Positions 1-64,000 of a DNA stretch of 64,000 nt are shown in pieces. Numbering within the stretch: position 1 is the first letter of the stretch; every line of letters begins with the position of its first letter. Origin of the DNA: Candidatus Woesearchaeota archaeon (GTDB lineage: Archaea; Nanobdellota; Nanobdellia; Woesearchaeales; UBA11576); assembly GCA_018675335.1 (NCBI GenBank), contig JABGYH010000007.1, forward strand, positions 308,232-372,231, read 5' to 3'. Both the position numbers and the translations under genes were made by a program. The notes below the pieces were generated by a model. The model ran no database searches, was not told where the DNA came from, and worked only from the letters and a program-made list of their open reading frames with translations.

Positions 1-2
1 GA

Positions 3-203
3 CGAGGATTTCAAAATGGACTCCCAATAGTGGGTGAAGCACACCAATACTCTCCAGAGGATTTAGCTCGTAGAATAGAACTTGATCCTGAGATTGCAAA
101 TCAATTTGGTATTGCGCGAGGCCTTAGCGGAAATGTTCTTGAACAATTTGTTGAAGAATTTCCAATCGGAAGATATTTCAAACACGAGAAAAAACAGACG
201 TGA
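3..203 (+). CDS. 3' end (C-terminus) of an unidentified protein; open frame 3 runs from the window edge to TGA at 201-203
   Basis: Uninterrupted frame from base 3 to stop at 201-203 (…GIARGLSGNVLEQFVEEFPIGRYFKHEKKQT*). No family recognised. Confidence 0.3.
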   Translation, partial: RGFQNGLPIVGEAHQYSPEDLARRIELDPEIANQFGIARGLSGNVLEQFVEEFPIGRYFKHEKKQT

Positions 204-299
204 ATACCTACTGTTGTGAGAATATCATTAAACTTACTCTAAAAACAAAAACATTTTTATAATCTAGTTTATAAAGTAGGTTTAGTGATAGATATAATT

Positions 300-1370
300 A
301 TGATTCTCAGTAATGAATATTTACGATTCGTATTAATTCTTACGCTTTTTTTTGGTCTTGCTTGGCTTGTCGACTGGATTTTAACAAAATATGTTCAAAA
401 ATATGTTGAAAGTACAAAAACAAGCATTGATGATTTAATTGTTGAAATAATTAGGGGACCCGTACATTTTTACATAATTGTTGGCGGAATATACTTAGCA
501 TTCAAATCACTAAGCGTGATTGGATCATATGCTAATTGGCTAAACAAAGGATTTATTGTCATTTCTATATGGGTCGGAGCCACAATCATTGCAAGTCTTG
601 TTGCAGCACTAATTGATTATTGGTTAGAATCCCATAAGCGGTTTAAAAAAACACCTCAACTACTTAATAAAATATTTACAATCACAATTTATTTTCTCGC
701 ACTAATCATAATACTAGGATACTTCAATGTTGAAATTACACCTCTCCTTGCAACACTAGGAGTTGGAGGTCTTGCAATCGGTCTTGCATTACAAAAAACA
801 TTATCCGATTTTTTTGCAGGACTAAACATAATCTCTGAACGACAAATAAATGTTGGAGATCATGTACAAATAGAAAACGAAAAAATCTCAGGATATATTG
901 ATGATATTGGTTGGAGATCAACAAAAATAAAATCATTAAGAAATAATATGATCATAGTTCCTAATTCTAGTCTATCAAACAGCATAGTTACAAATAACAA
1001 AATGCCACACGATGAAATGTCAATTATCATTAAATGTGGAGTTGCATATAGCTCAAATTTAAATCAAGTTGAAAAAATAACTCTTGATGTTGCAAAAAAA
1101 ATACAGAAAAAAATTGAAGGTGCAAAAAAAGAATTTGAACCTTTAGTTAGATTTCACACATTTGGAGAGTCAAACATTGAATTTAGCATAATTTTACGTG
1201 TTGAACATTTTGTTGACCAATACAGAGTTAAACATGAATTTATCAAAGCATTAAAAGACCGATATGACCAAGAAAACATAGAAATTAGTTGGCCTGTAAG
1301 AAAAATTTATTATGATAATCAGGTAGCAAATAAATTAAAATTGCAAACTAAACCTGTTCGAAAGAAATAA
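300..1370 (+). CDS. MscS-family small-conductance mechanosensitive channel
   Basis: N-terminal TM helices followed by the MscS beta-domain signature (GLALQKTLSDFFAGLNIISERQINVGDHVQI…GYIDDIGWRSTKIKSLRNNMIIVPNSSLSNSIVTN). The ORF track starts at GTG 285; the first ATG is at 300. Confidence 0.75.
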   Translation: MILSNEYLRFVLILTLFFGLAWLVDWILTKYVQKYVESTKTSIDDLIVEIIRGPVHFYIIVGGIYLAFKSLSVIGSYANWLNKGFIVISIWVGATIIASLVAALIDYWLESHKRFKKTPQLLNKIFTITIYFLALIIILGYFNVEITPLLATLGVGGLAIGLALQKTLSDFFAGLNIISERQINVGDHVQIENEKISGYIDDIGWRSTKIKSLRNNMIIVPNSSLSNSIVTNNKMPHDEMSIIIKCGVAYSSNLNQVEKITLDVAKKIQKKIEGAKKEFEPLVRFHTFGESNIEFSIILRVEHFVDQYRVKHEFIKALKDRYDQENIEISWPVRKIYYDNQVANKLKLQTKPVRKK

Positions 1371-1375
1371 AATAA

Positions 1376-1531
1376 TTACTTAATCTCGCCAATCATATGT
1401 TCTCTAACTATAAACGTTCTTCCGCAATAAACACAACGTTTTTTTTTATCGCTCAGAATTCTAGATGTAGTATGATATTTCATATTATTTTTACACGCAG
1501 GGCATTGAAGTAAAAAGAAAAATTTTTCCAT
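1376..1531 (-). CDS. Small Zn-ribbon protein (51 aa, CPxC…CxxC), missing from the ORF track
   Basis: Reverse-strand ORF MEKFFFLLQCPACKNNMKYHTTSRILSDKKKRCVYCGRTFIVREHMIGEIK* lies immediately downstream (3 nt) of the scpB-like gene. It has two Cys pairs typical of archaeal Zn-ribbons. Confidence 0.4.
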   Translation of the reverse strand: MEKFFFLLQCPACKNNMKYHTTSRILSDKKKRCVYCGRTFIVREHMIGEIK

Positions 1532-1533
1532 TT

Positions 1534-2880
1534 TTAATTAGAATCGTGTTTAATAGGCATTGCATCTTCAGGAACACTCATCCCTTCAGAAGAAGAATCG
1601 TTTTTATTAGATTCGGATTTTTCAGTATTTTCTGACTCACTATTTTTTGACTCTTTTTTTTGAGAATCATTTTCGCCATCATTTTGATTCGAATTAGTTT
1701 GTGCAGGATCTTGTGCTAGTTCTTGTTCTGGACGTTCAGTTGCCTTAACACTTTCTCCCTCGATAAAATCTTCAAGTTCCGGATGAAGATTTCGATCCTC
1801 AAAAATATCATCTTTAACAACAACATCTTTTTTAACTGGTAAATCTTTATGAGTTTCTAGTAGTTGATCTGCAAGTTCTTTTGCGTGATCTGAATTATTT
1901 TTTTCTAAATCCTCTTCGAGTAATTTTGCTGATCCATCAACTTCAGAGTTAGACTTATCTGATTCGAAACCATTATTTGAGTTAGAATCAGCTTCATTTC
2001 CAGACGTAGATTCGCCCCCTGCTACTTCAACAGACTCAGCCTCTTGGTTTTCAGATTGTGAAGGAATAGGTACAACATCCAAATCTCCAATTTTTTCAGC
2101 AGGTTCTTGTGCTTTATTTTTGCCAGAATCATCATCAGAAATTATTTGTACTTTTTCTAAAGGAACTGCAGAGTCATATGTTTCAAGAGATCCAACTTTT
2201 TCACCCTCTACGTTATCTTTTTTTGTTGTGTCACCCAATTTATCTAGATTCGCATCTTGATTTTTGGTGTCAATTATTTTTTCTGGATCTTGTGGAAGTG
2301 CTAATTGAGCTTGAGATGAACCATCAAGTTTATTCTCGTAATCTTCCACTTTCTTTTGTGGAAGGACATTTTTTAAATCTGCAAAATCTTTGAATACTTC
2401 TTTAATTGCTTTTTTATGAGGTAGATCGAAATAATCCAAAAACTTTTGAGTGGTTTTGAGAAGATAAGATCTCCCTTGACGTTCTTTAGACAGAAATCCT
2501 TGCTCAACTAAATCTTTAATATGTTCATATGCTTTATTAGATCTAATATTTACTACTTCTGCTTGCAAAATTGGTTGTTTCCACGCAACAATTGCTAATG
2601 TTTCAAGAATTGCTTTAGACATTTCAGTGTGAGGATTAATACTATGAACAATTCCCAAATATTTTTCGCGAACTATTAATTTCCAACCATCTCCCTCTTC
2701 TATAAGACTTATAGGTGAATTTCGAGTTTTATAATCTGATTTGATGTCATTTACGGTTTCTTTTACTAATCCGTCTTCTTTAATGTCTAATAAAAGTTTA
2801 ATTTCAGTTAAAGTAATTACTCTACCACTAGAAAAAAGAATTGCTTCAATTTCATTTTTTAATTCTGAAAATTCAGCCAT
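1534..2880 (-). CDS. scpB: Segregation and condensation protein B (ScpB)-like, with a long acidic C-terminal tail
   Basis: N-terminus EIEAILFSSGRVITLTEI…; two winged-helix-like halves (…LAIVAWKQPILQAEVVNIRS…EQGFL), then a roughly 250-aa D/E/S/N-rich low-complexity tail. Confidence 0.65.
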   Translation of the reverse strand: MAEFSELKNEIEAILFSSGRVITLTEIKLLLDIKEDGLVKETVNDIKSDYKTRNSPISLIEEGDGWKLIVREKYLGIVHSINPHTEMSKAILETLAIVAWKQPILQAEVVNIRSNKAYEHIKDLVEQGFLSKERQGRSYLLKTTQKFLDYFDLPHKKAIKEVFKDFADLKNVLPQKKVEDYENKLDGSSQAQLALPQDPEKIIDTKNQDANLDKLGDTTKKDNVEGEKVGSLETYDSAVPLEKVQIISDDDSGKNKAQEPAEKIGDLDVVPIPSQSENQEAESVEVAGGESTSGNEADSNSNNGFESDKSNSEVDGSAKLLEEDLEKNNSDHAKELADQLLETHKDLPVKKDVVVKDDIFEDRNLHPELEDFIEGESVKATERPEQELAQDPAQTNSNQNDGENDSQKKESKNSESENTEKSESNKNDSSSEGMSVPEDAMPIKHDSN

Positions 2881-2940
2881 TTAAATTATCCACCTCGTTT
2901 GAAAACCAAAATAAAATATAATAATGTACAATAAAATATA

Positions 2941-3012
2941 ATCCAATAATTGGTTATTTAAATCAATAATTGTTTATTTAAATCAATAATTGTTTATTTA
3001 AATCAATAATTC
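2941..3012. repeat. 20-bp tandem repeat (aatcaataattgtttattta) x ~3.5 in the scpB upstream intergenic region
   Basis: Direct reading: four consecutive 20-mers at 2941, 2961, 2981 and 3001 (first and last degenerate). Confidence 0.8.
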
Positions 3013-3189
3013 CATAATAATCCAACAATAACCCAATATTTTGAACTATTAAAACATTTGAAAAAAATAAACTAATATGAGTATATAAATATTATTTATC
3101 TAAAGCTCAATTTAATAAGTATTTTATAATTTGATTGAAACTTATTTTAAAATTAATAACTGCAATCATATTGTTACTTCTTACCTAAC

Positions 3190-3870
3190 TTACTTCTTAC
3201 CTAATTTAAGCATTGAAGAGTAAACATCTCCCTTTTTTTCAATAACTTTCTCTTTTACTAATTGACCTAAAAAGTTTTCAATTTTATCTGCCGGAATACC
3301 CACATTTTTAGAAATTTGTTCAAGAGATAACTCTTTGTTTTGAAGTGAAAAAACAATAAAATTTCGAACTAAATTAATACTGTTTTTATCCATAAGTTTA
3401 ACGTGCGCAGACATTTCTTTTACTCTCATATCTGCAAAGTGAAGTCTTGCTATAAGATCTAACATTAAATCTGACAAATCTTTTGCACCAATCATTGATT
3501 CTGTTGGTTCTAAAACATCAATAGACGATGGAGTGAAATCAAAAACAAAACTTAACAAATCTTTAGGAGATTTAACCCAGAATTCTACTTCCGCAAATGC
3601 AGTCAACAATTTCTCATTATCTTTAACAGGTGTTGCTTCAAACGATTCTTCAAATGTCACTTCTAAATATTTTTCTTCATTAACTTTATCTAGAACTCCA
3701 TCCAATGTTTTCTCAACATATTCTTTAGGCGCACCTAAAACCTCAATTAAAGCTTTTACCAATAACTCGCCTTTAGCCATCCTTTCTTTAGGAGACATAA
3801 CTGGAGCTTCTTCCTCTTCTACTGCTTCAGATTTATTTTTTTTACGCTTAGTTGATTCTTTAATTGCCAT
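3190..3870 (-). CDS. Hypothetical protein with C-terminal winged-helix; possible kleisin (ScpA-like) partner encoded upstream of scpB
   Basis: C-terminal wHTH-like segment (ELSLEQISKNVGIPADKIENFLGQLVKEKVIEKK). The position immediately upstream of scpB on the same strand mirrors bacterial scpA-scpB order. Sequence similarity to ScpA is weak. Confidence 0.3.
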   Translation of the reverse strand: MAIKESTKRKKNKSEAVEEEEAPVMSPKERMAKGELLVKALIEVLGAPKEYVEKTLDGVLDKVNEEKYLEVTFEESFEATPVKDNEKLLTAFAEVEFWVKSPKDLLSFVFDFTPSSIDVLEPTESMIGAKDLSDLMLDLIARLHFADMRVKEMSAHVKLMDKNSINLVRNFIVFSLQNKELSLEQISKNVGIPADKIENFLGQLVKEKVIEKKGDVYSSMLKLGKK

Positions 3871-3987
3871 ACTTTAATCAAAAAAGATACTGACTTATAT
3901 ATCTTTCTGAAAATAAAAACCCCTCAATACTGTGCTTAGAAGATCTGTACCTGCGAAATTGAATAAAATTTAAAAAAAATGAATCTA

Positions 3988-5217
3988 TTAAAGTTTTTTG
4001 AAAATGAGTAAAACTAAAAGAACTGCAAATAATAAAATGAATATAAAAACTAGAAGAGATCTTGCTTTGGCAGAACTTGATCTATAACTGTCAGATGAGT
4101 TCATTTTTGAAAAATTTGCAGGAAATTTTGATTTAAAATCAATAATATGTTGATCTAAATTTAACGAATTATTTAATTTATTTAACGAATTATTTGTTGG
4201 AATTACAATTAACTCTTTAGTTAACAAATAAGGTGTTTTTCTATTTGATGAATTAATAACAATTCTTAACTTAAACATTCCGGCTTTTATAACTGAATTA
4301 TTAAGAGTAAAAGATACATTTGAAAATTTAGGCAAAATTAAATCTTTACGATTATCTGTTTTTTTACCTTGCGAATAATGTTTGCTACTTTTAAAAACAT
4401 AAGAATATACGGAAAATATCAAATCCTCATCTCGAAAATTTTGAGCAGAAATATTAATTGTAAATGACTGATTGACAAATACTTTTGATGGTGCTGAAAT
4501 AATTGAAAAGTTCAAATTAGTTGATTTTGTGTTTGTTTTTTTAGGAGAGGGTATTGATTTTTGTGTTGAAGTGATCGATTGAGAGTTAATTGATTGATTT
4601 ATGAACTGAGCATTACAATCCCCGTTAGCACTCCCCTCATCATAGACCTCACATTCCTCAGAATTATTCAAATCACATTCTTTTAAGACATCTAACTCTG
4701 CTAACTCCAATTTCACGTCGAGATCAAACCCCGTAATTCGTAAAAAAACTGATTGATTTTTAGCAAGACAACTTAAATAAAAAGGAAAATTAATAGTTTT
4801 GGAATGATTTGAAAATTTATTTTGAAATTTTTCTTTTTTTGTAGGAGTTAATTTTTTTAGTTTCGAATCTAACAAATCAAAATACAATGTAGTCTTTCTA
4901 GAATCTAATTTAACAAACAAGTAATCAACCAATAACTCATTCGCATTAGTGTTTTTTGAAATATTAATAATATTTATTCGTGCTTGATCATTTTCCCCAG
5001 AAAATAACACTTTTTGTGGAATTTGATATATATTTTGAGACGAATCACCCATATTGCTTTCACCCACTAATAATTTTAGACTAATTTCATTTTCAGGATT
5101 GTTAATTTGATATTTGGCGATGTTAATTATTGAAGCAGTATCGCCACCAGAGAATATTATAACCACGATTAACAAAAATATTTTTAAACACAATTTTAAA
5201 AAAATATTAGTCTGCAT
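3988..5217 (-). CDS. Secreted, membrane-anchored surface protein (N-terminal signal or TM, N/S/T-rich, C-terminal TM anchor)
   Basis: Hydrophobic N-terminus (IFLLIVVIIFSGG), many N-x-S/T sequons, C-terminal TM (LLVFIFILLFAVLLVLLIF) followed by KKL. Confidence 0.5.
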   Translation of the reverse strand: MQTNIFLKLCLKIFLLIVVIIFSGGDTASIINIAKYQINNPENEISLKLLVGESNMGDSSQNIYQIPQKVLFSGENDQARINIINISKNTNANELLVDYLFVKLDSRKTTLYFDLLDSKLKKLTPTKKEKFQNKFSNHSKTINFPFYLSCLAKNQSVFLRITGFDLDVKLELAELDVLKECDLNNSEECEVYDEGSANGDCNAQFINQSINSQSITSTQKSIPSPKKTNTKSTNLNFSIISAPSKVFVNQSFTINISAQNFRDEDLIFSVYSYVFKSSKHYSQGKKTDNRKDLILPKFSNVSFTLNNSVIKAGMFKLRIVINSSNRKTPYLLTKELIVIPTNNSLNKLNNSLNLDQHIIDFKSKFPANFSKMNSSDSYRSSSAKARSLLVFIFILLFAVLLVLLIFKKL

Positions 5218-5406
5218 GTGTTACTAGCGAAGAAATTATTTAATTAATTTTTACTGGAAAAAACCGTAAAAAGAATTAACTTAGTCGGAAAAACTAATTT
5301 TATTGCTACTTCAAAGTTTGTTACCATTATAGAATACTCGATAAAGTTTTAATACTAAGCAAGGATAAAGTATTTAAACGTAACTATATGTTGTCGTGGG
5401 GGTAAC

Positions 5407-6288
5407 ATGTCTTTTTTGGAATCAATTAAAAATAAATCTAACAATGGAGAACCTGAATTAGATTTGCCACCATTACCAACAGAAGATGAATTTAATTCTC
5501 AAGATTTTTCCCAAGAACTTAATCAGTTCCCACAAGACAATATGAATCCAACTAACACTCAACAAACAACAGTACCCGAGTTAGATAATCAAGGACTTCC
5601 TCCATTACCTCAACAAGTTCAATTTCCCACTCAACCTAATGCAGGACATGATATGAGCACAATTCCACCACTAGACTTAGGTAATAAAAAATTTCCCATC
5701 CCCCCTCCAAACGAAAATTCACTTCCAAAATTACCACCAATTAATCCTATGAACGCGTCCTCTGCAGTCGCACCCCAACCAATACAACAATATCCGCAAC
5801 CAGGACAGATTGGAAATTCTCCTGTTGAAAATACTAACAATTACCCACCTACACAACCTATGCCACAACCAAACTCACAAAATCAAGTCACTCAAATTCC
5901 CGAAGTTCCCGATCTCGACGATCTTCCAGAACCAGTTTCACAGTCAACACGTCAAGAAAATTCACAAACCAACTTTAACTCTAATTCGCAAATTCCAAAA
6001 TCAGTACCTTCTCTTGAAGGATTTCCAAACATATACGAAGAAATTAATCAAATGCCACAGTCACAAAGAATGGCATCAGGACCAGTTTTTGTTTTACTTG
6101 ACGATTATCGAAACATACTAGATAATTTTAATCAAATCAAAATTAAATTTAAAGAAGAAGAAACAAAATTTACTGCAATCAATAATATCAAAATTAAAAA
6201 AGAAATAAAACTCGAAGCATTTAGAGAAACCATCGAGGACATACAGCGAAAATTATTATTTATAGATAAAGTCCTATTTGAAGGATAA
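5407..6288 (+). CDS. Pro/Gln/Asn-rich low-complexity protein with a C-terminal coiled-coil module (PVFVLLDDYRNILDN…)
   Basis: About 200 aa of P/Q/N-rich disordered sequence followed by a charged helical C-terminus. The C-terminal module is paralogous to the next two genes. Confidence 0.5.
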   Translation: MSFLESIKNKSNNGEPELDLPPLPTEDEFNSQDFSQELNQFPQDNMNPTNTQQTTVPELDNQGLPPLPQQVQFPTQPNAGHDMSTIPPLDLGNKKFPIPPPNENSLPKLPPINPMNASSAVAPQPIQQYPQPGQIGNSPVENTNNYPPTQPMPQPNSQNQVTQIPEVPDLDDLPEPVSQSTRQENSQTNFNSNSQIPKSVPSLEGFPNIYEEINQMPQSQRMASGPVFVLLDDYRNILDNFNQIKIKFKEEETKFTAINNIKIKKEIKLEAFRETIEDIQRKLLFIDKVLFEG

Positions 6289-6298
6289 AGAGGTAAAA

Positions 6299-6529
6299 AT
6301 GGAACGAAGTGCACCAGTATTTGTAAAAATAGATGAATACAAAGACGTCTTAGACATAATTGATTTAGTTAAAAATAAAATCGGTGAAGCAAAACATCTT
6401 ATCAACCAAATCAATGAAATAAAAAATCAAGAAGATACTGAACTTGAAATGTGGTATAATGAAATTAATGACATTGAAAGAAAAGTAGACTATGTGGATA
6501 AAACACTAGTTAAACCTGAAAATACATAA
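6299..6529 (+). CDS. Small coiled-coil protein (PVFVKIDEYKDVLDIIDLV… module)
   Basis: ATG at 6299 is preceded by a GAGGT SD-like motif. Shares the PVFV(K/L)(I/L)D(E/D)Y(K/R)(D/N)(V/I)LD module with the C-terminus of the upstream gene. The track start at 6278 overlaps the upstream gene. Confidence 0.5.
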   Translation: MERSAPVFVKIDEYKDVLDIIDLVKNKIGEAKHLINQINEIKNQEDTELEMWYNEINDIERKVDYVDKTLVKPENT

Positions 6530-6531
6530 AA

Positions 6532-6873
6532 ATGGCAGAAGGAGAATTTTTTGTACAAATACCTGACGGCACAGAAGTGCGACGAATCTTACTTGAAGAT
6601 AGCAAACAAATAATTCAAATTCTACAAAGATACGAACAATTTAAAGCACATAGAATCCACAAACAAGAACTCATTAGCAAACTCCGCGATATAAATCAAT
6701 CAATTCAAGTTTTATTACAAAAATTAGAAGAAGAAATGCCAAAAACAAATATGCGTGTAAAATTAACCAAACGAAAAAAAGAACCAATTAGAAGTCAAAA
6801 AACAAAAGAATTACAACAATTAGAACAATCACTTGCAGACATAGAACGAAAGATCTCATCTGTACGAAAATAA
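6532..6873 (+). CDS. Small coiled-coil protein, probable third paralogue (EFFVQIPDGTEVRRILLEDSKQIIQIL…)
   Basis: Starts 3 nt after the previous stop; heptad-like charged helical sequence; loosely shares the N-terminal module. Confidence 0.45.
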   Translation: MAEGEFFVQIPDGTEVRRILLEDSKQIIQILQRYEQFKAHRIHKQELISKLRDINQSIQVLLQKLEEEMPKTNMRVKLTKRKKEPIRSQKTKELQQLEQSLADIERKISSVRK

Positions 6874-6957
6874 AAACTAATTCTCTCATAAAACTAGTTA
6901 TTAAGTTAATAAATATAATCAGTTAGCTTTTTAAATCGTTACTCGTTTACAAGAAAA

Positions 6958-8001
6958 ATGACAAAAGTAACTTGTGTTAGCGTTGTATTACAAAAAGCTG
7001 AAGATGTAAAGAATTTTTTACTTGAAAAAAATCTATTTAATAAAGATTATTCTTTCAAAAAATATGAAAATAGAATTTGCTTCCCAATAATTCAATCAAA
7101 AGAAAGCAACCAAATGATTCTAGACAAGTTCGATTTTGTAACATTTGAAGAACTAGAATTACAAGAAACTAGATATCCTCAAAATTTAAAAGACTCACTA
7201 AAAGAAAAATTAACAAAAGAAGAATTAGGTTTTTTAAAAACTTCATACGATGTTGTTGGAACAATTGCAATACTTGAAATTGATGCACCACTTGATAAAA
7301 AAGAAAAAATTATTGCAGATGAAATTCTTAAAACAAACAAAAACATAAAAACAGTAGTAAAAAAGGCAGATAAACACGACGGAGAATTTAGAACTCAAAA
7401 AATGACCTACATTGCCGGCGAAGAAACACTCGAAACATCATATCAAGAACATAATGTGCGACTAAAACTAAATGTTGAAGAAGTATATTTTTCACCAAGA
7501 CTCTCAACTGAACGAAAAAGAATATATGAAAAGATTACGAAGGGAGAAGATGTTTTAGTTATGTTTAGTGGTTGTGCACCTTATCCTTGCGTTCTTTCAA
7601 AAAATAGTTCTGCTGCCAATATTTTAGGAGTTGAAATAAATCCAGTAGGACACAAATATGGAATTGAAAATATTAAATTAAACAAACTAACCAATGTTAA
7701 ATTAATTAATGGCGATGTACGCGAAATTGTTCCAAAGCTAGAAGAAAAATTTGATCGAATACTTATGCCACTACCAAAAACTGCAGAAGAATTTTTAGAT
7801 ACAGCACTTTGCGTTGCAAAAAAAGGAACAATAGTTCACTTATACGCCTTTTTACATGAAGACAATTTTAAAGAAGCACACGATGCAATAGACATTGCCT
7901 GCAAGAATAAAGGATTTAAGTATAAACTACTTGAGACAGTCAAATGCGGGCAACACGCGCCAAGAGTATATAGAATCTGTGTTGATTTTGAGATACTTTA
8001 A
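6958..8001 (+). CDS. tRNA (guanine37-N1)-methyltransferase Trm5/Taw2 family (class I SAM MTase)
   Basis: Motifs FSPRLSTERKRI, VLVMFSGCAPYPCVL, GVEINPVGHKYGIENIKLNKL and FDRILMPLP are typical of Trm5/Taw2. Confidence 0.6.
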   Translation: MTKVTCVSVVLQKAEDVKNFLLEKNLFNKDYSFKKYENRICFPIIQSKESNQMILDKFDFVTFEELELQETRYPQNLKDSLKEKLTKEELGFLKTSYDVVGTIAILEIDAPLDKKEKIIADEILKTNKNIKTVVKKADKHDGEFRTQKMTYIAGEETLETSYQEHNVRLKLNVEEVYFSPRLSTERKRIYEKITKGEDVLVMFSGCAPYPCVLSKNSSAANILGVEINPVGHKYGIENIKLNKLTNVKLINGDVREIVPKLEEKFDRILMPLPKTAEEFLDTALCVAKKGTIVHLYAFLHEDNFKEAHDAIDIACKNKGFKYKLLETVKCGQHAPRVYRICVDFEIL

Positions 8002-8250
8002 ACTTTAGAACTCATTTAAAAGAATTTCTGGAAAGCTTTTTATAATGCCCTGAGTTATTCAATAATTAAGTAGTGTAAACCTGCGATGATTTAGTGAACA
8101 CCAGCTGAGCCTTGCGGCGATGATGGACGGTAGTAACTTAAGAGCGGGGCACAAATACTTTACAAAAATAGAAATTACTCAACAAACAAATTCTAACCGA
8201 AAAAAATATGTTAAAACTCAAAAAAAAATCTTACGCTAAAGAAAAAATAA

Positions 8251-9615
8251 TTAATCGACAAAATCTATAAACTGCCCATCTTGAATTATGTGAACTTGTT
8301 TTTCAGTTTCATAACCCATTTCTTGACAAAGATCAACAAGTGCAGTCTTCATACTCAAATTACCATGCGCAGGAATAATATGTTTTGGTTTTACCATATT
8401 AATCAAATCTCTCAAATCTTCTCTTGCTGCATGACCACTAACATGAATTTTTTTAAAGAGTCTCACTCCTTTCTTTTTTATTTTCTCTTCTAAAATCTTA
8501 CGATTTGCAATATTAATAGTTGTTGGAATCACATCACAACTAAAAATAATATGATCTTCTTTTTCTAGTTCAAACTTAAATTCACCAGAAATAATTCTTG
8601 ACAAAACAGATTTAGGCTCGGCTTGATGACCTGTGCACACAATCAAATACTTAGAACGATCTTTTTTGACCTCTTCTAACATACGAGCAATTTTCTTTTT
8701 ATAACAAATAACTGTTGCTTCACGAGAAAAATCAACTATTTTAATTGCTTCTGCAGCACCCACATACTTACCTAAACTACGACCTAAAAGAATAACTTTT
8801 CGCTCCAATTTATTACCAAACTCAATAATTGATTTGAGTCTTGCTATATGACTAGAAAAAGTTGTGACAATAACTGCTTTACCCTCGCTATTACAACAAA
8901 GCATAACATCTTTTAGTAATTCACGCGCTACTTGCTCTGAAGGAGTCTTACCATCATTATTTGCACGCGTACAATCAACAATTAATGCAACCACTTTTGA
9001 TTTGGGATCCTCAGAGTTTTCAGAAATTTCCCCAATTCTTTTTAATTTTTCAAAATTAGGTTTTTTACCAAGAGTAGGATTATTATCAAACTTAAAATCA
9101 TTACCATAAATAACTTTACCATACTTAGTATGAACAATCACCATCACAGTCTGAGGAGTACTATGCGTCATGTTAACAAATTCAATAGTGATATTATCAG
9201 AAATTTTATAAGAACAATTAACATTTAAAACTTTAATTTCATTATTAAGTTTTATTTTTTCATCTTTACAAATTCTAAAAATAACTTCTGCAGTAAATGG
9301 CGTGCAAATGATTGGAGACGTAAATTTATTTGACATAAAAGGAATTGCTCCAACATGATCCAGATGTGCGTGAGTTGGAATAATTGCTTTTACTAATTTT
9401 TTCCATTTTTTAATTGGTTCAATATCAGGAATTGCGCCAATTTTAGATAATGCATATGCACTCAAATCAACATTGTCTGCATCTTCAGTATAATTCACAT
9501 AAGCATCCAGATGAAGCCCCATATCAAGAATTACTACCTCATCATCAACTCGCACTGCAGTCATGTTTTTACCAACTTCATTAAATCCTCCCACACCACA
9601 AATTTGTAAAGTCAT
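8251..9615 (-). CDS. beta-CASP family metallo-beta-lactamase RNase (aCPSF2-like, no KH domains)
   Basis: HxHxDH motif (IIPTHAHLDHVGAIPF), ~450 aa, beta-CASP C-terminal region (…IHVSGHAAREDL). Confidence 0.7.
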   Translation of the reverse strand: MTLQICGVGGFNEVGKNMTAVRVDDEVVILDMGLHLDAYVNYTEDADNVDLSAYALSKIGAIPDIEPIKKWKKLVKAIIPTHAHLDHVGAIPFMSNKFTSPIICTPFTAEVIFRICKDEKIKLNNEIKVLNVNCSYKISDNITIEFVNMTHSTPQTVMVIVHTKYGKVIYGNDFKFDNNPTLGKKPNFEKLKRIGEISENSEDPKSKVVALIVDCTRANNDGKTPSEQVARELLKDVMLCCNSEGKAVIVTTFSSHIARLKSIIEFGNKLERKVILLGRSLGKYVGAAEAIKIVDFSREATVICYKKKIARMLEEVKKDRSKYLIVCTGHQAEPKSVLSRIISGEFKFELEKEDHIIFSCDVIPTTINIANRKILEEKIKKKGVRLFKKIHVSGHAAREDLRDLINMVKPKHIIPAHGNLSMKTALVDLCQEMGYETEKQVHIIQDGQFIDFVD

Positions 9616-9802
9616 GAAAAAAGATTCAGGATAATTTGTTTATAAATCTTTGGAAGAAAAAGAAACTGAATTTGATTGAAAGCAGATGACTGCAATAAGT
9701 TTTATATATCACTGCAAGATTTCTTTTACGCAGCGCGAAAGGCTTAAATTGGTTAATTGAACGCTAAACTAATGTTACCTTAAAATTAATGCTTAAAAAA
9801 AC

Positions 9803-10007
9803 GTGGGGGTAGCAAAGTATGGTCAAATGCGCTGGACTCAAGTTAAATTTGAGTGATGAGCTTATGCGATGAATAATTACGCATATGACTTTCCTATTAT
9901 GAGGAATCCAGTCCTTTAGTAGGTTCAGGGGTTCGAAATTAAATATGATTTTTTTAGTGCTTAAAACTAACTAAAAACCATATTTGACGATTGTCCCCTC
10001 CCCCACA
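9803..10007 (+). tRNA. tRNA-Leu(CAA) interrupted by two introns (canonical 37/38 intron ~63 nt plus a ~57-nt insertion in the T-loop)
   Basis: Acceptor GTGGGGG/CCCCCAC with discriminator A; D-arm GCA-AAGTATGGTCAAA-TGC; anticodon stem CTGGA/TCCAG with loop CTCAAG|intron|A; 15-nt variable arm TCCTTTAGTAGGTTC; T-stem AGGGG/CCCCT with TTCGAAA followed by a 57-nt insert before CCCCT. The BHB-like 3' half (TGAG helix plus 3-nt bulge GAA) is visible at the anticodon intron. Confidence 0.7.
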
Positions 10008-10049
10008 TTTTCTATTTTTTTATCATAAATAATAATTAGAACAATAAAA

Positions 10050-11084
10050 TTAAAAGAAATCTCCAAGACCTTTTTGCGCTGCTTTTTGTTGTTGCTTTTC
10101 AAGTTTTTTTAATGCAGACAAAACACGATCTTTGCTAAAATCATGTTCTTCACATAAAATTTTACAAACCCTATCAGGATCAATTGCAGTCCAGGTTAAA
10201 TCATAATCATCAGTGTGAGGCATTTTTTTAAATAAATAAAATACTTCAGTCCAAGGAAAATCAAAAAAATCATCCCACTTAACTTCTTCAAATAAACTAT
10301 CAAAATCAGAACCATGTTTTTTAACTAACTTAATTGCATTTTTTGGACCAATACCCCTAATTCCTCCAACATTGAAATCAGTTCCAACTAACATGCCGAC
10401 AGCAATTAATTGATCTCTATCAATACCTAAATGATTAAGGTTTTCTGCAAGTTCTATTATTTCAGGTTTAATTTGTTCATAAGACAATCTGCCCAACATT
10501 TTTTTACGCTCAGAAATAGTTAAATTACGAACCATAATAGGCACTCCAAACATCAAACAATCAAAGTCTTGAGAAATTTCATAATCAACTTCCCCTTTTG
10601 AAACCATGTATGCTGCTTGGGCCTCCCCCTCGCTTGGTGCTTGAATAACTGGAATTCCCAGCGCCAATAAAAGTTCTTTTGCTTCACTTACCATTTCAGG
10701 ACTTAACTTAGCAGTTCTTGCAGCAAATTTTTTCATACCTTCGAGATCGTGCTCAGCTTCCGCTTCTTTAAATTTTTTTTGAGCGTCTGATTTGAGTTGT
10801 GCTCGCCTAATACGTTCTTTAGTTTTAAGTTCTGGTGCTTTCCCATCAAAAACAAAAGCAAGTTTCATTCCATGAGACATAAGTTTAGTTGACCTATAAA
10901 ATAATCCACTAAGATGAGATGTTACTCTACCTTTAGAATCAGTAAGAAGTGCTCCGTCTCTTTGACGAATTGTCGATACAAATTGATATAAAATATTAAA
11001 TGCATCTACTGCAAACGTTTTATTATTAAATTGATTAATCGACGCTTCTTTTTTCAAAATTAAATCTTTAAGATTAACACCCAT
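10050..11084 (-). CDS. fen: Flap endonuclease 1 (FEN-1)
   Basis: N-terminus MGVNLKDLI…AVDAFNILYQF, XPG-N/I domains, and a C-terminal PIP-like tail (…QKGLGDFF). Confidence 0.85.
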   Translation of the reverse strand: MGVNLKDLILKKEASINQFNNKTFAVDAFNILYQFVSTIRQRDGALLTDSKGRVTSHLSGLFYRSTKLMSHGMKLAFVFDGKAPELKTKERIRRAQLKSDAQKKFKEAEAEHDLEGMKKFAARTAKLSPEMVSEAKELLLALGIPVIQAPSEGEAQAAYMVSKGEVDYEISQDFDCLMFGVPIMVRNLTISERKKMLGRLSYEQIKPEIIELAENLNHLGIDRDQLIAVGMLVGTDFNVGGIRGIGPKNAIKLVKKHGSDFDSLFEEVKWDDFFDFPWTEVFYLFKKMPHTDDYDLTWTAIDPDRVCKILCEEHDFSKDRVLSALKKLEKQQQKAAQKGLGDFF

Positions 11085-11194
11085 TCAAGACACCTTTTAA
11101 ACTGAATTTAGACTTCTGGTTATTGACTGTGCTCACAAACTTCCCAGCATAAAATATTTATGAATTACAGATTTATGAATTATATATTTACAGT

Positions 11195-12472
11195 TCAGAT
11201 ATTGTTGATGACCATTCCTTTAAATTCATTAGACAACATTTCTTCTGCTCGCTTAGTTAACTTTCCCGACGTAACAAAAAGAACAGGTAACTTTTTTAAT
11301 TGTCCTTGAACAAACGCTGAACTTAAATCACCATCATTAATTGTTTTTTTTGATTTAGCTTTACAATAAAAACTAATAACTCCTACTGGACTTGGAACAT
11401 CAAGTACCAAATCAAGTTCAGAATTTTTTCGAATAATTTTTATGTCAATAAGTTTAATATCATTTGATTTTAAAAATGAACTTATTTGAGACCCGAACTC
11501 ATCATCAGGAATTTGAGGAAGTGGTTTTTCAAAAGTTTTTTGCGTTTCATTAGAAATTGATTCAAGTTTTGATTTTTTAGGTTTTGGTTTATCCCTCGAT
11601 ATTTCTTTAATTTGAGAAATTTCTTTTCTTAAGTCTGAGATGATAGATTTTTGTTGATTGATAAGATCATTTCTATGTTTTAAAAGAGATTGTTCTAATT
11701 CTAAAATTGTTTGATGATCATTAAGTTGAGCTTTAGATGGTACTTCACTATCACTCGTTGTTGAAGGAACCTGACTTTTTTGAGTTAATACTTCAGGCTC
11801 CACATTTGGTTGCGCATTAGGTCGGGGTGATTCAACTGGCGTTGGTTGTGCAGGATGAGTTTGAGTAATTGGTTTTTGAGTTGGTTGTATGTGCTCCGCT
11901 GCAATTGAATTAGAATTTTCTTTTTGAACCTGAGTGTTTTGCGATTGAACTTGATTATTTTCAGGAACATCTGCTTTTGGAACTTCATCTACTTTTTCAA
12001 CTTCAGGTGCAGACTTATCTTCAATTCCCAATAATTTTTTAATAAAAACCGAACTCTCATCATTTGATAACAAATACCATTTCCAAAAAATTTCAGTAGA
12101 ATTATTATGCGAAACTTCTAACGGAATTGCAAAGTCTTTAATTTCTCTTAAACTAACTCGCACCAAAGGAGTCTGAGTTGAATCTTGAAGAATCTTTTTA
12201 GATTTTAATAAATCAAAAGTATCACGATCTTTTGCATTAAGTTTATTTGAAAAATTTTGAAGAAGATGTTCTTGACCTGGCTTAAAATACAAAGGAGACC
12301 CCCCAAATTTCAAATTTGAAAGCTTTAAAATTTTATTATCAACAAGCTCGGATAACATAGCTGATGTAAACAGAATATTTAGATTTAATTCCTTATTAAT
12401 ATTTGATGGAATAACTGGGCCTTTAATACTTATTAACTGAAGGATCTTAGACTGGTTATCTGGAGCTGCCAT
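11195..12472 (-). CDS. Hypothetical protein: N-terminal winged-helix-like domain, P/Q-rich linker, C-terminal restriction-endonuclease-like (PD-(D/E)xK-like) domain
   Basis: C-terminal segment ELDLVLDVPSPVGVISFYCKAKSKK resembles the D…(D/E)xK core of Hjc-like nucleases. The middle ~120 aa is Q/P/S-rich. Confidence 0.4.
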   Translation of the reverse strand: MAAPDNQSKILQLISIKGPVIPSNINKELNLNILFTSAMLSELVDNKILKLSNLKFGGSPLYFKPGQEHLLQNFSNKLNAKDRDTFDLLKSKKILQDSTQTPLVRVSLREIKDFAIPLEVSHNNSTEIFWKWYLLSNDESSVFIKKLLGIEDKSAPEVEKVDEVPKADVPENNQVQSQNTQVQKENSNSIAAEHIQPTQKPITQTHPAQPTPVESPRPNAQPNVEPEVLTQKSQVPSTTSDSEVPSKAQLNDHQTILELEQSLLKHRNDLINQQKSIISDLRKEISQIKEISRDKPKPKKSKLESISNETQKTFEKPLPQIPDDEFGSQISSFLKSNDIKLIDIKIIRKNSELDLVLDVPSPVGVISFYCKAKSKKTINDGDLSSAFVQGQLKKLPVLFVTSGKLTKRAEEMLSNEFKGMVINNI

Positions 12473-12587
12473 AATACAAAATAAAAGAAATCAAAGGTAT
12501 ATAAGTATTTTGATACAAGTGGAAAGTAAAAACAAAAAAAAGTAAATTAAGTTAAAAAAATGATTAGAAATTTAATTATAACTACGT

Positions 12588-13118
12588 TTATGGTCGCATC
12601 CAACGAATTTCCCAGTAAGTAACATCAGTCTCAGCATCAACAACACCGATTAAAAGCCGTTTTTTAGTTGAGTTTGCAACACGATTTTTTGCAGAAAATT
12701 CATACCATGAAAAACTATCTGATTCTTTAACAGGATATACTAACCATTTGGCATGATCTTCACCAGGTTTCACACCACGATCGTAAACCCTAAAATCAGC
12801 ACCAAACTTAAGTGCAGTCTTAACAATATACCCTCTGTTTCTTAAATCCTTAAACACGCAGAATCTAGTCCAGAAATTATTTTCTTTTCTTAACGCTTTT
12901 TTAAGAAAATTCTGATCATCAAGTGGCTTATTACGAAGATCAGTAATGACAATACGTTTTTTTTGCATAAGATAATAAGCTTCAATAAGAGATAATTCTA
13001 CTCTGCTTTCAACAACAACCCCAAATCTACTTTGATTATAAAGTTCTCTTGCTATATCACTATCTTCAGTTAATACTCTTTCCTTAGCAAAAATTGCTTT
13101 AACAACTTGTTTTGGCAT
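12588..13118 (-). CDS. endA: tRNA-splicing endonuclease (EndA), short alpha4-type length (176 aa)
   Basis: Catalytic region FGADFRVYDRG…HAKWLVYPV…STKK matches the EndA Tyr/His/Lys core. Confidence 0.75.
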   Translation of the reverse strand: MPKQVVKAIFAKERVLTEDSDIARELYNQSRFGVVVESRVELSLIEAYYLMQKKRIVITDLRNKPLDDQNFLKKALRKENNFWTRFCVFKDLRNRGYIVKTALKFGADFRVYDRGVKPGEDHAKWLVYPVKESDSFSWYEFSAKNRVANSTKKRLLIGVVDAETDVTYWEIRWMRP

Positions 13119-13262
13119 TTTATATCAGATTGAGAGGGTTATTTATAAAGGTTTGGGGATTTAATAACTTTGTTTAAATAGGATTTATAAAGGAAAATAA
13201 TATAAATGGATAATGGAAATTAACTAATAATATATTCACTAAAATTGATTGTGCGTACGCCA

Positions 13263-13690
13263 ATTACAAACTCAATCGTACTCGATTATTAAAAAAAACT
13301 CAAAACAAAAATAAAATGCAACTAACATTTTTAGGCACCAACTGGTTACGCTCAGCTTGACACGCAACACCCAGTACGATTTCGCAAACTCAATCGTACT
13401 CGATTATTAAAAAAAACTCAAAACAAAAATAAAATGCAACTAACATTTTTGGGCACCAACTGGTTACGCTCAGCTTGACACGCAACATCCAGTACGATTT
13501 CATAAATTCAATCGTACGCAATTTTAAAAAAAAACTCAAAACAAAAACAAAATGCAACTAACATTTTTGGGCACCAACTGGTTACGCTCAGCTTGACACG
13601 CAACATCCAGTACGATTTCATAAACTCAATCGTACGCAATTTTAAAAAAAAACTCAAAACAAAAACAAAATGCAACTAACATTTTTAGGC
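13263..13690. repeat. 118-bp tandem repeat x ~3.6, each unit containing a TATA-like box and the first 27 nt of the RNase Z gene
   Basis: ATG of the repeated unit sits at 13316, 13434, 13552 and 13670 (period exactly 118). The first three copies continue caccaactggttacgctcagcTTGA (a 14-aa uORF). The fourth copy continues into the real rnz ORF. Confidence 0.9.
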
Positions 13691-14578
13691 ACTAGTGCCA
13701 TGGTTCCAACAAAGGAACGAAATGTATCAGGGATTTTTCTAGATTACAAAACAGAAGGAATACTATTTGATTGCGGAGAAGGAACGCAAAGACAGATGAA
13801 TATAACTGGAATAAAAAGATCAAAGGTTACAAAAATACTAATCAGCCATTGGCATGGAGATCACGTTTCAGGAATTATTGGCCTCATCCAAACAATGGGT
13901 TCAGATCAAGTAACTCACACAGTAAGAATATATGGCCCAACAGAAACTAAAAAAAGAGTTGAACATATGATGCAAACTTGCATATTTGATCAAAAAATAG
14001 AAATTGAAGTGATGGAACTTGAACCTGTGGGAACAGAAGTATTAAGATTTTTTGAAAACGAAAATTATGCACTAGAATGTGCTGCTCTTGATCATAAACT
14101 ACCTTGCATAGGATTTAATTTTATTCAAAAAGATCAGCTTAATGTGAGCATGGCAAAAATTAGCAAATTAGGACTGAGTGAAGGCCCATACTTAAGACAA
14201 ATTAAAGAAGGAAAAGATGTTACTGTAAACGGAATTAAAGTTCTTTGTAAAGATGTAACGTATCTTAAACCAGGAAAAAAAATAAGTTATGTTGCAGATA
14301 CTCAAACTTGCGAAGGTGCACTGAGACTCGCCGAAAATGCAGACATACTAATAAGTGAATGCGTTTATGCCTCATCAACACACCAAGAAAAAGCAGAACA
14401 ATACAAACACATGAGCGCAAAAGATGCAGCAATGCTTGCAAATCGGGCAGAAGCAAAAAAATTAATACTCACACACTTTTCTCAAAGATACAAAAACACA
14501 CAAGACATAGAAGAAGAAGCTAGCATGTACTTTGATAATGTAATTTGTGCAGAAGATTTTATGAAAATAAAAATTTAA
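13670..14578 (+). CDS. rnz: Ribonuclease Z (tRNA 3' endonuclease), metallo-beta-lactamase fold
   Basis: MQLTFLGTSAMVP…; HxHxDH (ISHWHGDHVSGI); C-terminal …LILTHFSQRY. Confidence 0.85.
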   Translation: MQLTFLGTSAMVPTKERNVSGIFLDYKTEGILFDCGEGTQRQMNITGIKRSKVTKILISHWHGDHVSGIIGLIQTMGSDQVTHTVRIYGPTETKKRVEHMMQTCIFDQKIEIEVMELEPVGTEVLRFFENENYALECAALDHKLPCIGFNFIQKDQLNVSMAKISKLGLSEGPYLRQIKEGKDVTVNGIKVLCKDVTYLKPGKKISYVADTQTCEGALRLAENADILISECVYASSTHQEKAEQYKHMSAKDAAMLANRAEAKKLILTHFSQRYKNTQDIEEEASMYFDNVICAEDFMKIKI

Positions 14579-14658
14579 TTCTTTTCTCGACGAGAAAAAT
14601 TCATCTGCTTTGTTTAAATTCATAATTTTAAAACAGAAATTGTTAAACTAAAATATAA

Positions 14659-14796
14659 TTAAAATTCCCAAATAGACTTCTGTCCGGCTTTCAAAAGCTG
14701 TTCTGCTTCATCATAAGTTATACGTCGTTTATTCATCAAAGCTCTAACTTGAGTTTCAAAAGTTTCTTCTTCAGTTTTTTTTTGCTCACCAAACAT
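14659..14796 (-). CDS. Small hypothetical protein (45 aa), missing from the ORF track
   Basis: Reverse-strand ORF MFGEQKKTEEETFETQVRALMNKRRITYDEAEQLLKAGQKSIWEF* in the rnz-hjc intergenic region. No family assignment. Confidence 0.3.
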   Translation of the reverse strand: MFGEQKKTEEETFETQVRALMNKRRITYDEAEQLLKAGQKSIWEF

Positions 14797-15021
14797 CTTA
14801 ATATAAAATTATTAGAAATGTTATTTAAAGTTTGTTTACCATTACACAATTAAATAAATAAATATGAAATCGCACAATAGTAACAAAAACATGAATTGTT
14901 TATGTAATGCCCCAGAAATACATATTTGATCAAAAGTTTTGATTGATAAAAACATAATAATAAAAATAGTTCTTACTTAAGTAAACACATAATTATTTTG
15001 AAATGTAAACAATAAATAACA

Positions 15022-15414
15022 ATGAGTCTAAAAAGTAAAGGAATTAATGCTGAAAGAGAATTAATCCACAAATTTTGGGGATCTGGTTGGGCCTCAACAA
15101 GAGTTGCAGGAAGTGGTTCAATCAAATACGCTAGTCCTGATGTTATTGCAGGACGAGGTAATCGTAAAATAGTAATAGAATGCAAAGTCACTAAAAATAC
15201 TCGGCAATATCTCACCCATAAAGAAGTAAAAGAATTACAAGAGTTTGCAAGCATATTTGGAGGGGAAGCCTGGATCGGGGTTAAATTTAATTCTTACGGC
15301 TGGTATTTTTTAAATATTGAAGACTTAGAACTAACACCTAAAAGTTATGTTACAAGTTTAGAACATGCAAAATTAAAAGGATTACTCTTCGAAGAATTAA
15401 TTGAATTCAAATAA
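15022..15414 (+). CDS. hjc: Holliday junction resolvase Hjc
   Basis: RELIHKFWGSGWASTRVAGSGS…SPDVIAGRGNRKIVIECKVTK carries the PD…ExK catalytic motif of archaeal Hjc. Confidence 0.8.
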   Translation: MSLKSKGINAERELIHKFWGSGWASTRVAGSGSIKYASPDVIAGRGNRKIVIECKVTKNTRQYLTHKEVKELQEFASIFGGEAWIGVKFNSYGWYFLNIEDLELTPKSYVTSLEHAKLKGLLFEELIEFK

Positions 15415-15426
15415 ATTATTATGAAT

Positions 15427-16356
15427 TTACTTTTTTTTAGCTTTTGTTTTTTTAAGAAGTTCATCAACTTCTTTTTCCTTCTTCTTAATTTTTTTAACTT
15501 CAGATTTTACTTCTTGAATCTCATCTTCTTGACGTTCATGTGATTCTTCTGCTCGATCCAACTTATGTTCTTCTCTTTTTAAAATATTACTTTGAGTGCC
15601 AGAAATGTAAACTAATAACAATGCAATAAATAACACATTAATTACCATCCCAAACATAATTTCCAAACTAGTCATAAATCTTGCTGCAGTCGATAAAGGA
15701 GTAATTTCTCCATACCCAATTGTTGCAAATGTTACAACACTATAATAAATAAAAGTAGTTGGTTCAAGTTCTTCTTCAAATCCAACAGTAAATGCGTCCG
15801 GCGAATGAACATACATATCATAATACTGCATACCAAAACCAAAAATATACAATAAAACAATCGCAAGATACACAACCATAACGTATAATTGTTTTCCTTT
15901 AATGAACCAATCTTTAATATTAGAATAAATACCTAAAACTTCGGGAGCAAAAATAAATGTTAATAAAAGATAATGCGCAAAATAACACAACGACCCAAGT
16001 AAAAAACCAGGATTACCTGCTAATGCAGAAGGCAAGGAAAGTCCAATACCCACAAGAAAAAAAGCTAAAATGGAATATCTAATTCCTGAAATTTTCTCTC
16101 GCCTACGAATAAAAGGGATTATCAACATAAAAATAAGAAATGTAAAAACAAACATGAAAATTCTAGCGACAATAGTTTGCGATGTTTCAAAGAAAATACT
16201 AAAAATTGAACCTAACCAAAAAGAAATCAAAAGCGCAATTAAAATAGGAATAAAAAAGAGCAAATTATAATTAACTAATTTCATAAGAGAAATATCAGTT
16301 TTGCCAATATCAGACGGGTGCGACACCTCTTTTTTCATACGATCCCACAGATTCAT
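15427..16356 (-). CDS. Potassium channel (6TM plus pore, TIGYGE selectivity filter) with a charged coiled-coil C-terminus
   Basis: Selectivity-filter sequence TFATIGYGEITP; multiple TM helices before it; Lys/Glu-rich tail. Confidence 0.75.
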   Translation of the reverse strand: MNLWDRMKKEVSHPSDIGKTDISLMKLVNYNLLFFIPILIALLISFWLGSIFSIFFETSQTIVARIFMFVFTFLIFMLIIPFIRRREKISGIRYSILAFFLVGIGLSLPSALAGNPGFLLGSLCYFAHYLLLTFIFAPEVLGIYSNIKDWFIKGKQLYVMVVYLAIVLLYIFGFGMQYYDMYVHSPDAFTVGFEEELEPTTFIYYSVVTFATIGYGEITPLSTAARFMTSLEIMFGMVINVLFIALLLVYISGTQSNILKREEHKLDRAEESHERQEDEIQEVKSEVKKIKKKEKEVDELLKKTKAKKK

Positions 16357-16469
16357 TATTTAAATACAAATAAAAAGACTATTTAAATGTTTCTCATAAA
16401 AAAAATAAAAAAGATTACACCAACAAAGAAATAGTAAGATTAATAAAACTCAAATTAATACAAACTAAT

Positions 16470-17069
16470 ATGAAATCTTGGATGCATAAATTCGAACATT
16501 TAATTGATAAATCAATACCTTATACTTTAATACTATTATTAGGAATCATTGTTATTGAAATATTTTTTAAAGACTTTGCACACCACTACCACACAATAAT
16601 TTCCATACTTGATTGGATTGTAATTTCAGTATTTGTTTTTGATCTTGTGTTCAAATATATCCGAATAAGAAATGTAAAAAATTTTATAAAAAAATGCTGG
16701 CTAGATATTATCGCAGTATTTCCTTTCTTTATTTTTTTTCGAGCAATAGAAGGAATTGCAGGGACATTATCATTTGGACTCAATGAAGGACTTGGAACAT
16801 TTCAAAGCATTCTACACGAGGGAGTCGAAGTTGAAAAGGAAGGCGCAAAAATAATTGAAGCAATAGAAAAAGAAGGCACACGAGGTGCAAAAATGACTCG
16901 AAGCACTCGATTTACAAGATTTGTTCGAATGTTTTCACGAACTCCCCGATTTTTAAAAGCAGTGCCTTTTTATGCAAAACCAACAGGCCAACATCACCCT
17001 CACGAAACCATACTCAATAATAAAAAGAAAGCACATAAAAAAACTAATTCTAAAAAGAAAAGAGTATGA
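16470..17069 (+). CDS. Membrane protein resembling a pore-less ion-channel transmembrane module, with an Arg/Lys-rich C-terminal tail
   Basis: 3-4 TM helices (…LDIIAVFPFFIFF…) without a GYG pore. The C-terminus RSTRFTRFVRMFSRTPRF is highly basic. Confidence 0.35.
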   Translation: MKSWMHKFEHLIDKSIPYTLILLLGIIVIEIFFKDFAHHYHTIISILDWIVISVFVFDLVFKYIRIRNVKNFIKKCWLDIIAVFPFFIFFRAIEGIAGTLSFGLNEGLGTFQSILHEGVEVEKEGAKIIEAIEKEGTRGAKMTRSTRFTRFVRMFSRTPRFLKAVPFYAKPTGQHHPHETILNNKKKAHKKTNSKKKRV

Positions 17070-17116
17070 TATTGAACATACTTAATGTCTAATTAATAAT
17101 AATTAAAAAGAATAAA

Positions 17117-17229
17117 AGCCCTTGGTGAGAGTTGAACTCACGACCTGCTGCTAACTCAAATAAACACATTTTACAAGTTCTGTGTTAGGATATACGAGGC
17201 AGCCGCTCCAGCCACTAAGCTACAAGGGC
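17117..17229 (-). tRNA. tRNA-Thr(CGU) with a ~40-nt canonical-position intron
   Basis: Reverse complement gives acceptor GCCCTTG/CAAGGGC; D-arm GCTT-AGTGGCTG-GAGC; anticodon stem GCTGC/GCAGC with loop CTCGTA|intron|A; variable loop AGGTC; T-arm GTGAG-TTCAACT-CTCAC. BHB 3' half: TGAG helix plus TTA bulge. Confidence 0.7.
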
Positions 17230-17271
17230 AAGTATGAACGTAAATTCAAACATGACTATAATTAAATTTTT

Positions 17272-17417
17272 TCTAATACTTCCTTTTTTGTTTGAAACTT
17301 ATTTTGACATTCACTACAAATAATATGCTTCTTACCCTTTTCATCCTTAACATAAGAACCAAATGGTTTTTCTAAAAAATTCATTTGAACCTTTTGCTTA
17401 CAAATCTCGCACTTCAT
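17272..17417 (-). CDS. Small Zn-ribbon protein (48 aa; CxxC…CxxC), missing from the ORF track
   Basis: MKCEICKQKVQMNFLEKPFGSYVKDEKGKKHIICSECQNKFQTKKEVLEKI*. Confidence 0.4.
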
Positions 17418-17496
17418 ATTAACTAAAGAAAAAAGATTTGTTTATAAATTTAATCAAATAAGTTTAAATACTTAAAAAACCAATATATACATTAAA

Positions 17497-17724
17497 ATGA
17501 TAGGATTCGTACTAATCTCACTAAATCATGGAGATGAACAGAAAGTACAAGCTGAATTACAACTATTAGAACAAGTAACTGAAGTTCATATTCTATTTGG
17601 AGAATGGGACTTAATCGCAAAAGTTACCGTAGATGGTCCAGAAGCACTTTCAACATTTGTTATGGACGCAGTTAGAACAATACCTGAAATAAAAATGTCA
17701 TCTACTCTTATTGTTGCGAAATAA
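17497..17724 (+). CDS. Stand-alone Lrp/AsnC-type RAM (ligand-binding) domain protein
   Basis: 75 aa with GFVLISLNHGDEQKVQAELQLLEQVTEVHILFGEWDLIAKV, typical of the AsnC C-terminal domain. No HTH present. Confidence 0.55.
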   Translation: MIGFVLISLNHGDEQKVQAELQLLEQVTEVHILFGEWDLIAKVTVDGPEALSTFVMDAVRTIPEIKMSSTLIVAK

Positions 17725-17750
17725 ACATGAACTTAGAAAAAAACTAATAT

Positions 17751-19502
17751 TTATGTGTAATACAACTTGTTAGCGGATTTTTGTTCACGGTCTTTACGAC
17801 TATCTTCTTTATTTACCCTTGGCCTAGATGAATCTTCATCACGCCGCATAGTAATTTTTAAATCTGCCAAAAAATGATTCATCCCTTGCTCCATCGTAAA
17901 CGGACCTTTTACAATACCATTTACTGCCGGAACTCCATCAAATACCACAATTTTTCTAGCAATATAATCAATAAATAATAAATCGTGATCAATAACAAAA
18001 CAAGACTTACCCGTTACATCCATCAAATCTGCAATTATTTTGGAAACATTAAGCCTTTGCTCAACATCCAAATAAGCACTTGGCTCGTCTAAAAGAAATA
18101 AATCTGCATCCCGAGAAAGACAATGTGCAATTGTTACTTTTTGAAGTTGTCCTCCTGAAAGCTCATTTAATTTTTTATAAAATAAGGGTTTTAAATTTAA
18201 TGGATTAATTAATTGATTCTCAAACTTTTGAATTGCAGTGCCTAAAAAAGTCATCACTAACTCATCAGTTGATTCCAAATATTGTGGTTTGTAAGCAATC
18301 TTGATTTTCTCATCAATTTCTCCTTCATCAGGCAGATCCACTTTTGCTAAAATTTTAACAAAAGAAGTTTTACCAATTCCATTCTCACCTAAAACTCCAA
18401 TAACATCATGTTTTCTTAATTCACCTTTCTGTGCAACTAAAGAAAAATTACCTAATTTCTTTTTAACATTTGACCACGCACACAACAACGGAGTTTCCCT
18501 ATTATGTTCTTCAGGCCTAGTGTTAAATGTAATCTTGTAATCTCTAAATCTAACATTCTCTTCTTTAATGTAACCTTCAAGATATGCATTAATCCCAACT
18601 CGCGTTGTTCTTGGAAGACTAACCATCCCATAAACACTTTCTCGCCCGTACATAATATGAGTTAAATCAGTCATCGAATCAAGAATAATTAAATCGTGCT
18701 CGATAATTAAAACTGCCTTTTCAGGGGTTGCCAGACTTCGAATAAACTTACTTAATTTAATTCTCTGTTTAATATCTAAATAAGATGTTGGCTCGTCGAA
18801 GATATATAGATTTGCATCTTTTAATACAGTTGCTGCAATTGCTACTCTTTGTAACTCCCCACCAGAAATATGTTCAACACTCCTATCAATTATTTTTGTT
18901 AATTCTAAAAGAGTAATTATTTCATCAAGTTTATTTGTTTCATCAGCTTTTTCTAAAAGTTCTCTTACTGTGCCCTTAAACACTTTAGGAATTTGATCAA
19001 CCGCCTGCGGTTTATATGCAACCTTAATTTCTCCCTGCTTTACCTTCTCAAAAAACTTCTGAGCTTCAGTTCCTTTGAAAAACTCAACAAGTTCGTCGTA
19101 TGATGCGGATTCATTTCTCCCAAAATTAGGCTTTAATGCACCCGCAAGAATTTTAATTGCAGTAGATTTTCCAATACCATTTACTCCCACAATACCCACA
19201 ACTTTCCCAAAAAGAGGTGTTGGCAAAGAATAAAGTGCAAACCCATTTGGGCCAAATCTATGAATTGGATCGCGTTGAAGTTCTGATGGTAAGTTAATAA
19301 TTGAAATTGCTTCGAATGGACAACGATTACTACAAATACCACAACCAGTGCAAAGAGACTCGTCAATAAGTGGTTTTCCCTCTTGTTGAATTATACATTC
19401 AGAACCAGTACGATTCATAGGACAAAGTTTGACACAAAGAAAATCACCACAACCAATAGGATTACAATATGATTTTTTAATAACTGCAATACGTTTTTTC
19501 AT
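17751..19502 (-). CDS. ABCE1/RLI (RNase L inhibitor) ribosome-recycling ATPase
   Basis: N-terminal 4Fe-4S cysteine clusters (CNPIGCGDFLCVKLCP, CTGCGICSNRCPF) followed by two ABC ATPase domains (Walker A GVNGIGKST, GENGIGKTS; LSGGELQR, LSGGQLQK). Confidence 0.9.
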   Translation of the reverse strand: MKKRIAVIKKSYCNPIGCGDFLCVKLCPMNRTGSECIIQQEGKPLIDESLCTGCGICSNRCPFEAISIINLPSELQRDPIHRFGPNGFALYSLPTPLFGKVVGIVGVNGIGKSTAIKILAGALKPNFGRNESASYDELVEFFKGTEAQKFFEKVKQGEIKVAYKPQAVDQIPKVFKGTVRELLEKADETNKLDEIITLLELTKIIDRSVEHISGGELQRVAIAATVLKDANLYIFDEPTSYLDIKQRIKLSKFIRSLATPEKAVLIIEHDLIILDSMTDLTHIMYGRESVYGMVSLPRTTRVGINAYLEGYIKEENVRFRDYKITFNTRPEEHNRETPLLCAWSNVKKKLGNFSLVAQKGELRKHDVIGVLGENGIGKTSFVKILAKVDLPDEGEIDEKIKIAYKPQYLESTDELVMTFLGTAIQKFENQLINPLNLKPLFYKKLNELSGGQLQKVTIAHCLSRDADLFLLDEPSAYLDVEQRLNVSKIIADLMDVTGKSCFVIDHDLLFIDYIARKIVVFDGVPAVNGIVKGPFTMEQGMNHFLADLKITMRRDEDSSRPRVNKEDSRKDREQKSANKLYYT

Positions 19503-20284
19503 TTTCCAATCTTCCTCACAAAACTTAAGAATCCAGAATGAATAATTTGTCTTGATTTTGGTCTAACTTTTCTACCTTCAACTTGCCACTCTCGTTCTAT
19601 TAACTCAATAGTTTTAAGATGAATAAGATTTTCATGATTGGGAATTTCATTAACAAACTCTGCAGTTTGAGTAATTGTTGGAGAATAAGATACAACAAAA
19701 CCTCCTGGTTTTAGCATTTTTGATGCGTGTTTTAAAACTAACCACGGTTCTGGAAGATCAAGAGTTAATAAATCAACATTTTTTTCTTCAAATCCATCAT
19801 AAATACTTTGATTTTTAACATCAATATTTTTTATATCAAGAATTTTAATATTTTCTTTAACAACTGCAAGATGATCAGGTTCAATTTCATACGTTGTAAC
19901 CTTTTTTACATGGCGCGCTAAAAATAAAGAAAGTGCGCCTGAACCACTACCTGCATCAACAACAATAGAATCTTTACCAACTCCAGTTTGCGCCAGAATA
20001 AAACCAATATCTTTTAGAGGGATTATTTGAGGCAATCTTTTCATCTTTTTATAATCATCAATGAACGCAGAATCAAAAATAAATAATTCTTCACCTTTAC
20101 TAGAAATAACTTTATCGCCATTTGATTTTTTCAGATCTTCCGCTTTGATAAAACCTTTTGACGTGGAAAAATCTTTAGACAAATCAGATAAATAATATCT
20201 TTTTTCTTTTGAAAGAGTAATCTCTTTATCCAAATCTTCAAAATACTTTTTTATGCATTTTTTAATTAAAATTTTAGCGCACAT
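19499..20284 (-). CDS. trmI: tRNA (adenine-N1)-methyltransferase TrmI/Gcd14 family
   Basis: SAM motif VVDAGSGSGALSLFLAR; its stop overlaps the ABCE1 start by 4 nt. Confidence 0.65.
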   Translation of the reverse strand: MCAKILIKKCIKKYFEDLDKEITLSKEKRYYLSDLSKDFSTSKGFIKAEDLKKSNGDKVISSKGEELFIFDSAFIDDYKKMKRLPQIIPLKDIGFILAQTGVGKDSIVVDAGSGSGALSLFLARHVKKVTTYEIEPDHLAVVKENIKILDIKNIDVKNQSIYDGFEEKNVDLLTLDLPEPWLVLKHASKMLKPGGFVVSYSPTITQTAEFVNEIPNHENLIHLKTIELIEREWQVEGRKVRPKSRQIIHSGFLSFVRKIGK

Positions 20285-20348
20285 AAATATAAAAGAAAAA
20301 GAGAAGATTTTATAAAATTATAGCTTTTGAGAACGCATTAAATAAGGC

Positions 20349-22082
20349 TTAATCTATCTTCTCAAGCACTTGCGCCGCTAAATCCTCAGTCCAACCTTTT
20401 CTAATTAAACCTTGTCTAATTTGCTCTTTTGAATATCCTTTCTTCGAAAGTGCTTTAATTGATGCGATTGCAGCTGAAAGCCGCGTATCTTCCTCATGCA
20501 GTTTATTCTTCTCCATATGAGTATCAACCGCAGTAATATGAGTGAAAACATCATCTAACAATTCATTAGACCAACCTTTTTTTGAAAGAACATTTCTAAC
20601 TTCCTCACCCGTAAAGCCATTAGCAAGCGCATGATAAATATACCTTTCCACTGCCATTTCTTTTTCTTTTGATAGAGTTAATTTAGGCTTAGGTTTTGGT
20701 TGCACTACTGGTTTTTCTTCTTGGGTAAAAGGTAGGACAGGTTCAGAGATCTCTTTAGGTGATTCTCCAAGACCTGCCCTGGTTGTTGTTGGGGGTTTTC
20801 CCATAGGCAATTGATAACGGAAAACCGCAATACCACCTATGAGAAGAACTATGATTGACGATGCAATAATCCACGTCCACAAACTAATTGGAGACTTCGG
20901 AGGTGTTGGTGATTCTACAACAGGTTCGGGCGTCGCCTTAATATTTGCCCAACCACTTTCAGTTTTGGTTGTTGCTTGCCCTGTTACTTCAGTTGTTATT
21001 TGAGACTCAACTTTAGGATTTGTTTGAGGAGGAGTTACTTTCTTCTTAGGCGGCAATAAATTAGGCATAGCATAAGATTTTTTCTCAGGATATAATTTAA
21101 AACTCATTATAACAAAACCATCAGCAAGCTCTATATTGATCACAATGTCATCTGAAAATAATTCTGCTAAACCAACAGTTTTTTGCTCTCCTAATTTAAC
21201 TGTGTATGAATAAGGAGTTCCAGTTCTTTTGATGGTTGCTTGTAAATTACCAACTTCAGTAACATCAAAAGGATACTCTAACCCATTAAACAAAATAGTA
21301 AGTTTGTCATTTTTTCTAAGTTTTGCAGTAACACCTTGATCGGTTGGGATAACTACAATAGATGAGGGACTAGATGAAGAAGATCCGCCTCCGCCGCCAC
21401 CACCTGTGTTCCCACCCGCAGAACAATCGTTGCAAATACCACCACAATCAGTTCCAGTTTCAGATCCATCTTTTTTATTATTATTACACATATCTTCCGC
21501 AACAAAAAATGCAGAAAATTGAGTGATTCCCGTAATTGTAATCATGCCAGTATTAGAATCAAAGGATAAATCAGTACCATGAGTTTCGACATTCCTAGTC
21601 ATATTTGGAATTCCAGCATCAAAATCATAAGGCGTGTGAATAACCACCGGAGTAGTTAATGAATCTAACTCTGAAGCATTATAATAAATTGTAAAAGTAT
21701 TATTAACTCCATTTTGTTTTACTTCAAACGCATGCACTGCTAAAACTTCATATTCTGCACCCGAAGTATTAAATGAAGTATTAACATAAGTAAAATCATC
21801 TATGTCTAAAGACCTTGAACTAATATTAACAACAGTTGTTGGTTGAAACGTTGTTGAAATTACTTTAAATTTCTCATCCAACGATGCAATCTCTGCAGTT
21901 AAAATAGTGTCAGGCAAATCTACCTGTTGCGTAGAATTAAATGACTGATTATTATGTAATTCAATTTCGCCCAAACTATAAATCAAACTAACATTTTCTT
22001 TGTTTGTTGCAGAAACAAAACTAAATGAAAATAAAACTAACAAAAACAAAATACAAAATTTGAATAAGTTTTTAGTTCTCAT
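20349..22082 (-). CDS. Single-pass surface protein: signal peptide, extracellular domain with a Cys/Asp-rich motif and poly-Gly/Ser linker, TM helix, cytoplasmic tail with two ~35-aa repeats
   Basis: Signal FCILFLLVLFSFSFVSA; DMCNNNKKDGSETGTDCGGICNDC; GGNTGGGGGGGSSSSS; TM LWTWIIASSIIVLLIGGIAVF; tail repeats …SKKGWSNELLDDVF… and …IRKGWTEDLAAQVL…. Starts 2 nt after the giant gene. Confidence 0.55.
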   Translation of the reverse strand: MRTKNLFKFCILFLLVLFSFSFVSATNKENVSLIYSLGEIELHNNQSFNSTQQVDLPDTILTAEIASLDEKFKVISTTFQPTTVVNISSRSLDIDDFTYVNTSFNTSGAEYEVLAVHAFEVKQNGVNNTFTIYYNASELDSLTTPVVIHTPYDFDAGIPNMTRNVETHGTDLSFDSNTGMITITGITQFSAFFVAEDMCNNNKKDGSETGTDCGGICNDCSAGGNTGGGGGGGSSSSSPSSIVVIPTDQGVTAKLRKNDKLTILFNGLEYPFDVTEVGNLQATIKRTGTPYSYTVKLGEQKTVGLAELFSDDIVINIELADGFVIMSFKLYPEKKSYAMPNLLPPKKKVTPPQTNPKVESQITTEVTGQATTKTESGWANIKATPEPVVESPTPPKSPISLWTWIIASSIIVLLIGGIAVFRYQLPMGKPPTTTRAGLGESPKEISEPVLPFTQEEKPVVQPKPKPKLTLSKEKEMAVERYIYHALANGFTGEEVRNVLSKKGWSNELLDDVFTHITAVDTHMEKNKLHEEDTRLSAAIASIKALSKKGYSKEQIRQGLIRKGWTEDLAAQVLEKID

Positions 22083-22083
22083 T

Positions 22084-25000
22084 TTAGTTTACGTTAACAT
22101 TCTGTTCTACTTTTTCGAAAGAGGAAAACACATTCAAGTAGGATTCATCAAATAAATTAGATTCATTGTCAGATGCATTTATGAAAATACTATAAGTTCC
22201 ATTCTGACTAACCTCATCAAAACTAAGATTATAATCTCCCTCTATATCTGCATCACTAATCGCAGGTATAAAATCATCAGCTTCATATTGAGATAAAGAT
22301 CCATTAGGAAGAATAAATGTTAAATTAAATGAATCAATATTATTTTTAGACGATAATGTAAGTGCAACATCTATCCCGCTATCATTAAACGTCCAACCAG
22401 ACCCGAAGGAAATATTATCAATGAAAATAAAATCTTCTAGTGCATGGAAAGTTGCAATATCAGGATCACCATAAGTTCCTAAATTATCCACACAAGAAAT
22501 ATTTAATACCGTTTCTCCTTGAGATACATTAATTGTAGTATCATTCCCTAACGTGTTCAGATACGTTTTATTTACGACACCGTCAAGATAAATGGTACAG
22601 TTAGCAAGTTCATCCACTGTGAAATTTAAAGGAATTTCTAACGACTCATAAACTCCCCCATTAACAGGAGAATATAAATCAACTCCTGGAGTTGAAACAT
22701 TTAGTTGAACTACAACAGGCGTTGAATTTTTATAATTCAAACCATCAAATGCGCTTATTTTAATTCCGAAATAATCAACATTGTAACTTGAATTTATCCA
22801 CTGATACCAATTATTGGTTGTGTTGGCCACATTAGTAAATGAAGTAATATCTTGAGACGAATCAAATCCAAAATACACATGATACTCTAAAGATTCATTA
22901 TCTATATCTTCTGCAGCATCCCAAGTAATATTAATTGAGCCACCATATTCCTCCCCTGATGATGGATAAGTTATTACTGGCGCTATGTGAGGCATATCAT
23001 TAAATGCAGTAACATTTAAAGTTATATCTGGAGACCACTCTGAAACATTAATTAAATCGCCAGCCCTAAATGAAATTGTTGGCAAAATTTCATCCTCACT
23101 ATTAGAATAATTTGCAGGAGGAGTTATGTTAACAATTCCAGTAGAGTCATTAATTACAACAGTAAAATTACTATTAGATAAATTATATTCATAAGTTAAG
23201 TTATCCAAATCTACATCGAAAAATTCTTCAGATAAATTAATACTTATATTAGATACATCTTCAGTCAGAGACATATTATCAATTTGACCTCCAAAGTAAG
23301 GAGCATCATTAACAGGGATTATTGATATGTTAATCTGAGTTTCAAACCCAATTAAATAGCTATCAACAACATTAATAATTAAAGTAATGTTTTCAACATA
23401 ATCATTACCTAAAGTAATATTATATTCTCCAGTTGTGCTATTAATTAACTCAACAGTTAAAGTTTCATCTAATAACTCAATAGGATCTGGCACAACATCA
23501 TAAGTTAAATTATCACTTGTTGGATCAATATCTTCATCAGGATCAATAAAAAAATCATCTAACGTAATTGTACCAGACAAGTCTTCGAGTATACTAATAA
23601 TGCCTGCACCCATAAATATTGGAGGTGTGCTTTCAATAAAAATTGAACTAGGTAATTCAGTTGAATCATTATTACCATCAACTGCAACAACTGACCAATT
23701 TAAAGTTTTATTAATGAACTTGTGTAAATCAACAACCTCAAAAGTATAAATCCCACTATCTAAGTAATGTGTTGAATTCTGAGTTTCGTTAACACTAGAT
23801 ACTTTAGAAACAATCGTTCCATTAGGATACTCAAATGAAATATTTACTAAACTTAGCGTTTCATCAGTAATATTTACTGAAAGATAAATACTATCACTAG
23901 CAACCACTGTCGTTAAAATAGCATCACCTGAAACATTCATTGTTTGATTTTGTGCAATGATCGGACTTGAATGATCAATATAAACTTCCCTACTTTCAGG
24001 ATTGGTTTCAGCAGGACCCGCACCATTCTCACCATTTAATTGAATAACATATTCTCCTTCAGCCCAATCACCAACATAAATTAAATCAGTGTAATTATGA
24101 TCTTCTGCATACACAGTTTCTTGAGTTTCTTTAAATTTAATTAAACCTTGCGAATCATAAATAGTAAAAGAACTATTGATTGCATTTGTAACTTGAAACC
24201 CTGAATCAATATTAGTTTCGTTGTATATGTGCCCACTCTCAATAAAAGAGCTATTTGTATCATTAATCCCAAATATTAATTGCGGAGCTCTTTTATCAAC
24301 TGTAAAATTAATAAATGATTGATTAGTGTTATTGAATTCATCTTTTGCAGTCACAATAAAAGTTAAATTCGTTACATTATTTTCAATATCTGAAAAATCT
24401 AGTAAAATATCTCCATTGGAAGGTAAACTTCCAGTCATATTATCATAAGTTATATTTGTATTATTAGCATACTTAACTTGATATGTTCTCTCAGTAATTG
24501 CATTATTATCAGTAATTGTTGTTTGAAATTCCACTACTCCCGAAATAATATCATCCTGGTCAGGGAAAACAAATTCTACCGAGGGATTAGTTCTATCAAG
24601 TTCAAACTGTCTTGTAGTTGAGTAAACACAAGAATTGTTAGCAACAGCATTATCGCAAGCAACAACTCTCCAATAATAAGTTCCATCCTCAGAGTTTGAT
24701 GTATCAACTTCAAAAGTTTCAGCAGTAGCCCCAGTTGGTTCGCTGATAAAAATAGAAGTTGGAAGTTTCAAATCACGTTCATAAATCCAAATTTTAGATC
24801 CGTTAGTTGCAACTACAATATTATCACTAAATCCATAATCAGTAACTGAATCTGATTCGTCAATTAACTGATTGTTGTTTTGATTTATAAAAAAACCATC
24901 CAAACTGTTATTTATTGAATAATCTCCAAAATAACTATTTTCAAAATTTTCTTCAGGATACGAAATAAAACTATTATTATTTCCAAAATAAACTGCAGTT

Positions 25001-28000
25001 CCACCATTATTATCAGAATAACTGGATACAACTATTGGGAAAACTGACAAATTGTCGCCAGCATAATCCAGTTTCATAGATAACTTAGATTCTGAATCCG
25101 CTAAACTTAAGATTTCACCAGATTTATTAGACTGCAAATCATGCATCCAAACAGAGCTGCCATCACCCCAAATAAAAGACCCTCCTTTAACAGAAACTGC
25201 ATCAGCACCATAAACCCCATTTATCATAACTAATTCTAAGGAATCTAATTTAAAATTAAATATTCCTGAATCATTTACATAAATTAAATTATTCCCCTCA
25301 ACATCATAAGTGTTTGATTTAAAATCAGTTACTACCTCTGATCTTTTTGAAGTTGTTAAATCATAACTTAATAAATCCTTTTGCGCACCATTTGTTTTTT
25401 GATAATAAATTTTATTTTTGTAGATTTTAGGCATTGTTTCTGCAGATGTTGTTGTTGTTATTTGAGCAGTATTATTAGTCACAATATTTCTTGAAAAAAT
25501 GTTCCAATCACCCGACCTATTATCAGCCCAAACAATAATATCTCCAAAAACATCTGGATCTGCAATAGTTGCAACGGACGGCGTTAAAATTTCATATCTT
25601 GAAAAATTATTCAACTCATTATCCGAATAATTAAAACTAGTTTCATTATCAATTTCAATTGAGTAAATAAAATAATCATCATCAAGGTCACTTGTTAAAT
25701 TCCAAGATAAAATAATATCTGAATTAGTTTTAGTATTGTTTGAAACTCCAATTAATTCAGGAATTGCTGGAGCACTATTTGAAACTCTAACATAACCTGA
25801 CGAACTATTAGTTCTTTCTGTCTCATCAGCAATATTTACAGCACATGAAAGAGTTGAATCGCGAGTTATTGAATATTCTGATAAATTCAATTCAGCAGAA
25901 GTAAAATTTCCTGAAAGGAATAAATTTGTGGAATTCTCAAAGTTTACTCCGTCGTCAAACCACTGAAACAATGCCGAATCAACATTATTATCTTGATCCG
26001 TATAATTTGCAGAACAAAACGCAATTGAATCTGCATAAACAAATTCGCCGTCTGAATTATTAACAGTTACGTTAAATACTTGAGGGGCATCTGGCCAATT
26101 AATTATAAAATTAACATTAGTATTTTGAGTATGATCTTGAGCAACTCCCTGACTATCCCTACAAGAAATATACCAAGTAAAATTACCTTGACCACCAGTT
26201 GAAATTTCGCCACCAACATTAAACCTATTTACAGTCGTATTAGTACAAGAATAATTAGTTAAAGTAAAATTATCACATTCTTGAATATTTTCATTACTAC
26301 TATACCCAATATCAACATAAGTTAAAACACATTCACTAGCTTCTTCTGCATTGAAATTAATAGTAACATCTTTATCAGTTTCATTTACAAAAATCCAACC
26401 ATCGCCAGGATTTGAATCATCATTAATTTGATAAACTTCCGGTGCGGTTGGTGCAGAATTATCAATATAAATAATACCATTTGAATAAGTTGAAGCATTA
26501 GGATTATTAAAACCATTATAGGGAGTTATTTTAAAGTAATATTTAATTTGATTATCTAAACTAAGTCCACTAACTGAAACTTCAGAATTAGTAACATTAC
26601 CACTTGCACCACTTACTGCCGGACAACTATTAGGAATATCTCCACCACACTGATCATCCTCAGGATTGTACTGCAAAATTTCCCAAGCATAATGATCTAT
26701 ACCCGTTTCAGGATCAGAACTTGGAGTCCAACTAGCATGCAAATATGAACTATCAAAAGTTTGGAAACCTTGATCAGTAACAGATGAAATTAAAGTAGGC
26801 CCAGTTAAGTCAGATTTCATAACTTTTTGTATTGCCCCCGAATCATATACTTTTAAGTTACCTGCACCATCATAAACATGAAGTTTGAACGCATGACACT
26901 TACCAGAAATTAAATTCACATCTTCAATTGATTCGGCAAGACCATTACTAGGAGTAAGATAATGAATCAAATTAAAATCATAAATTGGAGGGCAAGTATT
27001 ATTAAGACCTACAGGTAATGAAGACGTTCCCATCCACAAAGAAACATTTTTGATTCCTGCAACCGAATTACTGGGCGTATCTAAACCATTATCTAAACCA
27101 GATCCATTATCCCCCCCCGAATTATAAAAAATATCCACGCTTTCAATATCATAATCGCCTCCCACATAAGAAATCGCACCACCAACTGGCTCTGTGAAAT
27201 CAGTAGTTATTCCTGCAGATGAAAAAAACTCAGACCAACCACTACTATAGTTAGAAAAACTATTTCCACTTTTTGCTCTAACATTAAAATAATATTTTAC
27301 TCCTTCTTCCAAAATTAAATTTGAAACTAAAACTGAGGTTTGACTTGTTTGCGTGAGCGGATGAACTGAATCAAAGCTTGCTTCCCATTCATTAGTTCCA
27401 GTTCCGATTGAATACTCATACCCAATAATTTCAGACTCTGCATCAGTAAAATTCCATGAAGCATTTAAGGATGATTGTGAATTTGCCCAAGCAGATGCGC
27501 CTTGTGACACGCAATTCCCCTCACAAGCAGGAGCACTATCATCAATATACAAAATACCATCACTAGAAACTGGCGCACTTGTAGCTCCAGCCAAATTAAC
27601 TGCCCTAACATTAAAATAATAAACTTCATTAGTTAAAAAAGTAAAATTATAAGCTGATTCTATTTCTGAACCCGTATGAGTTATGTTAATTTCTTTAGTT
27701 TGTTTTGATATATTAACCCAATTTAATTTATCAACAAGACTTGGATCTTTACCAACTGAAACTTGATAATAATCTAAATCAGTATCTTCACTCCCACTAG
27801 CTAAAGTCCAATTAGCCCAAATCCAATTTTTACTAGTCACATCCCAATTATTATAGTCTCTAACCCAACCAATACTGACATTAGTTAGTATAACATTAAT
27901 TTCAGTCACATTAATTTTTTCAGTACCAATATAATCCGATACATTAAACTTAACATTATTTGTTCCATTAAATAAAACCAAAGTAACATTACATGAATAA

Positions 28001-31000
28001 TATGAAGTATTGATTTCAGAACACAAAATATTATCTTCAAATTCAGACATATTTAATCCCAAAGAATCATTAACTGATTCAGGACTAACTGCATGAATAC
28101 TAAAGTTATCATCTTTTGACGCATTAATCCACAATGAAGAAATATTTACTTCATTATTATCAGATACGTTAAACTCAATAAAAGTTTCAGTTGATGCAGA
28201 AACATTTGAAATTTCACCCAAATAAAAAACAGGAGCGTCACCTGCATCATAATAAACGTATTGTGAAATTGATTTGTATCCTTCAGTTTCGTTTTTAACT
28301 CCCACTGCATAAATTTCATTAGTTTGATTGGCAGTTAAATTTCCAGAAATATTAATTGATACATTAAAAAATCCATGCCTCCACTCTGCGCTATGAATTA
28401 CCATATCCGCAGACGTTGTTACCGAACTTTCTAATGTAGGATCGAGTATTATTCTAGGATCTTCTCCAGGATTATCTTCTATTTCAGTTACATTATATCT
28501 TTGCCAATAAGTTCTATCATGATTTGAAAACTCAACCCAATAATTTGCCCACGCAGATTCGCTAATATCTAATGAGTCATATTCTGCTTGAGAAACAAAA
28601 ACATAAGATGCACCTTCTGCATGATTTGAACTAATGTTTAATACACCTAATTGATTTGAAGTATTATTTACATCTTGAGATAATAATGATACTTCATTAT
28701 CCTCATCTTTGATTACAACAGTAATATTTAAATGGGTTAAGCTTTCTTCGTCAATATACCCAATAACATTAAAATCTTCATTTTCTACACTAGGCAAATC
28801 CCACAATTTAGGAATTGCTTCAACAGGACCTGTTGGATGATTAATAAAATCATCAGTAGCACTACCAGAATTTCCTTTCTTATCCGTACCCCAAACAGAG
28901 ATTCTATTAACGCCACCATACAAAGAAACATTAGCTTGGAAATGTCCTGAAGGATACTCTGTCGAATACAAAGTAACTTGTGTTCCCACAGGAATAATTG
29001 ATTCTAAATTATCTGTAAAATTAACTCTAATATCATTACCCGTTCTATTAGCCTGATCAATTGCATATCTTTGGAAATAAGTCTTATCATGATTTGAAAA
29101 TGTAACATAATCATATGTCAAAAATGCGTCTTCACGCTCAGCAGTCCATTCAACCAACACAACATTTTGACCTTCTTCAGCATGATAATTTAAGGTAATA
29201 CTTTCACCTTCATATGTTGAATAAATTTCTGAATTTGTTTGAGTATCAACACTAAACTCATAATTTTCATCCTCATCAACTCTTAAAATAACAATTGTTG
29301 ATTCAATATCAGACTCATCATAATAACCCGCAACAACTGTTGTAGAATTATCAGATTGATTTGTTGGATGCAACCAAATTTGTTTATACAAAATAGGTGC
29401 AATAGGTGCAGTTACATCATCAACAAGAGTAAACGTCGAAGATAACGATTGATTCTCAAATTTATTTGAAGTACAATTAATATTATAATTATACACTCCT
29501 GGAGCAGTAAAATTTGTAACAGAATTATTAAATTTGTAAACTCCAAAATTTGAATCATAAATCATAGGCGTATTTGAAATTTTAGATAATCCATTCCAAG
29601 ATTGAGAAATTGAAATTGTACAACTACCATTATTAGTTGATGCAAAATCATCTCCTCCTGTTTGATCATTTATTGATTGTCCTGAAAGATCATTACCTTG
29701 ATCAGTTATGAAAAACTTAGTATAGTTTGCATAAAACCAAATACGATGATAAGTTTCTAAAGTACCATTTTCAGTATAAGTATTAATTTTACTATTATTA
29801 GTAGTTGAATAATTTGAAAATGAATTAACTTGAGTTGAAAAAATTCCATTCGTGTAATTTCTTGAACTGCTCGGACAAATTGAGTTATTACATAAAACTC
29901 CATTCCTAAGTAAAGCAGGAATTTGTTCGTAGGAAAGATTTGTTAAATTTAATTGAACTTGTTTGTTTGCTAAGTTGTATAACAAAACAGAATCCACACT
30001 AATTGAATTTTGTTCAATTGTAGCATAATTAAGATTCATTTTTTTAAAATTAATTGTTTCAAGGAATTCAATTGAACCGTAAGTGTTTTCCAATAAAACA
30101 TTTTCTGCAGAGTCTAATTCATCAATCAACGTAAAATTATAAGTATACTCTGCTTGATTAAATCCTTCCCCACAATCAGGTTCATCCCAACCAATATCCC
30201 CATCACAATCCCAATCAATAAGTCTATCTGCAAGATCAGTACAATGATCAACAGAAGAGTTTGAATGATTTAATGCGCCCGGATTTACCGCAGGATTATT
30301 ATCATTACAATCTTGAGGAATAAAATAAGAATCGTTATCATAATCAGTTGCCTTACTTACATTAAAAAAATCACTCTGATTAGTAAAACCAATAACTCCA
30401 TATGCTAACGGAGTAACATTATAATAAAACGACGTATTTTGCGGATCACCATAAGTAATTTGGTTATACGGAGTCCACTCAAAATAATTATTTACTTCAG
30501 TATCTGTTAAAGTAACCGAACCATAAAAAGTACCTTCAACACCAGTATCATTTTTGTAAAGATCAACCTGATACGTAATTGCATCAAAATTACCAACAGA
30601 ATTCCAAGTTAAATTAACAACATCCTCACTAGTTTCAAACGCAGCATCAATTGGAGGAGACGTTTTCAAACCACATTCAGTATCAGGAATAGTTGCACCT
30701 GCCGGATGAAAATTACCTGTGTTGTTTTGGCAAAAAGTGTTGTTTGTTAAATAGTCTTCACCAATTCCTTTCAAAAATAAATTGTTTGAAACTAAATTTC
30801 CCTCATTATTCTCAATAAATGCAAGATCATTTCCTGAACTATTAAAATAATTATTATAAATAATATTAGAACTGGATACTACACCAATTCCCGAAATAGT
30901 CGAGTTTATGAATGAATTATTTTCAATTAAACTCAAATTTGAATCAAGATAAATACCATATGATGAACCAGATATTGAATTATTAATAATTGAAATATTA

Positions 31001-32832
31001 ACTGAGGGTTCATCAGTAAATACACCCATGTCAAAGTTACCCATAATTAAACAATTAGTAATAACTGAATTATTCACATATTGATCAATTTCAATTCCTC
31101 TGTCAGTAATTCCTTGAATAGCAAAACCTGCGCAATCAAGAGCTACATTATTAGCATTGATGTTAAGACCATTTGTGGAACAACTAGTAATATTATCAAC
31201 CAAATAAGTATGTTCAACAGTCAAATCAGAATTACAAAATGTAGAAGTACCATCACCAATCCAAGCATAACCACAATCAAAAGATGCAGGGAAATTTTTA
31301 GCAGTTAATGTGTAATTATTACCAACACCGTTGATACAGAAGTTGTTGTTGCCATTATCTAAAATGCCATTTCCATAAAAAATATTATTGGAAAAATTAT
31401 TATATTCTCCAGAATTAAGGTCTAAATCATATTTAGAGTTTCCAGCATTAATAAAAACATTATTTATGAAACTATTATTATTTCCCCCTTGCAAATAAAC
31501 TCCCGATCCAGTTGTGCTATTAATAGTATTATTTTCAAATAAACCATATTCTCCAACTTGTTGTATGCCATAAATAACATTGTTTAAATTGGTGTTAAAT
31601 ACTCTTAAGTAATCTGCATTATTTGAAGCGCCAATACCATATGAAAAATTATTAATTATACAATTATTTATGGTGATATTGGAATGAGGATTGTTAAATA
31701 AATCTACTCCAAAATTAAACTGGGTTCCATCACCGAGAATAAGATGGTCGTCACAATCTAAATTAAGATTATCCTCCCCAATGTTGAGTCCATTACCAGA
31801 ACAAGTAGATTCTCCAGTAGCTCGAGTTAAATTTTCAGTTAAAATTAAGTTGCCAATAACAGTTACGCCACAAACAGGAGGCAAAGTTTCTGGAGAATAT
31901 GCTTCAGTCAAATTACTACAAGGATAGGCATCCATTTCTACTCCTTCTACGTAATAGTTACCATAATAGTTTGATGAAGTTGTAAATCTTCCCGCAGTAA
32001 GTTCTGAAGTTACAGGCCCACAATAATAACTAGTTCCTGCAGATACATCATTAACATTACCACTTAGAAAAGTATTTAGCCAAAATTGGTTATTTGTCGA
32101 CGATCCAGTCACATTAATGTTAGTTTCCATATCTGAAAAAGTATTTCCTACAAAATTATTGGAGTCCGCATTTGAAAGCGAAACGTCAACCTTACCATTT
32201 TCTTCATTATCCAAAATATTAAATGAAAAATTGTTATTATCCGCACTAGTATCAAAAACTACTGCATGATCTTTAGTAGTATTACAATCATATATAGAAT
32301 TGTTAAAAAATAAATTATAATCTCCTTGTATATGTATGCATGAATCCGTAGAATCATGGAAGGTATTGTTCGTAAAATTTGAATATCTCACATTATCAAA
32401 CAAAATTACATTAATCACAAACCCTGAAATATCGCAATTTCTAATTGTAGTATAATTCCACTGATAACCAACATTAAAAATATTAATGCCATAATCCTGA
32501 TCATACAAAGCATAATCGCCACTAATTTCAAATCCACCACAATCCAAAGTTACATTGTTTGCACCTATATAGAATCCATTACCCGTACAGGCTAAGCCCT
32601 CATCTAAAGTATAAACTCCATTTTCAGTTGCTAAAGTATCACCACAGGCAAGAGTTTGCCCAGGTGTTTTGACTGCCATCCCAGTTATTGTTGGATCGCC
32701 TGGAAGGATTATTGCTGCTGCTATTAAAGAACCAATCAAAGCTATTACTGCCACTACTGAAAGTAGTTCTGCATTCTTGTTTGATCTCATAAAACCTCTT
32801 TTCTCTTTTTGTTCTTTAGTAGTCAGGTTCAT
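22084..32832 (-). CDS. Giant (3582 aa) cell-surface protein built largely from right-handed parallel beta-helix repeats, extremely rich in N-x-S/T sequons; N-terminal TM/signal anchor
   Basis: Single uninterrupted 10.7-kb ORF. N-terminal hydrophobic anchor LLSVVAVIALIGSLIAAAIIL. Repeated N-N-x-F/I-x-x-N motifs (e.g. NNSFINNVFINAGNSKYDLDLNSGEYNNFSNNIFYGNG). Cys/Asp-rich motif DWDCDGDIGWDEPDCGE. Well over a hundred N-glycosylation sequons by eye. Confidence 0.8.
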   Translation of the reverse strand: MNLTTKEQKEKRGFMRSNKNAELLSVVAVIALIGSLIAAAIILPGDPTITGMAVKTPGQTLACGDTLATENGVYTLDEGLACTGNGFYIGANNVTLDCGGFEISGDYALYDQDYGINIFNVGYQWNYTTIRNCDISGFVINVILFDNVRYSNFTNNTFHDSTDSCIHIQGDYNLFFNNSIYDCNTTKDHAVVFDTSADNNNFSFNILDNEENGKVDVSLSNADSNNFVGNTFSDMETNINVTGSSTNNQFWLNTFLSGNVNDVSAGTSYYCGPVTSELTAGRFTTSSNYYGNYYVEGVEMDAYPCSNLTEAYSPETLPPVCGVTVIGNLILTENLTRATGESTCSGNGLNIGEDNLNLDCDDHLILGDGTQFNFGVDLFNNPHSNITINNCIINNFSYGIGASNNADYLRVFNTNLNNVIYGIQQVGEYGLFENNTINSTTGSGVYLQGGNNNSFINNVFINAGNSKYDLDLNSGEYNNFSNNIFYGNGILDNGNNNFCINGVGNNYTLTAKNFPASFDCGYAWIGDGTSTFCNSDLTVEHTYLVDNITSCSTNGLNINANNVALDCAGFAIQGITDRGIEIDQYVNNSVITNCLIMGNFDMGVFTDEPSVNISIINNSISGSSYGIYLDSNLSLIENNSFINSTISGIGVVSSSNIIYNNYFNSSGNDLAFIENNEGNLVSNNLFLKGIGEDYLTNNTFCQNNTGNFHPAGATIPDTECGLKTSPPIDAAFETSEDVVNLTWNSVGNFDAITYQVDLYKNDTGVEGTFYGSVTLTDTEVNNYFEWTPYNQITYGDPQNTSFYYNVTPLAYGVIGFTNQSDFFNVSKATDYDNDSYFIPQDCNDNNPAVNPGALNHSNSSVDHCTDLADRLIDWDCDGDIGWDEPDCGEGFNQAEYTYNFTLIDELDSAENVLLENTYGSIEFLETINFKKMNLNYATIEQNSISVDSVLLYNLANKQVQLNLTNLSYEQIPALLRNGVLCNNSICPSSSRNYTNGIFSTQVNSFSNYSTTNNSKINTYTENGTLETYHRIWFYANYTKFFITDQGNDLSGQSINDQTGGDDFASTNNGSCTISISQSWNGLSKISNTPMIYDSNFGVYKFNNSVTNFTAPGVYNYNINCTSNKFENQSLSSTFTLVDDVTAPIAPILYKQIWLHPTNQSDNSTTVVAGYYDESDIESTIVILRVDEDENYEFSVDTQTNSEIYSTYEGESITLNYHAEEGQNVVLVEWTAEREDAFLTYDYVTFSNHDKTYFQRYAIDQANRTGNDIRVNFTDNLESIIPVGTQVTLYSTEYPSGHFQANVSLYGGVNRISVWGTDKKGNSGSATDDFINHPTGPVEAIPKLWDLPSVENEDFNVIGYIDEESLTHLNITVVIKDEDNEVSLLSQDVNNTSNQLGVLNISSNHAEGASYVFVSQAEYDSLDISESAWANYWVEFSNHDRTYWQRYNVTEIEDNPGEDPRIILDPTLESSVTTSADMVIHSAEWRHGFFNVSINISGNLTANQTNEIYAVGVKNETEGYKSISQYVYYDAGDAPVFYLGEISNVSASTETFIEFNVSDNNEVNISSLWINASKDDNFSIHAVSPESVNDSLGLNMSEFEDNILCSEINTSYYSCNVTLVLFNGTNNVKFNVSDYIGTEKINVTEINVILTNVSIGWVRDYNNWDVTSKNWIWANWTLASGSEDTDLDYYQVSVGKDPSLVDKLNWVNISKQTKEINITHTGSEIESAYNFTFLTNEVYYFNVRAVNLAGATSAPVSSDGILYIDDSAPACEGNCVSQGASAWANSQSSLNASWNFTDAESEIIGYEYSIGTGTNEWEASFDSVHPLTQTSQTSVLVSNLILEEGVKYYFNVRAKSGNSFSNYSSGWSEFFSSAGITTDFTEPVGGAISYVGGDYDIESVDIFYNSGGDNGSGLDNGLDTPSNSVAGIKNVSLWMGTSSLPVGLNNTCPPIYDFNLIHYLTPSNGLAESIEDVNLISGKCHAFKLHVYDGAGNLKVYDSGAIQKVMKSDLTGPTLISSVTDQGFQTFDSSYLHASWTPSSDPETGIDHYAWEILQYNPEDDQCGGDIPNSCPAVSGASGNVTNSEVSVSGLSLDNQIKYYFKITPYNGFNNPNASTYSNGIIYIDNSAPTAPEVYQINDDSNPGDGWIFVNETDKDVTINFNAEEASECVLTYVDIGYSSNENIQECDNFTLTNYSCTNTTVNRFNVGGEISTGGQGNFTWYISCRDSQGVAQDHTQNTNVNFIINWPDAPQVFNVTVNNSDGEFVYADSIAFCSANYTDQDNNVDSALFQWFDDGVNFENSTNLFLSGNFTSAELNLSEYSITRDSTLSCAVNIADETERTNSSSGYVRVSNSAPAIPELIGVSNNTKTNSDIILSWNLTSDLDDDYFIYSIEIDNETSFNYSDNELNNFSRYEILTPSVATIADPDVFGDIIVWADNRSGDWNIFSRNIVTNNTAQITTTTSAETMPKIYKNKIYYQKTNGAQKDLLSYDLTTSKRSEVVTDFKSNTYDVEGNNLIYVNDSGIFNFKLDSLELVMINGVYGADAVSVKGGSFIWGDGSSVWMHDLQSNKSGEILSLADSESKLSMKLDYAGDNLSVFPIVVSSYSDNNGGTAVYFGNNNSFISYPEENFENSYFGDYSINNSLDGFFINQNNNQLIDESDSVTDYGFSDNIVVATNGSKIWIYERDLKLPTSIFISEPTGATAETFEVDTSNSEDGTYYWRVVACDNAVANNSCVYSTTRQFELDRTNPSVEFVFPDQDDIISGVVEFQTTITDNNAITERTYQVKYANNTNITYDNMTGSLPSNGDILLDFSDIENNVTNLTFIVTAKDEFNNTNQSFINFTVDKRAPQLIFGINDTNSSFIESGHIYNETNIDSGFQVTNAINSSFTIYDSQGLIKFKETQETVYAEDHNYTDLIYVGDWAEGEYVIQLNGENGAGPAETNPESREVYIDHSSPIIAQNQTMNVSGDAILTTVVASDSIYLSVNITDETLSLVNISFEYPNGTIVSKVSSVNETQNSTHYLDSGIYTFEVVDLHKFINKTLNWSVVAVDGNNDSTELPSSIFIESTPPIFMGAGIISILEDLSGTITLDDFFIDPDEDIDPTSDNLTYDVVPDPIELLDETLTVELINSTTGEYNITLGNDYVENITLIINVVDSYLIGFETQINISIIPVNDAPYFGGQIDNMSLTEDVSNISINLSEEFFDVDLDNLTYEYNLSNSNFTVVINDSTGIVNITPPANYSNSEDEILPTISFRAGDLINVSEWSPDITLNVTAFNDMPHIAPVITYPSSGEEYGGSINITWDAAEDIDNESLEYHVYFGFDSSQDITSFTNVANTTNNWYQWINSSYNVDYFGIKISAFDGLNYKNSTPVVVQLNVSTPGVDLYSPVNGGVYESLEIPLNFTVDELANCTIYLDGVVNKTYLNTLGNDTTINVSQGETVLNISCVDNLGTYGDPDIATFHALEDFIFIDNISFGSGWTFNDSGIDVALTLSSKNNIDSFNLTFILPNGSLSQYEADDFIPAISDADIEGDYNLSFDEVSQNGTYSIFINASDNESNLFDESYLNVFSSFEKVEQNVNVN

Positions 32833-32849
32833 CTTATTTATTAAATTTA

Positions 32850-33155
32850 TTATAACTCCTCGAGATTATTTTTGGATCGTGATTTTTTGTAAGTGTCAAC
32901 TGCTTTGTCAATTGATTTTTTCTTAAGTGGAATTTTGTCAGATTTTTCTTTTAATTTTTGAATTATTGGAGAATCGCTTGGAAGATCTTCACGTGGAATT
33001 TTTTTGAGTAGAATACCTTCATCAGAAATAGAAAATGCCCAAAAGCCCGTACCTTCACCTATTCCAAGCTCTTCACGAATGTCCTTAGGAATAACTATTT
33101 GCCCGCGTTTATCACACTGAACAATCTTTGGGTACTTCTTCACTTTAAAATACAA
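32850..33155 (-). CDS. AbrB/SpoVT-type (swapped-hairpin) DNA-binding domain protein
   Basis: CDKRGQIVIPKDIREELGIGEGT matches the AbrB/MazE/SpoVT looped-hinge-helix motif. Lies 17 nt upstream of the giant gene on the same strand. Confidence 0.6.
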   Translation of the reverse strand: MYFKVKKYPKIVQCDKRGQIVIPKDIREELGIGEGTGFWAFSISDEGILLKKIPREDLPSDSPIIQKLKEKSDKIPLKKKSIDKAVDTYKKSRSKNNLEEL

Positions 33156-33400
33156 TCGCCTCTTTTATTCTGAAAATCAGATTAAAACCTCTGAAATTCA
33201 TTTTAAACGTCTGATTTTCGTTTAAATTGTTTGAATTTCTTGAAAAAATTTAGTTTTTCTGAATTATTTAACTGAAAGTCTCACTTATATTCTGAAAATA
33301 AGAAAAAGCATCGTATATAAATGTTTCTATTTTTTTAAAGCTTTAAACAAACTTAAAGTTAAGAAAACCTATTTAAATGAGCAAAGAATAGCAGATAGCC
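33156..33400. promoter_or_regulatory. Divergent promoter region with repeated TCTGA(A/T) motifs, including a perfect palindrome TCTGAAAATCAGA
   Basis: ttattctgaaaatcagatt, cgtctgattttcg, tttttctgaatta and atattctgaaaataag lie between the AbrB-like and ArsR-like genes. Confidence 0.4.
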
Positions 33401-34036
33401 ATGAGTCGAAACTTTTTACTAGTGTCCTTGAATGACAAAAAGGCCAAAAAAATTGCAAGCGTAATTAAAAATCCTAGCTGCAAAAAAATACTCGATTACT
33501 TGGCAGGAAAAGAGAGAAGTACAGAAACCGAGATTAGTAAAAAACTTGAAATGCCGATTTCAACAGTGCACTACAGCATAAAACAATTAGTTGAGGCAAA
33601 ACTTGTCAAAAGTGATGAATATACTTACAGCGAAAAAGGAAAAGAAATAAATCACTATAAACTAGCAAATAAATATGTAATCATCGCACCCGAAGAAGAT
33701 AAAAAAGGTTTACGAGAAAAATTAAAAACAATCATCCCCGTTGCACTAATTACAGGAGCACTAGGATTTGTTGCCAGTTTATTTGGAAAAAGCATAGGAT
33801 CATTTGGCTCAAGTATTTCAACGACAAAAATAATGGCAGCACAAGATATGGCAACTGAAAGTGCTCAAGTCATGACTGCAGAAGTTGCAAGCTTTAAATC
33901 AGCACCAATTGCCAGTCAAGCAAGTAACATGTGCGGAGTTGATATTCTAACTTACTTTGGATGGTTTATTTTTGGTGCAATTACAGGAATTGGAATTTAT
34001 TTACTGATAAAATATTTAATTAAACGATTTTCTTAA
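33401..34036 (+). CDS. ArsR-family wHTH transcription regulator fused to a C-terminal membrane anchor
   Basis: KKILDYLAGKERSTETEISKKLEMPISTVHYSIKQLVEAKLV (ArsR-like HTH); C-terminal hydrophobic segments (IIPVALITGALGFVASLF…FIFGAITGIGIYLLI). Confidence 0.55.
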   Translation: MSRNFLLVSLNDKKAKKIASVIKNPSCKKILDYLAGKERSTETEISKKLEMPISTVHYSIKQLVEAKLVKSDEYTYSEKGKEINHYKLANKYVIIAPEEDKKGLREKLKTIIPVALITGALGFVASLFGKSIGSFGSSISTTKIMAAQDMATESAQVMTAEVASFKSAPIASQASNMCGVDILTYFGWFIFGAITGIGIYLLIKYLIKRFS

Positions 34037-34175
34037 AATAATCTCATCATGTTATTTTTATGTTATTCTATTTTTAAACTACCTCTCAATTTTAAAATAA
34101 TAACTTTAACCTAAATTAAAGCTTACTCGTCAGAATAAATAACATAATAGTTCTACCTAGTATTTGGTGATACTA

Positions 34176-35333
34176 ATGAAAAAAATAATCTTACTCATTT
34201 CAATACTTATGTGTTTAACACTGTTAAGTTTTGTTAACGGCACAGAAATAACCCATTATCCAGGAAATCCAAATATTGGCTTTGAAAATACTGCAAACTA
34301 CAATGTAATATTTGATGGAGAAGGGGAAGCAGAAATTATTGCAAAAATAAATATGATTAATTTGAATTCTGAATTGAATACAATAATTCTCGAAATTCCC
34401 GGAAATATTCGAATAATTAATGCAATACAAGAATATGATGCATCAGATCGAGATGAACAAACAGACGAACAAAGAAATAAGTATTATTACAATAACCCAA
34501 AACATTACGCAAAAATAAATTATTCAAAAACAGGGTTTTCAGAAACAAATGTTTACGAATTTAAGCTTGCAAACCCAACCCGCGAACTAGAAAGTACAAG
34601 CATAATTTTACACTACAAAGCGAACGGATACGTACAACCAGGATTTAATAAAAAGTTTGAATTTAAAACAATAAAAATTGGACATGATCAAACAAACGTT
34701 CGAGTAGCAATAGATGTCGTTGATGGTTTATATCTTAAAAATGGAAAAAGCAAAATAGGATATTACAACAATTACGGCGTTTTTGATAGTGCAAAAGGAA
34801 TGCAAAGTAGGGAAATTTCTCAAGCAGTATCGCGAATTGGATACACCGGACAATACACAAAACAAACAGGAGGACTCGATCCTTGGGAAACATATAATGT
34901 TTACGGAACTTATACTGACTCTTGGTTAGTTTACAACCTAACACCCATAATTGTTATTTTAGGCCTAATCAGTTTAGTTTTTTTCATCGGAATAATTGGT
35001 TTTAAAAAACTTAAGAAAACAAAAGAACCAAAACTAAAAAGTTATTTAGCAGGAATTGGAAGCGTAATTGGAATTTCAATTTTATGGGGGCTCGAAATAT
35101 TTTTACTTGTTAATTTGCGAGACCTTGTGGGATATCAATATGATGACTTAATTGGTGCTTTGAGTTTTATCATAATACTGCTGATTACTCTTGTGACTCT
35201 TATTTTAACTCCAATTTATGTCGGACTCAAAAGTAAAAGTAACTATGGCTTTATGGTGGTCGTTGTACAAGTCATTAGTGCAATTATAATATTAGTATTA
35301 GGCACAGTAATTTTAGTTATCTTAGGAGTTTGA
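34176..35333 (+). CDS. Secreted protein with C-terminal polytopic membrane region
   Basis: Signal peptide MKKIILLISILMCLTLLSFVNG; soluble ~240 aa; then 3-4 TM helices. The track start at 34164 is a TTG; the first ATG is at 34176. Confidence 0.5.
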   Translation: MKKIILLISILMCLTLLSFVNGTEITHYPGNPNIGFENTANYNVIFDGEGEAEIIAKINMINLNSELNTIILEIPGNIRIINAIQEYDASDRDEQTDEQRNKYYYNNPKHYAKINYSKTGFSETNVYEFKLANPTRELESTSIILHYKANGYVQPGFNKKFEFKTIKIGHDQTNVRVAIDVVDGLYLKNGKSKIGYYNNYGVFDSAKGMQSREISQAVSRIGYTGQYTKQTGGLDPWETYNVYGTYTDSWLVYNLTPIIVILGLISLVFFIGIIGFKKLKKTKEPKLKSYLAGIGSVIGISILWGLEIFLLVNLRDLVGYQYDDLIGALSFIIILLITLVTLILTPIYVGLKSKSNYGFMVVVVQVISAIIILVLGTVILVILGV

Positions 35334-35465
35334 GTAATTGTTTAAAAAAATAATTTTTTTATTTTTATTTATTATGTTAATTTTTCAATTCTAATTGTTA
35401 AAATCAATAACTTAAACTCAAATTAATTGATAAGTTTTAAATAACCTAAAATCTTTTTTATTCTT

Positions 35466-35930
35466 ATGAGTTTAAAAAATAATAAAGCAATTATTGTAAC
35501 TGGAACACCAGGCACAGGTAAAACCACATTTGCGAAGAAACTTACTCGCAAAGAAAAACTCAAAATCATCGATGTCACTAAATTTATTAAAACTGAAAAA
35601 TTAAGCCAAGGATATGACGTTGAAAAACAATGCGAAATTATTGATGAATTAATTCTTAAGAAAAAACTAATAGAACAAATAAAAAAAAATGAATCTACAA
35701 GTAGTAAAAAATTAATTATAGATAGTCACATGTCACAAATACTGCCAAAAAAATATGTAGAAAAGTGTTATGTAACCAAATGCAATCTAAAAGAATTGAA
35801 AAAAAGACTTAAAACCCGAAAATATTCTAAAGAAAAAATAAAAGAAAATCTGGATTGCGAAATATTTGATATATGTTTAACTGAAGCTCAAGAGAAAAAA
35901 TACGAAATAGAAATCATCCACACAGATTAA
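35466..35930 (+). CDS. Fap7/adenylate kinase isoenzyme 6-like P-loop NTPase
   Basis: Walker A IIVTGTPGTGKTTFAKKL at the N-terminus; ~150 aa; adjacent to other small-subunit biogenesis factors. Confidence 0.55.
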   Translation: MSLKNNKAIIVTGTPGTGKTTFAKKLTRKEKLKIIDVTKFIKTEKLSQGYDVEKQCEIIDELILKKKLIEQIKKNESTSSKKLIIDSHMSQILPKKYVEKCYVTKCNLKELKKRLKTRKYSKEKIKENLDCEIFDICLTEAQEKKYEIEIIHTD

Positions 35931-35958
35931 ATAAAAAATAAAACACTATTTCTTGAAA

Positions 35959-36020
35959 TTAAATGTTATTTATGCTAAATTAAATATTATTTATGCTAAA
36001 TTAAATATTATTTATACTAT
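35959..36020. repeat. 21-bp tandem repeat (ttaaatattatttatgctaaa) x ~3
   Basis: Direct reading at 35959, 35980 and 36001. Confidence 0.75.
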
Positions 36021-36105
36021 TTAAAAAAATTAATTTTAGTATTTTACAACAATATAAAAATAAAATAAGAAAAAAAATTAAAAATATAAAAAAAATATTA
36101 AGTTA

Positions 36106-37392
36106 TTATTTATCTAAAGCTTCCGCAGTAAGAATAGTTATCCTACTTTCTTTAACTTTAGAGTCCATACCAACAATATATTTGATTTCGCTACGTTCAA
36201 CAGTTGCAACTAAAACTTTGTCAACAATCCCATCTAAGATTATTGCATGAACGCCAGAAGTTAAACTCTTAATAGTCCCAACAAGCTCTGTTACTGGAAC
36301 TTTACCAAGAATATTTAACTTTGGATCAAGAATATATGCTCCTCTCGTACCAATTAAATCCTCTAGCATTTTTTTGAAAGTTGCCTTTTCTGGTTCAGAT
36401 AGCGCAGGCTTTCTCACAAACCTAGGATTAGGTGCAGATCTAAGCTTTGGCAATGGTTGCCTTCCTTGAGGTGGTGCTCTAGAATTATTTTGAACTGGAG
36501 CAGACCTTCTTTGAGGAACAGCTTGATGACTCGCAGATGGGCGAGGCATAGGCCTTTTGTTAGCAAAGTCCAATTTAGCTTGTTCTGCTGAAATTTTCGA
36601 ACGCAAACATTTGTGAAGTTCTTTTTGAGTTAATTCTTCAACTTCTTTCCCATCAGGCGCTTTAGTTACAAAATCAAGTTCTGCAACTTGGATTAATTCC
36701 TGAACGTTTAAATCTCCGCCACGATCTCCATCTACAAAAGCACACATTATTTTTCTTTTGGACAAATCAATAATTGTTTGAGGAACAGATGAACCATTCA
36801 TAGCAATTACGTTTTTGAAACCATGCTTAAGCAAATTTAAAACATCTGCGCGACCTTCAACAAGAATAATTTCTTCAGAATCATCAATTGATGGCCCTGC
36901 TGGAAGTCTATCCCTACCATACTCTCTAATTTCCATAACTCTAACTGAATAAGCAACTTCATCTGCTAATTCTTGAGAATCAGGAAGAACCGTATCCGCA
37001 AGAGTCTTTAAAAGTTCTTTTGCTCTGTCAATAACAAATGATCTTTTCGAAATTCTAACATCTTCGATTTTAGTAACTTTGATTTTAGCATTGCACGGGC
37101 CTATTCTTTGAATAATCTCTAATGCAGCACCAATAATACAAGTTTCAGCTTTATCTAATGAAGACGGAACGATAATTGCCCCAGTAGTTTTACCTGCTCT
37201 TGTTTCAACATTAACCTCAATACGGCCAATACGACCAGATCTTTGAAGTTCTCTTAATTCTAAATCAGATCCTAAAAGACCCTCAGTTTGACCAAAAATA
37301 GCACCAACAACATCAGGGCGATCAACAACTCCCTCAATATCAATAGTTGAATGGACTATATATTTTGCACTTACTTGACTAATTTTTGCCAT
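36106..37392 (-). CDS. dnaG: Archaeal DnaG (Toprim domain; primase/exosome-associated)
   Basis: Toprim motifs EIILVEGRADVLNLLKHGFKNVIAMNGSS and IMCAFVDGDRGGD; Pro/Arg-rich linker; ~430 aa. Confidence 0.8.
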   Translation of the reverse strand: MAKISQVSAKYIVHSTIDIEGVVDRPDVVGAIFGQTEGLLGSDLELRELQRSGRIGRIEVNVETRAGKTTGAIIVPSSLDKAETCIIGAALEIIQRIGPCNAKIKVTKIEDVRISKRSFVIDRAKELLKTLADTVLPDSQELADEVAYSVRVMEIREYGRDRLPAGPSIDDSEEIILVEGRADVLNLLKHGFKNVIAMNGSSVPQTIIDLSKRKIMCAFVDGDRGGDLNVQELIQVAELDFVTKAPDGKEVEELTQKELHKCLRSKISAEQAKLDFANKRPMPRPSASHQAVPQRRSAPVQNNSRAPPQGRQPLPKLRSAPNPRFVRKPALSEPEKATFKKMLEDLIGTRGAYILDPKLNILGKVPVTELVGTIKSLTSGVHAIILDGIVDKVLVATVERSEIKYIVGMDSKVKESRITILTAEALDK

Positions 37393-37759
37393 GTGTATCC
37401 TCCTCTATCTTGCAAATAACAAATACAATCAATTAGAATAAGTACTTACGATCCCCACTTTGAAAGTTACAGTTCAATTTGCGCAATGGATTTAATTAAA
37501 TTTAGACGAATTTAACCAATATTAATTAATATCTAAACTGGTTGATATCTAATCGATAAAATATCCAATCTGTTTAACATCCAATAAAAACAATGCAAAA
37601 TGAAACTGTGTGAGCATGCAAGTAACCTCCTTCTCAAAGACTAAATAGAACAACCTGTTACAAATAATGTATTAAATTAATTAAATTTAATGAATATGAT
37701 GAATATGAAATATTTGTTCTATTTAACTTATTGATTGTATTTGTATAACGCTTTAAATC

Positions 37760-37784
37760 GGCTTTGAAAGCCTTTTTGTTTTTT
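37760..37784 (+). terminator. Hairpin GGCTTTGAAAGCC followed by TTTTTGTTTTTT (terminator-like)
   Basis: Palindromic stem plus T-tract read directly. No annotated plus-strand gene lies upstream, so it may terminate an unannotated sRNA. Confidence 0.3.
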
Positions 37785-38089
37785 AAATGATAAATATGAA
37801 ATAAAATGTTGCCCGAGACACTAACTCCCAAGTTCATCGCTTGCATTTAGCGACAGCTCAATTGAGTACTCTCGTGACGGGCTGTACCACGCAAGAGTGT
37901 CTTCAAATCATCGATAGACCTTACGTCAGGCTCAAAAAAGGACCCATTTACGCAGTTTTATGAGTTTATATAGTGAACATGACATATATAAACTTTTGTT
38001 TTCGAAGTTAGAAAATTAAACTATATAAATGTTTCGATTATTTATTACTGTTTAGTAGTATTTATCGTTGCTTGCGGTTTTGTAATATT

Positions 38090-38569
38090 TTAATCACAAA
38101 TACGATAACTTGCAACCAAATTAGAAAAATCAAAATCCATAATTACAATTAAATTACCAGAAGAAACATATTCACTATATTTTTTCGAAATACGCCCAAC
38201 CAAACTAGACCCTTCCACACTCGAACTCACAACTAAATCTAAAGTTTTTGCTAAATAAACCTCTACCAACGCTTCATTTTTTCTCCTACCCACATAAGTA
38301 ATACCATTTAATGCATCATGAGCATAAACTCCCGCTAATTTTTGAAATGAAGTATATTTTTTTTCTTGAACTTGTGCCGAAAATAATTTTTTACGTAACC
38401 TGCGCAGAGTTTTAGGATGAAGTGCAGTTACATTCCCATTAATTAACCTGTGAATTAGCGATTGAGAAACTCCAATTAACTCTGCAGTCTCCCTTTGAGA
38501 ATAATCTGCAGAATATTTTATGAGCGCTAATCTAACTTCAGCAATATCTTCCTCAGTAATTACTGCCAT
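38090..38569 (-). CDS. HTH-domain protein (N-terminal XRE-like HTH, uncharacterised C-terminal domain)
   Basis: ETAELIGVSQSLIHRLINGN resembles a helix-turn-helix. Confidence 0.4.
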   Translation of the reverse strand: MAVITEEDIAEVRLALIKYSADYSQRETAELIGVSQSLIHRLINGNVTALHPKTLRRLRKKLFSAQVQEKKYTSFQKLAGVYAHDALNGITYVGRRKNEALVEVYLAKTLDLVVSSSVEGSSLVGRISKKYSEYVSSGNLIVIMDFDFSNLVASYRICD

Positions 38570-38718
38570 AAAAATTGATTAATTTACTAACACATAAAAG
38601 TTTGATTCTATTCATCACTAGTTTGATATATAAATAAAGATATAAATGGGAGGGGACTTCTTTAAAAATACACACAACAAACTAGGTTAAACTACCAAAA
38701 TTCAAGTGAAATATTAAA

Positions 38719-39456
38719 ATGGGAAAAATAACACGCGAAAAATTCAAAATTAGAGGAAATGTATTTGATGATTTTACAGAAAGACTCATATTCAAATTAG
38801 AAGGAAAATACTTCGATCACATAAAAAGTCCAGTATCAATTGGAAAAGAAGCAAACATTTTTACTGCCACCGGACTTGAAGAAAAAGACTCAGAAGATAC
38901 AGAAGACGAGCGTAGACCAGTAATTCTTAAAATTTACAGACTTGAAAATTGCGAATTTAATAAAATGTATGAATATATCAAAGTTGATCCACGCTATTCC
39001 AACTTGAAAAAAAAGAAAAGAGAAATAGTATTTTCTTGGGCTCAAAGAGAGTTTAGAAATCTCCTCAAAGCACGAGAATCAGGCGTAAGAGTCCCAATAC
39101 CAATACATTGTGAACGACACATCCTGGTTTTAGAACAAATTGGAAAAGACTGTCCCGCACCTAAATTAAAAGATCAAATCCCCCAAGATATTGCTAAATT
39201 TTATGACAAGGTCGCAGAGGAAATGAAAAGACTTTATAAAGGAGGACTGGTGCACGGAGATTTAAGCGCATTTAACATACTCAATGATTGCGAAAATCCA
39301 GTGTTTATTGACTTTTCACAATCAACCACCACCCAAAATCCAATGGCACGAGAACTGTTAGATCGAGATGTAAAAAACATTTGTGATCACTTCAAAAAAA
39401 TAGGTTTAAAAACAGACGAACAAAACCTAAGAAAACAGATAAAAGAAGCTAAATAA
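38719..39456 (+). CDS. rio: RIO-type serine/threonine protein kinase
   Basis: RIO-domain motifs: PVSIGKEANIF, LVHGDLSAFNIL and FIDFSQS. Confidence 0.8.
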   Translation: MGKITREKFKIRGNVFDDFTERLIFKLEGKYFDHIKSPVSIGKEANIFTATGLEEKDSEDTEDERRPVILKIYRLENCEFNKMYEYIKVDPRYSNLKKKKREIVFSWAQREFRNLLKARESGVRVPIPIHCERHILVLEQIGKDCPAPKLKDQIPQDIAKFYDKVAEEMKRLYKGGLVHGDLSAFNILNDCENPVFIDFSQSTTTQNPMARELLDRDVKNICDHFKKIGLKTDEQNLRKQIKEAK

Positions 39457-39459
39457 AAA

Positions 39460-40101
39460 ATGGAATTCCACCACGAAATCAAAATACCAAAAGAAAGAAT
39501 CGCAGTCTTAATAGGTAAGTCTGGAGAGATTAAGCACGAGATAGAAGAAGAAACCAACACTAAAATTAACATAGACAGTAAAGAAGGCGATGTGAATTTA
39601 AGTGGAGAAGATAGTTTAGGCATATTTATTGCAAAAGATGTAATCAAAGCAATTGCCAGAGGATTTAATCCAGATCTTGCAAAACTACTTCTTAAAGGAG
39701 ATTATACATTTGATATGGTCAATATTCAAGATTATACAGGCAAATCAAAAAAAGATTCATTAAGACTAAAAGGAAGAGTTATTGGAACTGAAGGAAAATC
39801 AAGAAGACACATAGAAGACTTAACCGAAACAAACATTAGCGTATATGGAAAAACAATTGCAATTATTGGCCGTGCTGAAGATACAAACATAGCAAGAAAA
39901 GCTGTTGAAAGTTTACTTGCAGGAAGTGCACACACTTCAGTTTACAAATGGCTTGAAAAAAAGAAAAAAGAAAAAGAAAGAAATAATTTTTTACAACATA
40001 CAGAACCAGAAGAACATTTTAAAGAAATAAGCGATCTTGAAGAAGAAACTGATGAGGTGAGTTCTGAAAAAGATAACGATCAGGAAAATGACGAATCTTA
40101 A
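39460..40101 (+). CDS. KH-domain RNA-binding protein (Dim2/Pno1-like) with acidic C-terminal tail
   Basis: Two KH-like segments (IAVLIGKSGEIKHEIEEETNTKINI; GRVIGTEGKSRRHIEDLTETNISV). Starts 4 nt after rio. Confidence 0.7.
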   Translation: MEFHHEIKIPKERIAVLIGKSGEIKHEIEEETNTKINIDSKEGDVNLSGEDSLGIFIAKDVIKAIARGFNPDLAKLLLKGDYTFDMVNIQDYTGKSKKDSLRLKGRVIGTEGKSRRHIEDLTETNISVYGKTIAIIGRAEDTNIARKAVESLLAGSAHTSVYKWLEKKKKEKERNNFLQHTEPEEHFKEISDLEEETDEVSSEKDNDQENDES

Positions 40102-40234
40102 GAACGCAAAAAAATAAAAAAAGTTTAACTGAAAAAAAATAAAAATTTAACTAAAATTTATTGACTACAAAAAACAGTTAACTTTGAAAAAATCAAATTC
40201 ATATTTCATTAAACAAAAAAAAAGGTGAATATCG

Positions 40235-41947
40235 ATGTCTCAAACTAAACTAACAGAAACAGATCCAACAGGAGAAGGACAAACAAAAGCACACGAGATG
40301 GCAAAAAAACAAAGAGAAATCTCTGTTGCCGAATTCTTTGCAAAAAATCGACACTTACTCGGATTTGACAATCCAAAAAAATCACTTCTAACAACAATTA
40401 AAGAAGCAGTAGATAATTCTCTTGACGCATGTGAAGAAGCAGGACTACTTCCAGAAATTGCAGTCGAAGTAATACAAATGGGAGATAGTAGATTTAAGGT
40501 CGTAATTGAAGATAATGGACCTGGAATTGTAAAAAAACAAATACCCAACATATTCGCAAAACTTCTTTATGGAAGCAAATTTCATTCACTAAAACAACAA
40601 AGAGGACAACAAGGAATTGGAATCAGCGCATCAGTTATGTATGGGCAAATGACCACAGGAAAAGCTGCAAGAATAACCTCTCGAATCGGCGCAAACTACG
40701 AAGCGCATTATTTCGAATTAAAAATTGACACTCAAACAAACAAACCACTCATCCAAAAAGATGACATAATAGAATGGCACAAAGAAAGAGGGACAAGAAT
40801 AGAACTTGACCTTGAAGCAAGCTATTCAAAAGGAGCACAATCAATTGATGCATATCTTAAGCAAACCGCAATTGCAAATCCACATGTCACCATAATTTAT
40901 ACCAATCCAAAAGCCGAACAAATAATTTTTCCAAGAGCAGTTGATAAAATGCCCTTAGAAGCAAAAGAAATCAAACCACACCCTTATGGAATTGAACTTG
41001 GACTTCTCATAAAAATGATAAGCTGGACTGCTAGCAAAACATTACAACATTTTCTCATGAATGAATTTAGTAGAGTAAGTTCTTCTGTTGCAAAAGAAAT
41101 TTGCGAACATGCAAAACTCTTACCCAACACAAAACCAAAACAACTCAAACGAGAACATGCCGAAAAAATACTAAACGCAATCAAACAAACAAAAATTATG
41201 AATCCTCCAACAGACTGCATATCACCAATAGGATCAGATGCACTCGAAAAGGGACTCAAAAAAGAAATAAAAGCAGAATTTTATTGTGCAACTACCCGGC
41301 CTCCTTCAGTATACAGGGGAAATCCATTCGTAATTGAAGCAGCACTAGCATATGGTGGAGAAATGCCAAAAGACAAATCCATCAGAATATTAAGATATGC
41401 GAATCGAGTACCAATACAATACCAACAAAGTGCTTGTGCATCAACTCACGCAATAATGCATACTAATTTTAAAAATTATGGACTTCACCAATCAAGAAAT
41501 TCAATTCCAGTAGGGCCTATGACTCTAGTCATTCACATGGCATCAGTATGGGTTCCATTCACATCAGAAAGTAAAGAAGCAATTGCGCACTATCCAGAAA
41601 TCATCAAAGAAGTAAAACTTGCAATACAAGAATGTGGAAGACTTCTTGCAAGTTATGTTAACAAAAAAAATAGACTGCAAAAAGAAATGCAAAAAAGAAG
41701 TTACATTGAAAAATACATCCCTCACGTTGGAACCGCTTTAAAAAAATTGCTAGATCTAACAAAAGAAGACGAAGCAGAAATTGAAGAAATACTAAAAAAA
41801 ATCCTCGAACAAAAAAGAGGAAAACTCAAAAAAATAGAAGCAGAAAATTTAGAGTATGATGAAGAATTTGCAAAAATTGGATCTGCAACAGTAGAAGATG
41901 AATTAGAGTCTGATGACGAAAATAACGGAGGTGAAAACGATGAGTGA
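40235..41947 (+). CDS. top6B: DNA topoisomerase VI subunit B (GHKL ATPase)
   Basis: Bergerat-fold motifs ([26 protein letters not shown]). Confidence 0.9.
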
Positions 41948-43022
41948 AGTAATTGATAAAATTAAAAAAATAGCAACACAAGTACACCAAGAAATCAAAA
42001 AAGTAAAATCACCTTCATTATTCATGCCAGTAAGATCACTACAAAATGTAAGTTATGATCCAAAAGAAGGATACTTTAAATTAATCGGAAAAGAAAAAGA
42101 AAGAACACTTACTGCAACAACAGTAAAAACATTTGCTCAAACTCTCCTCATGATGGATGAGAGTAAAAACATAGTAAAGTCTGATGATATTGCCACAAAA
42201 AGAGAGATGTATTATATTTCAAAAAACTGGGGAGACGCTCGATTTAAAGAACAACCCGAATCAGACTCAGTAATGGACGACATAGAAAGCATGATGCTTG
42301 TTAATCGCGAACAACTAGGATTCATACCTGAAGAAAAAGGCGGCGATGTTGCAGGATCCCTTGTAGTCATTGACAAAGATTCAGAAACTGGGGATGAACT
42401 AAAAATTGATTGTACCAAATTTGGAAGTGGAGCATACTCAGTACCAAGTATTGTCGAACATTTAAAATTTGAAACCAAAGCTAAATTTATATTAGCCATC
42501 GAAACTGCGGGTATGTTTCAAAGACTAGTAAAACACGGCTATGCAAAAAAAGCCAATTGCATACTAGTTTCCATGGGAGGAGTACCAACTAGAGCTTGTC
42601 GAAGATTTATCAGGCGATTATCAGATGATAAAAAATTACCAGTATACGTTTTTACAGATGGCGACCCCTACGGGTTTTTCAATATTTATAGAACTTTGAA
42701 AGTAGGATCTGGAAATGCAGCTCACATAAACCAATACTTTTGCGTACCTAATGCACAATTTATTGGAATAACCCCTCAAGACATTATCGATTACAAATTA
42801 CCAACACATCCATTAAAAGATGTAGATAAGAAAAAAATCAAAGATGTAATCAAAAATGACCCATTTTGTAAAGCACACAAAGAATGGCAAAAAGCACTCA
42901 AACAATTAGCAATGATGGGTAAAAGAGCGGAGCAGCAGGCACTTGCAAAACATGGACTAAACTTTGTCATAACTGATTATCTTCCAAAAAAACTCAAAGA
43001 TCATACAACCTGGCTACCCTAA
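41940..43022 (+). CDS. top6A: DNA topoisomerase VI subunit A (Spo11-like)
   Basis: Toprim region with DGDPYGF; catalytic-Tyr region REMYYIS. The ATG at 41940 overlaps the top6B stop (ATGAGTGA); the track start is at 41913. Confidence 0.85.
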
Positions 43023-43173
43023 AAATAGCATAAAAAAGACTAGTAACTTTTGGTTGCTAAGAGAGGTAATAAACTGAGGGAAAGATCTAATACTTAATTT
43101 CTTTTTAAATTAAGTTAAATAAGATAATAATATTTATAAATGAACTGCTGTTTCTTGAAGAATAACTCAATAC

Positions 43174-43382
43174 GGGCCCGTAGCCTAGCCTGGTAAAAAT
43201 CATCACTCACTCTGAGAATAATATTTGAAGAGTTTACTGATTTTTAGGTAAATAGGGCAACAGCCTTCTAACCAAACAAACTAAAGTTTGAGAAGAGAGC
43301 TGTGGGTCGAGGGTTCGAAATGTTTTAAGCGCTAGGTAAAACCGACCGAAATGCTTAAACCTCGAAAGTCCCTCCGGGCTCG
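43174..43382 (+). tRNA. tRNA-Arg(UCU) apparently interrupted by three introns (D-loop ~58 nt, anticodon 37/38 ~27 nt, T-loop ~49 nt)
   Basis: Removing three inserts yields a 74-nt cloverleaf: GGGCCCG-TA-GCCT-AGCCTGGTA-GGGC-A-ACAGC-CTTCTAA-GCTGT-GGGTC-GAGGG-TTCGAAA-CCCTC-CGGGCTC-G. BHB 3' half at the anticodon intron: GAAG helix plus AGA bulge. T-loop insert is flanked by duplicated TCGAAA. Confidence 0.55.
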
Positions 43383-43527
43383 TTCATATTCACTTTTGAA
43401 AATAATTCTATTTAACCAAAGTACGTTTGATAAAATAAAAAAAAATACTTTAAAAAAACAAAAATATACTTCACGAAAACTATATAAATAAACACTTGCC
43501 CCAATTGGAATAAAATACGTTCAATTT

Positions 43528-43652
43528 GGTGGAGTCGCCAAGCCCGGTAAGGCGTTCGGCTGCAATAATTGGGATGATGAGCAACCAAAAATCATGGTTG
43601 TAATGATCTAGCAGATCCCGATCATTCGAGGGTTCAAATCCCTCCTCCACCT
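43528..43652 (+). tRNA. tRNA-Cys(GCA) with ~51-nt canonical-position intron
   Basis: Acceptor GGTGGAG/CTCCACC with discriminator U; D-arm GCC-AAGCCCGGTAA-GGC; anticodon arm TTCGG-CTGCAA|intron|C-CCGAT; T-arm GAGGG-TTCAAAT-CCCTC. BHB 3' half: GCAG helix plus ATC bulge. Confidence 0.6.
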
Positions 43653-43773
43653 TTTTTATTTTTATTAAAAATATGTTTTGATTATCACATAAATTTAAAC
43701 CAAATTTGAGGTAATTAACAAAAAAAAACCAAGTTCTACACAAAACGAATTAAAAAAAATTCAAGGTGAAAAA

Positions 43774-44262
43774 ATGGCAAGTTGTGAAATGTGCGGACGC
43801 GAAGGAGACTTAACAGAAGTAGATGTTGAAGGAACAAACCTAGAAGTATGTAAAAATTGTTTAAAGTTTGGAAAACAACAAGTTAAACCTGCAGCTAAAT
43901 TTAGTAGAGCGCCAAATAAATTTAATAAAACTCAAGGCAGATTTAAACAAAGAAGAACAATACGACCTGAAGTTGTAGAAGTAATAATCAAAGGATACGG
44001 CGACAAAGTAAGTAAAGTAAGATCAAAAATGGGTTTGACCCAAGAAGAATTCGCACGCAAACTTAATGAAAAAGAAAGCCTAATTAGTAAAATCGAAAAT
44101 AATCAGTTCGAACCTAGCATAATCCTTGCAAAGAAACTTGAAACAATACTAAAAATTAAACTAATAGAAGTTCAAGAAGAAACAAAAGCCGAAATGTTAC
44201 AACAAAAAGCAAGCGGAAAAGGGCTTACCATTGCAGATTTTATTAAAGTTAGAAAAAAATAA
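43774..44262 (+). CDS. mbf1: Archaeal multiprotein bridging factor 1 (MBF1): N-terminal Zn-ribbon plus C-terminal XRE-type HTH
   Basis: CEMCGREGDL…CKNCLKFG Zn-ribbon; HTH segment SKMGLTQEEFARKLNEKESLISKIENN. Confidence 0.8.
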   Translation: MASCEMCGREGDLTEVDVEGTNLEVCKNCLKFGKQQVKPAAKFSRAPNKFNKTQGRFKQRRTIRPEVVEVIIKGYGDKVSKVRSKMGLTQEEFARKLNEKESLISKIENNQFEPSIILAKKLETILKIKLIEVQEETKAEMLQQKASGKGLTIADFIKVRKK

Positions 44263-44311
44263 ATTTGAAGTTTTACTAACACACACCAAAAACTAAAATT
44301 ATTTATTTAAA

Positions 44312-45799
44312 TTAATTTTCTGTAGTAATTAATACTTTCCAAATCTTAATACCTTGTTTAGAATAAATATTTTCAAATGTTTCTTTATTTCTTAATAAAA
44401 ATAACAACCCTTCATCCGGTTTGATCCAAACTTTACCATCAGTCATTGTTTCATCAATATAAATATAATTAATACCATATTGAGTTAACAGAGTTTTTGC
44501 AGTTTCTAAATCTCTATTTTCAAAAATCGTTTCTGACACTTTTAGTAAAAAACTTTGATCATAATTAGATCCCGAAAATGAATCTGCGAATGCAACTCTT
44601 TTTGAAATCGACTCAATCCAATAACCATTATCGTAATGACTAAGAACTACTGAATGCGCATCAGAAGCATTTTCTAAAAATGTTAATGCGTCAATAGTTT
44701 CACTTGATGGTTCAAAATTAGTAACTCGATTCATAAAAGAAACTGAAGAAAATAATAACCCTAAAATAATTAAAAAAATAGATAATTGCTTAACAAAATC
44801 AACTTTCCATTCTCGCTCATATAACATAACAAATGCCATTCCTGCTGAAACTGCAACAAAAAATGAGATATAAAAATTAGCAGAAACGCCCACTATAAAA
44901 TTTGCAAACAACAATAATAAAGCCGCTATAAAAAATATTAAAAATTGATTTTTGTGTTTCCAATATAACAAAACACCCATGCACGCAAGTAAAATTGTAA
45001 AACTACCAAAACCTGCAACTCCCCCTAAATCAGAATTTAATCCAATGAAAAAATCAGAGGAATGATTAAACAAATAATTAAGGAAATAAGGTGGTTGAAC
45101 CGAAAAAGAAATTAATCCCACTACAAATGAACTAATCAAAAACCAATCTAATTTTTTACCAGTATAAAATACATATGCAAGTAAAAGTAATACCACAACT
45201 GCAGAATTAAAAAGAGTGAATGCTGCAACAAAACCAAATATTATTGTTGAAAGTATAAGAAACATCTTTCCTTCTTGAATAAATAAATAAAAGCCTAACA
45301 ACGTCAGAAAAATAATAATTGAATGGGGATTTGAAAATGAAAATAAATAAACAAATGCAGGAGATATAACTAAAAAAATAAGAATTATTTGCCGAGTAAA
45401 TTTTGGAAATTCAAAACTAATAAGAATTTTATTAAAAATAAATAAGGAAAGAATCCCAAATATTAAAGGTAAAAGTATTGAAATATACTTAAGTGAAAAA
45501 ATAAAACCAAACAATGCTAAAAAAACATGATAAAAAGAAAAATACATGTTTCTTGAATGGAATGCTGAATCTTGAATTGAAGGTAAAGACTGAATGATAT
45601 CTAATTTATCTGGAGACACCCTATCATAATCAATTAAAGACTGTGCTAAACGCGCATGATAATAAGGTTCTGACCCAATCATTAATGGTTCGTTATTAGC
45701 AAAACGTCCTGCGTAAGGCAACAATAAAAATATGATAAAAGCTGCAACTAAAAAAATCAATAAATTCTGTTTTTTCAAATCGATTTTAAACCAATCCAT
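44312..45799 (-). CDS. Polytopic membrane protein, GT-C-fold glycosyltransferase-like (AglB/STT3- or PMT-like) with C-terminal soluble domain
   Basis: ~11 TM helices then a ~130-aa soluble C-terminus. First-loop motif GSEPYYHAR resembles the STT3/AglB xDPxxxxR loop. YDNGYWIE in the C-terminal domain is reminiscent of WWDYG. Confidence 0.4.
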   Translation of the reverse strand: MDWFKIDLKKQNLLIFLVAAFIIFLLLPYAGRFANNEPLMIGSEPYYHARLAQSLIDYDRVSPDKLDIIQSLPSIQDSAFHSRNMYFSFYHVFLALFGFIFSLKYISILLPLIFGILSLFIFNKILISFEFPKFTRQIILIFLVISPAFVYLFSFSNPHSIIIFLTLLGFYLFIQEGKMFLILSTIIFGFVAAFTLFNSAVVVLLLLAYVFYTGKKLDWFLISSFVVGLISFSVQPPYFLNYLFNHSSDFFIGLNSDLGGVAGFGSFTILLACMGVLLYWKHKNQFLIFFIAALLLLFANFIVGVSANFYISFFVAVSAGMAFVMLYEREWKVDFVKQLSIFLIILGLLFSSVSFMNRVTNFEPSSETIDALTFLENASDAHSVVLSHYDNGYWIESISKRVAFADSFSGSNYDQSFLLKVSETIFENRDLETAKTLLTQYGINYIYIDETMTDGKVWIKPDEGLLFLLRNKETFENIYSKQGIKIWKVLITTEN

Positions 45800-45946
45800 A
45801 AATAAACCACCTTAAACAATTAAATTAAATATATTTGTCATATTGAACTGTGAAACTTTTTTATTAAACATACGCATCAAACATAAGTATTAAACACAAA
45901 TATGTAACATAATTATCAAACATAGCATAAATAGTTAACATAAAAA

Positions 45947-47509
45947 TTAACCAAACTTACATTTAACCTCATATATTTTAATATCAATTATTGAATTATT
46001 AGTGGTCGCTAACTCAACTTCAGCAGGAATTGACTCTGACTCATAAACTAAAGGAAAACATTCTTTATCCACATATTTTATTTTTTTAATATCATAATCA
46101 AATTTAGTATGATCTGAAAAATAAATATAATCAACAGAATATTTCTGTAATAACTCTAATGCTTCGGATTTAAACAAAAACGAATACATCCCTTTAATAT
46201 CATCAAAATAAACTGAAGAATCTTTAATTAATAAAAAGTTCATATCACCAACATTTTTTCTGTTAGAAATGCTCGCAATAAACTGTCCCTCACCTAATGT
46301 AGATAAAATAACTGAATCTTTTGGAGTATTTTGTTTGATCCATTCAAATGCCTCAAACTCTTCTTCGGATAATGCATTATCCATTTTTTTACTCGAAAAC
46401 GCAAAACATGCTAAAACAGATGTGAGAATGAAAATAATCAATAATGTTGCTATGAAAACTTTTTTGAAAAACGCAAATTTTGTTTGTTCAAAATAAGAAA
46501 TCAAAAAACGATATGCAGGACCTGCTAAAATAGATAAAAATAAACTCAATAAAATTAAACCAAGTTCTAATCTAACAAGTTTTAGCCAGAGTAAAATAGT
46601 AATTGCAAAAACAAACGATCTTAAAAGATAAACTTTCTTATCTTTATCTTTTAACATACACTTATACATCGAAAAAACTCCGAGAACGAAGGGTAAAATA
46701 CCCACTGTTGTGAATGCTTCTAGAATTGATGTATCTTTAAAATATGAAAATAAAATTTGATGTGGAAAATTCTGCCAAATAACTGCATAACCATGAAATA
46801 AAAATGCATTTTTAAAGAAAATAAATTCAAACCAAATAACAAAAAAAGTTGCAAACAAAATTAATTCTAGCTCCAACCAATTAGTGTTTTTATACTCTAG
46901 TCTCATGAAAACTAAGTACAACAATAAACCAATAATTAAAAAGAAAATTATAGGCGAAACTAAAGGCACAATAAAACAAAGTAAAACAAAATAATAAATA
47001 TATTTTTTTGATTGTGAAACTTTTAAGAAAAAATAGATCAGTAAAAAGAATAGCGGAACAGATAATGAATACACAGAAACCGAATTAACAGTCTCTGCAA
47101 TATAAATCGGAATAAATGAACAAATAAATGCAGTTATAAGTGAATCTCTTCGATTACCCATAATCTCATACGCGATTAAATATGCGATGAATACAAATGT
47201 TGCTGCAAAAATATTTGGTAAAATTTTGGCAGTTAAAAAAGTACCAAAAAATAATGAAAAAAATGATAAAATATAATGAAACAACGGCGCAAACATAAAA
47301 AAACGACCAGAGTAAGAAAGTGAATCTTCAAATAGCGGAATTCCTGTTTCTCTTATGTGCTCAATTTGCCTTAAATTAAAATATGCAGACTCACCAGTAA
47401 AATGAGGTGATTGAAATGCAAAATAAAGACGAATAGATAATGAAATTACAAATAATCCAATTAACAAATATAAATACTTTTTTTGTGCTTTTGAAAGATT
47501 AAATTTCAT
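45947..47509 (-). CDS. Polytopic membrane protein, paralogous GT-C-fold glycosyltransferase-like
   Basis: Same architecture as the downstream gene; first-loop motif ESAYFNLRQIEH. Confidence 0.4.
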   Translation of the reverse strand: MKFNLSKAQKKYLYLLIGLFVISLSIRLYFAFQSPHFTGESAYFNLRQIEHIRETGIPLFEDSLSYSGRFFMFAPLFHYILSFFSLFFGTFLTAKILPNIFAATFVFIAYLIAYEIMGNRRDSLITAFICSFIPIYIAETVNSVSVYSLSVPLFFLLIYFFLKVSQSKKYIYYFVLLCFIVPLVSPIIFFLIIGLLLYLVFMRLEYKNTNWLELELILFATFFVIWFEFIFFKNAFLFHGYAVIWQNFPHQILFSYFKDTSILEAFTTVGILPFVLGVFSMYKCMLKDKDKKVYLLRSFVFAITILLWLKLVRLELGLILLSLFLSILAGPAYRFLISYFEQTKFAFFKKVFIATLLIIFILTSVLACFAFSSKKMDNALSEEEFEAFEWIKQNTPKDSVILSTLGEGQFIASISNRKNVGDMNFLLIKDSSVYFDDIKGMYSFLFKSEALELLQKYSVDYIYFSDHTKFDYDIKKIKYVDKECFPLVYESESIPAEVELATTNNSIIDIKIYEVKCKFG

Positions 47510-47684
47510 GGTTTACACACATTTTACACACATAAGTTATTGACGCTAAAACACTTTAAAATAATAAATATTAATATCATTTCACTGCTTTAAAAAGATA
47601 AAAATCAAAGGGGTTTAAAAAACTTTGGCAAAAGACTAACTGAGAATGTAAAACTATTTAAACAGCAAAAAAAACAAAATAAAT

Positions 47685-48365
47685 ATGGAAAAAACACCCA
47701 CAGGGAGCAATGTATTTGATAAATTACTTAATGGAGGCTATGAACTAGAAACACTCACAACCGTTTATGGTCCATCAGGCAGTGGAAAAAGTAACTTGTG
47801 CCATGTAAGTGCAGTTAATACCATACTAAATGAAAATAAAAAAGTAATTTATGTTGATACAGAAGGAGGATTTAGTTTAGAAAGACTAAAACAAATCACC
47901 CCCCGATATGACGAAATTTTGGAAAAAATAGTTATTTTAAAACCAACAAATTTTGAAGAACAAAAAAAAGCATTTCTTAAATTAAATAAATTATTAACCA
48001 ATGAAGATGTCGGACTCATAATTGTTGACACAATTTCTATGTTATACCGACTTGAACTTGGCAAAACCGAAGAAACATACAGCATAAATCGCGAACTCGG
48101 AATACAAATTGCGCTCATAACTGAAATATGTAGAAAGAAAAAAATACCTATTTTAGTAACAACACAAGTATATGCAAATTTCGAAGAACAAAACCAAGTA
48201 AAAATCGTCGGCGGAGACATACTAAAATATGCAAGCAAATGCTTAGTAGAATTAAAAGTATTAAAACACGGACGAATGGCAATTCTTAGAAAACACCGAA
48301 GCATAAAAGAAGGACGCGAAGCATTATTTAAAATTGAAGATAGCGGACTCATAGAAATAATTTAA
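47685..48365 (+). CDS. radB: RadB-like RecA-superfamily ATPase
   Basis: Walker A GPSGSGKSNLC; Walker B LIIVDTIS; 226 aa (RadB size, no N-terminal HhH domain). Confidence 0.65.
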   Translation: MEKTPTGSNVFDKLLNGGYELETLTTVYGPSGSGKSNLCHVSAVNTILNENKKVIYVDTEGGFSLERLKQITPRYDEILEKIVILKPTNFEEQKKAFLKLNKLLTNEDVGLIIVDTISMLYRLELGKTEETYSINRELGIQIALITEICRKKKIPILVTTQVYANFEEQNQVKIVGGDILKYASKCLVELKVLKHGRMAILRKHRSIKEGREALFKIEDSGLIEII

Positions 48366-48450
48366 AATAAAATTCAGCAAATACTAACTCATATTAACGA
48401 AAAAATAACCAATAAAATTAAAGAAAAAAAGATAAAAAAAATATTAAAAT

Positions 48451-49053
48451 TTATGTTTCACAAAAGTCATCAAAAGGCACATCTAATTCTTTACCTTGTT
48501 CTAGTAAACCTCTATGTCTCATATATTCTCTAGTTAAAATATGAAATAACAAACCTAAACTTTTCTTACCCTTATTATTACAAGGCATAACAAAATCAAG
48601 ATTATTAGTTTGGTTGTTTGTATCACATAAAGCAACAACAGGAATACCTACCTTTAGCGCATCCTTAATTGGATTACGATCAGGCCATGCATCTACTGCA
48701 AGTAAAACTTTTGCTTCAATAAACTCATTCAAACTAGGATTTGTTAAAACTCCAGGAGGATAACGTCCAGGAAAAGCTCTTGATCCAGTAAGTTTTGCAA
48801 ACATTCTAATCGGTCTCCACCCATTTTCACGCCTACTAACTACAACAATATCTTCAGGAGCGTAATTTGCGAGAAATTTCGCCGCGAGTGCTATACGTTC
48901 ATCAATTTTTTGAAGATTAAGAACAAATAATCCATCAGGTCTTACTTTGTAAATGAAATTCTCCATATATTTAGTTTTAAATTTTGTACCAATATGAATA
49001 CCTGCTTTAAGATATTGATCGATTGGAACTAATAATTGTTTTTGTTCAGCCAT
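48451..49053 (-). CDS. rps2: 30S ribosomal protein S2 (uS2)
   Basis: uS2 conserved blocks (…GIHIGTK…, VVVSRRENGWRP, VVALCDTNNQTNNLDFVMPCNNKGKKSLGLL). Confidence 0.85.
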   Translation of the reverse strand: MAEQKQLLVPIDQYLKAGIHIGTKFKTKYMENFIYKVRPDGLFVLNLQKIDERIALAAKFLANYAPEDIVVVSRRENGWRPIRMFAKLTGSRAFPGRYPPGVLTNPSLNEFIEAKVLLAVDAWPDRNPIKDALKVGIPVVALCDTNNQTNNLDFVMPCNNKGKKSLGLLFHILTREYMRHRGLLEQGKELDVPFDDFCET

Positions 49054-49390
49054 TTTAACTCCTCCAAATAATAATCCAAATAACTTTAATTTTTAATTAA
49101 ATATGATATAAATCAGCTAAATTTAAATTAAAGCTTTAAATAACCACCTAGAAAACATAAAACGTTCTTAGCTACAGTATTATCGCCTTTGTAGCTTGAA
49201 AAGAACCCAGAATCTTTTTAAAAAGTCCTGCCATGTTCTTATCTAGGCAATAAAATCAAAAAATCAAAGGGGATTTATAAATGTTTGGGAGGGGTTAAAC
49301 CCTGAATTTATGACCTTATCGTGCCACGCACCCTAAATCCCTTAAAATCAAATATGTTTATTAAAATTAAATTAAGAGTTTTTAAATATT

Positions 49391-49445
49391 TAGAAGATTT
49401 TGAAGAGGTTGAAGGGTTAGAAGAGTTTGAAGGTTTAGAAGTTGT
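49391..49445. repeat. Short tandem repeat (~9 nt, GAAGRGTTW) x ~6
   Basis: agaagatttt gaagaggtt gaagggtt agaagagttt gaaggttt agaagttgtg, read directly. Confidence 0.6.
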
Positions 49446-49746
49446 GCAGTGATTTGTTATAAACCATATTTCGCACAAATAAAAAAATACCTCAAATATT
49501 ACTAAGCTACTAATTGATTTTCACCAACACCAATAATTACCTCAAAACACGTTCATCAAACCTAATTGTGAAACCTTAATTTTAAACAATAAAAACATTT
49601 AAATATAATCTCGCTTTTATTTTTACTCAATAGTTTTGAAACAGATTTAAATAATCTCTTTAAAGCAAACCAATTATTAAGTTATAAATTTAATATAAAT
49701 TCAAAAAAAATTAAAGTAATATAATACTACCAGAGGGGGACTTACC

Positions 49747-50010
49747 ATGGCTGAAGACGAAAAAAAATTTTCAAAAGAACTTATAGGAAAAACAGTTGTT
49801 TCTAAAACTGGGAAAAAATTTGGCCAAGTTGGAGATATAGTATTCGAAACACGTAGCGGAGAACTAATCCACCTAATTCTTGCAAACCCAACACAATACA
49901 TTGATAAACTTGAATTAGAAAAAGATAGAAAAGGAAACATCTTAATTCCATTTAGTGCAGTTATTGCAATGGGAGACTTCTTAGTAATAGCCGAAGAAGA
50001 TATCATATAA
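49747..50010 (+). CDS. PRC-barrel domain protein
   Basis: LIGKTVVSKTGKKFGQVGDIVFETRSGELIHLIL matches the PRC-barrel consensus; 87 aa. Confidence 0.65.
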   Translation: MAEDEKKFSKELIGKTVVSKTGKKFGQVGDIVFETRSGELIHLILANPTQYIDKLELEKDRKGNILIPFSAVIAMGDFLVIAEEDII

Positions 50011-50164
50011 ACTAGCCCAATATAATAATAAATTTAAACTAAATTTTTTAAAATATTTTATTTATTTTTATGATCATTCTAACACCTATACGACAATTAA
50101 ATTATATCTTGCGATTTAGTTAAAATAACAATATTTTTATAGTAACCCGTTTTCTTTATAACTC

Positions 50165-51121
50165 ATGGTAAGCGACATATGGACTGAAAAATATAGACCG
50201 AAAAAATTCTCAGATGTTTTAGGACAAGACGAGATAGTAAAAAGAGTAAAAGCATTTGTAGAACAAAAAAGCATGCCTCATCTTTTATTCTCTGGCCCTG
50301 CAGGAGTTGGAAAAACATCACTTTCACTAGTTACAGTACATGAATTATTTGGCGACTCTTGGAGATCAAACTTTCTTGAATTAAATGCGAGCGATGAGCG
50401 AGGAATTGATGTAGTACGAAATAAAGTAAAAGACTTTGCAAGAACAAAAGCAATTGGAGATGTACCGTTCAAAATAATTTATTTAGACGAATGTGACGCA
50501 CTTACAAAAGAAGCACAACAAGCGCTTAGAAGAACTATGGAAAACTACACTCAAACTTGTCGGTTTATTTTAAGTTGTAATTACTCATCAAAAATTATTG
50601 ACCCAATACAAAGTAGGTGCGCAATATTTAGATTCAAACTACTTGCTCAAAAAGATATAAAATTATTAATAGAAGACATAGTACAAAAAGAAAATTTAAC
50701 AATGGATGATTTAGCAAAAGATGCATTATACCAAATCTCTAATGGAGACTGTAGACGTGTTGAAAATATTTTACAAGCAAGTGCCGTAATATCCAAAAAC
50801 ATAACTGAAGAACTAATATATTCATTATCCTCAGTTGCAAAACCAAAAGAAATCAAAGAAATGATTCAATTAACACTTGATAACAATTTCTTAGATGCTC
50901 GAAAAAAATTACTAGATATAATGCTCAATTATGGATTATCCGGACTTGACATGATCAAACAAATACAAAAAGAAGTAATAAGCATGGATGTTGATGGTCG
51001 CAAAAAAATGCAAATGACTGAGATGTGCGGAGAGTTCGAATTTAGAATGACTGAAGGATCAGATGAATTTGTTCAATTAGAAGCATTAATTGCGAAATTT
51101 GTTTTAATAGGTTCTGAATAA
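50165..51121 (+). CDS. rfcS: Replication factor C small subunit
   Basis: WTEKYRPKKFSDVLGQ, Walker A GPAGVGKTS, DEAD-like IIYLDECDALT and SRC motif (IQSRCAIFRF). Confidence 0.9.
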   Translation: MVSDIWTEKYRPKKFSDVLGQDEIVKRVKAFVEQKSMPHLLFSGPAGVGKTSLSLVTVHELFGDSWRSNFLELNASDERGIDVVRNKVKDFARTKAIGDVPFKIIYLDECDALTKEAQQALRRTMENYTQTCRFILSCNYSSKIIDPIQSRCAIFRFKLLAQKDIKLLIEDIVQKENLTMDDLAKDALYQISNGDCRRVENILQASAVISKNITEELIYSLSSVAKPKEIKEMIQLTLDNNFLDARKKLLDIMLNYGLSGLDMIKQIQKEVISMDVDGRKKMQMTEMCGEFEFRMTEGSDEFVQLEALIAKFVLIGSE

Positions 51122-51190
51122 TTATAAACCTGCTTCTGACATATAATTGTTAAATTATGAAATTCATAAAACAAAAGAATTAGTTAAAAA

Positions 51191-51502
51191 TTATTTAATT
51201 TTTTGGAGATCTTTTAATTGTTTATCAATACTTCCCATTTCAGATTCTATTATTATTTTTTCGTCTAAAATGGATTTTATTCTCTCAACATAAGGTCTTA
51301 ACTTTCTAGCCCAATACTCAGGAACTTTTCCTTTTACACGCTTAGCCAGCAGTTCAGACTTTCTTTTTTCACAAGATTCTAATTCATCCTCAAGACTCTT
51401 TAACCGTTTAGCTAAACGCTTTGACTTATTAACTAATTTTTCTTCAGGGGTTTTATTACGATCCCAAAAACTCATAAACCATTCCATAACCATTTTTGAC
51501 AT
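51191..51502 (-). CDS. Small charged coiled-coil protein
   Basis: 103 aa, K/E-rich helical heptads; no family recognised. Confidence 0.35.
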   Translation of the reverse strand: MSKMVMEWFMSFWDRNKTPEEKLVNKSKRLAKRLKSLEDELESCEKRKSELLAKRVKGKVPEYWARKLRPYVERIKSILDEKIIIESEMGSIDKQLKDLQKIK

Positions 51503-51595
51503 ATCAGAAATATATAAACATTTCTAAAAAAAACAATTAAAGAACTAATACAATTATAGTAAGATTAAAATAGTAAATCATCCTCTTAATAAAAC

Positions 51596-52759
51596 ATGAC
51601 TGAAGAAAATGAGGTGCAACTTGATTCTAATCTTATCGAAGAGATAGAAACTAGAACCAAAAGACTTGCTGAATCAAATCTATTTCTAGCACAAAAATTA
51701 AAAGAAAATGACGATACGATAAATTATCTTCATGATAACATGTCCAGGCTTTCTTTTGTTAAACAAAACTTAGAAAAAAAAGAAAAAATAATTACTGAAT
51801 TAAAAACAAAAACTGAAGCTGCATTTTTTGAACAACGAAGACTTGAAACTGAAAATACCAGACTAATTACGGATTTAAGTGAACTCAAAAAGAAAAGTCA
51901 AGATTCAATTAATTTAATGGATGAAAAAACTAAACAAGTAACTGACATGAATTTACACGTTTCAGAACTAACTGTTGAGATTAAAAAACAAAAAAATGAA
52001 ATTGCACGACTACAAAATCAAGTTGAATTATTAACCTCAAAAAATCAACTAAAAGAAAATACAACACACGAACTACAAAGTGCACTTGACTTAGAAAAAA
52101 AGAAAAATGAAGATATCAAAGCAGAATTTGAAAATAAAAAAATAGAACTAACAGAAAAACAAAAACTGTTTGACGAAGAAACTGAAACACTCAAAAAAAA
52201 TTATGAAAGCCGCCTTAACAGGCTCGTACAACAAAACACACTAAAAATTGTTACGTTCAAATCGAAAATAGACAAACTACACAAACTATTACAACACAAA
52301 CAAGAATCAATCTCAGAAAGACAAAAACAAGCATCACAAGTCATAAATGAATTTAATAAAAAATTCAAAGACCTCGTAAGTGATGAAGATGCACTTCAAC
52401 TTGAATCATACAAAGAAGAACTTGAAGAAAAAGAAGAAAAGTTTACCGAAGAACTAAATGAACACCCATATGATTCACCAAACAATAACATAGGTCAAAT
52501 TAATAGTTCGGATTTAATAAATGAAGAAGTTGATGGCGCAACCGCAGAAGAAGAAGAAATGATTATTAATCCATATCAAGAAATTAACGATCCATACTCA
52601 GCATCACCAATGCCAAATATTGATGATCTAATACCAATGATTAAAGTAGCACTTGATCATGGAGATAATGTGGAAAGCATATTTAATTCTTTACTCAATT
52701 CAGGAATAGATAAACAAGCAATACAACTAGCATTCACAAGAGTAAATGAAAGTGAATAA
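51596..52759 (+). CDS. Long coiled-coil protein (SMC/intermediate-filament-like architecture) with acidic C-terminal region
   Basis: ~300 aa of continuous heptad-like charged sequence (…LKKKSQDSINLMDEKTKQVTDMNLHVSELTVEIKKQKNEIARLQNQVELL…). Confidence 0.4.
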   Translation: MTEENEVQLDSNLIEEIETRTKRLAESNLFLAQKLKENDDTINYLHDNMSRLSFVKQNLEKKEKIITELKTKTEAAFFEQRRLETENTRLITDLSELKKKSQDSINLMDEKTKQVTDMNLHVSELTVEIKKQKNEIARLQNQVELLTSKNQLKENTTHELQSALDLEKKKNEDIKAEFENKKIELTEKQKLFDEETETLKKNYESRLNRLVQQNTLKIVTFKSKIDKLHKLLQHKQESISERQKQASQVINEFNKKFKDLVSDEDALQLESYKEELEEKEEKFTEELNEHPYDSPNNNIGQINSSDLINEEVDGATAEEEEMIINPYQEINDPYSASPMPNIDDLIPMIKVALDHGDNVESIFNSLLNSGIDKQAIQLAFTRVNESE

Positions 52760-52808
52760 AAATAATTGTTAGCAATTTATGTTGTGTTAATAGCAACTGT
52801 ACGTTCCA

Positions 52809-53687
52809 TTAAATTCTCAAAAGAATAATTCCAAGTACTGCAATACAAACTAGTCCAAACTGCTTAAGAGATAGTTCTTCACCATTAAACAACTTAGCAA
52901 GAATTGCAGTAATAATTATGAAGTTAGGATGAATTGCTGAAACTAATACTAACGGACCTGATTTAAGCGCAGTCAGTAAAGAAATATAACCCATAAAATT
53001 TATGATTCCAATAATAATACCATATTTAATTGATGCAGACCAATTGGTTTTTTGAATCATTTTAGGCAATTTATTTCTTTGATTGAATTTTGATGTTTTT
53101 GCAGAACCAAAAGAAATCATAATAGAAAACAAATAAGTGATCATAATAAAAAATCCAAGATTAGTTGAGGTTGCAGCATACTTGTTAGTTATCATCATCC
53201 CAGCACCAAATGGAATTGTAATTATGGCAAATAAAAAACCAGATCTTGTTATTTTATAATCAGATTTAGATTTAGCAAAATAGTGAATGAGAGTGATTGC
53301 CAAGATAATCAATATAATTCCCACAATAGAAAATATTGAGAGTTTTTCTTTGAAAAAAATAATTGCATAAAAAACAGTTAAAATAATGCTTGCTGCAGAA
53401 ATTGGAAAAACGATATTAGTTGGAAGAAATTCTAATGCCTTAAATTGAAAAATTGTTTTAAGAAAAAAACATAATGCAAAAAGAAAACCTAACAAGAGAG
53501 TAAGGGATATAAATAAAAATTCAAAACCCTTAATTGAAAAATAAACAATTGCGAAAACTTCTACAGTGAGCATGAAAAATAAAGTTACCCAAAACTTATC
53601 AGCAGAGTTAGTTAATGCTCGCTTGTATAAAAAACTTTGAATACCAAACATGCACGTTGCAAAAATTGAAAAAAAGAACCATTCCAT
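52809..53687 (-). CDS. DMT-superfamily (EamA-like) 10-TM transporter
   Basis: 292 aa, ~10 evenly spaced TM helices forming two 5-TM halves. Confidence 0.45.
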   Translation of the reverse strand: MEWFFFSIFATCMFGIQSFLYKRALTNSADKFWVTLFFMLTVEVFAIVYFSIKGFEFLFISLTLLLGFLFALCFFLKTIFQFKALEFLPTNIVFPISAASIILTVFYAIIFFKEKLSIFSIVGIILIILAITLIHYFAKSKSDYKITRSGFLFAIITIPFGAGMMITNKYAATSTNLGFFIMITYLFSIMISFGSAKTSKFNQRNKLPKMIQKTNWSASIKYGIIIGIINFMGYISLLTALKSGPLVLVSAIHPNFIIITAILAKLFNGEELSLKQFGLVCIAVLGIILLRI

Positions 53688-53827
53688 ACACAGAATAAGT
53701 AATGAAATAGTTTAAATAATTATCTAGAAACAAAGACTGTTCACTTATCATAAGAAAATAGAAGATATGATTAAAAAAAATATAAGAAAAAAAGAAATAA
53801 AAAATTAATTGATAAATGTTTAATTAT

Positions 53828-54811
53828 TTATCCTCCAATGTGTTGAACTGTTAAAGATGTTTCTGCACTTTGTTTGTAATCATATCCGAGATCGATTCTA
53901 ACAACTTTTTTGAAGTCACTAGGTGAACTAATTTCTTGACTACAACTAATTTCTCTCATGCCGTTTAAAAGAACAACATCACCAGAATAAACAGAACCAC
54001 TAGATGATGGATCTTGTAGACCACTACAAGTTAAACCGCCACTAATTCCAGTATCAATTTCAACGTGAACTTTGTTACGCTTAGGAAACTCTTCAACACA
54101 CTCAGAACTTGATGCGTAAAGTTTACCACTTCCTTTATGTTCAACTTTAAAAATAAAATTGGTTTTTGTTGCACTACCAACTGATTCTCTAAAACTAGTT
54201 ACTTGAACTGGAGCACCAGAATTATCAACTGATTTTTCTTCTGTTACTTTACAAAAACTAGATTCTTGACCAGTCATACCCAGCATATCTTCTAAAATGC
54301 AAAGTTCAGAATTAACAACAGTACCATAATTATAACAAACATCTGCTTTAATATTATAAGTTACTTGACCTGCAACTTCTTTTTGGTTTACAAAAGCAGA
54401 ACCTGATGTTGGAAAATCAATAGATGCCATACCGCCAGGTATCTTTCCACCTTCAGTATCAATTTTAACTCCTCTAAGCGGATCAGGACTATCTTTTTTA
54501 AGATCAGATGCGCCAACACCAAAGTCAGCAGGATCAAATCCAGTAACAGTAACAGTTGCATCAGAACCAAGATCTATATCATGACCTCCTAAGTTTTCAA
54601 TACGAACACTAATTCCGAAAGGTTGCTCTTTATCAACAACGGATGTAGGTGGAGCACCGGATACAAATTCAATTGATAAACCATCAGTACCTTGAATAAA
54701 CATACTTCCAGTTTTAATACCAGTAGGTTGAGCTGCAGAATCTTGATTCTCCCCACAACCAACTAAGAAAATCATCATTAAAATGACCAAAATAATCGCT
54801 AATCTCCTCAT
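53828..54811 (-). CDS. Secreted lipoprotein, CARDB-like beta-sandwich plus Cys-containing domain (family member 1 of 3)
   Basis: Signal with lipobox-like LVGCG. FGISVRIENLGGHDIDLGSDATVTVTGFDP resembles CARDB. Shares blocks (LEFVSGAPP; GAPVQVTSF; C-Y-x-Y) with the next two genes. Confidence 0.5.
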   Translation of the reverse strand: MRRLAIILVILMMIFLVGCGENQDSAAQPTGIKTGSMFIQGTDGLSIEFVSGAPPTSVVDKEQPFGISVRIENLGGHDIDLGSDATVTVTGFDPADFGVGASDLKKDSPDPLRGVKIDTEGGKIPGGMASIDFPTSGSAFVNQKEVAGQVTYNIKADVCYNYGTVVNSELCILEDMLGMTGQESSFCKVTEEKSVDNSGAPVQVTSFRESVGSATKTNFIFKVEHKGSGKLYASSSECVEEFPKRNKVHVEIDTGISGGLTCSGLQDPSSSGSVYSGDVVLLNGMREISCSQEISSPSDFKKVVRIDLGYDYKQSAETSLTVQHIGG

Positions 54812-54999
54812 TTTTACGCCTCCTTTTTGAAAAAAATGAAATTTGAGTTATTATATTAAATATTACCAACCAAAGAGTTGATAACACACATATCATCAAT
54901 TTTTTATTATTTTTAACTAATATTAATAGCTAATACAAACATAAAAACCGTTTTTCTATATAAATATTATTTAAAATGCATCATATATGTTATTTTTTA

Positions 55000-55923
55000 T
55001 TATTCAATATTTTTAATTGCAACATCTCGACTTATGCTATTTTTATAACCATATTTTAATCTCACAGATAATGTAGTTTGAAATGCACTACCTGCTTGAG
55101 CAGTTTGAGGAAATTTACAATAAATTGTTGCTTTACCATTAACTAATCTAAGTTTATCATTTGAAGGTTTACAATCTCCTTCCCAATTAGTACCTAAAAC
55201 AGGATTTTCATAATAAACTTTGTTAAGATCTTTAAAATCTAAATTATTAGGACATGCTGCAAGTGCAGTTGGAGAATAAACAACACCGTTTCCAGAATTA
55301 GAAATATGAATTCTAAAAAAAGTTCCTTTAGGCGTTGAATCTTGTTCAATTGACGTTACTGCCAACGGTGCTCCTTGACTACCTGCTGCAACATTTTGAA
55401 CTGTACATGCTTTATCACTTAATTGATCAGTAGGATTTGGATCAACACACACAATAGGACTTGCAACAGTTTCATAGGGATAACATGCAGTTAATAAAAA
55501 TTTAGGACGATAAACAGGAGTTCCTTCTTGAAGATGAATGTCTGATGATTCCCACTCAAGAATTTCCATTCCTCCTTCAGAATTATATTGAGACTTTCCC
55601 TCTAAATAAGAAACTTCACGAAATGGTTGTAAGTTAATTAGTCTAGGATCATATCCAGTTAAGTAAAATGATGCACTTGGAACATCATAAGTTCCACGAT
55701 TTTTAATTGTTACCATAAAAATTAGAGGAGTTGTAGAATAAATTTCTTGAGGAGGCGTATCTGCTGAAAATTCCATTACAATTCCTTCAGTCCCAGTATG
55801 CGAATAAACTGGGGATTGTTCAGGATTATCAGGATTACCTTTGTTTAATCCCCCACAACCAACTAATAAGAAAGATGTGACTAGAATTGAAATAATTAAA
55901 AACATTCGCTTAGTTAATTTCAT
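55000..55923 (-). CDS. Secreted lipoprotein, CARDB-like (family member 2 of 3)
   Basis: Signal plus LVGCGG; VMEFSADTPPQEIY; LIFMVTIKNRGTYDV; GAPLAVTSIEQ; ACYPYETVASPIVCVDPNP. Confidence 0.5.
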   Translation of the reverse strand: MKLTKRMFLIISILVTSFLLVGCGGLNKGNPDNPEQSPVYSHTGTEGIVMEFSADTPPQEIYSTTPLIFMVTIKNRGTYDVPSASFYLTGYDPRLINLQPFREVSYLEGKSQYNSEGGMEILEWESSDIHLQEGTPVYRPKFLLTACYPYETVASPIVCVDPNPTDQLSDKACTVQNVAAGSQGAPLAVTSIEQDSTPKGTFFRIHISNSGNGVVYSPTALAACPNNLDFKDLNKVYYENPVLGTNWEGDCKPSNDKLRLVNGKATIYCKFPQTAQAGSAFQTTLSVRLKYGYKNSISRDVAIKNIE

Positions 55924-56035
55924 TTTATATCCTCTTTTAAAACAAAAACAGTTATTTTGTTTTATATATTTTTCGGTAAAATATAATTATTTTAATAGTA
56001 AATGAATAATTTAATTTTATAATATATAACAATCA

Positions 56036-57130
56036 TTATTCTAGGGAAGACAGCGATGCTTTAAACTCAGATTCTAATCCAGTACAAACTGCATCACTAA
56101 CTCCACCAATTGGAGGTGCAATCATTAATTTATGATGAACCTTATCTTTATAATTATATTTCGCAGTAACAGTCACAGGAGTAATAAATGCGCCATCTTC
56201 TTTATTTAATTCAGTATAACACCTAATTTTGGATTTGCCCGATCTAAAAACTGCAGTTCCAGGTTTTTCATTAAAAGTATTCACTAAACTTTTACAATGC
56301 ATGTTTTGACCACTAATTTCTGCCTCAACAAAAATCTTATTTTGAATCTTAGGATCATCGCATTCAGCAATAAATTCATTCAAATAAACTTCACCTTGAG
56401 AATTTGCAATAGATAAGTCAATATCAATTTGTGCCCTAATTTTATTCCCATACGGAACTATTTCGGGACTAATTTGTGTAACTGCAATTGGTGCGCCTTG
56501 ACCACCTGACAAAGAAACTGCTGATTGAGTACAAACTTTTTCTTCATTTTTTGCTGACTGTTTATTGCTATTTGGATCAAAACAAATATCTGCACTTGCA
56601 TGAGTTTCATAAGCATAACATGCTATTGCCACCACAGTTTGTGAAAAATTCTTTTTTTGATTGCCTTTTAATTGCTGAAAACAACGAGACAGGGCAGGAT
56701 AATAAATTTCAGTAAACTCACCATCACTTACAAATGCAGAACGACCCAAAAGTTCAAATTCTTGAGTTCTAGTATCTTCTTCAATTAAAAACATTGTTGA
56801 ATCGAAATTTAAAAAAAGACTGCCCTCTGCAAGATCTACATCATATGCACCCTTATTTTCTAAACGAATACCAAAATTAAACATATCTCCCACAAGAACT
56901 TTCTCAGGAGGCATTGATTCGACAAACTCCAATTTAATACCTTCAGTTCCTTTTCTATAATCTTGAATTTTAACATTATCAGCAGTTTTTCCCGTACCAA
57001 ATAAACTACCTTTCATACTAACTGCAGAACCACAACCAGTTAGTGCTATAAGTAAAAAAATAATTGCAATTAAAATAAATAACTTGGTTACATAAATTTT
57101 ATTTAGGACGGTTGATTGAGTTTTAATCAT
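56036..57130 (-). CDS. Secreted lipoprotein, CARDB-like (family member 3 of 3)
   Basis: Signal plus LTGCGS; KLEFVESMPPEKV; FGIRLENKGAYDVDL; GAPIAVTQISPE; ACYAYETHASADICFDPNS. Confidence 0.5.
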   Translation of the reverse strand: MIKTQSTVLNKIYVTKLFILIAIIFLLIALTGCGSAVSMKGSLFGTGKTADNVKIQDYRKGTEGIKLEFVESMPPEKVLVGDMFNFGIRLENKGAYDVDLAEGSLFLNFDSTMFLIEEDTRTQEFELLGRSAFVSDGEFTEIYYPALSRCFQQLKGNQKKNFSQTVVAIACYAYETHASADICFDPNSNKQSAKNEEKVCTQSAVSLSGGQGAPIAVTQISPEIVPYGNKIRAQIDIDLSIANSQGEVYLNEFIAECDDPKIQNKIFVEAEISGQNMHCKSLVNTFNEKPGTAVFRSGKSKIRCYTELNKEDGAFITPVTVTAKYNYKDKVHHKLMIAPPIGGVSDAVCTGLESEFKASLSSLE

Positions 57131-57220
57131 TTTTTTATATTCTCTTTTTGGTTTGATCTTTTTTAATTTTTATTTTTTTATTATTAAATATTATTAATTA
57201 AAAATTTTCATTATTGAAAT

Positions 57221-59260
57221 TTAAGTTGTTGTGTTATTACTTATGTTTTTAGTAGTTGATGTTTTAGAATCACTTGCTTTTGACTTTCCACAACCATAAC
57301 TTGTTTTAGTAAATTCTTTTCCTGCAGACTTAACATCGAGTTCCAACTTATTTTGAACTGCATACTCATATTCTATTTCACCAATAATAGTAGTTGGATT
57401 GGCTTCTGTCGGATTTATTAATATTTTATCAGGCGCAGTTAATGCCAAATGACATGAAGGTAACTTTTTTTGTAACCCTTTTTGTAATTCGAAAAATTTC
57501 ATATTACCAACATTATCTAAAGTTAAAACTGTACGCTCATCCTCAACAAGTTGTGACCAACCTTTACAAAAATTAATTGCTTTTCCCTCAGTAGTTCCAG
57601 AATCTGCTTTCTTAAACCCATCTGGCAAAACTAATCTGACTGAAGAAATATGTTCAATTGCACCTTCCCCCATATTTTCTACATTAATTGACAATTTAAT
57701 AGTCTTACCACTATCTTCTAAATCTAATCCAATTAATGGCATTTTTTGAGTTTGCAAAACTAATTTAATTAAACCTTTATCAGACATTGATACGCCTGTG
57801 AAATCTGATAGTTCAGGATAAAGAGATCTAATTGCAGAAACTACTGCGCTTTCACCATCTAAACTAACTCCATTTTGTTGAGAATATGCTTTTAATTTTT
57901 CTTCTAAATAGGATTTATCAATAAATGCATTTTTTAATTCAGCTTTTGTTGTAAACCCAGATGACACTGCAGTTAAAAAAACAAAATATTTCTCAGGACA
58001 AACAATATCGTCAGGATAACAAGTTATTTCTTGATCAAAACTTAATTCAGATGGTAACTCTGACAGATCAACAACTTCTTTTGTTGAACCAATAAGTGAA
58101 TCATACGCAGTTGAGGCAGTAACTTTATGTTTAGATCTTCTAATAGAATTACAACCTACAACTGTTTGAATATTATTACTATAACCAAATCCATGCAATC
58201 TAGCGCTTATTTCTAAAGGTTCTTTTGAACCCATATCTCCTGGTTGTGGAAGATTATATGTTTTAGTATTGGGAGTCCAAGGATTTAACCATTCAACACC
58301 CACAAATTCTTTAACTTGAGTATCTTGATTCCCTTCAATACGTTCACCACTTGCTTTTTGCAAATTCTTTTTCCAACTCTTTTGAAATTCACCAATGAGT
58401 TCTGCTACTGCGCTTTTAGCACCGTAAGAAACTGACTCTGATGCCTCGTCTGTTTGAGCATCAACAGTTGTTTGAGACATAGCATATGCAACACGAGGAC
58501 CAATCACTGTAACACCAAACGAACCAATTGCCACAATGAAAAGAATAACCACTATAACTATGATAACTGCACCCCCGTTACCTCCTGACCTAGAACCACC
58601 AGATGCAATATTTGCAAATCCGCTTGATGATTGTTTAACTCGTGCACCAGATAAACCTCCTGAAGAAGGACTTGAACTCGTACTTGAAGATAAACTTGCA
58701 CTTTGAGATTTCATTTGAGAAACTAATTTTTTTTGTGAATCTATTTGAGATTTAATTGCATCTCTTTCTTGATATAAATGCTTTAAATTATTTTTACTAG
58801 CTTTGATAGACAGATAAACATTTAATGTATACCAGGGAATAATATCTAAAAACGGAACTAATTCTAACAATCCAAAATTCATTTTTTGATATCTGCCCTT
58901 ACCCAATATAGATGGAAATAGCATAAATTGAAGTAAGCAATCAAAAACAAGTTCTATAATCTCAGACATTAATCCAGTACTTACTGACACTATCTGATCA
59001 ATAAAAATTCCCCACACTACATCTACAATAAATGCGACTATGTATGCAGTAATTTTTTTTCCAAACGAAATATCTTTTTCATTAATCTCTGAATTTTTCG
59101 CATCAAGTTGCGATGCAAGAGAGGTAATTTGAGAACTTGCCGAAGAAAGTTGATTTGCTAATTGATATTGTTCCATTTGACCTAATCGCCCCATATCAGG
59201 ACTTGAGGTTTGTGGTTGATTTTGCATTGCAGTATTTGGTACTTGCGATTGATTTTGCAC
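57221..59260 (-). CDS. Polytopic membrane protein: Q/N-rich N-terminus, TM bundle, coiled-coil and Ser/Gly-rich linker, further TM, then extracellular C-terminal domain including a CARDB-like segment
   Basis: TM segments ITAYIVAFIVDVVWGIF, LLELVPFLDIIPWYTLNVYL and AVIIVIVVILFIVAIGSFGVTVIG; C-terminal TIKLSINVENMGEGAIEHISSVRLVLPDGF. Confidence 0.45.
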   Translation of the reverse strand: MQNQSQVPNTAMQNQPQTSSPDMGRLGQMEQYQLANQLSSASSQITSLASQLDAKNSEINEKDISFGKKITAYIVAFIVDVVWGIFIDQIVSVSTGLMSEIIELVFDCLLQFMLFPSILGKGRYQKMNFGLLELVPFLDIIPWYTLNVYLSIKASKNNLKHLYQERDAIKSQIDSQKKLVSQMKSQSASLSSSTSSSPSSGGLSGARVKQSSSGFANIASGGSRSGGNGGAVIIVIVVILFIVAIGSFGVTVIGPRVAYAMSQTTVDAQTDEASESVSYGAKSAVAELIGEFQKSWKKNLQKASGERIEGNQDTQVKEFVGVEWLNPWTPNTKTYNLPQPGDMGSKEPLEISARLHGFGYSNNIQTVVGCNSIRRSKHKVTASTAYDSLIGSTKEVVDLSELPSELSFDQEITCYPDDIVCPEKYFVFLTAVSSGFTTKAELKNAFIDKSYLEEKLKAYSQQNGVSLDGESAVVSAIRSLYPELSDFTGVSMSDKGLIKLVLQTQKMPLIGLDLEDSGKTIKLSINVENMGEGAIEHISSVRLVLPDGFKKADSGTTEGKAINFCKGWSQLVEDERTVLTLDNVGNMKFFELQKGLQKKLPSCHLALTAPDKILINPTEANPTTIIGEIEYEYAVQNKLELDVKSAGKEFTKTSYGCGKSKASDSKTSTTKNISNNTTT

Positions 59261-59507
59261 AGAGGGATTTGGCGTAGAACCTTGCGGTTTAACAGAATTA
59301 GCACTAGGGGCAAGCCGACTATTTAACTTATTTAAAGCATTACTACCCGGATTAGGAGGAGAAATGATACCACACCTCTTTTTAATAAATATTTGATTAT
59401 CGATAAATATTAAATTAATTTAATAAATATTTAAGTAAATATTTTAATTGATATAAATAAACATTTAATTGATATTTTTAAAATATAAAAAAATATTTTA
59501 TTAAGAT

Positions 59508-60701
59508 TTAATCTTTTCTTACCACTTCTAACTTAACAATCTGAAGAATGTCTTCAGGAGTTATCTTAATTGCATTATTGCCTTTCACCAAATAATCATT
59601 AATTTTTTTACTATAAACTCTTTCTTTTTGATGAATATTTGTTTCAATGCCATTAATATTTGCCTTGCCAATGTGATACTCTTGCGAATCTATAAAAGTG
59701 ATTTCTAAATAAATTTCATCAGATTCATCTTGTACATCAGAAAACTCATCCTCATCTAAATCAAAGAAATAAACTGGCTGAATAATTTCTTTTAATTCAC
59801 TCTTAATTTTGATTAAATCAATCAAGTAATTACCTTTAATTGTTTTAAACACGATTTGGTTCTCCCCATTACGAAGAATATCTGGAGAAAATTCAACAGT
59901 AATTGCAAAACCACAGTCAGGAACTGCATCATAAACTATGTGATTATTAATCAAAGCTTGAAGAGCTCCAACCGAACCAATTGAACATTCCGGCGTAAAA
60001 ACTAACTTTCCTCGCTTAAGATTATTTTTCTCAGTTGCACTTGCAATAAAAATATTACGACTCAATTGTTGACTAATATCAGTAATATCACCTGTAATTT
60101 GTAAGTTTTCAAGATTGTGTTTGTTCACTCTCCAAAAAGCAAGTCCGACATCTTCTGTAATAAATTCTAAACTATTAGCACCTTGTGCCAAATATTTTGA
60201 AGATAACTTAATAGGATCAGGATTTTCTTTAGTTATTGCTTGATTGAAAATTTCTTCGCCATTCAATAAAATTTGAAGATTTCCTCTACTTAGTTTAGAA
60301 ACAAATGTTAAAAGTAAGTTCTCAGTTTGAGACAAATCTTGAACTACAAATGAAAACTCTCCTGTTTTATCTGAAAACCAGCTCTTTTTCACAGACAGAC
60401 TATTTTGAGTATCAATAACTTTAGAATTTTCTGATGCAAAAATGTTTACTGGCGCAATGCTATGTTCAATATCTTTAGTTGAAATAGTAGTTAATGTGCC
60501 TGGAGTCTCAAGAAGTAAAGTAGTATTTTTATCATCATCGCCAGAATCTTTCGAATCTTCTGAATAATCACCTTCTAAAATATTCTGCCTCACTTGAGGA
60601 GGAATAAACAATAAGTAGAAAATAATTAATAAAGCAATTAATGCAACTAATGTTGCTGCCTTTGTACCATCTTCAGCTCTTTTATTTTTAAATAACTGCA
60701 T
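59508..60701 (-). CDS. Signal-anchored extracellular protein (N-terminal TM, ~360-aa ectodomain)
   Basis: N-terminal TM AATLVALIALLIIFYLLFIPP. Rest hydrophilic with two Cys pairs (PECSIG…PDCGF). Confidence 0.45.
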   Translation of the reverse strand: MQLFKNKRAEDGTKAATLVALIALLIIFYLLFIPPQVRQNILEGDYSEDSKDSGDDDKNTTLLLETPGTLTTISTKDIEHSIAPVNIFASENSKVIDTQNSLSVKKSWFSDKTGEFSFVVQDLSQTENLLLTFVSKLSRGNLQILLNGEEIFNQAITKENPDPIKLSSKYLAQGANSLEFITEDVGLAFWRVNKHNLENLQITGDITDISQQLSRNIFIASATEKNNLKRGKLVFTPECSIGSVGALQALINNHIVYDAVPDCGFAITVEFSPDILRNGENQIVFKTIKGNYLIDLIKIKSELKEIIQPVYFFDLDEDEFSDVQDESDEIYLEITFIDSQEYHIGKANINGIETNIHQKERVYSKKINDYLVKGNNAIKITPEDILQIVKLEVVRKD

Positions 60702-60837
60702 TTTTAACCTCTATTTTGAAAAACATTAAACAATTTGAATTATTTAAATGATAATTTAAAGATAAATAATATTTTAAATAATATAATACTTTGGATTAAT
60801 GAATAATTTTATATATAAATGTTTTTCTTTTTTATGT

Positions 60838-61893
60838 ATGAAAATAATTAGTTTTAAGAAAAATGAAGCAAAAGTCGAAATAGAAACTGCTGATGATTTA
60901 TGGTATCTGAGTAGTATTGTTGATAATTGCGACATTGTTGAAGGTAAAACTGAAAGAAAAATAAAAATTGGTGAAGCTACTGATCGGTCCCAAAAAATAG
61001 TACGAAAATGGGTTTACTTAAAATTAAGTGTTGAAAAAATTGAATTTCATAAATATTCCTCAAGTTTACGAATTAGTGGAAAAATAACTGAAGGACCAGA
61101 AGATGTCGCCAAAGGAAGTTACCATACATTCTCAATTGAACCTGGAACACAGATAAAAATTGTAAAAGAAACTTGGCTTTCATATCAAACAAAAAAACTA
61201 AAAGAAGCAAGTGAAAAAGCAAAATCAAAAATTTTAGTTTGCGTATTTGATCGTGAAGACGCATATGTTGGACTATTAAATCGACAAGGATATGAACTTT
61301 TAACTAAATTAAAAGGAAATGTTGCTAAAAAAGATGAAGCTAAACAAATTGTAACAAATTTCTATTCAGAAATTATAACTGTCCTAAAAGAATATGCAAC
61401 TAGATATAACGTTGAAAAAATAATTGTTGGCTCCCCTGCATTTTGGAAAGATGAATTTTTAAAAAATGTAAAAGACCCCGAATTTAAGAAAAAACTTGTA
61501 ATGGCCACTTGCAGCAGTGTTGATGAAAAAGCAATAAATGAAGTATTAAAACGACCTGAAACACAAACAGTACTAAAACAAGATCGAATTGCTCAAGAAG
61601 TACAATTAGTTGATAAAATATTATCTGAAATTTCAAAAGAAGGAAAAATCGCATACGGTATGTTTGAAGTTAAAAACGCAACCAATATGGGTGCCGTAAG
61701 TAAACTAATTGTAACTGACGGACTCATACAAAAACTAAGAGAACAAGAAACATTTGATGAATTAAATAGAATAATGAAAGAAGCAGACAAACAAAAAGCC
61801 GACATTGTAATTATTGATTCTGAAAATTCAGGCGGACAAAAACTTGACGGGATAAGCGGTGTTGCTGCAATACTTCGATTTAAATTGAATTAA
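60838..61893 (+). CDS. pelA: Pelota/Dom34 homolog (aPelota; mRNA surveillance/ribosome rescue)
   Basis: MKIISFKKNEAKVEIETADDLWYLSSIV… matches the Pelota N-terminus; eRF1-like central and C-terminal domains. Probable start at the internal Met (60838) rather than the track start at 60799. Confidence 0.75.
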   Translation: MKIISFKKNEAKVEIETADDLWYLSSIVDNCDIVEGKTERKIKIGEATDRSQKIVRKWVYLKLSVEKIEFHKYSSSLRISGKITEGPEDVAKGSYHTFSIEPGTQIKIVKETWLSYQTKKLKEASEKAKSKILVCVFDREDAYVGLLNRQGYELLTKLKGNVAKKDEAKQIVTNFYSEIITVLKEYATRYNVEKIIVGSPAFWKDEFLKNVKDPEFKKKLVMATCSSVDEKAINEVLKRPETQTVLKQDRIAQEVQLVDKILSEISKEGKIAYGMFEVKNATNMGAVSKLIVTDGLIQKLREQETFDELNRIMKEADKQKADIVIIDSENSGGQKLDGISGVAAILRFKLN

Positions 61894-61931
61894 AATTAAT
61901 TTGATCTTATTAATCATTACAAAAAACGCAA

Positions 61932-62330
61932 TTATTCGCCACCTTCTCTAAAAATATCAACAATAGATACAACAATAATTGGAAGTAACCCCACCGCTAA
62001 ATGACTCACTACTTCTTTATCAACCAAAATAAAAAAATTCAAAAAATCAATAACAAATAAATCATTAAATGCCGGTGATAACAACAATGCAGCACAAGCA
62101 ACCACAACTATTGCCTCGATTAAAATTCTAACCTTAACTTGTTCTTTAAACGCTGAAAACAATAAAATTAAAGAGTGAATAATTAAAAAAAAAGCAACAA
62201 TAACTGATAATAAAGATTTGAGTTCCGGAGTAAAAACATCAAAAAAATGATAGTGTTCAGACAATAAAATAACAATTGCTAAAACTAAAGAACTTGCCTG
62301 AATGATTTCTAATATACGCATAAGAGACAT
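61932..62330 (-). CDS. Small 4-TM membrane protein
   Basis: 132 aa, four hydrophobic helices; no family recognised. Confidence 0.35.
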   Translation of the reverse strand: MSLMRILEIIQASSLVLAIVILLSEHYHFFDVFTPELKSLLSVIVAFFLIIHSLILLFSAFKEQVKVRILIEAIVVVACAALLLSPAFNDLFVIDFLNFFILVDKEVVSHLAVGLLPIIVVSIVDIFREGGE

Positions 62331-62343
62331 TTTTTCACTTCAT

Positions 62344-63471
62344 TTATTTTAAAACATTAATTACTTCTAAATACATCATTTTTTCTTCATTGGTGGGAAT
62401 TACAAAAACTGAAACTTTGGACTTTTTTGAAGATATTTTAATATTATTTTTTTTGTTAAGATTAATATCAATATCAACACCCAAATATTTGAAATAACTA
62501 AGAATATTTTTTCTTATCCACCAAGCATGCTCGCCAATTCCTGCAGTAAAAAGAATTGCATCGACGCCATTTAACGTCGCAACATACGACCCAATATATT
62601 TTGCAACTCTATAACAAAAAACCTCTTCTGCTAGTTTTGCATCAGATATTTCTGATTTTTTAGATTTAGATGAATCTTTTTTGATTTGCGTGTGAATATC
62701 TCTCATATCACTAGAACCGCAAATACCTTTCAAACCACTTTGGCAATTAAGTAATTGATTTATTTGTTTTGAAGACATATTTTTTTGATCTTGAAGAAAT
62801 AATATGATTGCAGGATCTAAATCTCCTGATCTAGTACCCATAACTAAACCTTCAAGAGGAGTAAAACCCATTGAGGTGTCAACACTCTTGCCATTTTTAA
62901 TTGCGCAAACACTAGAACCATTGCCCAGATGACAAGAAATAATTTTCAAACGAGAAATTGGCTTTTTTAAAAGTTTTGCAGCAACTCCTGATACATAATT
63001 ATGACTTTCCCCATGAAAACCATATCTGCGAATTTTATTTTGCTTACAAAGAAGTTTTGGAAGCGCATATGTAAATGCTTTAGGGGGAATTGACGCATGA
63101 AATGCAGTATCAAAAATTGCTACTTGCGGAATTTTAAATAATTCTAAACAAGTTTTAATCCCCTCAATTTCAGGAATATCATGAAGAGGTGCCAACACAG
63201 ATATTTTTTCTAACTTTTTAACAACTGCCGCAGTTATTTTTTTTGATTCTTTAATATCTCCGCCATGAACAACACGATGACCTATTGCATGAATCTTGCA
63301 ATTAAAATCTTTATTAATTATTTTTATAAGATTTAGAAGTTCTTTTTTAAAATTAATAACTCTTTCAATTAATCCTTTATTAACTTGTTTGCCTTCAATA
63401 AATAATGCATATTTTATTGACGATGACCCTAAGTTAAGAATTAAAATGTTTTTTATTTTAGTTTTATTCAT
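62344..63471 (-). CDS. ackA: Acetate kinase
   Basis: N-terminal ILILNLGSSSIKYALF, HRVVHGG and FDTAFH motifs; 375 aa. Confidence 0.8.
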   Translation of the reverse strand: MNKTKIKNILILNLGSSSIKYALFIEGKQVNKGLIERVINFKKELLNLIKIINKDFNCKIHAIGHRVVHGGDIKESKKITAAVVKKLEKISVLAPLHDIPEIEGIKTCLELFKIPQVAIFDTAFHASIPPKAFTYALPKLLCKQNKIRRYGFHGESHNYVSGVAAKLLKKPISRLKIISCHLGNGSSVCAIKNGKSVDTSMGFTPLEGLVMGTRSGDLDPAIILFLQDQKNMSSKQINQLLNCQSGLKGICGSSDMRDIHTQIKKDSSKSKKSEISDAKLAEEVFCYRVAKYIGSYVATLNGVDAILFTAGIGEHAWWIRKNILSYFKYLGVDIDINLNKKNNIKISSKKSKVSVFVIPTNEEKMMYLEVINVLK

Positions 63472-63491
63472 TTTTTTATTGGAGTCTTCAT

Positions 63492-64000
63492 TTAATTTTT
63501 TTGTTTAATTTTTTTGATGTTTTTATTTGATTTATTTTTTGAATTTTTTAATTCCAGCACTTGAACTGATGTTAATGCTGCTAGCTCCACAATATCATTA
63601 ACACTACAGCCCCTACTTAAATCATTAACCGGCATTGAGAGTCCTTGAAGAAACGGTCCAATAGCTTTGGCATGAGCTAGACGTTCAACAAGCTTATATG
63701 AAATATTACCTGCATACAAATTTGGAAAAATTAAAACATTTGCATTACCTTTTAGAGGAGACAATGGTGCTTTAAGTTTTTGAACTGAGGGAACTAATGC
63801 TGCATCCACTTGAAGATCTCCATCAATTTTTATTTTAGGATGTTTTTTATTGACAATCTTAATTGCTTTTTGAATTTTTGCTAATTCATCATAATTTGCA
63901 CTTCCATGAGTTGAGAAAGATAATAATGCAATCTTAGGATTTAGCCCTAAATCTTTTGCTGAATTCCAACTATCAATTGCAATCTCGGCTAATGTTTTTG
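63492..64000 (-). CDS. pta: Phosphate acetyltransferase (C-terminal part; gene continues past the window edge)
   Basis: C-terminal Pta blocks (…ANVLIFPNLYAGNISYKLVERLAHAKAIGPFLQGLSMPVNDLSRGCSVNDIVELAALT). The reading frame stays open upstream of the track Met through base 64000. Confidence 0.75.
   Translation of the reverse strand, partial: KTLAEIAIDSWNSAKDLGLNPKIALLSFSTHGSANYDELAKIQKAIKIVNKKHPKIKIDGDLQVDAALVPSVQKLKAPLSPLKGNANVLIFPNLYAGNISYKLVERLAHAKAIGPFLQGLSMPVNDLSRGCSVNDIVELAALTSVQVLELKNSKNKSNKNIKKIKQKN

What the first reader, a model, noticed from the sequence alone, without database searches (positions are those of the whole stretch)
20349..33155. Three-gene surface locus: AbrB-like regulator, 3582-aa sequon-saturated beta-helix giant, and a receptor-like single-pass protein
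A 10.7-kb ORF, about 17% of the window, is built from parallel-beta-helix repeats with an N-terminal membrane anchor. It carries Cys/Asp-rich putative metal-binding motifs and a very high density of N-x-S/T sequons. It is preceded (17 nt) by an AbrB/SpoVT-type DNA-binding gene. It is followed (2 nt) by a 577-aa signal-peptide protein with a related Cys/Asp motif, a poly-Gly/Ser linker, a TM helix and a cytoplasmic tail. The tight spacing suggests one transcription unit. From established knowledge, giant beta-helix surface proteins are hallmarks of episymbiotic small-genome archaea and are candidates for host attachment. The coupling to a dedicated small regulator and a receptor-like partner is a coherent, uncharacterised module.
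Basis: partly seen in the sequence, partly recalled or inferred. Interest (0 to 1): 0.8.

Follow-up and report, generated by a model that had tools for sequence, protein, structure and literature searches.

The report
Repressor-led giant surface adhesin operon
A tiny-genome (Woesearchaeota, DPANN) archaeon carries a conserved three-gene cassette: a small AbrB-type repressor with its own palindromic operator, a fast-evolving 3,582-residue sugar-coated surface protein, and a separate membrane anchor. The anchor contains a domain resembling the self-cleaving GAIN/ZU5 domains of animal adhesion receptors, so the cassette is a good candidate for how these cells attach to, and let go of, a partner.

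Summary
The three minus-strand ORFs are real. They are identical in two independent assemblies and colinear with orthologues, so this is not a chimera. The description is only partly right. Beta-helix modules cover aa ~60-720 (about 20%). The rest is fn3/Ig-like, cadherin-like and beta-propeller domains. Sequon enrichment is real: 176 against 79±7 expected.

New findings:
1. The 97-aa AbrB-type gene belongs to a uniform Woesearchaeota family (442 clusters). In 17 of 18 loci it directly precedes a signal-bearing surface gene.
2. Its promoter carries a conserved BRE/TATA and the palindrome TCTGA-N3-TCAGA. There are 22 exact copies in 5.2 kb of AbrB-upstream DNA and none in 358 kb of the remaining DNA.
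3. Single-chain relatives match the giant at their N-terminal and central parts and gene 3 at their C-terminus. The two therefore correspond to one surface protein that is split here.
5. The cytoplasmic tail is a RecX-like repeat.

Verdict: an autoregulated, hypervariable, N-glycosylated two-chain adhesin-like module. It is a new variant of known kinds. Adhesion, DNA binding and self-cleavage are all inferred.

The parts
33314..33327 (-). BRE/TATA-like promoter element GAAACATTTATATA of the AbrB-led unit
   Evidence: Read. The same 14-nt type of element lies 21-33 nt (start to start) upstream of the first operator in about 15 related loci.
33291..33303 (-). Operator O1, TCTTAtttTCAGA, with 1 mismatch to the palindrome. 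It lies just downstream of the TATA box, over the expected transcription start.
   Evidence: The position relative to TATA is conserved across loci.
33190..33263 (-). Three further WTCAGA half-sites in the same orientation (33190-33195, 33210-33215, 33258-33263) in the long 5' leader
   Evidence: There are six half-sites in about 130 nt, against about 1.8 per kb across the window. Across loci the density is 17.1 per kb against 1.13 per kb.
33169..33181 (-). Operator O2, the exact palindrome TCTGA-N3-TCAGA, ending 25 nt before the GTG start
   Evidence: It is the only exact copy in the 64 kb window. There are 22 exact copies in 5.2 kb of AbrB-upstream DNA from 20 loci and 0 in the other 358 kb.
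32850..33143 (-). AbrB/SpoVT/MazE-type DNA-binding protein, 97 aa, GTG start
   Evidence: Pfam and TIGR01439 matches exceed their cut-offs. PDB AbrB/SpoVT N-domains match at E ~3e-3. The family has 442 clusters, nearly all 95-97 aa. The block P-K-x2-Q-x-D-x-RGQIVIPK-x2-R is invariant.
22084..32832 (-). Giant surface protein, 3582 aa. An alternative start at Met15 (32790) is preceded by GAGG.
   Evidence: Orthologues are colinear at 30-41% identity in L027, L029, L030 and L003.
32671..32778 (-). N-terminal hydrophobic segment (aa 19-49) followed by an ITGMAV motif (aa 49-54). It could be a signal peptide or a signal anchor.
   Evidence: The same TM + [ILV]TG[FYMA]A arrangement occurs in orthologues and in relatives that also have a C-terminal TM.
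30673..32655 (-). Three right-handed beta-helix (NosD/CASH-like) modules, aa ~60-720
   Evidence: Pfam Beta_helix E = 3.5e-11 (43.4 bits) for the aa 360-780 segment. Beta_helix and NosD are sub-threshold for the aa 1-420 segment. An internal DNA repeat has 612-nt spacing (D12).
30154..30345 (-). MopE-like Cys/Asp motif, aa 830-893
   Evidence: Sub-threshold PF11617 match, E = 0.026. PF11617 is listed as 'faint' for the L003 orthologue.
28189..29412 (-). Duplicated family-defining module (aa 1141-1548) carrying the F-S-N-H-D-R-T-Y-F-Q-R-Y motif; fn3/Ig-like fold
26083..27915 (-). fn3-like domain run, aa ~1640-2250, the part best conserved across the family
   Evidence: Pfam fn3 at 25.2-25.3 bits. 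tblastn and blastp matches to L011-L021 and to P0165, P0173, P0179 and P0188.
24772..25542 (-). Beta-propeller repeats, aa ~2431-2687
   Evidence: NCBIfam TIGR04275 beta_prop_Msarc, E = 6e-13, below the whole-protein cut-off.
22978..23337 (-). Cadherin-like / tandem-95 domains, aa ~3166-3285
   Evidence: Cadherin_4, Big_9, Cadherin_5 and NF012211, all just below their cut-offs.
22080..22086 (-). TAAaATG junction: giant stop, 1 nt, gene 3 start
   Evidence: L003 has the same 1-nt spacer, and L032 has a TAATG overlap.
20349..22082 (-). Gene 3: a 577-aa type-I membrane protein, the anchor chain
   Evidence: All 9 sequons lie in aa 30-160 and none in the tail.
21492..22001 (-). Gene 3 domain D1 (aa 28-197): a GAIN_B/ZU5-like beta-sandwich. 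Phe189-Ser190 (21513-21518) sit in the turn before the last strand.
21423..21488 (-). 'DCGG' Cys motif CNNNKKDGSETGTDCGGICNDC (aa 199-220)
   Evidence: Relatives carry 4-6 tandem copies next to the TM helix. There is no Pfam model.
21093..21362 (-). Gene 3 domain D2 (aa 241-330), a beta-sandwich following the Gly/Ser linker
   Evidence: AF2 pLDDT 80-89.
20811..20891 (-). Transmembrane helix, aa 398-424
20355..20669 (-). Cytoplasmic tail: two three-helix RecX-like repeats (aa 472-525 and 535-576)
20285..20348 (-). T-rich 64-nt spacer before the tRNA methyltransferase (TrmI/GCD14-type) gene. It may hold a terminator and/or the next promoter.
   Evidence: This is not decisive: T-runs are also common inside the giant gene.

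Best explanation
This is one autoregulated unit of a Woesearchaeota (DPANN) archaeon that builds a two-chain, heavily N-glycosylated cell-surface adhesin-like complex.

Shown:
- A strong consensus BRE/TATA promoter is followed by two copies of a lineage-invariant palindrome (TCTGA-N3-TCAGA). One lies over the expected transcription start and one just before the first start codon.
- The first gene encodes an AbrB-type swapped-hairpin DNA-binding protein whose DNA-binding segment is invariant across the lineage.
- The next two genes are the N-terminal and C-terminal parts of what is a single polypeptide in relatives.

Inferred:
- The AbrB-type protein binds the palindromes and throttles transcription of itself and of the surface genes behind it. 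Repression would work by blocking RNA polymerase recruitment.
- The giant is exported. It displays three beta-helix (glycan-binding or glycan-cutting) modules, followed by a long chain of Ig/fn3/cadherin-like domains and a propeller.
- Gene 3 supplies the membrane-proximal stalk, the TM helix and a cytoplasmic RecX-like repeat tail.
- Its first domain is a GAIN_B/ZU5-like ('MAIN'-type) sandwich that may self-cleave at Phe189|Ser190. That would give a force-sensitive, non-covalent joint that allows release.

The most likely role is attachment to, and detachment from, a host cell or surface. The rapid divergence of the exposed parts fits partner- or predator-driven evolution.
For: Operator and promoter:
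- The exact palindrome occurs once in the 64 kb window, upstream of the AbrB gene.
- Across 20 loci there are 22 exact copies in 5.2 kb of AbrB-upstream DNA and 0 in the other 358 kb. Half-sites are 15-fold enriched.
- The geometry of TATA, O1 and O2 is fixed.
- The region matches no Rfam family, and its RNA fold is unremarkable, z = -0.99.

AbrB family:
- HMM matches exceed their cut-offs.
- The DNA-binding block is invariant.
- The next gene overlaps by ATGA in 11 of 18 loci, lies within 24 nt in five more, and carries an N-terminal hydrophobic signal in 17 of 18.

One protein in two chains:
- P0179, P0173, P0188, P0136, P0175 and P0165 each match the giant (E down to 1e-74) and then the gene 3 TM helix and tail (E down to 1e-17).
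- The junction is TAAaATG.
- The same order is found in L003, L029, L030, L031 and L032.

Topology and glycosylation:
- Sequons are 2.2-fold over expectation in the giant.
- In 16 family members they occur at 4.60 per 100 aa outside the membrane and 0.07 per 100 aa in the tails.

Domains.

GAIN/ZU5-like D1:
- An invariant Ser in the last beta-turn.
- A published precedent for autoproteolytic microbial GAIN-like domains with the order signal peptide, adhesion domains, MAIN, anchor (bioRxiv 10.64898/2026.05.12.724683).

Fast evolution: the flanking genes are 50-79% identical, the giant 26-41% and gene 3 34%.
Against: - No transcript data. Co-transcription and the transcription start are inferred from spacing and motif positions only.
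- In L018 the gap after the AbrB gene is 228 nt, and in L009 an unrelated gene is inserted. In the window, an AT-rich 17-nt gap plus the alternative Met15 start leaves room for an internal promoter.
- Binding of the AbrB-type protein to the palindrome is untested. Another factor could bind it.
- Conserved housekeeping synteny on both sides inflates the apparent co-conservation.
- In the window D1 sits on the anchor chain, so it cannot by itself explain how the giant is held.
- No AglB gene was identified in the window.
- No evidence bears directly on adhesion or on a host.
Confidence: 0.6

Rival explanations
1. The pair is the cell's S-layer. The giant would be the outer lattice protein and gene 3 its membrane stalk, as with SlaA/SlaB in Sulfolobales. 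The AbrB-type protein would set the level of the cell's most abundant envelope protein.
For: - The gene order is a large exported glycoprotein followed by a smaller C-terminally anchored protein, tightly coupled.
- The promoter is a strong consensus one.
- There is one such locus per genome, at a fixed syntenic position.
- Sequon loading is very high.
- S-layer proteins diverge fast, and candidate DPANN S-layer proteins are Ig-rich glycoproteins (bioRxiv 10.1101/2023.10.27.564410).
Against: - The cassette ranges from 349+321+966 aa to more than 3300 aa between species, and it is split or fused in different ways. That is odd for a lattice-forming protein.
- Beta-helix tips, a propeller, cadherin-like domains and a GAIN/ZU5-like joint are adhesin or enzyme features.
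- A multi-repeat cytoplasmic tail is not needed for an S-layer stalk.
- No match to any S-layer family was found in Pfam or NCBIfam.
Confidence: 0.2
2. The AbrB-type gene is an independent, lineage-wide housekeeping regulator that only autoregulates. Its position before the surface genes would be inherited synteny, and the giant would have its own promoter.
For: - The AbrB gene is far more conserved than its neighbours and is present in every related genome.
- The whole region, from DnaG to ABCE1, is syntenic.
- L018 has a 228-nt gap and L009 an inserted gene.
- In the window there is an AT-rich stretch before the giant, and an SD-like GAGG before Met15.
Against: - A 4-nt ATGA overlap with the next gene in 11 of 18 loci leaves no room for a promoter.
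- The gene behind the AbrB gene is a signal-bearing surface protein even where it is not homologous to the giant (L015-L020). The association is therefore with a class of gene, not with one inherited neighbour.
- O2 lies in the shared leader.
Confidence: 0.12
3. The giant is mainly a secreted or releasable polysaccharide-degrading enzyme, with beta-helix lyase/hydrolase-type modules, used for feeding or for breaching a host envelope. It would not be an adhesin.
For: - The N-terminal beta-helix modules are NosD/pectate-lyase-like.
- Microbial GAIN-like domains are often attached to glycoside hydrolases and are proposed to release them.
- Nanobdella pectin-lyase-like surface proteins have been proposed to attack the host wall.
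Against: - No catalytic family match was found.
- About 80% of the protein is Ig/fn3/cadherin/propeller scaffold.
- Orthologues keep the scaffold while varying the number of beta-helix modules: one in L003, three here.
Confidence: 0.1
4. Assembly chimera, or a pseudogene split by a frameshift.
For: Giant repetitive ORFs in metagenome assemblies are often mis-assembled. The 1-nt spacer could look like a frameshift.
Against: - The sequence is identical in two independent assemblies.
- The giant is colinear with orthologues over aa 533-3452 and aa 1090-3581.
- Gene 3 has its own signal peptide, and free-standing orthologues of 519-670 aa exist in other lineages.
Confidence: 0.02

Closest known systems
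Microbial GAIN-like 'MAIN' domain surface proteins (Brogan & Rudner, bioRxiv 2026, 10.64898/2026.05.12.724683) and the GAIN_B / ZU5-FIIND autoproteolytic sandwiches of animals
   Same: - The single-chain relatives have the same order: signal peptide, adhesion or enzymatic domains, GAIN_B/ZU5-like sandwich, cell-surface anchor.
- A Ser preceded by Phe or Leu sits in the turn before the last strand. YfkN is cleaved at HF|S in the equivalent beta-turn.
   Different: - There is no sequence-level match.
- The His of the HXS motif is not conserved.
- The anchor is a TM helix plus a cytoplasmic repeat tail, not a sortase, SLH or cell-wall anchor.
- In the window the domain is on a separate polypeptide from the adhesion domains.
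- Cleavage is untested.
- No Woesearchaeota or Nanoarchaeota entries were found in the stored (truncated) supplementary tables.
Giant surface proteins of other DPANN archaea: nanohaloarchaeal 'SPEARE'/SVXNc_0300 (PMC10266531) and the Nanobdella pectin-lyase-like glycoproteins (bioRxiv 10.1101/2023.10.27.564410)
   Same: - The hosts are small-genome episymbiotic lineages.
- The proteins are among the largest in the proteome.
- They have a signal peptide, Ig/fn3 arrays, beta-helix folds and dozens of N-glycosylation sequons.
- They are strain-specific and fast evolving, and have been proposed to act in host contact.
   Different: - The window proteins have no VirB4/TraG-like ATPase domain or neighbour.
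- No detectable homology to those proteins was sought or found.
- Here there is a conserved AbrB/operator leader, a separate anchor chain and a RecX-like tail.
SlaA/SlaB two-component S-layer of Sulfolobales
   Same: A large exported glycoprotein gene is followed by the gene for a smaller protein with a signal peptide, beta-sandwich domains and a C-terminal TM anchor. Both are Ig-rich and N-glycosylated (established knowledge).
   Different: - No sequence-family match.
- Extreme variation in size and architecture between species.
- Adhesin-type tip domains.
- A long cytoplasmic tail.
AbrB/SpoVT transition-state regulators and AbrB-fold (VapB/MazE-type) antitoxins that autorepress through palindromic operators
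   Same: The N-terminal swapped-hairpin domain is shared. The gene lies first in its operon, with inverted repeats in its own promoter.
   Different: - No toxin gene follows.
- More distant AbrB hits that do sit next to PIN genes lack the palindrome.
- The cargo is a surface protein.
- The family is single-copy, 96 aa long and lineage-wide.
RecX (three-helix repeat regulator of RecA)
   Different: The repeats lie at the cytoplasmic end of type-I membrane proteins, in 2 to about 14 copies. There is no evidence of any link to RecA/RadA. Membership is not met.
Hypervariable Ig-domain gene module of Thermococcales (PMC8416519; abstract only)
   Same: An archaeal locus centred on a large, hypervariable Ig-domain protein at a conserved position.
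   Different: A different lineage and different neighbouring genes. The paper was not compared in detail.

Membership tests
AbrB/MazE/SpoVT DNA-binding family (PF04014, TIGR01439) | N-terminal swapped-hairpin (looped-hinge helix) domain recognised by the family HMMs | tested here: met
   PF04014 scores 31 bits (cut-off 24.7). TIGR01439 scores 41.1 bits (cut-off 28.3). PDB AbrB/SpoVT N-domains match at E ~3e-3.
AbrB/MazE/SpoVT DNA-binding family (PF04014, TIGR01439) | Binds DNA as a dimer or tetramer | not testable with these tools
   Indirect evidence only: a lineage-invariant palindrome confined to the gene's own promoter.
Type II toxin-antitoxin (VapB/MazE-type antitoxin) | An adjacent cognate toxin gene (PIN, MazF, etc.) | tested here: not met
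   The downstream gene is a signal-bearing surface protein in 17 of 18 loci. Only distant AbrB hits (37-52% identity: L023, L025) sit next to PIN-like genes.
Right-handed parallel beta-helix (PF13229 / PF05048 NosD) | HMM match above the family cut-off | tested here: met
   43.4 bits against a cut-off of 25.9 for the aa 360-780 segment. The aa 1-420 segment is sub-threshold at 21.7 and 20.8 bits.
   Matches are confined to aa ~60-720 of 3582. The rest is fn3/Ig, propeller and cadherin-like.
MAIN / GAIN_B / ZU5-FIIND autoproteolytic domains | GAIN_B/ZU5-type beta-sandwich fold | tested here: inconclusive
MAIN / GAIN_B / ZU5-FIIND autoproteolytic domains | H-x-(S/T) catalytic motif in the turn before the last strand | tested here: inconclusive
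   Ser190 is invariant in 17 of 17. Position -1 is Phe or Leu in 14 of 17. The turn position is right. Position -2 is variable: His is never found there, and Ser is found there in 4 members, giving 'SFS' as in FIIND.
MAIN / GAIN_B / ZU5-FIIND autoproteolytic domains | Sequence-profile membership (GPS, GAIN, ZU5, FIIND models) | tested here: not met
   No such family appears at E <= 10 for any of the 17 D1 sequences. A profile search against PDB sequences found none either.
MAIN / GAIN_B / ZU5-FIIND autoproteolytic domains | Self-cleavage, with the fragments staying associated | not testable with these tools
   Needs expression of aa 26-240 with and without S190A.
RecX (PF21982 and NCBIfam RecX equivalogs) | HMM match above the cut-off | tested here: not met
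SlaA/SlaB or other described S-layer families | Match to an S-layer family model | tested here: not met
   No S-layer family among the Pfam or NCBIfam hits for any segment. Lattice formation is not testable here.
Nanohaloarchaeal giant 'SPEARE'-type proteins | A C-terminal or neighbouring VirB4/TraG-like ATPase | tested here: not met
   No P-loop ATPase domain in the giant or in gene 3. The downstream genes are TrmI and ABCE1. One distant tail-family member, P0183, does carry a cytoplasmic P-loop ATPase-like stretch (a Walker-A GATGGGKS motif read in the sequence, not scanned against any family).
MopE-type metal-binding motif (PF11617) | HMM match above the cut-off | tested here: not met
   15.2 bits against a cut-off of 27, E = 0.026.
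Diversity-generating retroelement target | A template/variable repeat pair and a reverse transcriptase nearby | tested here: not met
   No repeat pairs the giant or gene 3 with another window region. Only internal domain duplications were found.

The most novel reading that the evidence does not exclude
The cassette is an archaeal counterpart of an adhesion-GPCR-type mechanosensor, built from different parts.
- A hypervariable giant adhesin is held on a His-less GAIN/ZU5-like self-cleaving joint.
- Pulling by a bound host cell separates the joint.
- The event is relayed by the anchor's RecX-like cytoplasmic repeats to the operon's own AbrB-type repressor, for example by sequestering it.
- Contact or detachment would thereby reset expression of the adhesin.

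This would be a lineage-wide contact-sensing circuit in Woesearchaeota and its main determinant of host range.
Probability: 0.08. Interest if true: 0.9.

Novelty: new variant of a known kind. Interest (0 to 1): 0.64.

Why it matters
Woesearchaeota are abundant and, to my knowledge, have no described pure culture or co-culture (not checked here). How they recognise and hold a partner is unknown. This locus offers directly testable parts:
- a 13-bp operator and a 97-aa protein suited to a gel-shift experiment;
- a roughly 170-residue domain with one invariant serine, suited to a self-cleavage assay;
- a fixed genomic address, between the AbrB gene and trmI, at which the most variable surface protein of each species can be read from metagenomes.

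If the repressor-operator pair is real, it is a rare defined cis-regulatory element for a DPANN lineage. If the joint self-cleaves, it extends the newly reported microbial GAIN-like domains to TM-anchored, two-chain archaeal adhesins.

Tried and rejected
1. A homologue search with the whole giant timed out. The search with its core found nothing because N/S/T-rich words swamped the word filter. Giant relatives were instead reached through AbrB-anchored loci and the exhaustive search with the tail.
It was redone with window and P-sequence substrings.
3. Foldseek against the PDB with the full gene 3 model gave nothing at E <= 1e-3. The afdb50 library was unavailable.
4. The first operator pattern was mis-specified with an N4 spacer and corrected to N3.
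5. An RNA-element reading of the leader was rejected. There was no Rfam match, the fold z-score was -0.99, and the stem is invariant rather than co-varying.
6. A toxin-antitoxin reading was rejected.
7. Oligo-T terminator mapping was uninformative at 30% GC.
8. No AglB was found in the window. Two polytopic ORFs gave only sub-threshold STT3 similarity.
9. BLAST self-comparison of the giant found no internal repeat at E <= 1e-3. The module duplication appeared only through orthologues and DNA repeats.
10. No DGR-type repeat pair was found.
11. A class III (prepilin-like) signal was considered for the giant's N-terminus. Several orthologues fit K/R-G/A-Q/E (L008, L009, L027, L030), but the window protein has Asn at position -2. 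Left open.
12. No paper in the held library links AbrB-type genes to DPANN surface proteins.

Full report
**1. The observation**

The three ORFs lie on the minus strand as stated: 32850..33155, 22084..32832 (3582 aa) and 20349..22082 (577 aa). Two further genes follow. One is a GCD14/TrmI-type tRNA methyltransferase (19499..20284). The other is ABCE1 (17751..19502), which overlaps it.

The region is 100% identical in a 556-kb ENA contig and in an independent Logan assembly. The giant is colinear with orthologues over nearly its whole length. It is therefore not an assembly chimera.

The giant carries 176 N-x-S/T sequons. Its own composition predicts 79±7 (z = 13.4), and most other ORFs in the window have 0-1.5 per 100 aa. 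In 16 members of the wider family, sequons occur at 4.60 per 100 aa outside the membrane and 0.07 per 100 aa in the cytoplasmic tails. This fixes the topology and argues that the sequons are used.

Four corrections apply:
- Beta-helix matches cover only aa ~60-720.
- The spacer between the giant and gene 3 is 1 nt, TAAaATG.
- The AbrB-type gene most likely starts at the GTG at 33143, giving 97 aa like its orthologues.
- The 'metal-binding' motif is a single sub-threshold MopE-like match.

**2. What the giant is made of**

The domains, from the N-terminus:
- One hydrophobic segment (aa 19-49), followed by an ITGMAV motif.
- Three NosD/CASH-like beta-helix modules.
- A MopE-like Cys/Asp knot.
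- A run of fn3-like domains.
- Beta-propeller repeats, TIGR04275, E = 6e-13.
- Cadherin-like/tandem-95 domains.

This is a modular adhesin-type architecture with a possible glycan-binding or glycan-cutting tip. It is not a beta-helix protein.

**3. The AbrB-type gene and its operator**

The 97-aa protein passes the AbrB family cut-offs. It belongs to a very uniform family of 442 clusters, nearly all 95-97 aa long, from Woesearchaeota/Nanoarchaeota. The block P-K-x2-Q-x-D-x-RGQIVIPK-x2-R is invariant.

A scan of one genome per species returned 19 loci. Fifteen are close orthologues, all from DPANN MAGs. Together with loci reached through protein look-ups, 18 loci have enough downstream sequence to read. 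In these:
- the gene after the AbrB gene overlaps it by ATGA in 11;
- it lies within 24 nt in five more;
- it encodes a protein with an N-terminal hydrophobic signal in 17.

That next gene ranges from 349 aa to more than 3300 aa and is often not detectably homologous to the giant.

Reading the upstream DNA side by side revealed a conserved BRE/TATA (GAAACATTTATATA in the window) and a palindrome, TCTGA-N3-TCAGA.
- The window holds one exact copy in 64 kb (33169-33181). A one-mismatch copy (33291-33303) lies in the same intergenic region.
- Across 20 loci there are 22 exact copies in 5.2 kb of AbrB-upstream DNA and none in the other 358 kb. Half-sites are 15-fold enriched.
- The first site starts 21-33 nt after the start of the promoter element, which places it over the expected transcription start. 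The second ends 4-25 nt before the start codon.

The leader matches no Rfam family and folds no better than shuffled sequence. The stem never co-varies. The element is therefore best read as a protein-binding DNA site.

The simplest binder is the AbrB-type protein itself, whose DNA-binding block is as invariant as the site. This step is inferred, not shown. More distant AbrB-fold hits (37-52% identity) sit next to PIN-like genes and lack the palindrome. This subfamily is thus distinct from antitoxins.

**4. Gene 3 and the giant are two parts of one protein**

A word-indexed search found only two homologues of gene 3. One of them, in locus L003, sits in the order AbrB, 3093-aa giant (31% identical, colinear), gene 3 homologue (34%, same 1-nt spacer), TrmI. 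L029 and L030 repeat the pattern.

An exhaustive search with the cytoplasmic tail found 78 representative clusters. Nearly all those examined are type-I membrane proteins carrying the repeat at their extreme C-terminus. Six of them (P0179, P0173, P0188, P0136, P0175, P0165) match the window's giant in their N-terminal and central parts (E down to 1e-74). They match the gene 3 TM helix and tail at their C-terminal end (E down to 1e-17).

Free-standing gene-3-like proteins (P0127, P0128) again follow a large ORF and precede TrmI. In L027, the closest relative, the giant itself is split into two ORFs, and the second has its own signal peptide.

The cassette is therefore one surface protein that has been cut and rejoined at domain boundaries in different lineages. 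In the window, gene 3 is its anchor end.

The flanking genes are 50-79% identical between these genomes. The giant is 26-41% identical and gene 3 34%. The exposed parts are the fast-evolving ones.

**5. The anchor chain**

The AF2 model was built from nine sequences and has a mean pLDDT of 65, with 70-89 in the folded domains. It shows:
- a signal peptide;
- beta-sandwich D1 (aa 28-197);
- a 22-residue Cys motif (C..DG.E.G.DCGG.C..C), which has no Pfam model and occurs in 4-6 tandem copies in relatives;
- a Gly/Ser linker;
- beta-sandwich D2 (aa 241-330);
- a Pro/Thr-rich spacer;
- a TM helix;
- two three-helix units.

An alignment of 17 D1 domains from split and fused relatives has two invariant residues. 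One is Ser190, within the motif [F/L]-S-x-[F/W/Y]-x-[L/V]-[A/V]-[E/D]-D. In the model, Phe189-Ser190 lie in the turn between the last two strands.

A 2026 preprint reports that GAIN-like 'MAIN' domains of bacteria and archaea self-cleave at H-F|S in exactly such a turn. It also reports that they sit between adhesion or enzymatic domains and a surface anchor, and its structure-based tables label the domain ZU5.

D1 is thus a candidate member of this kind, with four caveats:
- it has no sequence-level match;
- it has no conserved His at position -2;
- the fold scores are moderate and come from a predicted model;
- in the window it is on the anchor chain, so it does not explain how the giant is retained.

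**6. Most likely working**

An AbrB-type repressor sits on two operators and limits transcription from a strong promoter that drives itself and the surface genes. Termination-reinitiation at TAAaATG couples the anchor to the giant.

Both chains are exported and N-glycosylated. The giant projects its beta-helix tip on a long Ig/fn3 stalk. Gene 3 provides the membrane-proximal stalk, a possibly self-cleaving and force-sensitive joint, the TM helix, and a cytoplasmic repeat tail of unknown partner.

The shown steps are the gene order, domains, topology signal, operator conservation and split/fused relationship. The inferred steps are DNA binding, co-transcription, glycosylation, association of the two chains, self-cleavage, and adhesion to a host.

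**7. Rivals**

- An S-layer of the SlaA/SlaB type fits the gene order, the promoter strength and the one-locus-per-genome pattern. It fits poorly with the extreme architectural variation and the adhesin-type domains.
- The AbrB gene may be an independent regulator kept nearby by synteny. This fits L018 and L009, but not the ATGA overlaps, nor the fact that non-homologous surface genes take the same position.
- An enzymatic role for the beta-helix tip remains open.
- Chimera and pseudogene readings are excluded for practical purposes.

**8. Novelty**

Giant glycosylated surface proteins are already known in DPANN archaea (PMC10266531; bioRxiv 10.1101/2023.10.27.564410). Microbial GAIN-like domains are reported in a preprint. 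AbrB-fold autorepressors are classical.

Four things were not found in the held literature:
- the lineage-wide AbrB/operator leader in front of a hypervariable surface cassette at a fixed address between the AbrB gene and trmI;
- the two-chain form;
- the His-less TM-anchored GAIN/ZU5-like domain;
- the RecX-like cytoplasmic repeat and the DCGG motif.

I rate the finding a new variant of known kinds, with moderately high interest.

Noticed in passing
window 32671-32778 (giant aa 19-54); also L003, L008, L009, L012, L027, L029, L030 and P0134/P0166/P0182/P0197: Many Woesearchaeota surface proteins have an N-terminal hydrophobic helix followed 5-20 residues later by [I/L/V]-T-G-[F/Y/M/A]-A. This includes proteins that also have a C-terminal TM helix. 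Several of these N-termini also fit a class III (prepilin-like) K/R-G/A-Q/E site. The arrangement may be a sorting or processing signal.
   Followed up: partly
window 21423-21488 (gene 3 aa 199-220); L013/P0136, L021, P0155, P0173, P0175: A 22-24-residue Cys motif, C-x-[DN]-[GN]-x2-[NQ]-x-[DG]-E-x-[GD]-x-DCGG-x-C-x2-C, occurs once here and in 4-6 tandem copies just outside the TM helix of relatives. It has no Pfam model.
   Followed up: partly
P0183 (3000 aa), P0149, P0156, P0189, P0198: The RecX-like cytoplasmic repeat also occurs in soluble proteins made only of repeats. In one giant (P0183) its cytoplasmic part also carries a P-loop ATPase-like stretch (Walker-A GATGGGKS, read by eye, not scanned), which recalls the ATPase of nanohaloarchaeal giant proteins.
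   Followed up: no
L027 10295-20291: In the closest relative (AbrB 78% identical), the giant orthologue is split into a 2318-aa ORF and an ORF of at least 1096 aa. The second has its own signal peptide. The break falls at about aa 2600 of the window protein.
   Followed up: partly
L032 2403 and 3959-3962; L017, L019, L020: In several relatives the tRNA methyltransferase (TrmI/GCD14) gene overlaps or abuts the last surface gene (ATGA or a 1-nt gap). The transcription unit may there extend into a housekeeping gene. In the window the gap is 64 nt.
   Followed up: partly
window 13266-13692: A 118-bp tandem repeat, 3.6 copies at 95% identity, lies in the intergenic region and runs into the start of the metallo-beta-lactamase-fold ORF 13670..14578.
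   Followed up: no
window 3988-5217 (-): A second sequon-enriched ORF (409 aa; 15 sequons against 6.9 expected, z = 3.4) matches no family. It is probably another surface glycoprotein.
   Followed up: no
window 44312-45799 and 45947-47509 (-): Two adjacent ORFs (495 and 520 aa) have only sub-threshold similarity to archaeal STT3/AglB oligosaccharyltransferase and no Pfam match. They could be divergent glycosylation enzymes.
   Followed up: partly
window 33361-33401 (+): The divergent HTH_20/TFE-alpha-like gene (33401..34036) has a TATA-like CTATTTAAATG about 25 nt before its ATG, which suggests a leaderless mRNA. This contrasts with the leader of about 150 nt predicted for the AbrB unit.
   Followed up: no
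window 35938-36023: A 21-nt tandem repeat (TTAAAT[AG]TTATTTATGCTAAA) lies between the AAA_18 kinase-like gene and the DnaG primase gene.
   Followed up: no
L030 about 9975-10105: A GC-rich insertion of about 130 nt separates the half-site cluster from the AbrB start. The JGI gene call extends the AbrB protein to 131 aa there.
   Followed up: no

Follow-up and report, generated by a model that had tools for sequence, protein, structure and literature searches.

It is established that archaeal tRNA genes can hold as many as three BHB introns. Most known cases come from Thermoproteales, among them tRNA-Glu(UUC) of P. calidifontis and tRNA-Pro(UGG) of P. islandicum (PMC4390854; PMC8450103). In DPANN, Kaneta et al. 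2018 surveyed one Woesearchaeota and one Pacearchaeota genome, reported increased tRNA gene disruption, and predicted that further disrupted tRNA genes had escaped detection, since the tRNA sets were incomplete (PMC5829648). A D-loop intron is also known from pre-tRNA-Glu(UUC) of M. kandleri, where it forms a relaxed HBh' motif that is poorly cut by the organism's own enzyme (PMC5829648). In the cited papers on DPANN tRNA disruption (PMC5829648; PMC3239211), we found no account of the tRNA-Arg(UCU) gene described here or of its spread of zero to three introns.

We analyzed a 64-kb stretch of archaeal DNA, hereafter the window. Positions 43174-43382 very probably hold a working tRNA-Arg(UCU) gene with three introns, from a DPANN archaeon of the Woesearchaeota type; that the gene is spliced is inferred.

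This gene resembles the multi-intron tRNA genes of Thermoproteales in having up to three short BHB introns at canonical and non-canonical sites, including the D and T arms, in the protein splicing endonuclease that would remove them, and in an intron content that differs between related species. Unlike in Thermoproteales, the host is an A+T-rich (30.6% G+C) DPANN archaeon rather than a crenarchaeote. Its EndA is a 176-aa M. jannaschii-like unit, whereas the crenarchaeal alpha subunit has a Crenarchaea-specific loop, and all three introns form a strict 3-4-3 BHB, whereas relaxed HBh' motifs are common in Thermoproteales. The disrupted tRNAs of ARMAN-2/Micrarchaeum and Nanoarchaeum belong to the same superphylum, and non-canonical and multiple introns have been reported there (PMC5829648; PMC3239211). 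However, disruption in the cases of Kaneta et al. 2018 and Fujishima et al. 2011 was tied to an extra loop (L2/L3) of EndA, and the EndA encoded here has no insertion at the place of the Lys-rich loop of N. equitans alpha and ARMAN-2. As in Methanopyrus kandleri pre-tRNA-Glu(UUC), a D-loop intron and a 37/38 intron are combined in one gene (PMC5829648), but the D-loop intron here has the full hBHBh' motif.

Layout of the tRNA-Arg(UCU) gene and its surroundings

The gene spans 209 nt on the plus strand and consists of four exons of 20, 19, 22 and 14 nt (Table 1). Introns of 58, 27 and 49 nt follow G19 in the D loop, position 37 in the anticodon loop (37/38) and position 59 in the T loop (59/60), so that the locus reads GGGCCCG TA GCCT AGCCTGG (58 nt) ATA GGGC A ACAGC CTTCTA (27 nt) A GCTGT GGGTC GAGGG TTCGAA (49 nt) T CCCTC CGGGCTC G. 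Once the three introns are excised, 75 nt are left, which ARAGORN calls as tRNA-Arg(tct) with a full cloverleaf of 7-bp acceptor, 4-bp D, 5-bp anticodon and 5-bp T stems. The conserved tRNA nucleotides U8, A14, G18G19, A21 and U33 are present, as is the T loop TTCGAAT. The G+C content of the spliced product is 64%, compared with 30.6% across the window. A sequence-only reading of the locus had proposed a textbook cloverleaf of 74 nt after three excisions; the cloverleaf and its paired stems stand, and the length is corrected to 75 nt.

Table 1. Coordinates of the tRNA-Arg(UCU) gene and of other features of the window.
Feature	Position	Strand	Basis
Trm5b-like m1G37 methyltransferase	6958-7998		
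RNase J	8251-9612		
EndA tRNA splicing endonuclease, 176 aa	12588..13118	-	PF01974 (E 2.3e-29), PF02778
RNase Z, would trim the precursor 3' trailer	13670..14578	+	TIGR02651, 312.7 bits (cut-off 292.95)
tRNA-Thr(CGU), with intron	17117-17229	-	Rfam
GCD14/TrmI-like methyltransferase	19499-20281		
Single ORF of 3582 aa	22084-32829	-	
TATA-box-like element TTTATAAA, 33 nt upstream of mature 5' end, putative promoter	43133..43140	+	Sequence
Exon 1: acceptor 5' strand, U8-A9, D stem 5' strand, D loop up to G18-G19	43174..43193	+	ARAGORN, intron-aware alignment; L089 junction
Intron 1, 58 nt, G19/A20 in D loop	43194..43251	+	Strict hBHBh' motif
Exon 2: A20 to A37, D stem 3' strand, anticodon stem 5' strand, anticodon TCT (43267-43269)	43252..43270	+	ARAGORN
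Intron 2, 27 nt, canonical 37/38	43271..43297	+	BHB geometry
Exon 3: A38 to A59, anticodon stem 3' strand, variable loop GGGTC, T stem 5' strand, T-loop TTCGAA	43298..43319	+	ARAGORN; metagenome matches
Intron 3, 49 nt, A59/U60 in T loop	43320..43368	+	BHB geometry, fold
Exon 4: U60, T stem 3' strand, acceptor 3' strand, discriminator G73; CCA not encoded	43369..43382	+	Sequence, ARAGORN
TTTT run, 12 nt past the gene, possible archaeal oligo-T terminator	43394..43397	+	Sequence
tRNA-Cys(GCA), with intron	43528-43652	+	Rfam

The unspliced gene escapes standard tools. ARAGORN made no call at the locus, whether run by default, with its intron mode switched on or allowing introns as long as 300 nt, and with a relaxed score it returned nothing at 43174-43382 and merely spurious calls elsewhere. 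The Rfam tRNA model likewise had no match to the unspliced interval at the gathering threshold or at E<=10. The proposal that this tRNA-Arg(UCU) folds only after three excisions is borne out, with the spliced form called and the unspliced gene missed. Rfam detected two other tRNA genes in the window, tRNA-Thr(CGU) and tRNA-Cys(GCA), each with an intron. Scans of the window for further hidden tRNA genes, using G+C-rich islands and T arms with or without a 59/60 intron, returned only these three known tRNA genes and one unconvincing match at 37897.

Two other kinds of disrupted tRNA gene were considered. A split or circularly permuted gene of the Nanoarchaeum, Caldivirga or Thermofilum type is ruled out, since all four exons are collinear, in order and on the same strand within 209 nt. 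Group I introns are built around a self-splicing ribozyme core, are usually longer than 200 nt, and occur in tRNA genes of bacteria, Patescibacteria and some archaea. They are ruled out here by the lengths of the inserts (only 58, 27 and 49 nt) and by Rfam, in which no group I intron family matched at the gathering threshold or at E<=10.

The genes flanking tRNA-Arg encode topoisomerase VI B and A, a RIO kinase, a KH protein and an MBF1-like protein. The closest named relatives of the topoisomerase VI A subunit (Top6A) belong to Candidatus Woesearchaeota/Nanoarchaeota, with 72-81% identity, and the host is a Woesearchaeota-type DPANN archaeon, in agreement with the earlier guess at its lineage. 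ENA contig ERZ27237606:k141_91901 (556 kb) encodes a protein identical to the window Top6A (P0001), with the recorded gene starting at a later ATG than the window ORF. About ten bins labeled Candidatus Scalindua, Brocadiaceae or Planctomycetota (L060-L068, L075, L077, L083) carry Top6A proteins that are 72-73% identical, and more matches are labeled Methanosarcinales, Pseudomonadota, Parcubacteria or Krumholzibacteriota. These foreign labels point to recurrent mis-binning or to a transferred topoisomerase VI.

Signals around the gene recur in relatives. The element TTTATAAA or TTTAAA(A) lies upstream in nearly all 32 orthologues, mostly at about -33 to -26, and a T run directly follows tRNA-Arg in most of them. 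AGA accounts for 254 of the 497 Arg codons (51%) in 42 window ORFs, so that tRNA-Arg(UCU) is in heavy demand. The gene in the window is presumably the only one for this tRNA.

The downstream tRNA-Cys(GCA) gene carries a 51-nt intron at 37/38, with the central helix CTGC/GCAG and bulges AAT and ATC. This intron holds GGGATGATGAGC ... AATGATC, a motif also found in the tRNA-Cys intron of both L022 and L037, and the tRNA-Cys intron of L006 has the variant GGGATGAAGAGC ... AATGACTGATC; the motif looks like a C/D-box or k-turn element. The 9-mer AAAAATCAT is common to the tRNA-Arg D-loop intron (43194-43202) and the tRNA-Cys intron (43576-43584), with 15 of 1000 shuffles sharing a word as long. The word is of low complexity, and we do not count it as evidence that the introns share an origin.

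BHB motifs, precursor fold and splicing endonuclease

In the archaeal BHB, the 5' strand runs from an exon helix (h) through a 4-bp helix (H) and a 3-nt bulge to an intron helix (h'), and the 3' strand mirrors this order. Cleavage falls after the second bulge nucleotide. In all three introns of the tRNA-Arg gene, H is paired in 4 of 4 positions and the bulges are 3 nt long, with h of 4, 5 and 5 bp, respectively. In intron 1, beyond the 4-bp h, H pairs GCCT (43188-43191) with AGGT (43246-43249), the bulges are GGT and AAA, and h' comprises 8 bp (43195-43202 with 43238-43245); this D-loop motif is the most perfect of the three. In intron 2, h is the 5-bp anticodon stem, H pairs CTTC (43265-43268) with GAAG (43292-43295), the bulges are TAA and AGA, and h' is the 5-bp CAAAC/GTTTG beyond one C-A mismatch. 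In intron 3, h is the 5-bp T stem, H pairs TTCG (43314-43317) with CGAA (43363-43366), the bulges are AAA and AGT, and h' is the 7-bp TTTAAGC/GCTTAAA beyond two mismatches.

The GAAG:CTTC helix followed by the AGA bulge in the anticodon insert and the TTTAAGC/GCTTAAA hairpin in the T-loop insert are therefore present as the sequence-only reading had claimed. That reading had also made its case depend on BHB motifs at the D- and T-loop junctions, and both were found with strict 3-4-3 geometry. It had further noted a duplicated TCGAAA flanking the T-loop insert. The copies are real, but a target-site duplication is rejected. As TTCGAA is palindromic, pairing with T54-G57 obliges the intron to end in CGAA, and in orthologues with TTCAAA the 59/60 intron ends in TGAA. 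The word AGGTAAA, which does occur in both the D and T inserts as noted, is at chance level, with 144 of 1000 shuffles sharing a word at least as long, and was rejected as an indication of intron mobility. The three tRNA-Arg introns show no significant similarity to one another, and none of them contains a RUGAUGA box as expected for a C/D-box sRNA.

The unconstrained fold of the 209-nt precursor reached -65.4 kcal/mol (z -3.7), a stability that none of 200 shuffles attained. All four tRNA stems (acceptor, D, anticodon and T) are already present in it, each loop being prolonged by an intron helix, and the predicted pair probabilities of H in intron 3 are 0.88-0.98. Enforcing all three strict BHBs together gave -64.0 kcal/mol, which is only 1.4 kcal/mol above the minimum, so that the three motifs are compatible and independent. 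The predicted structures support a role of all three inserts as archaeal BHB introns.

The window also encodes a candidate enzyme. EndA scored 118.7 bits against TIGR00324 endA (cut-off 59.6), and over residues 12-175 its alignment with the alpha4 enzyme of M. jannaschii (1A79) is interrupted by just one gap of 1 residue. The catalytic Tyr, His and Lys of that enzyme correspond to Y112, H122 and K153, so that EndA shows the alpha4-type features of a single unit with N-terminal and catalytic C-terminal domains and an intact triad. Among PDB structures, it matches best the alpha subunit from the heterotetrameric N. equitans enzyme (3IEY_A, E 5e-36), and an (alpha-beta)2 architecture is thus also possible. 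Aligned with N. equitans alpha, EndA has no counterpart of a Lys-rich insert, six residues long, that lies there between the catalytic Tyr and His. This insert, found in N. equitans alpha and ARMAN-2, has been linked to the cleavage of relaxed motifs (PMC3239211; PMC5829648), and Kaneta et al. 2018 described DPANN EndAs as consistently carrying the L3 loop (PMC5829648). The apparently loop-less EndA of the window seems to be at odds with that description.

These features bear on whether every insert is removed. The gene could be real while EndA removes only some of the inserts, one of them, such as that in the T or anticodon loop, being spliced with low efficiency, only in a fixed order, or in a register other than the canonical one. 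In the predicted fold of the anticodon intron, the canonical H has a probability of about 0.19, compared with about 0.7 for a register shifted by one (UUCU/AGAG), which is favored because the GAGAAGAGAG repeat lets the helix slip by one. In addition, h' of introns 2 and 3 starts with mismatches beside the bulge, and the insert that EndA lacks is the one tied to relaxed specificity in N. equitans and ARMAN-2 (PMC3239211). However, three fully paired central helices, 3-nt bulges and an exon-side helix of 4-5 bp constitute the strict motif, and the three BHBs form jointly near the optimal energy. Of the two anticodon registers, moreover, only the canonical one yields a 7-nt anticodon loop, and natural intron-less genes agree with it. 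We therefore regard incomplete or shifted splicing as improbable. Because all three motifs are strict 3-4-3, even a narrow-specificity M. jannaschii-like EndA should process them.

For a functional three-intron gene, maturation may proceed as follows. Transcription from the gene's own TATA-box promoter would yield a precursor about 209 nt long, not counting its leader and trailer, in which each of the three arms would extend into a helix with two 3-nt bulges separated by 4 bp. EndA would cut after the second nucleotide of each bulge, making six cuts in all, and an RNA ligase, presumably RtcB, would join the four exons. End processing by RNase P and RNase Z and the addition of CCA would then complete the 75-nt tRNA, which would read AGA, the dominant Arg codon here. 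A Pfam scan covering 40 window ORFs found no RtcB ligase in this 64-kb part of a 556-kb contig. The RNA-processing genes from the Trm5b-like to the GCD14/TrmI-like methyltransferase (6958-20281) lie within 14 kb, with FEN1 and Hjc in between.

Orthologues near topoisomerase VI and natural counterparts

We fetched 80 Top6A loci from species-representative genomes and ran on each an intron-aware alignment, a dynamic programme in which long insertions carry a fixed cost. A tRNA-Arg(UCU) gene lies within 2.5 kb of Top6A in 31 of the 80 loci as well as in the window, all from Woesearchaeota/Nanoarchaeota relatives, and ARAGORN called the spliced products of all 32 orthologues as tRNA-Arg(tct). The closest Top6A relative, P0002 (81% identity), has a different downstream neighborhood in which the tRNA is absent, indicating that the Top6A/tRNA-Arg synteny is not universal. 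In L006, four copies of a repeat of about 60 nt (aaaaacaa.ttttt.gcatataaagataatgccgactcgcaagctcatctggcattatca) at 3650-4100 fill the spacer between Top6A and tRNA-Arg; the window is without them.

Intron number varies widely among the 31 genomes. Three have no intron (L036, L037, L043), 14 have one, seven have two and seven have three (L013, L017, L023, L032, L040, L041, L066), giving 49 introns in total, or about 1.6 per gene. The recurrent positions are about 15-16, 19/20, 21-24, 29/30, 37/38, 41-44 and 59/60, with eight or more in all; five introns without a good BHB register (D arm of L013 and L066, 41-44 of L023, D loop of L040 and T loop of L059) are placed approximately. The 19/20 position of the window is also used in L006, L022, L023, L032, L059 and L161, where C16:G is replaced by U16:A in a compensatory manner in some. 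A three-intron tRNA had been thought notable for this lineage. Its existence is upheld, but it does not stand out there, as 7 of 31 relatives carry three introns and DPANN disruption is known (PMC5829648); within its lineage the gene is typical rather than exceptional. In L022, tRNA-Cys(GCA) lies about 69 nt beyond tRNA-Arg on the downstream side, measures 165 nt and apparently has three inserts (D loop, 37/38 and T loop), which suggests that multi-intron genes in the lineage are not confined to tRNA-Arg.

Introns at shared positions were compared for covariation. In the 59/60 class, with 11 distinct introns, the T stem and H are 97% paired and none of 500 shuffles reached the observed covariation score. 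Position 57 pairs with the intron as G:C in six cases and A:U in four, and is unpaired in one. The 19/20 class comprises seven introns, with 98% of the structure paired and a covariation score that was reached by 2 of 500 shuffles; position 16 forms U:A three times, C:G twice and U:G once, and is unpaired once. The covariation supports the predicted BHB structure without being proof by itself, in sets that are small (11 and 7) and whose sequences are related to each other.

Natural genes also provide counterparts of the predicted spliced product. On the metagenome contigs L194, L139, L126, L123, L100 and L096, tRNA-Arg(UCU) equals the spliced product from G18 to the 3' end, covering the 37/38 and 59/60 junctions; exon 3 is identical in these intron-less genes, and the 16-mer GGGCAACAGCCTTCTA of exon 2 is also found in intron-less tRNA-Arg genes of metagenomes. 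The remaining junction is represented by L089, which carries GGGCCCGTAGCCTAGCCTGGATAGGGCAACAGCCTTCTA, that is, exon 1 directly joined to exon 2 as predicted, and the D loop of the intron-less L037 is AGCCTGGATA, the exact outcome of splicing at 19/20. Conversely, the metagenome contig L161 has three introns at the three positions of the window, of 17, 17 and 23 nt and with unrelated sequences, and its tRNA-Cys follows tRNA-Arg in the same order as in the window.

The same comparisons weigh against the locus being a decaying tRNA pseudogene with three insertions that is left unspliced while a working tRNA-Arg(UCU) is encoded elsewhere. The silence of standard tRNA finders at the locus would fit such decay, and a second, intron-less tRNA-Arg(UCU) could lie outside the 64-kb window. 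However, the exons are intact and identical from G18 onward to intron-less genes of other organisms, every stem of the spliced form pairs, and each insertion sits exactly within a 3-4-3 BHB. A syntenic gene is present in many relatives, with the same intron positions and with compensatory changes by which the BHB is maintained. In addition, the putative promoter element is conserved, and AGA is the main Arg codon. A pseudogene is thus very unlikely.

A permissive BHB scan (four consecutive pairs with BHB spacing, G-U allowed) finds 388 candidate places within the 209 nt, and short helices come cheaply in A+T-rich DNA; such a scan is too unspecific as lone evidence, and our case is built instead on the complete BHB geometry in combination with the spliced product and the comparison with relatives. 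An origin of the cloverleaf by chance, from freely choosing three deletions in arbitrary sequence, is refuted by the intron-aware alignment of the natural intron-less orthologue L037 to the window, in which the gene scores 80.5, compared with best scores of 42.5-50.5 in 20 shuffled 64-kb windows and a maximum of 36.5 in 300 shuffles of the gene itself, by the ARAGORN call on the spliced product, and by exact counterparts among natural genes.

Implications for tRNA introns in the lineage

Three-intron tRNAs, a known if rare type, and DPANN tRNA disruption have already been described, and the mechanism is not new. What is mildly new is that three-intron genes are common in an A+T-rich lineage, that tRNA-Arg(UCU) is a hot spot with zero to three introns in close relatives, and that the local EndA is without a specificity loop. 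Because ARAGORN and Rfam are blind to the gene for the commonest Arg codon, genomes of this lineage will seem to lack an essential tRNA, and quality criteria that count tRNAs will underestimate its metagenome-assembled genomes.

An orthologous gene with zero to three introns in 31 species forms a compact natural data set on the gain, loss and positional reuse of BHB introns, including introns that share a position and have unrelated sequences. With EndA encoded in the same window, it can be asked directly whether a simple enzyme of this kind is able to process D-loop and T-loop introns if the BHB is strict.

It is possible, if doubtful, that Woesearchaeota-type DPANN archaea form another lineage, alongside Thermoproteales, where tRNA introns have multiplied, perhaps by means of a plain, loop-less M. 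jannaschii-like EndA. If true, a strict 3-4-3 BHB would be required of these introns, and the accepted link of non-canonical and multiple introns to broad-specificity endonucleases would be loosened.
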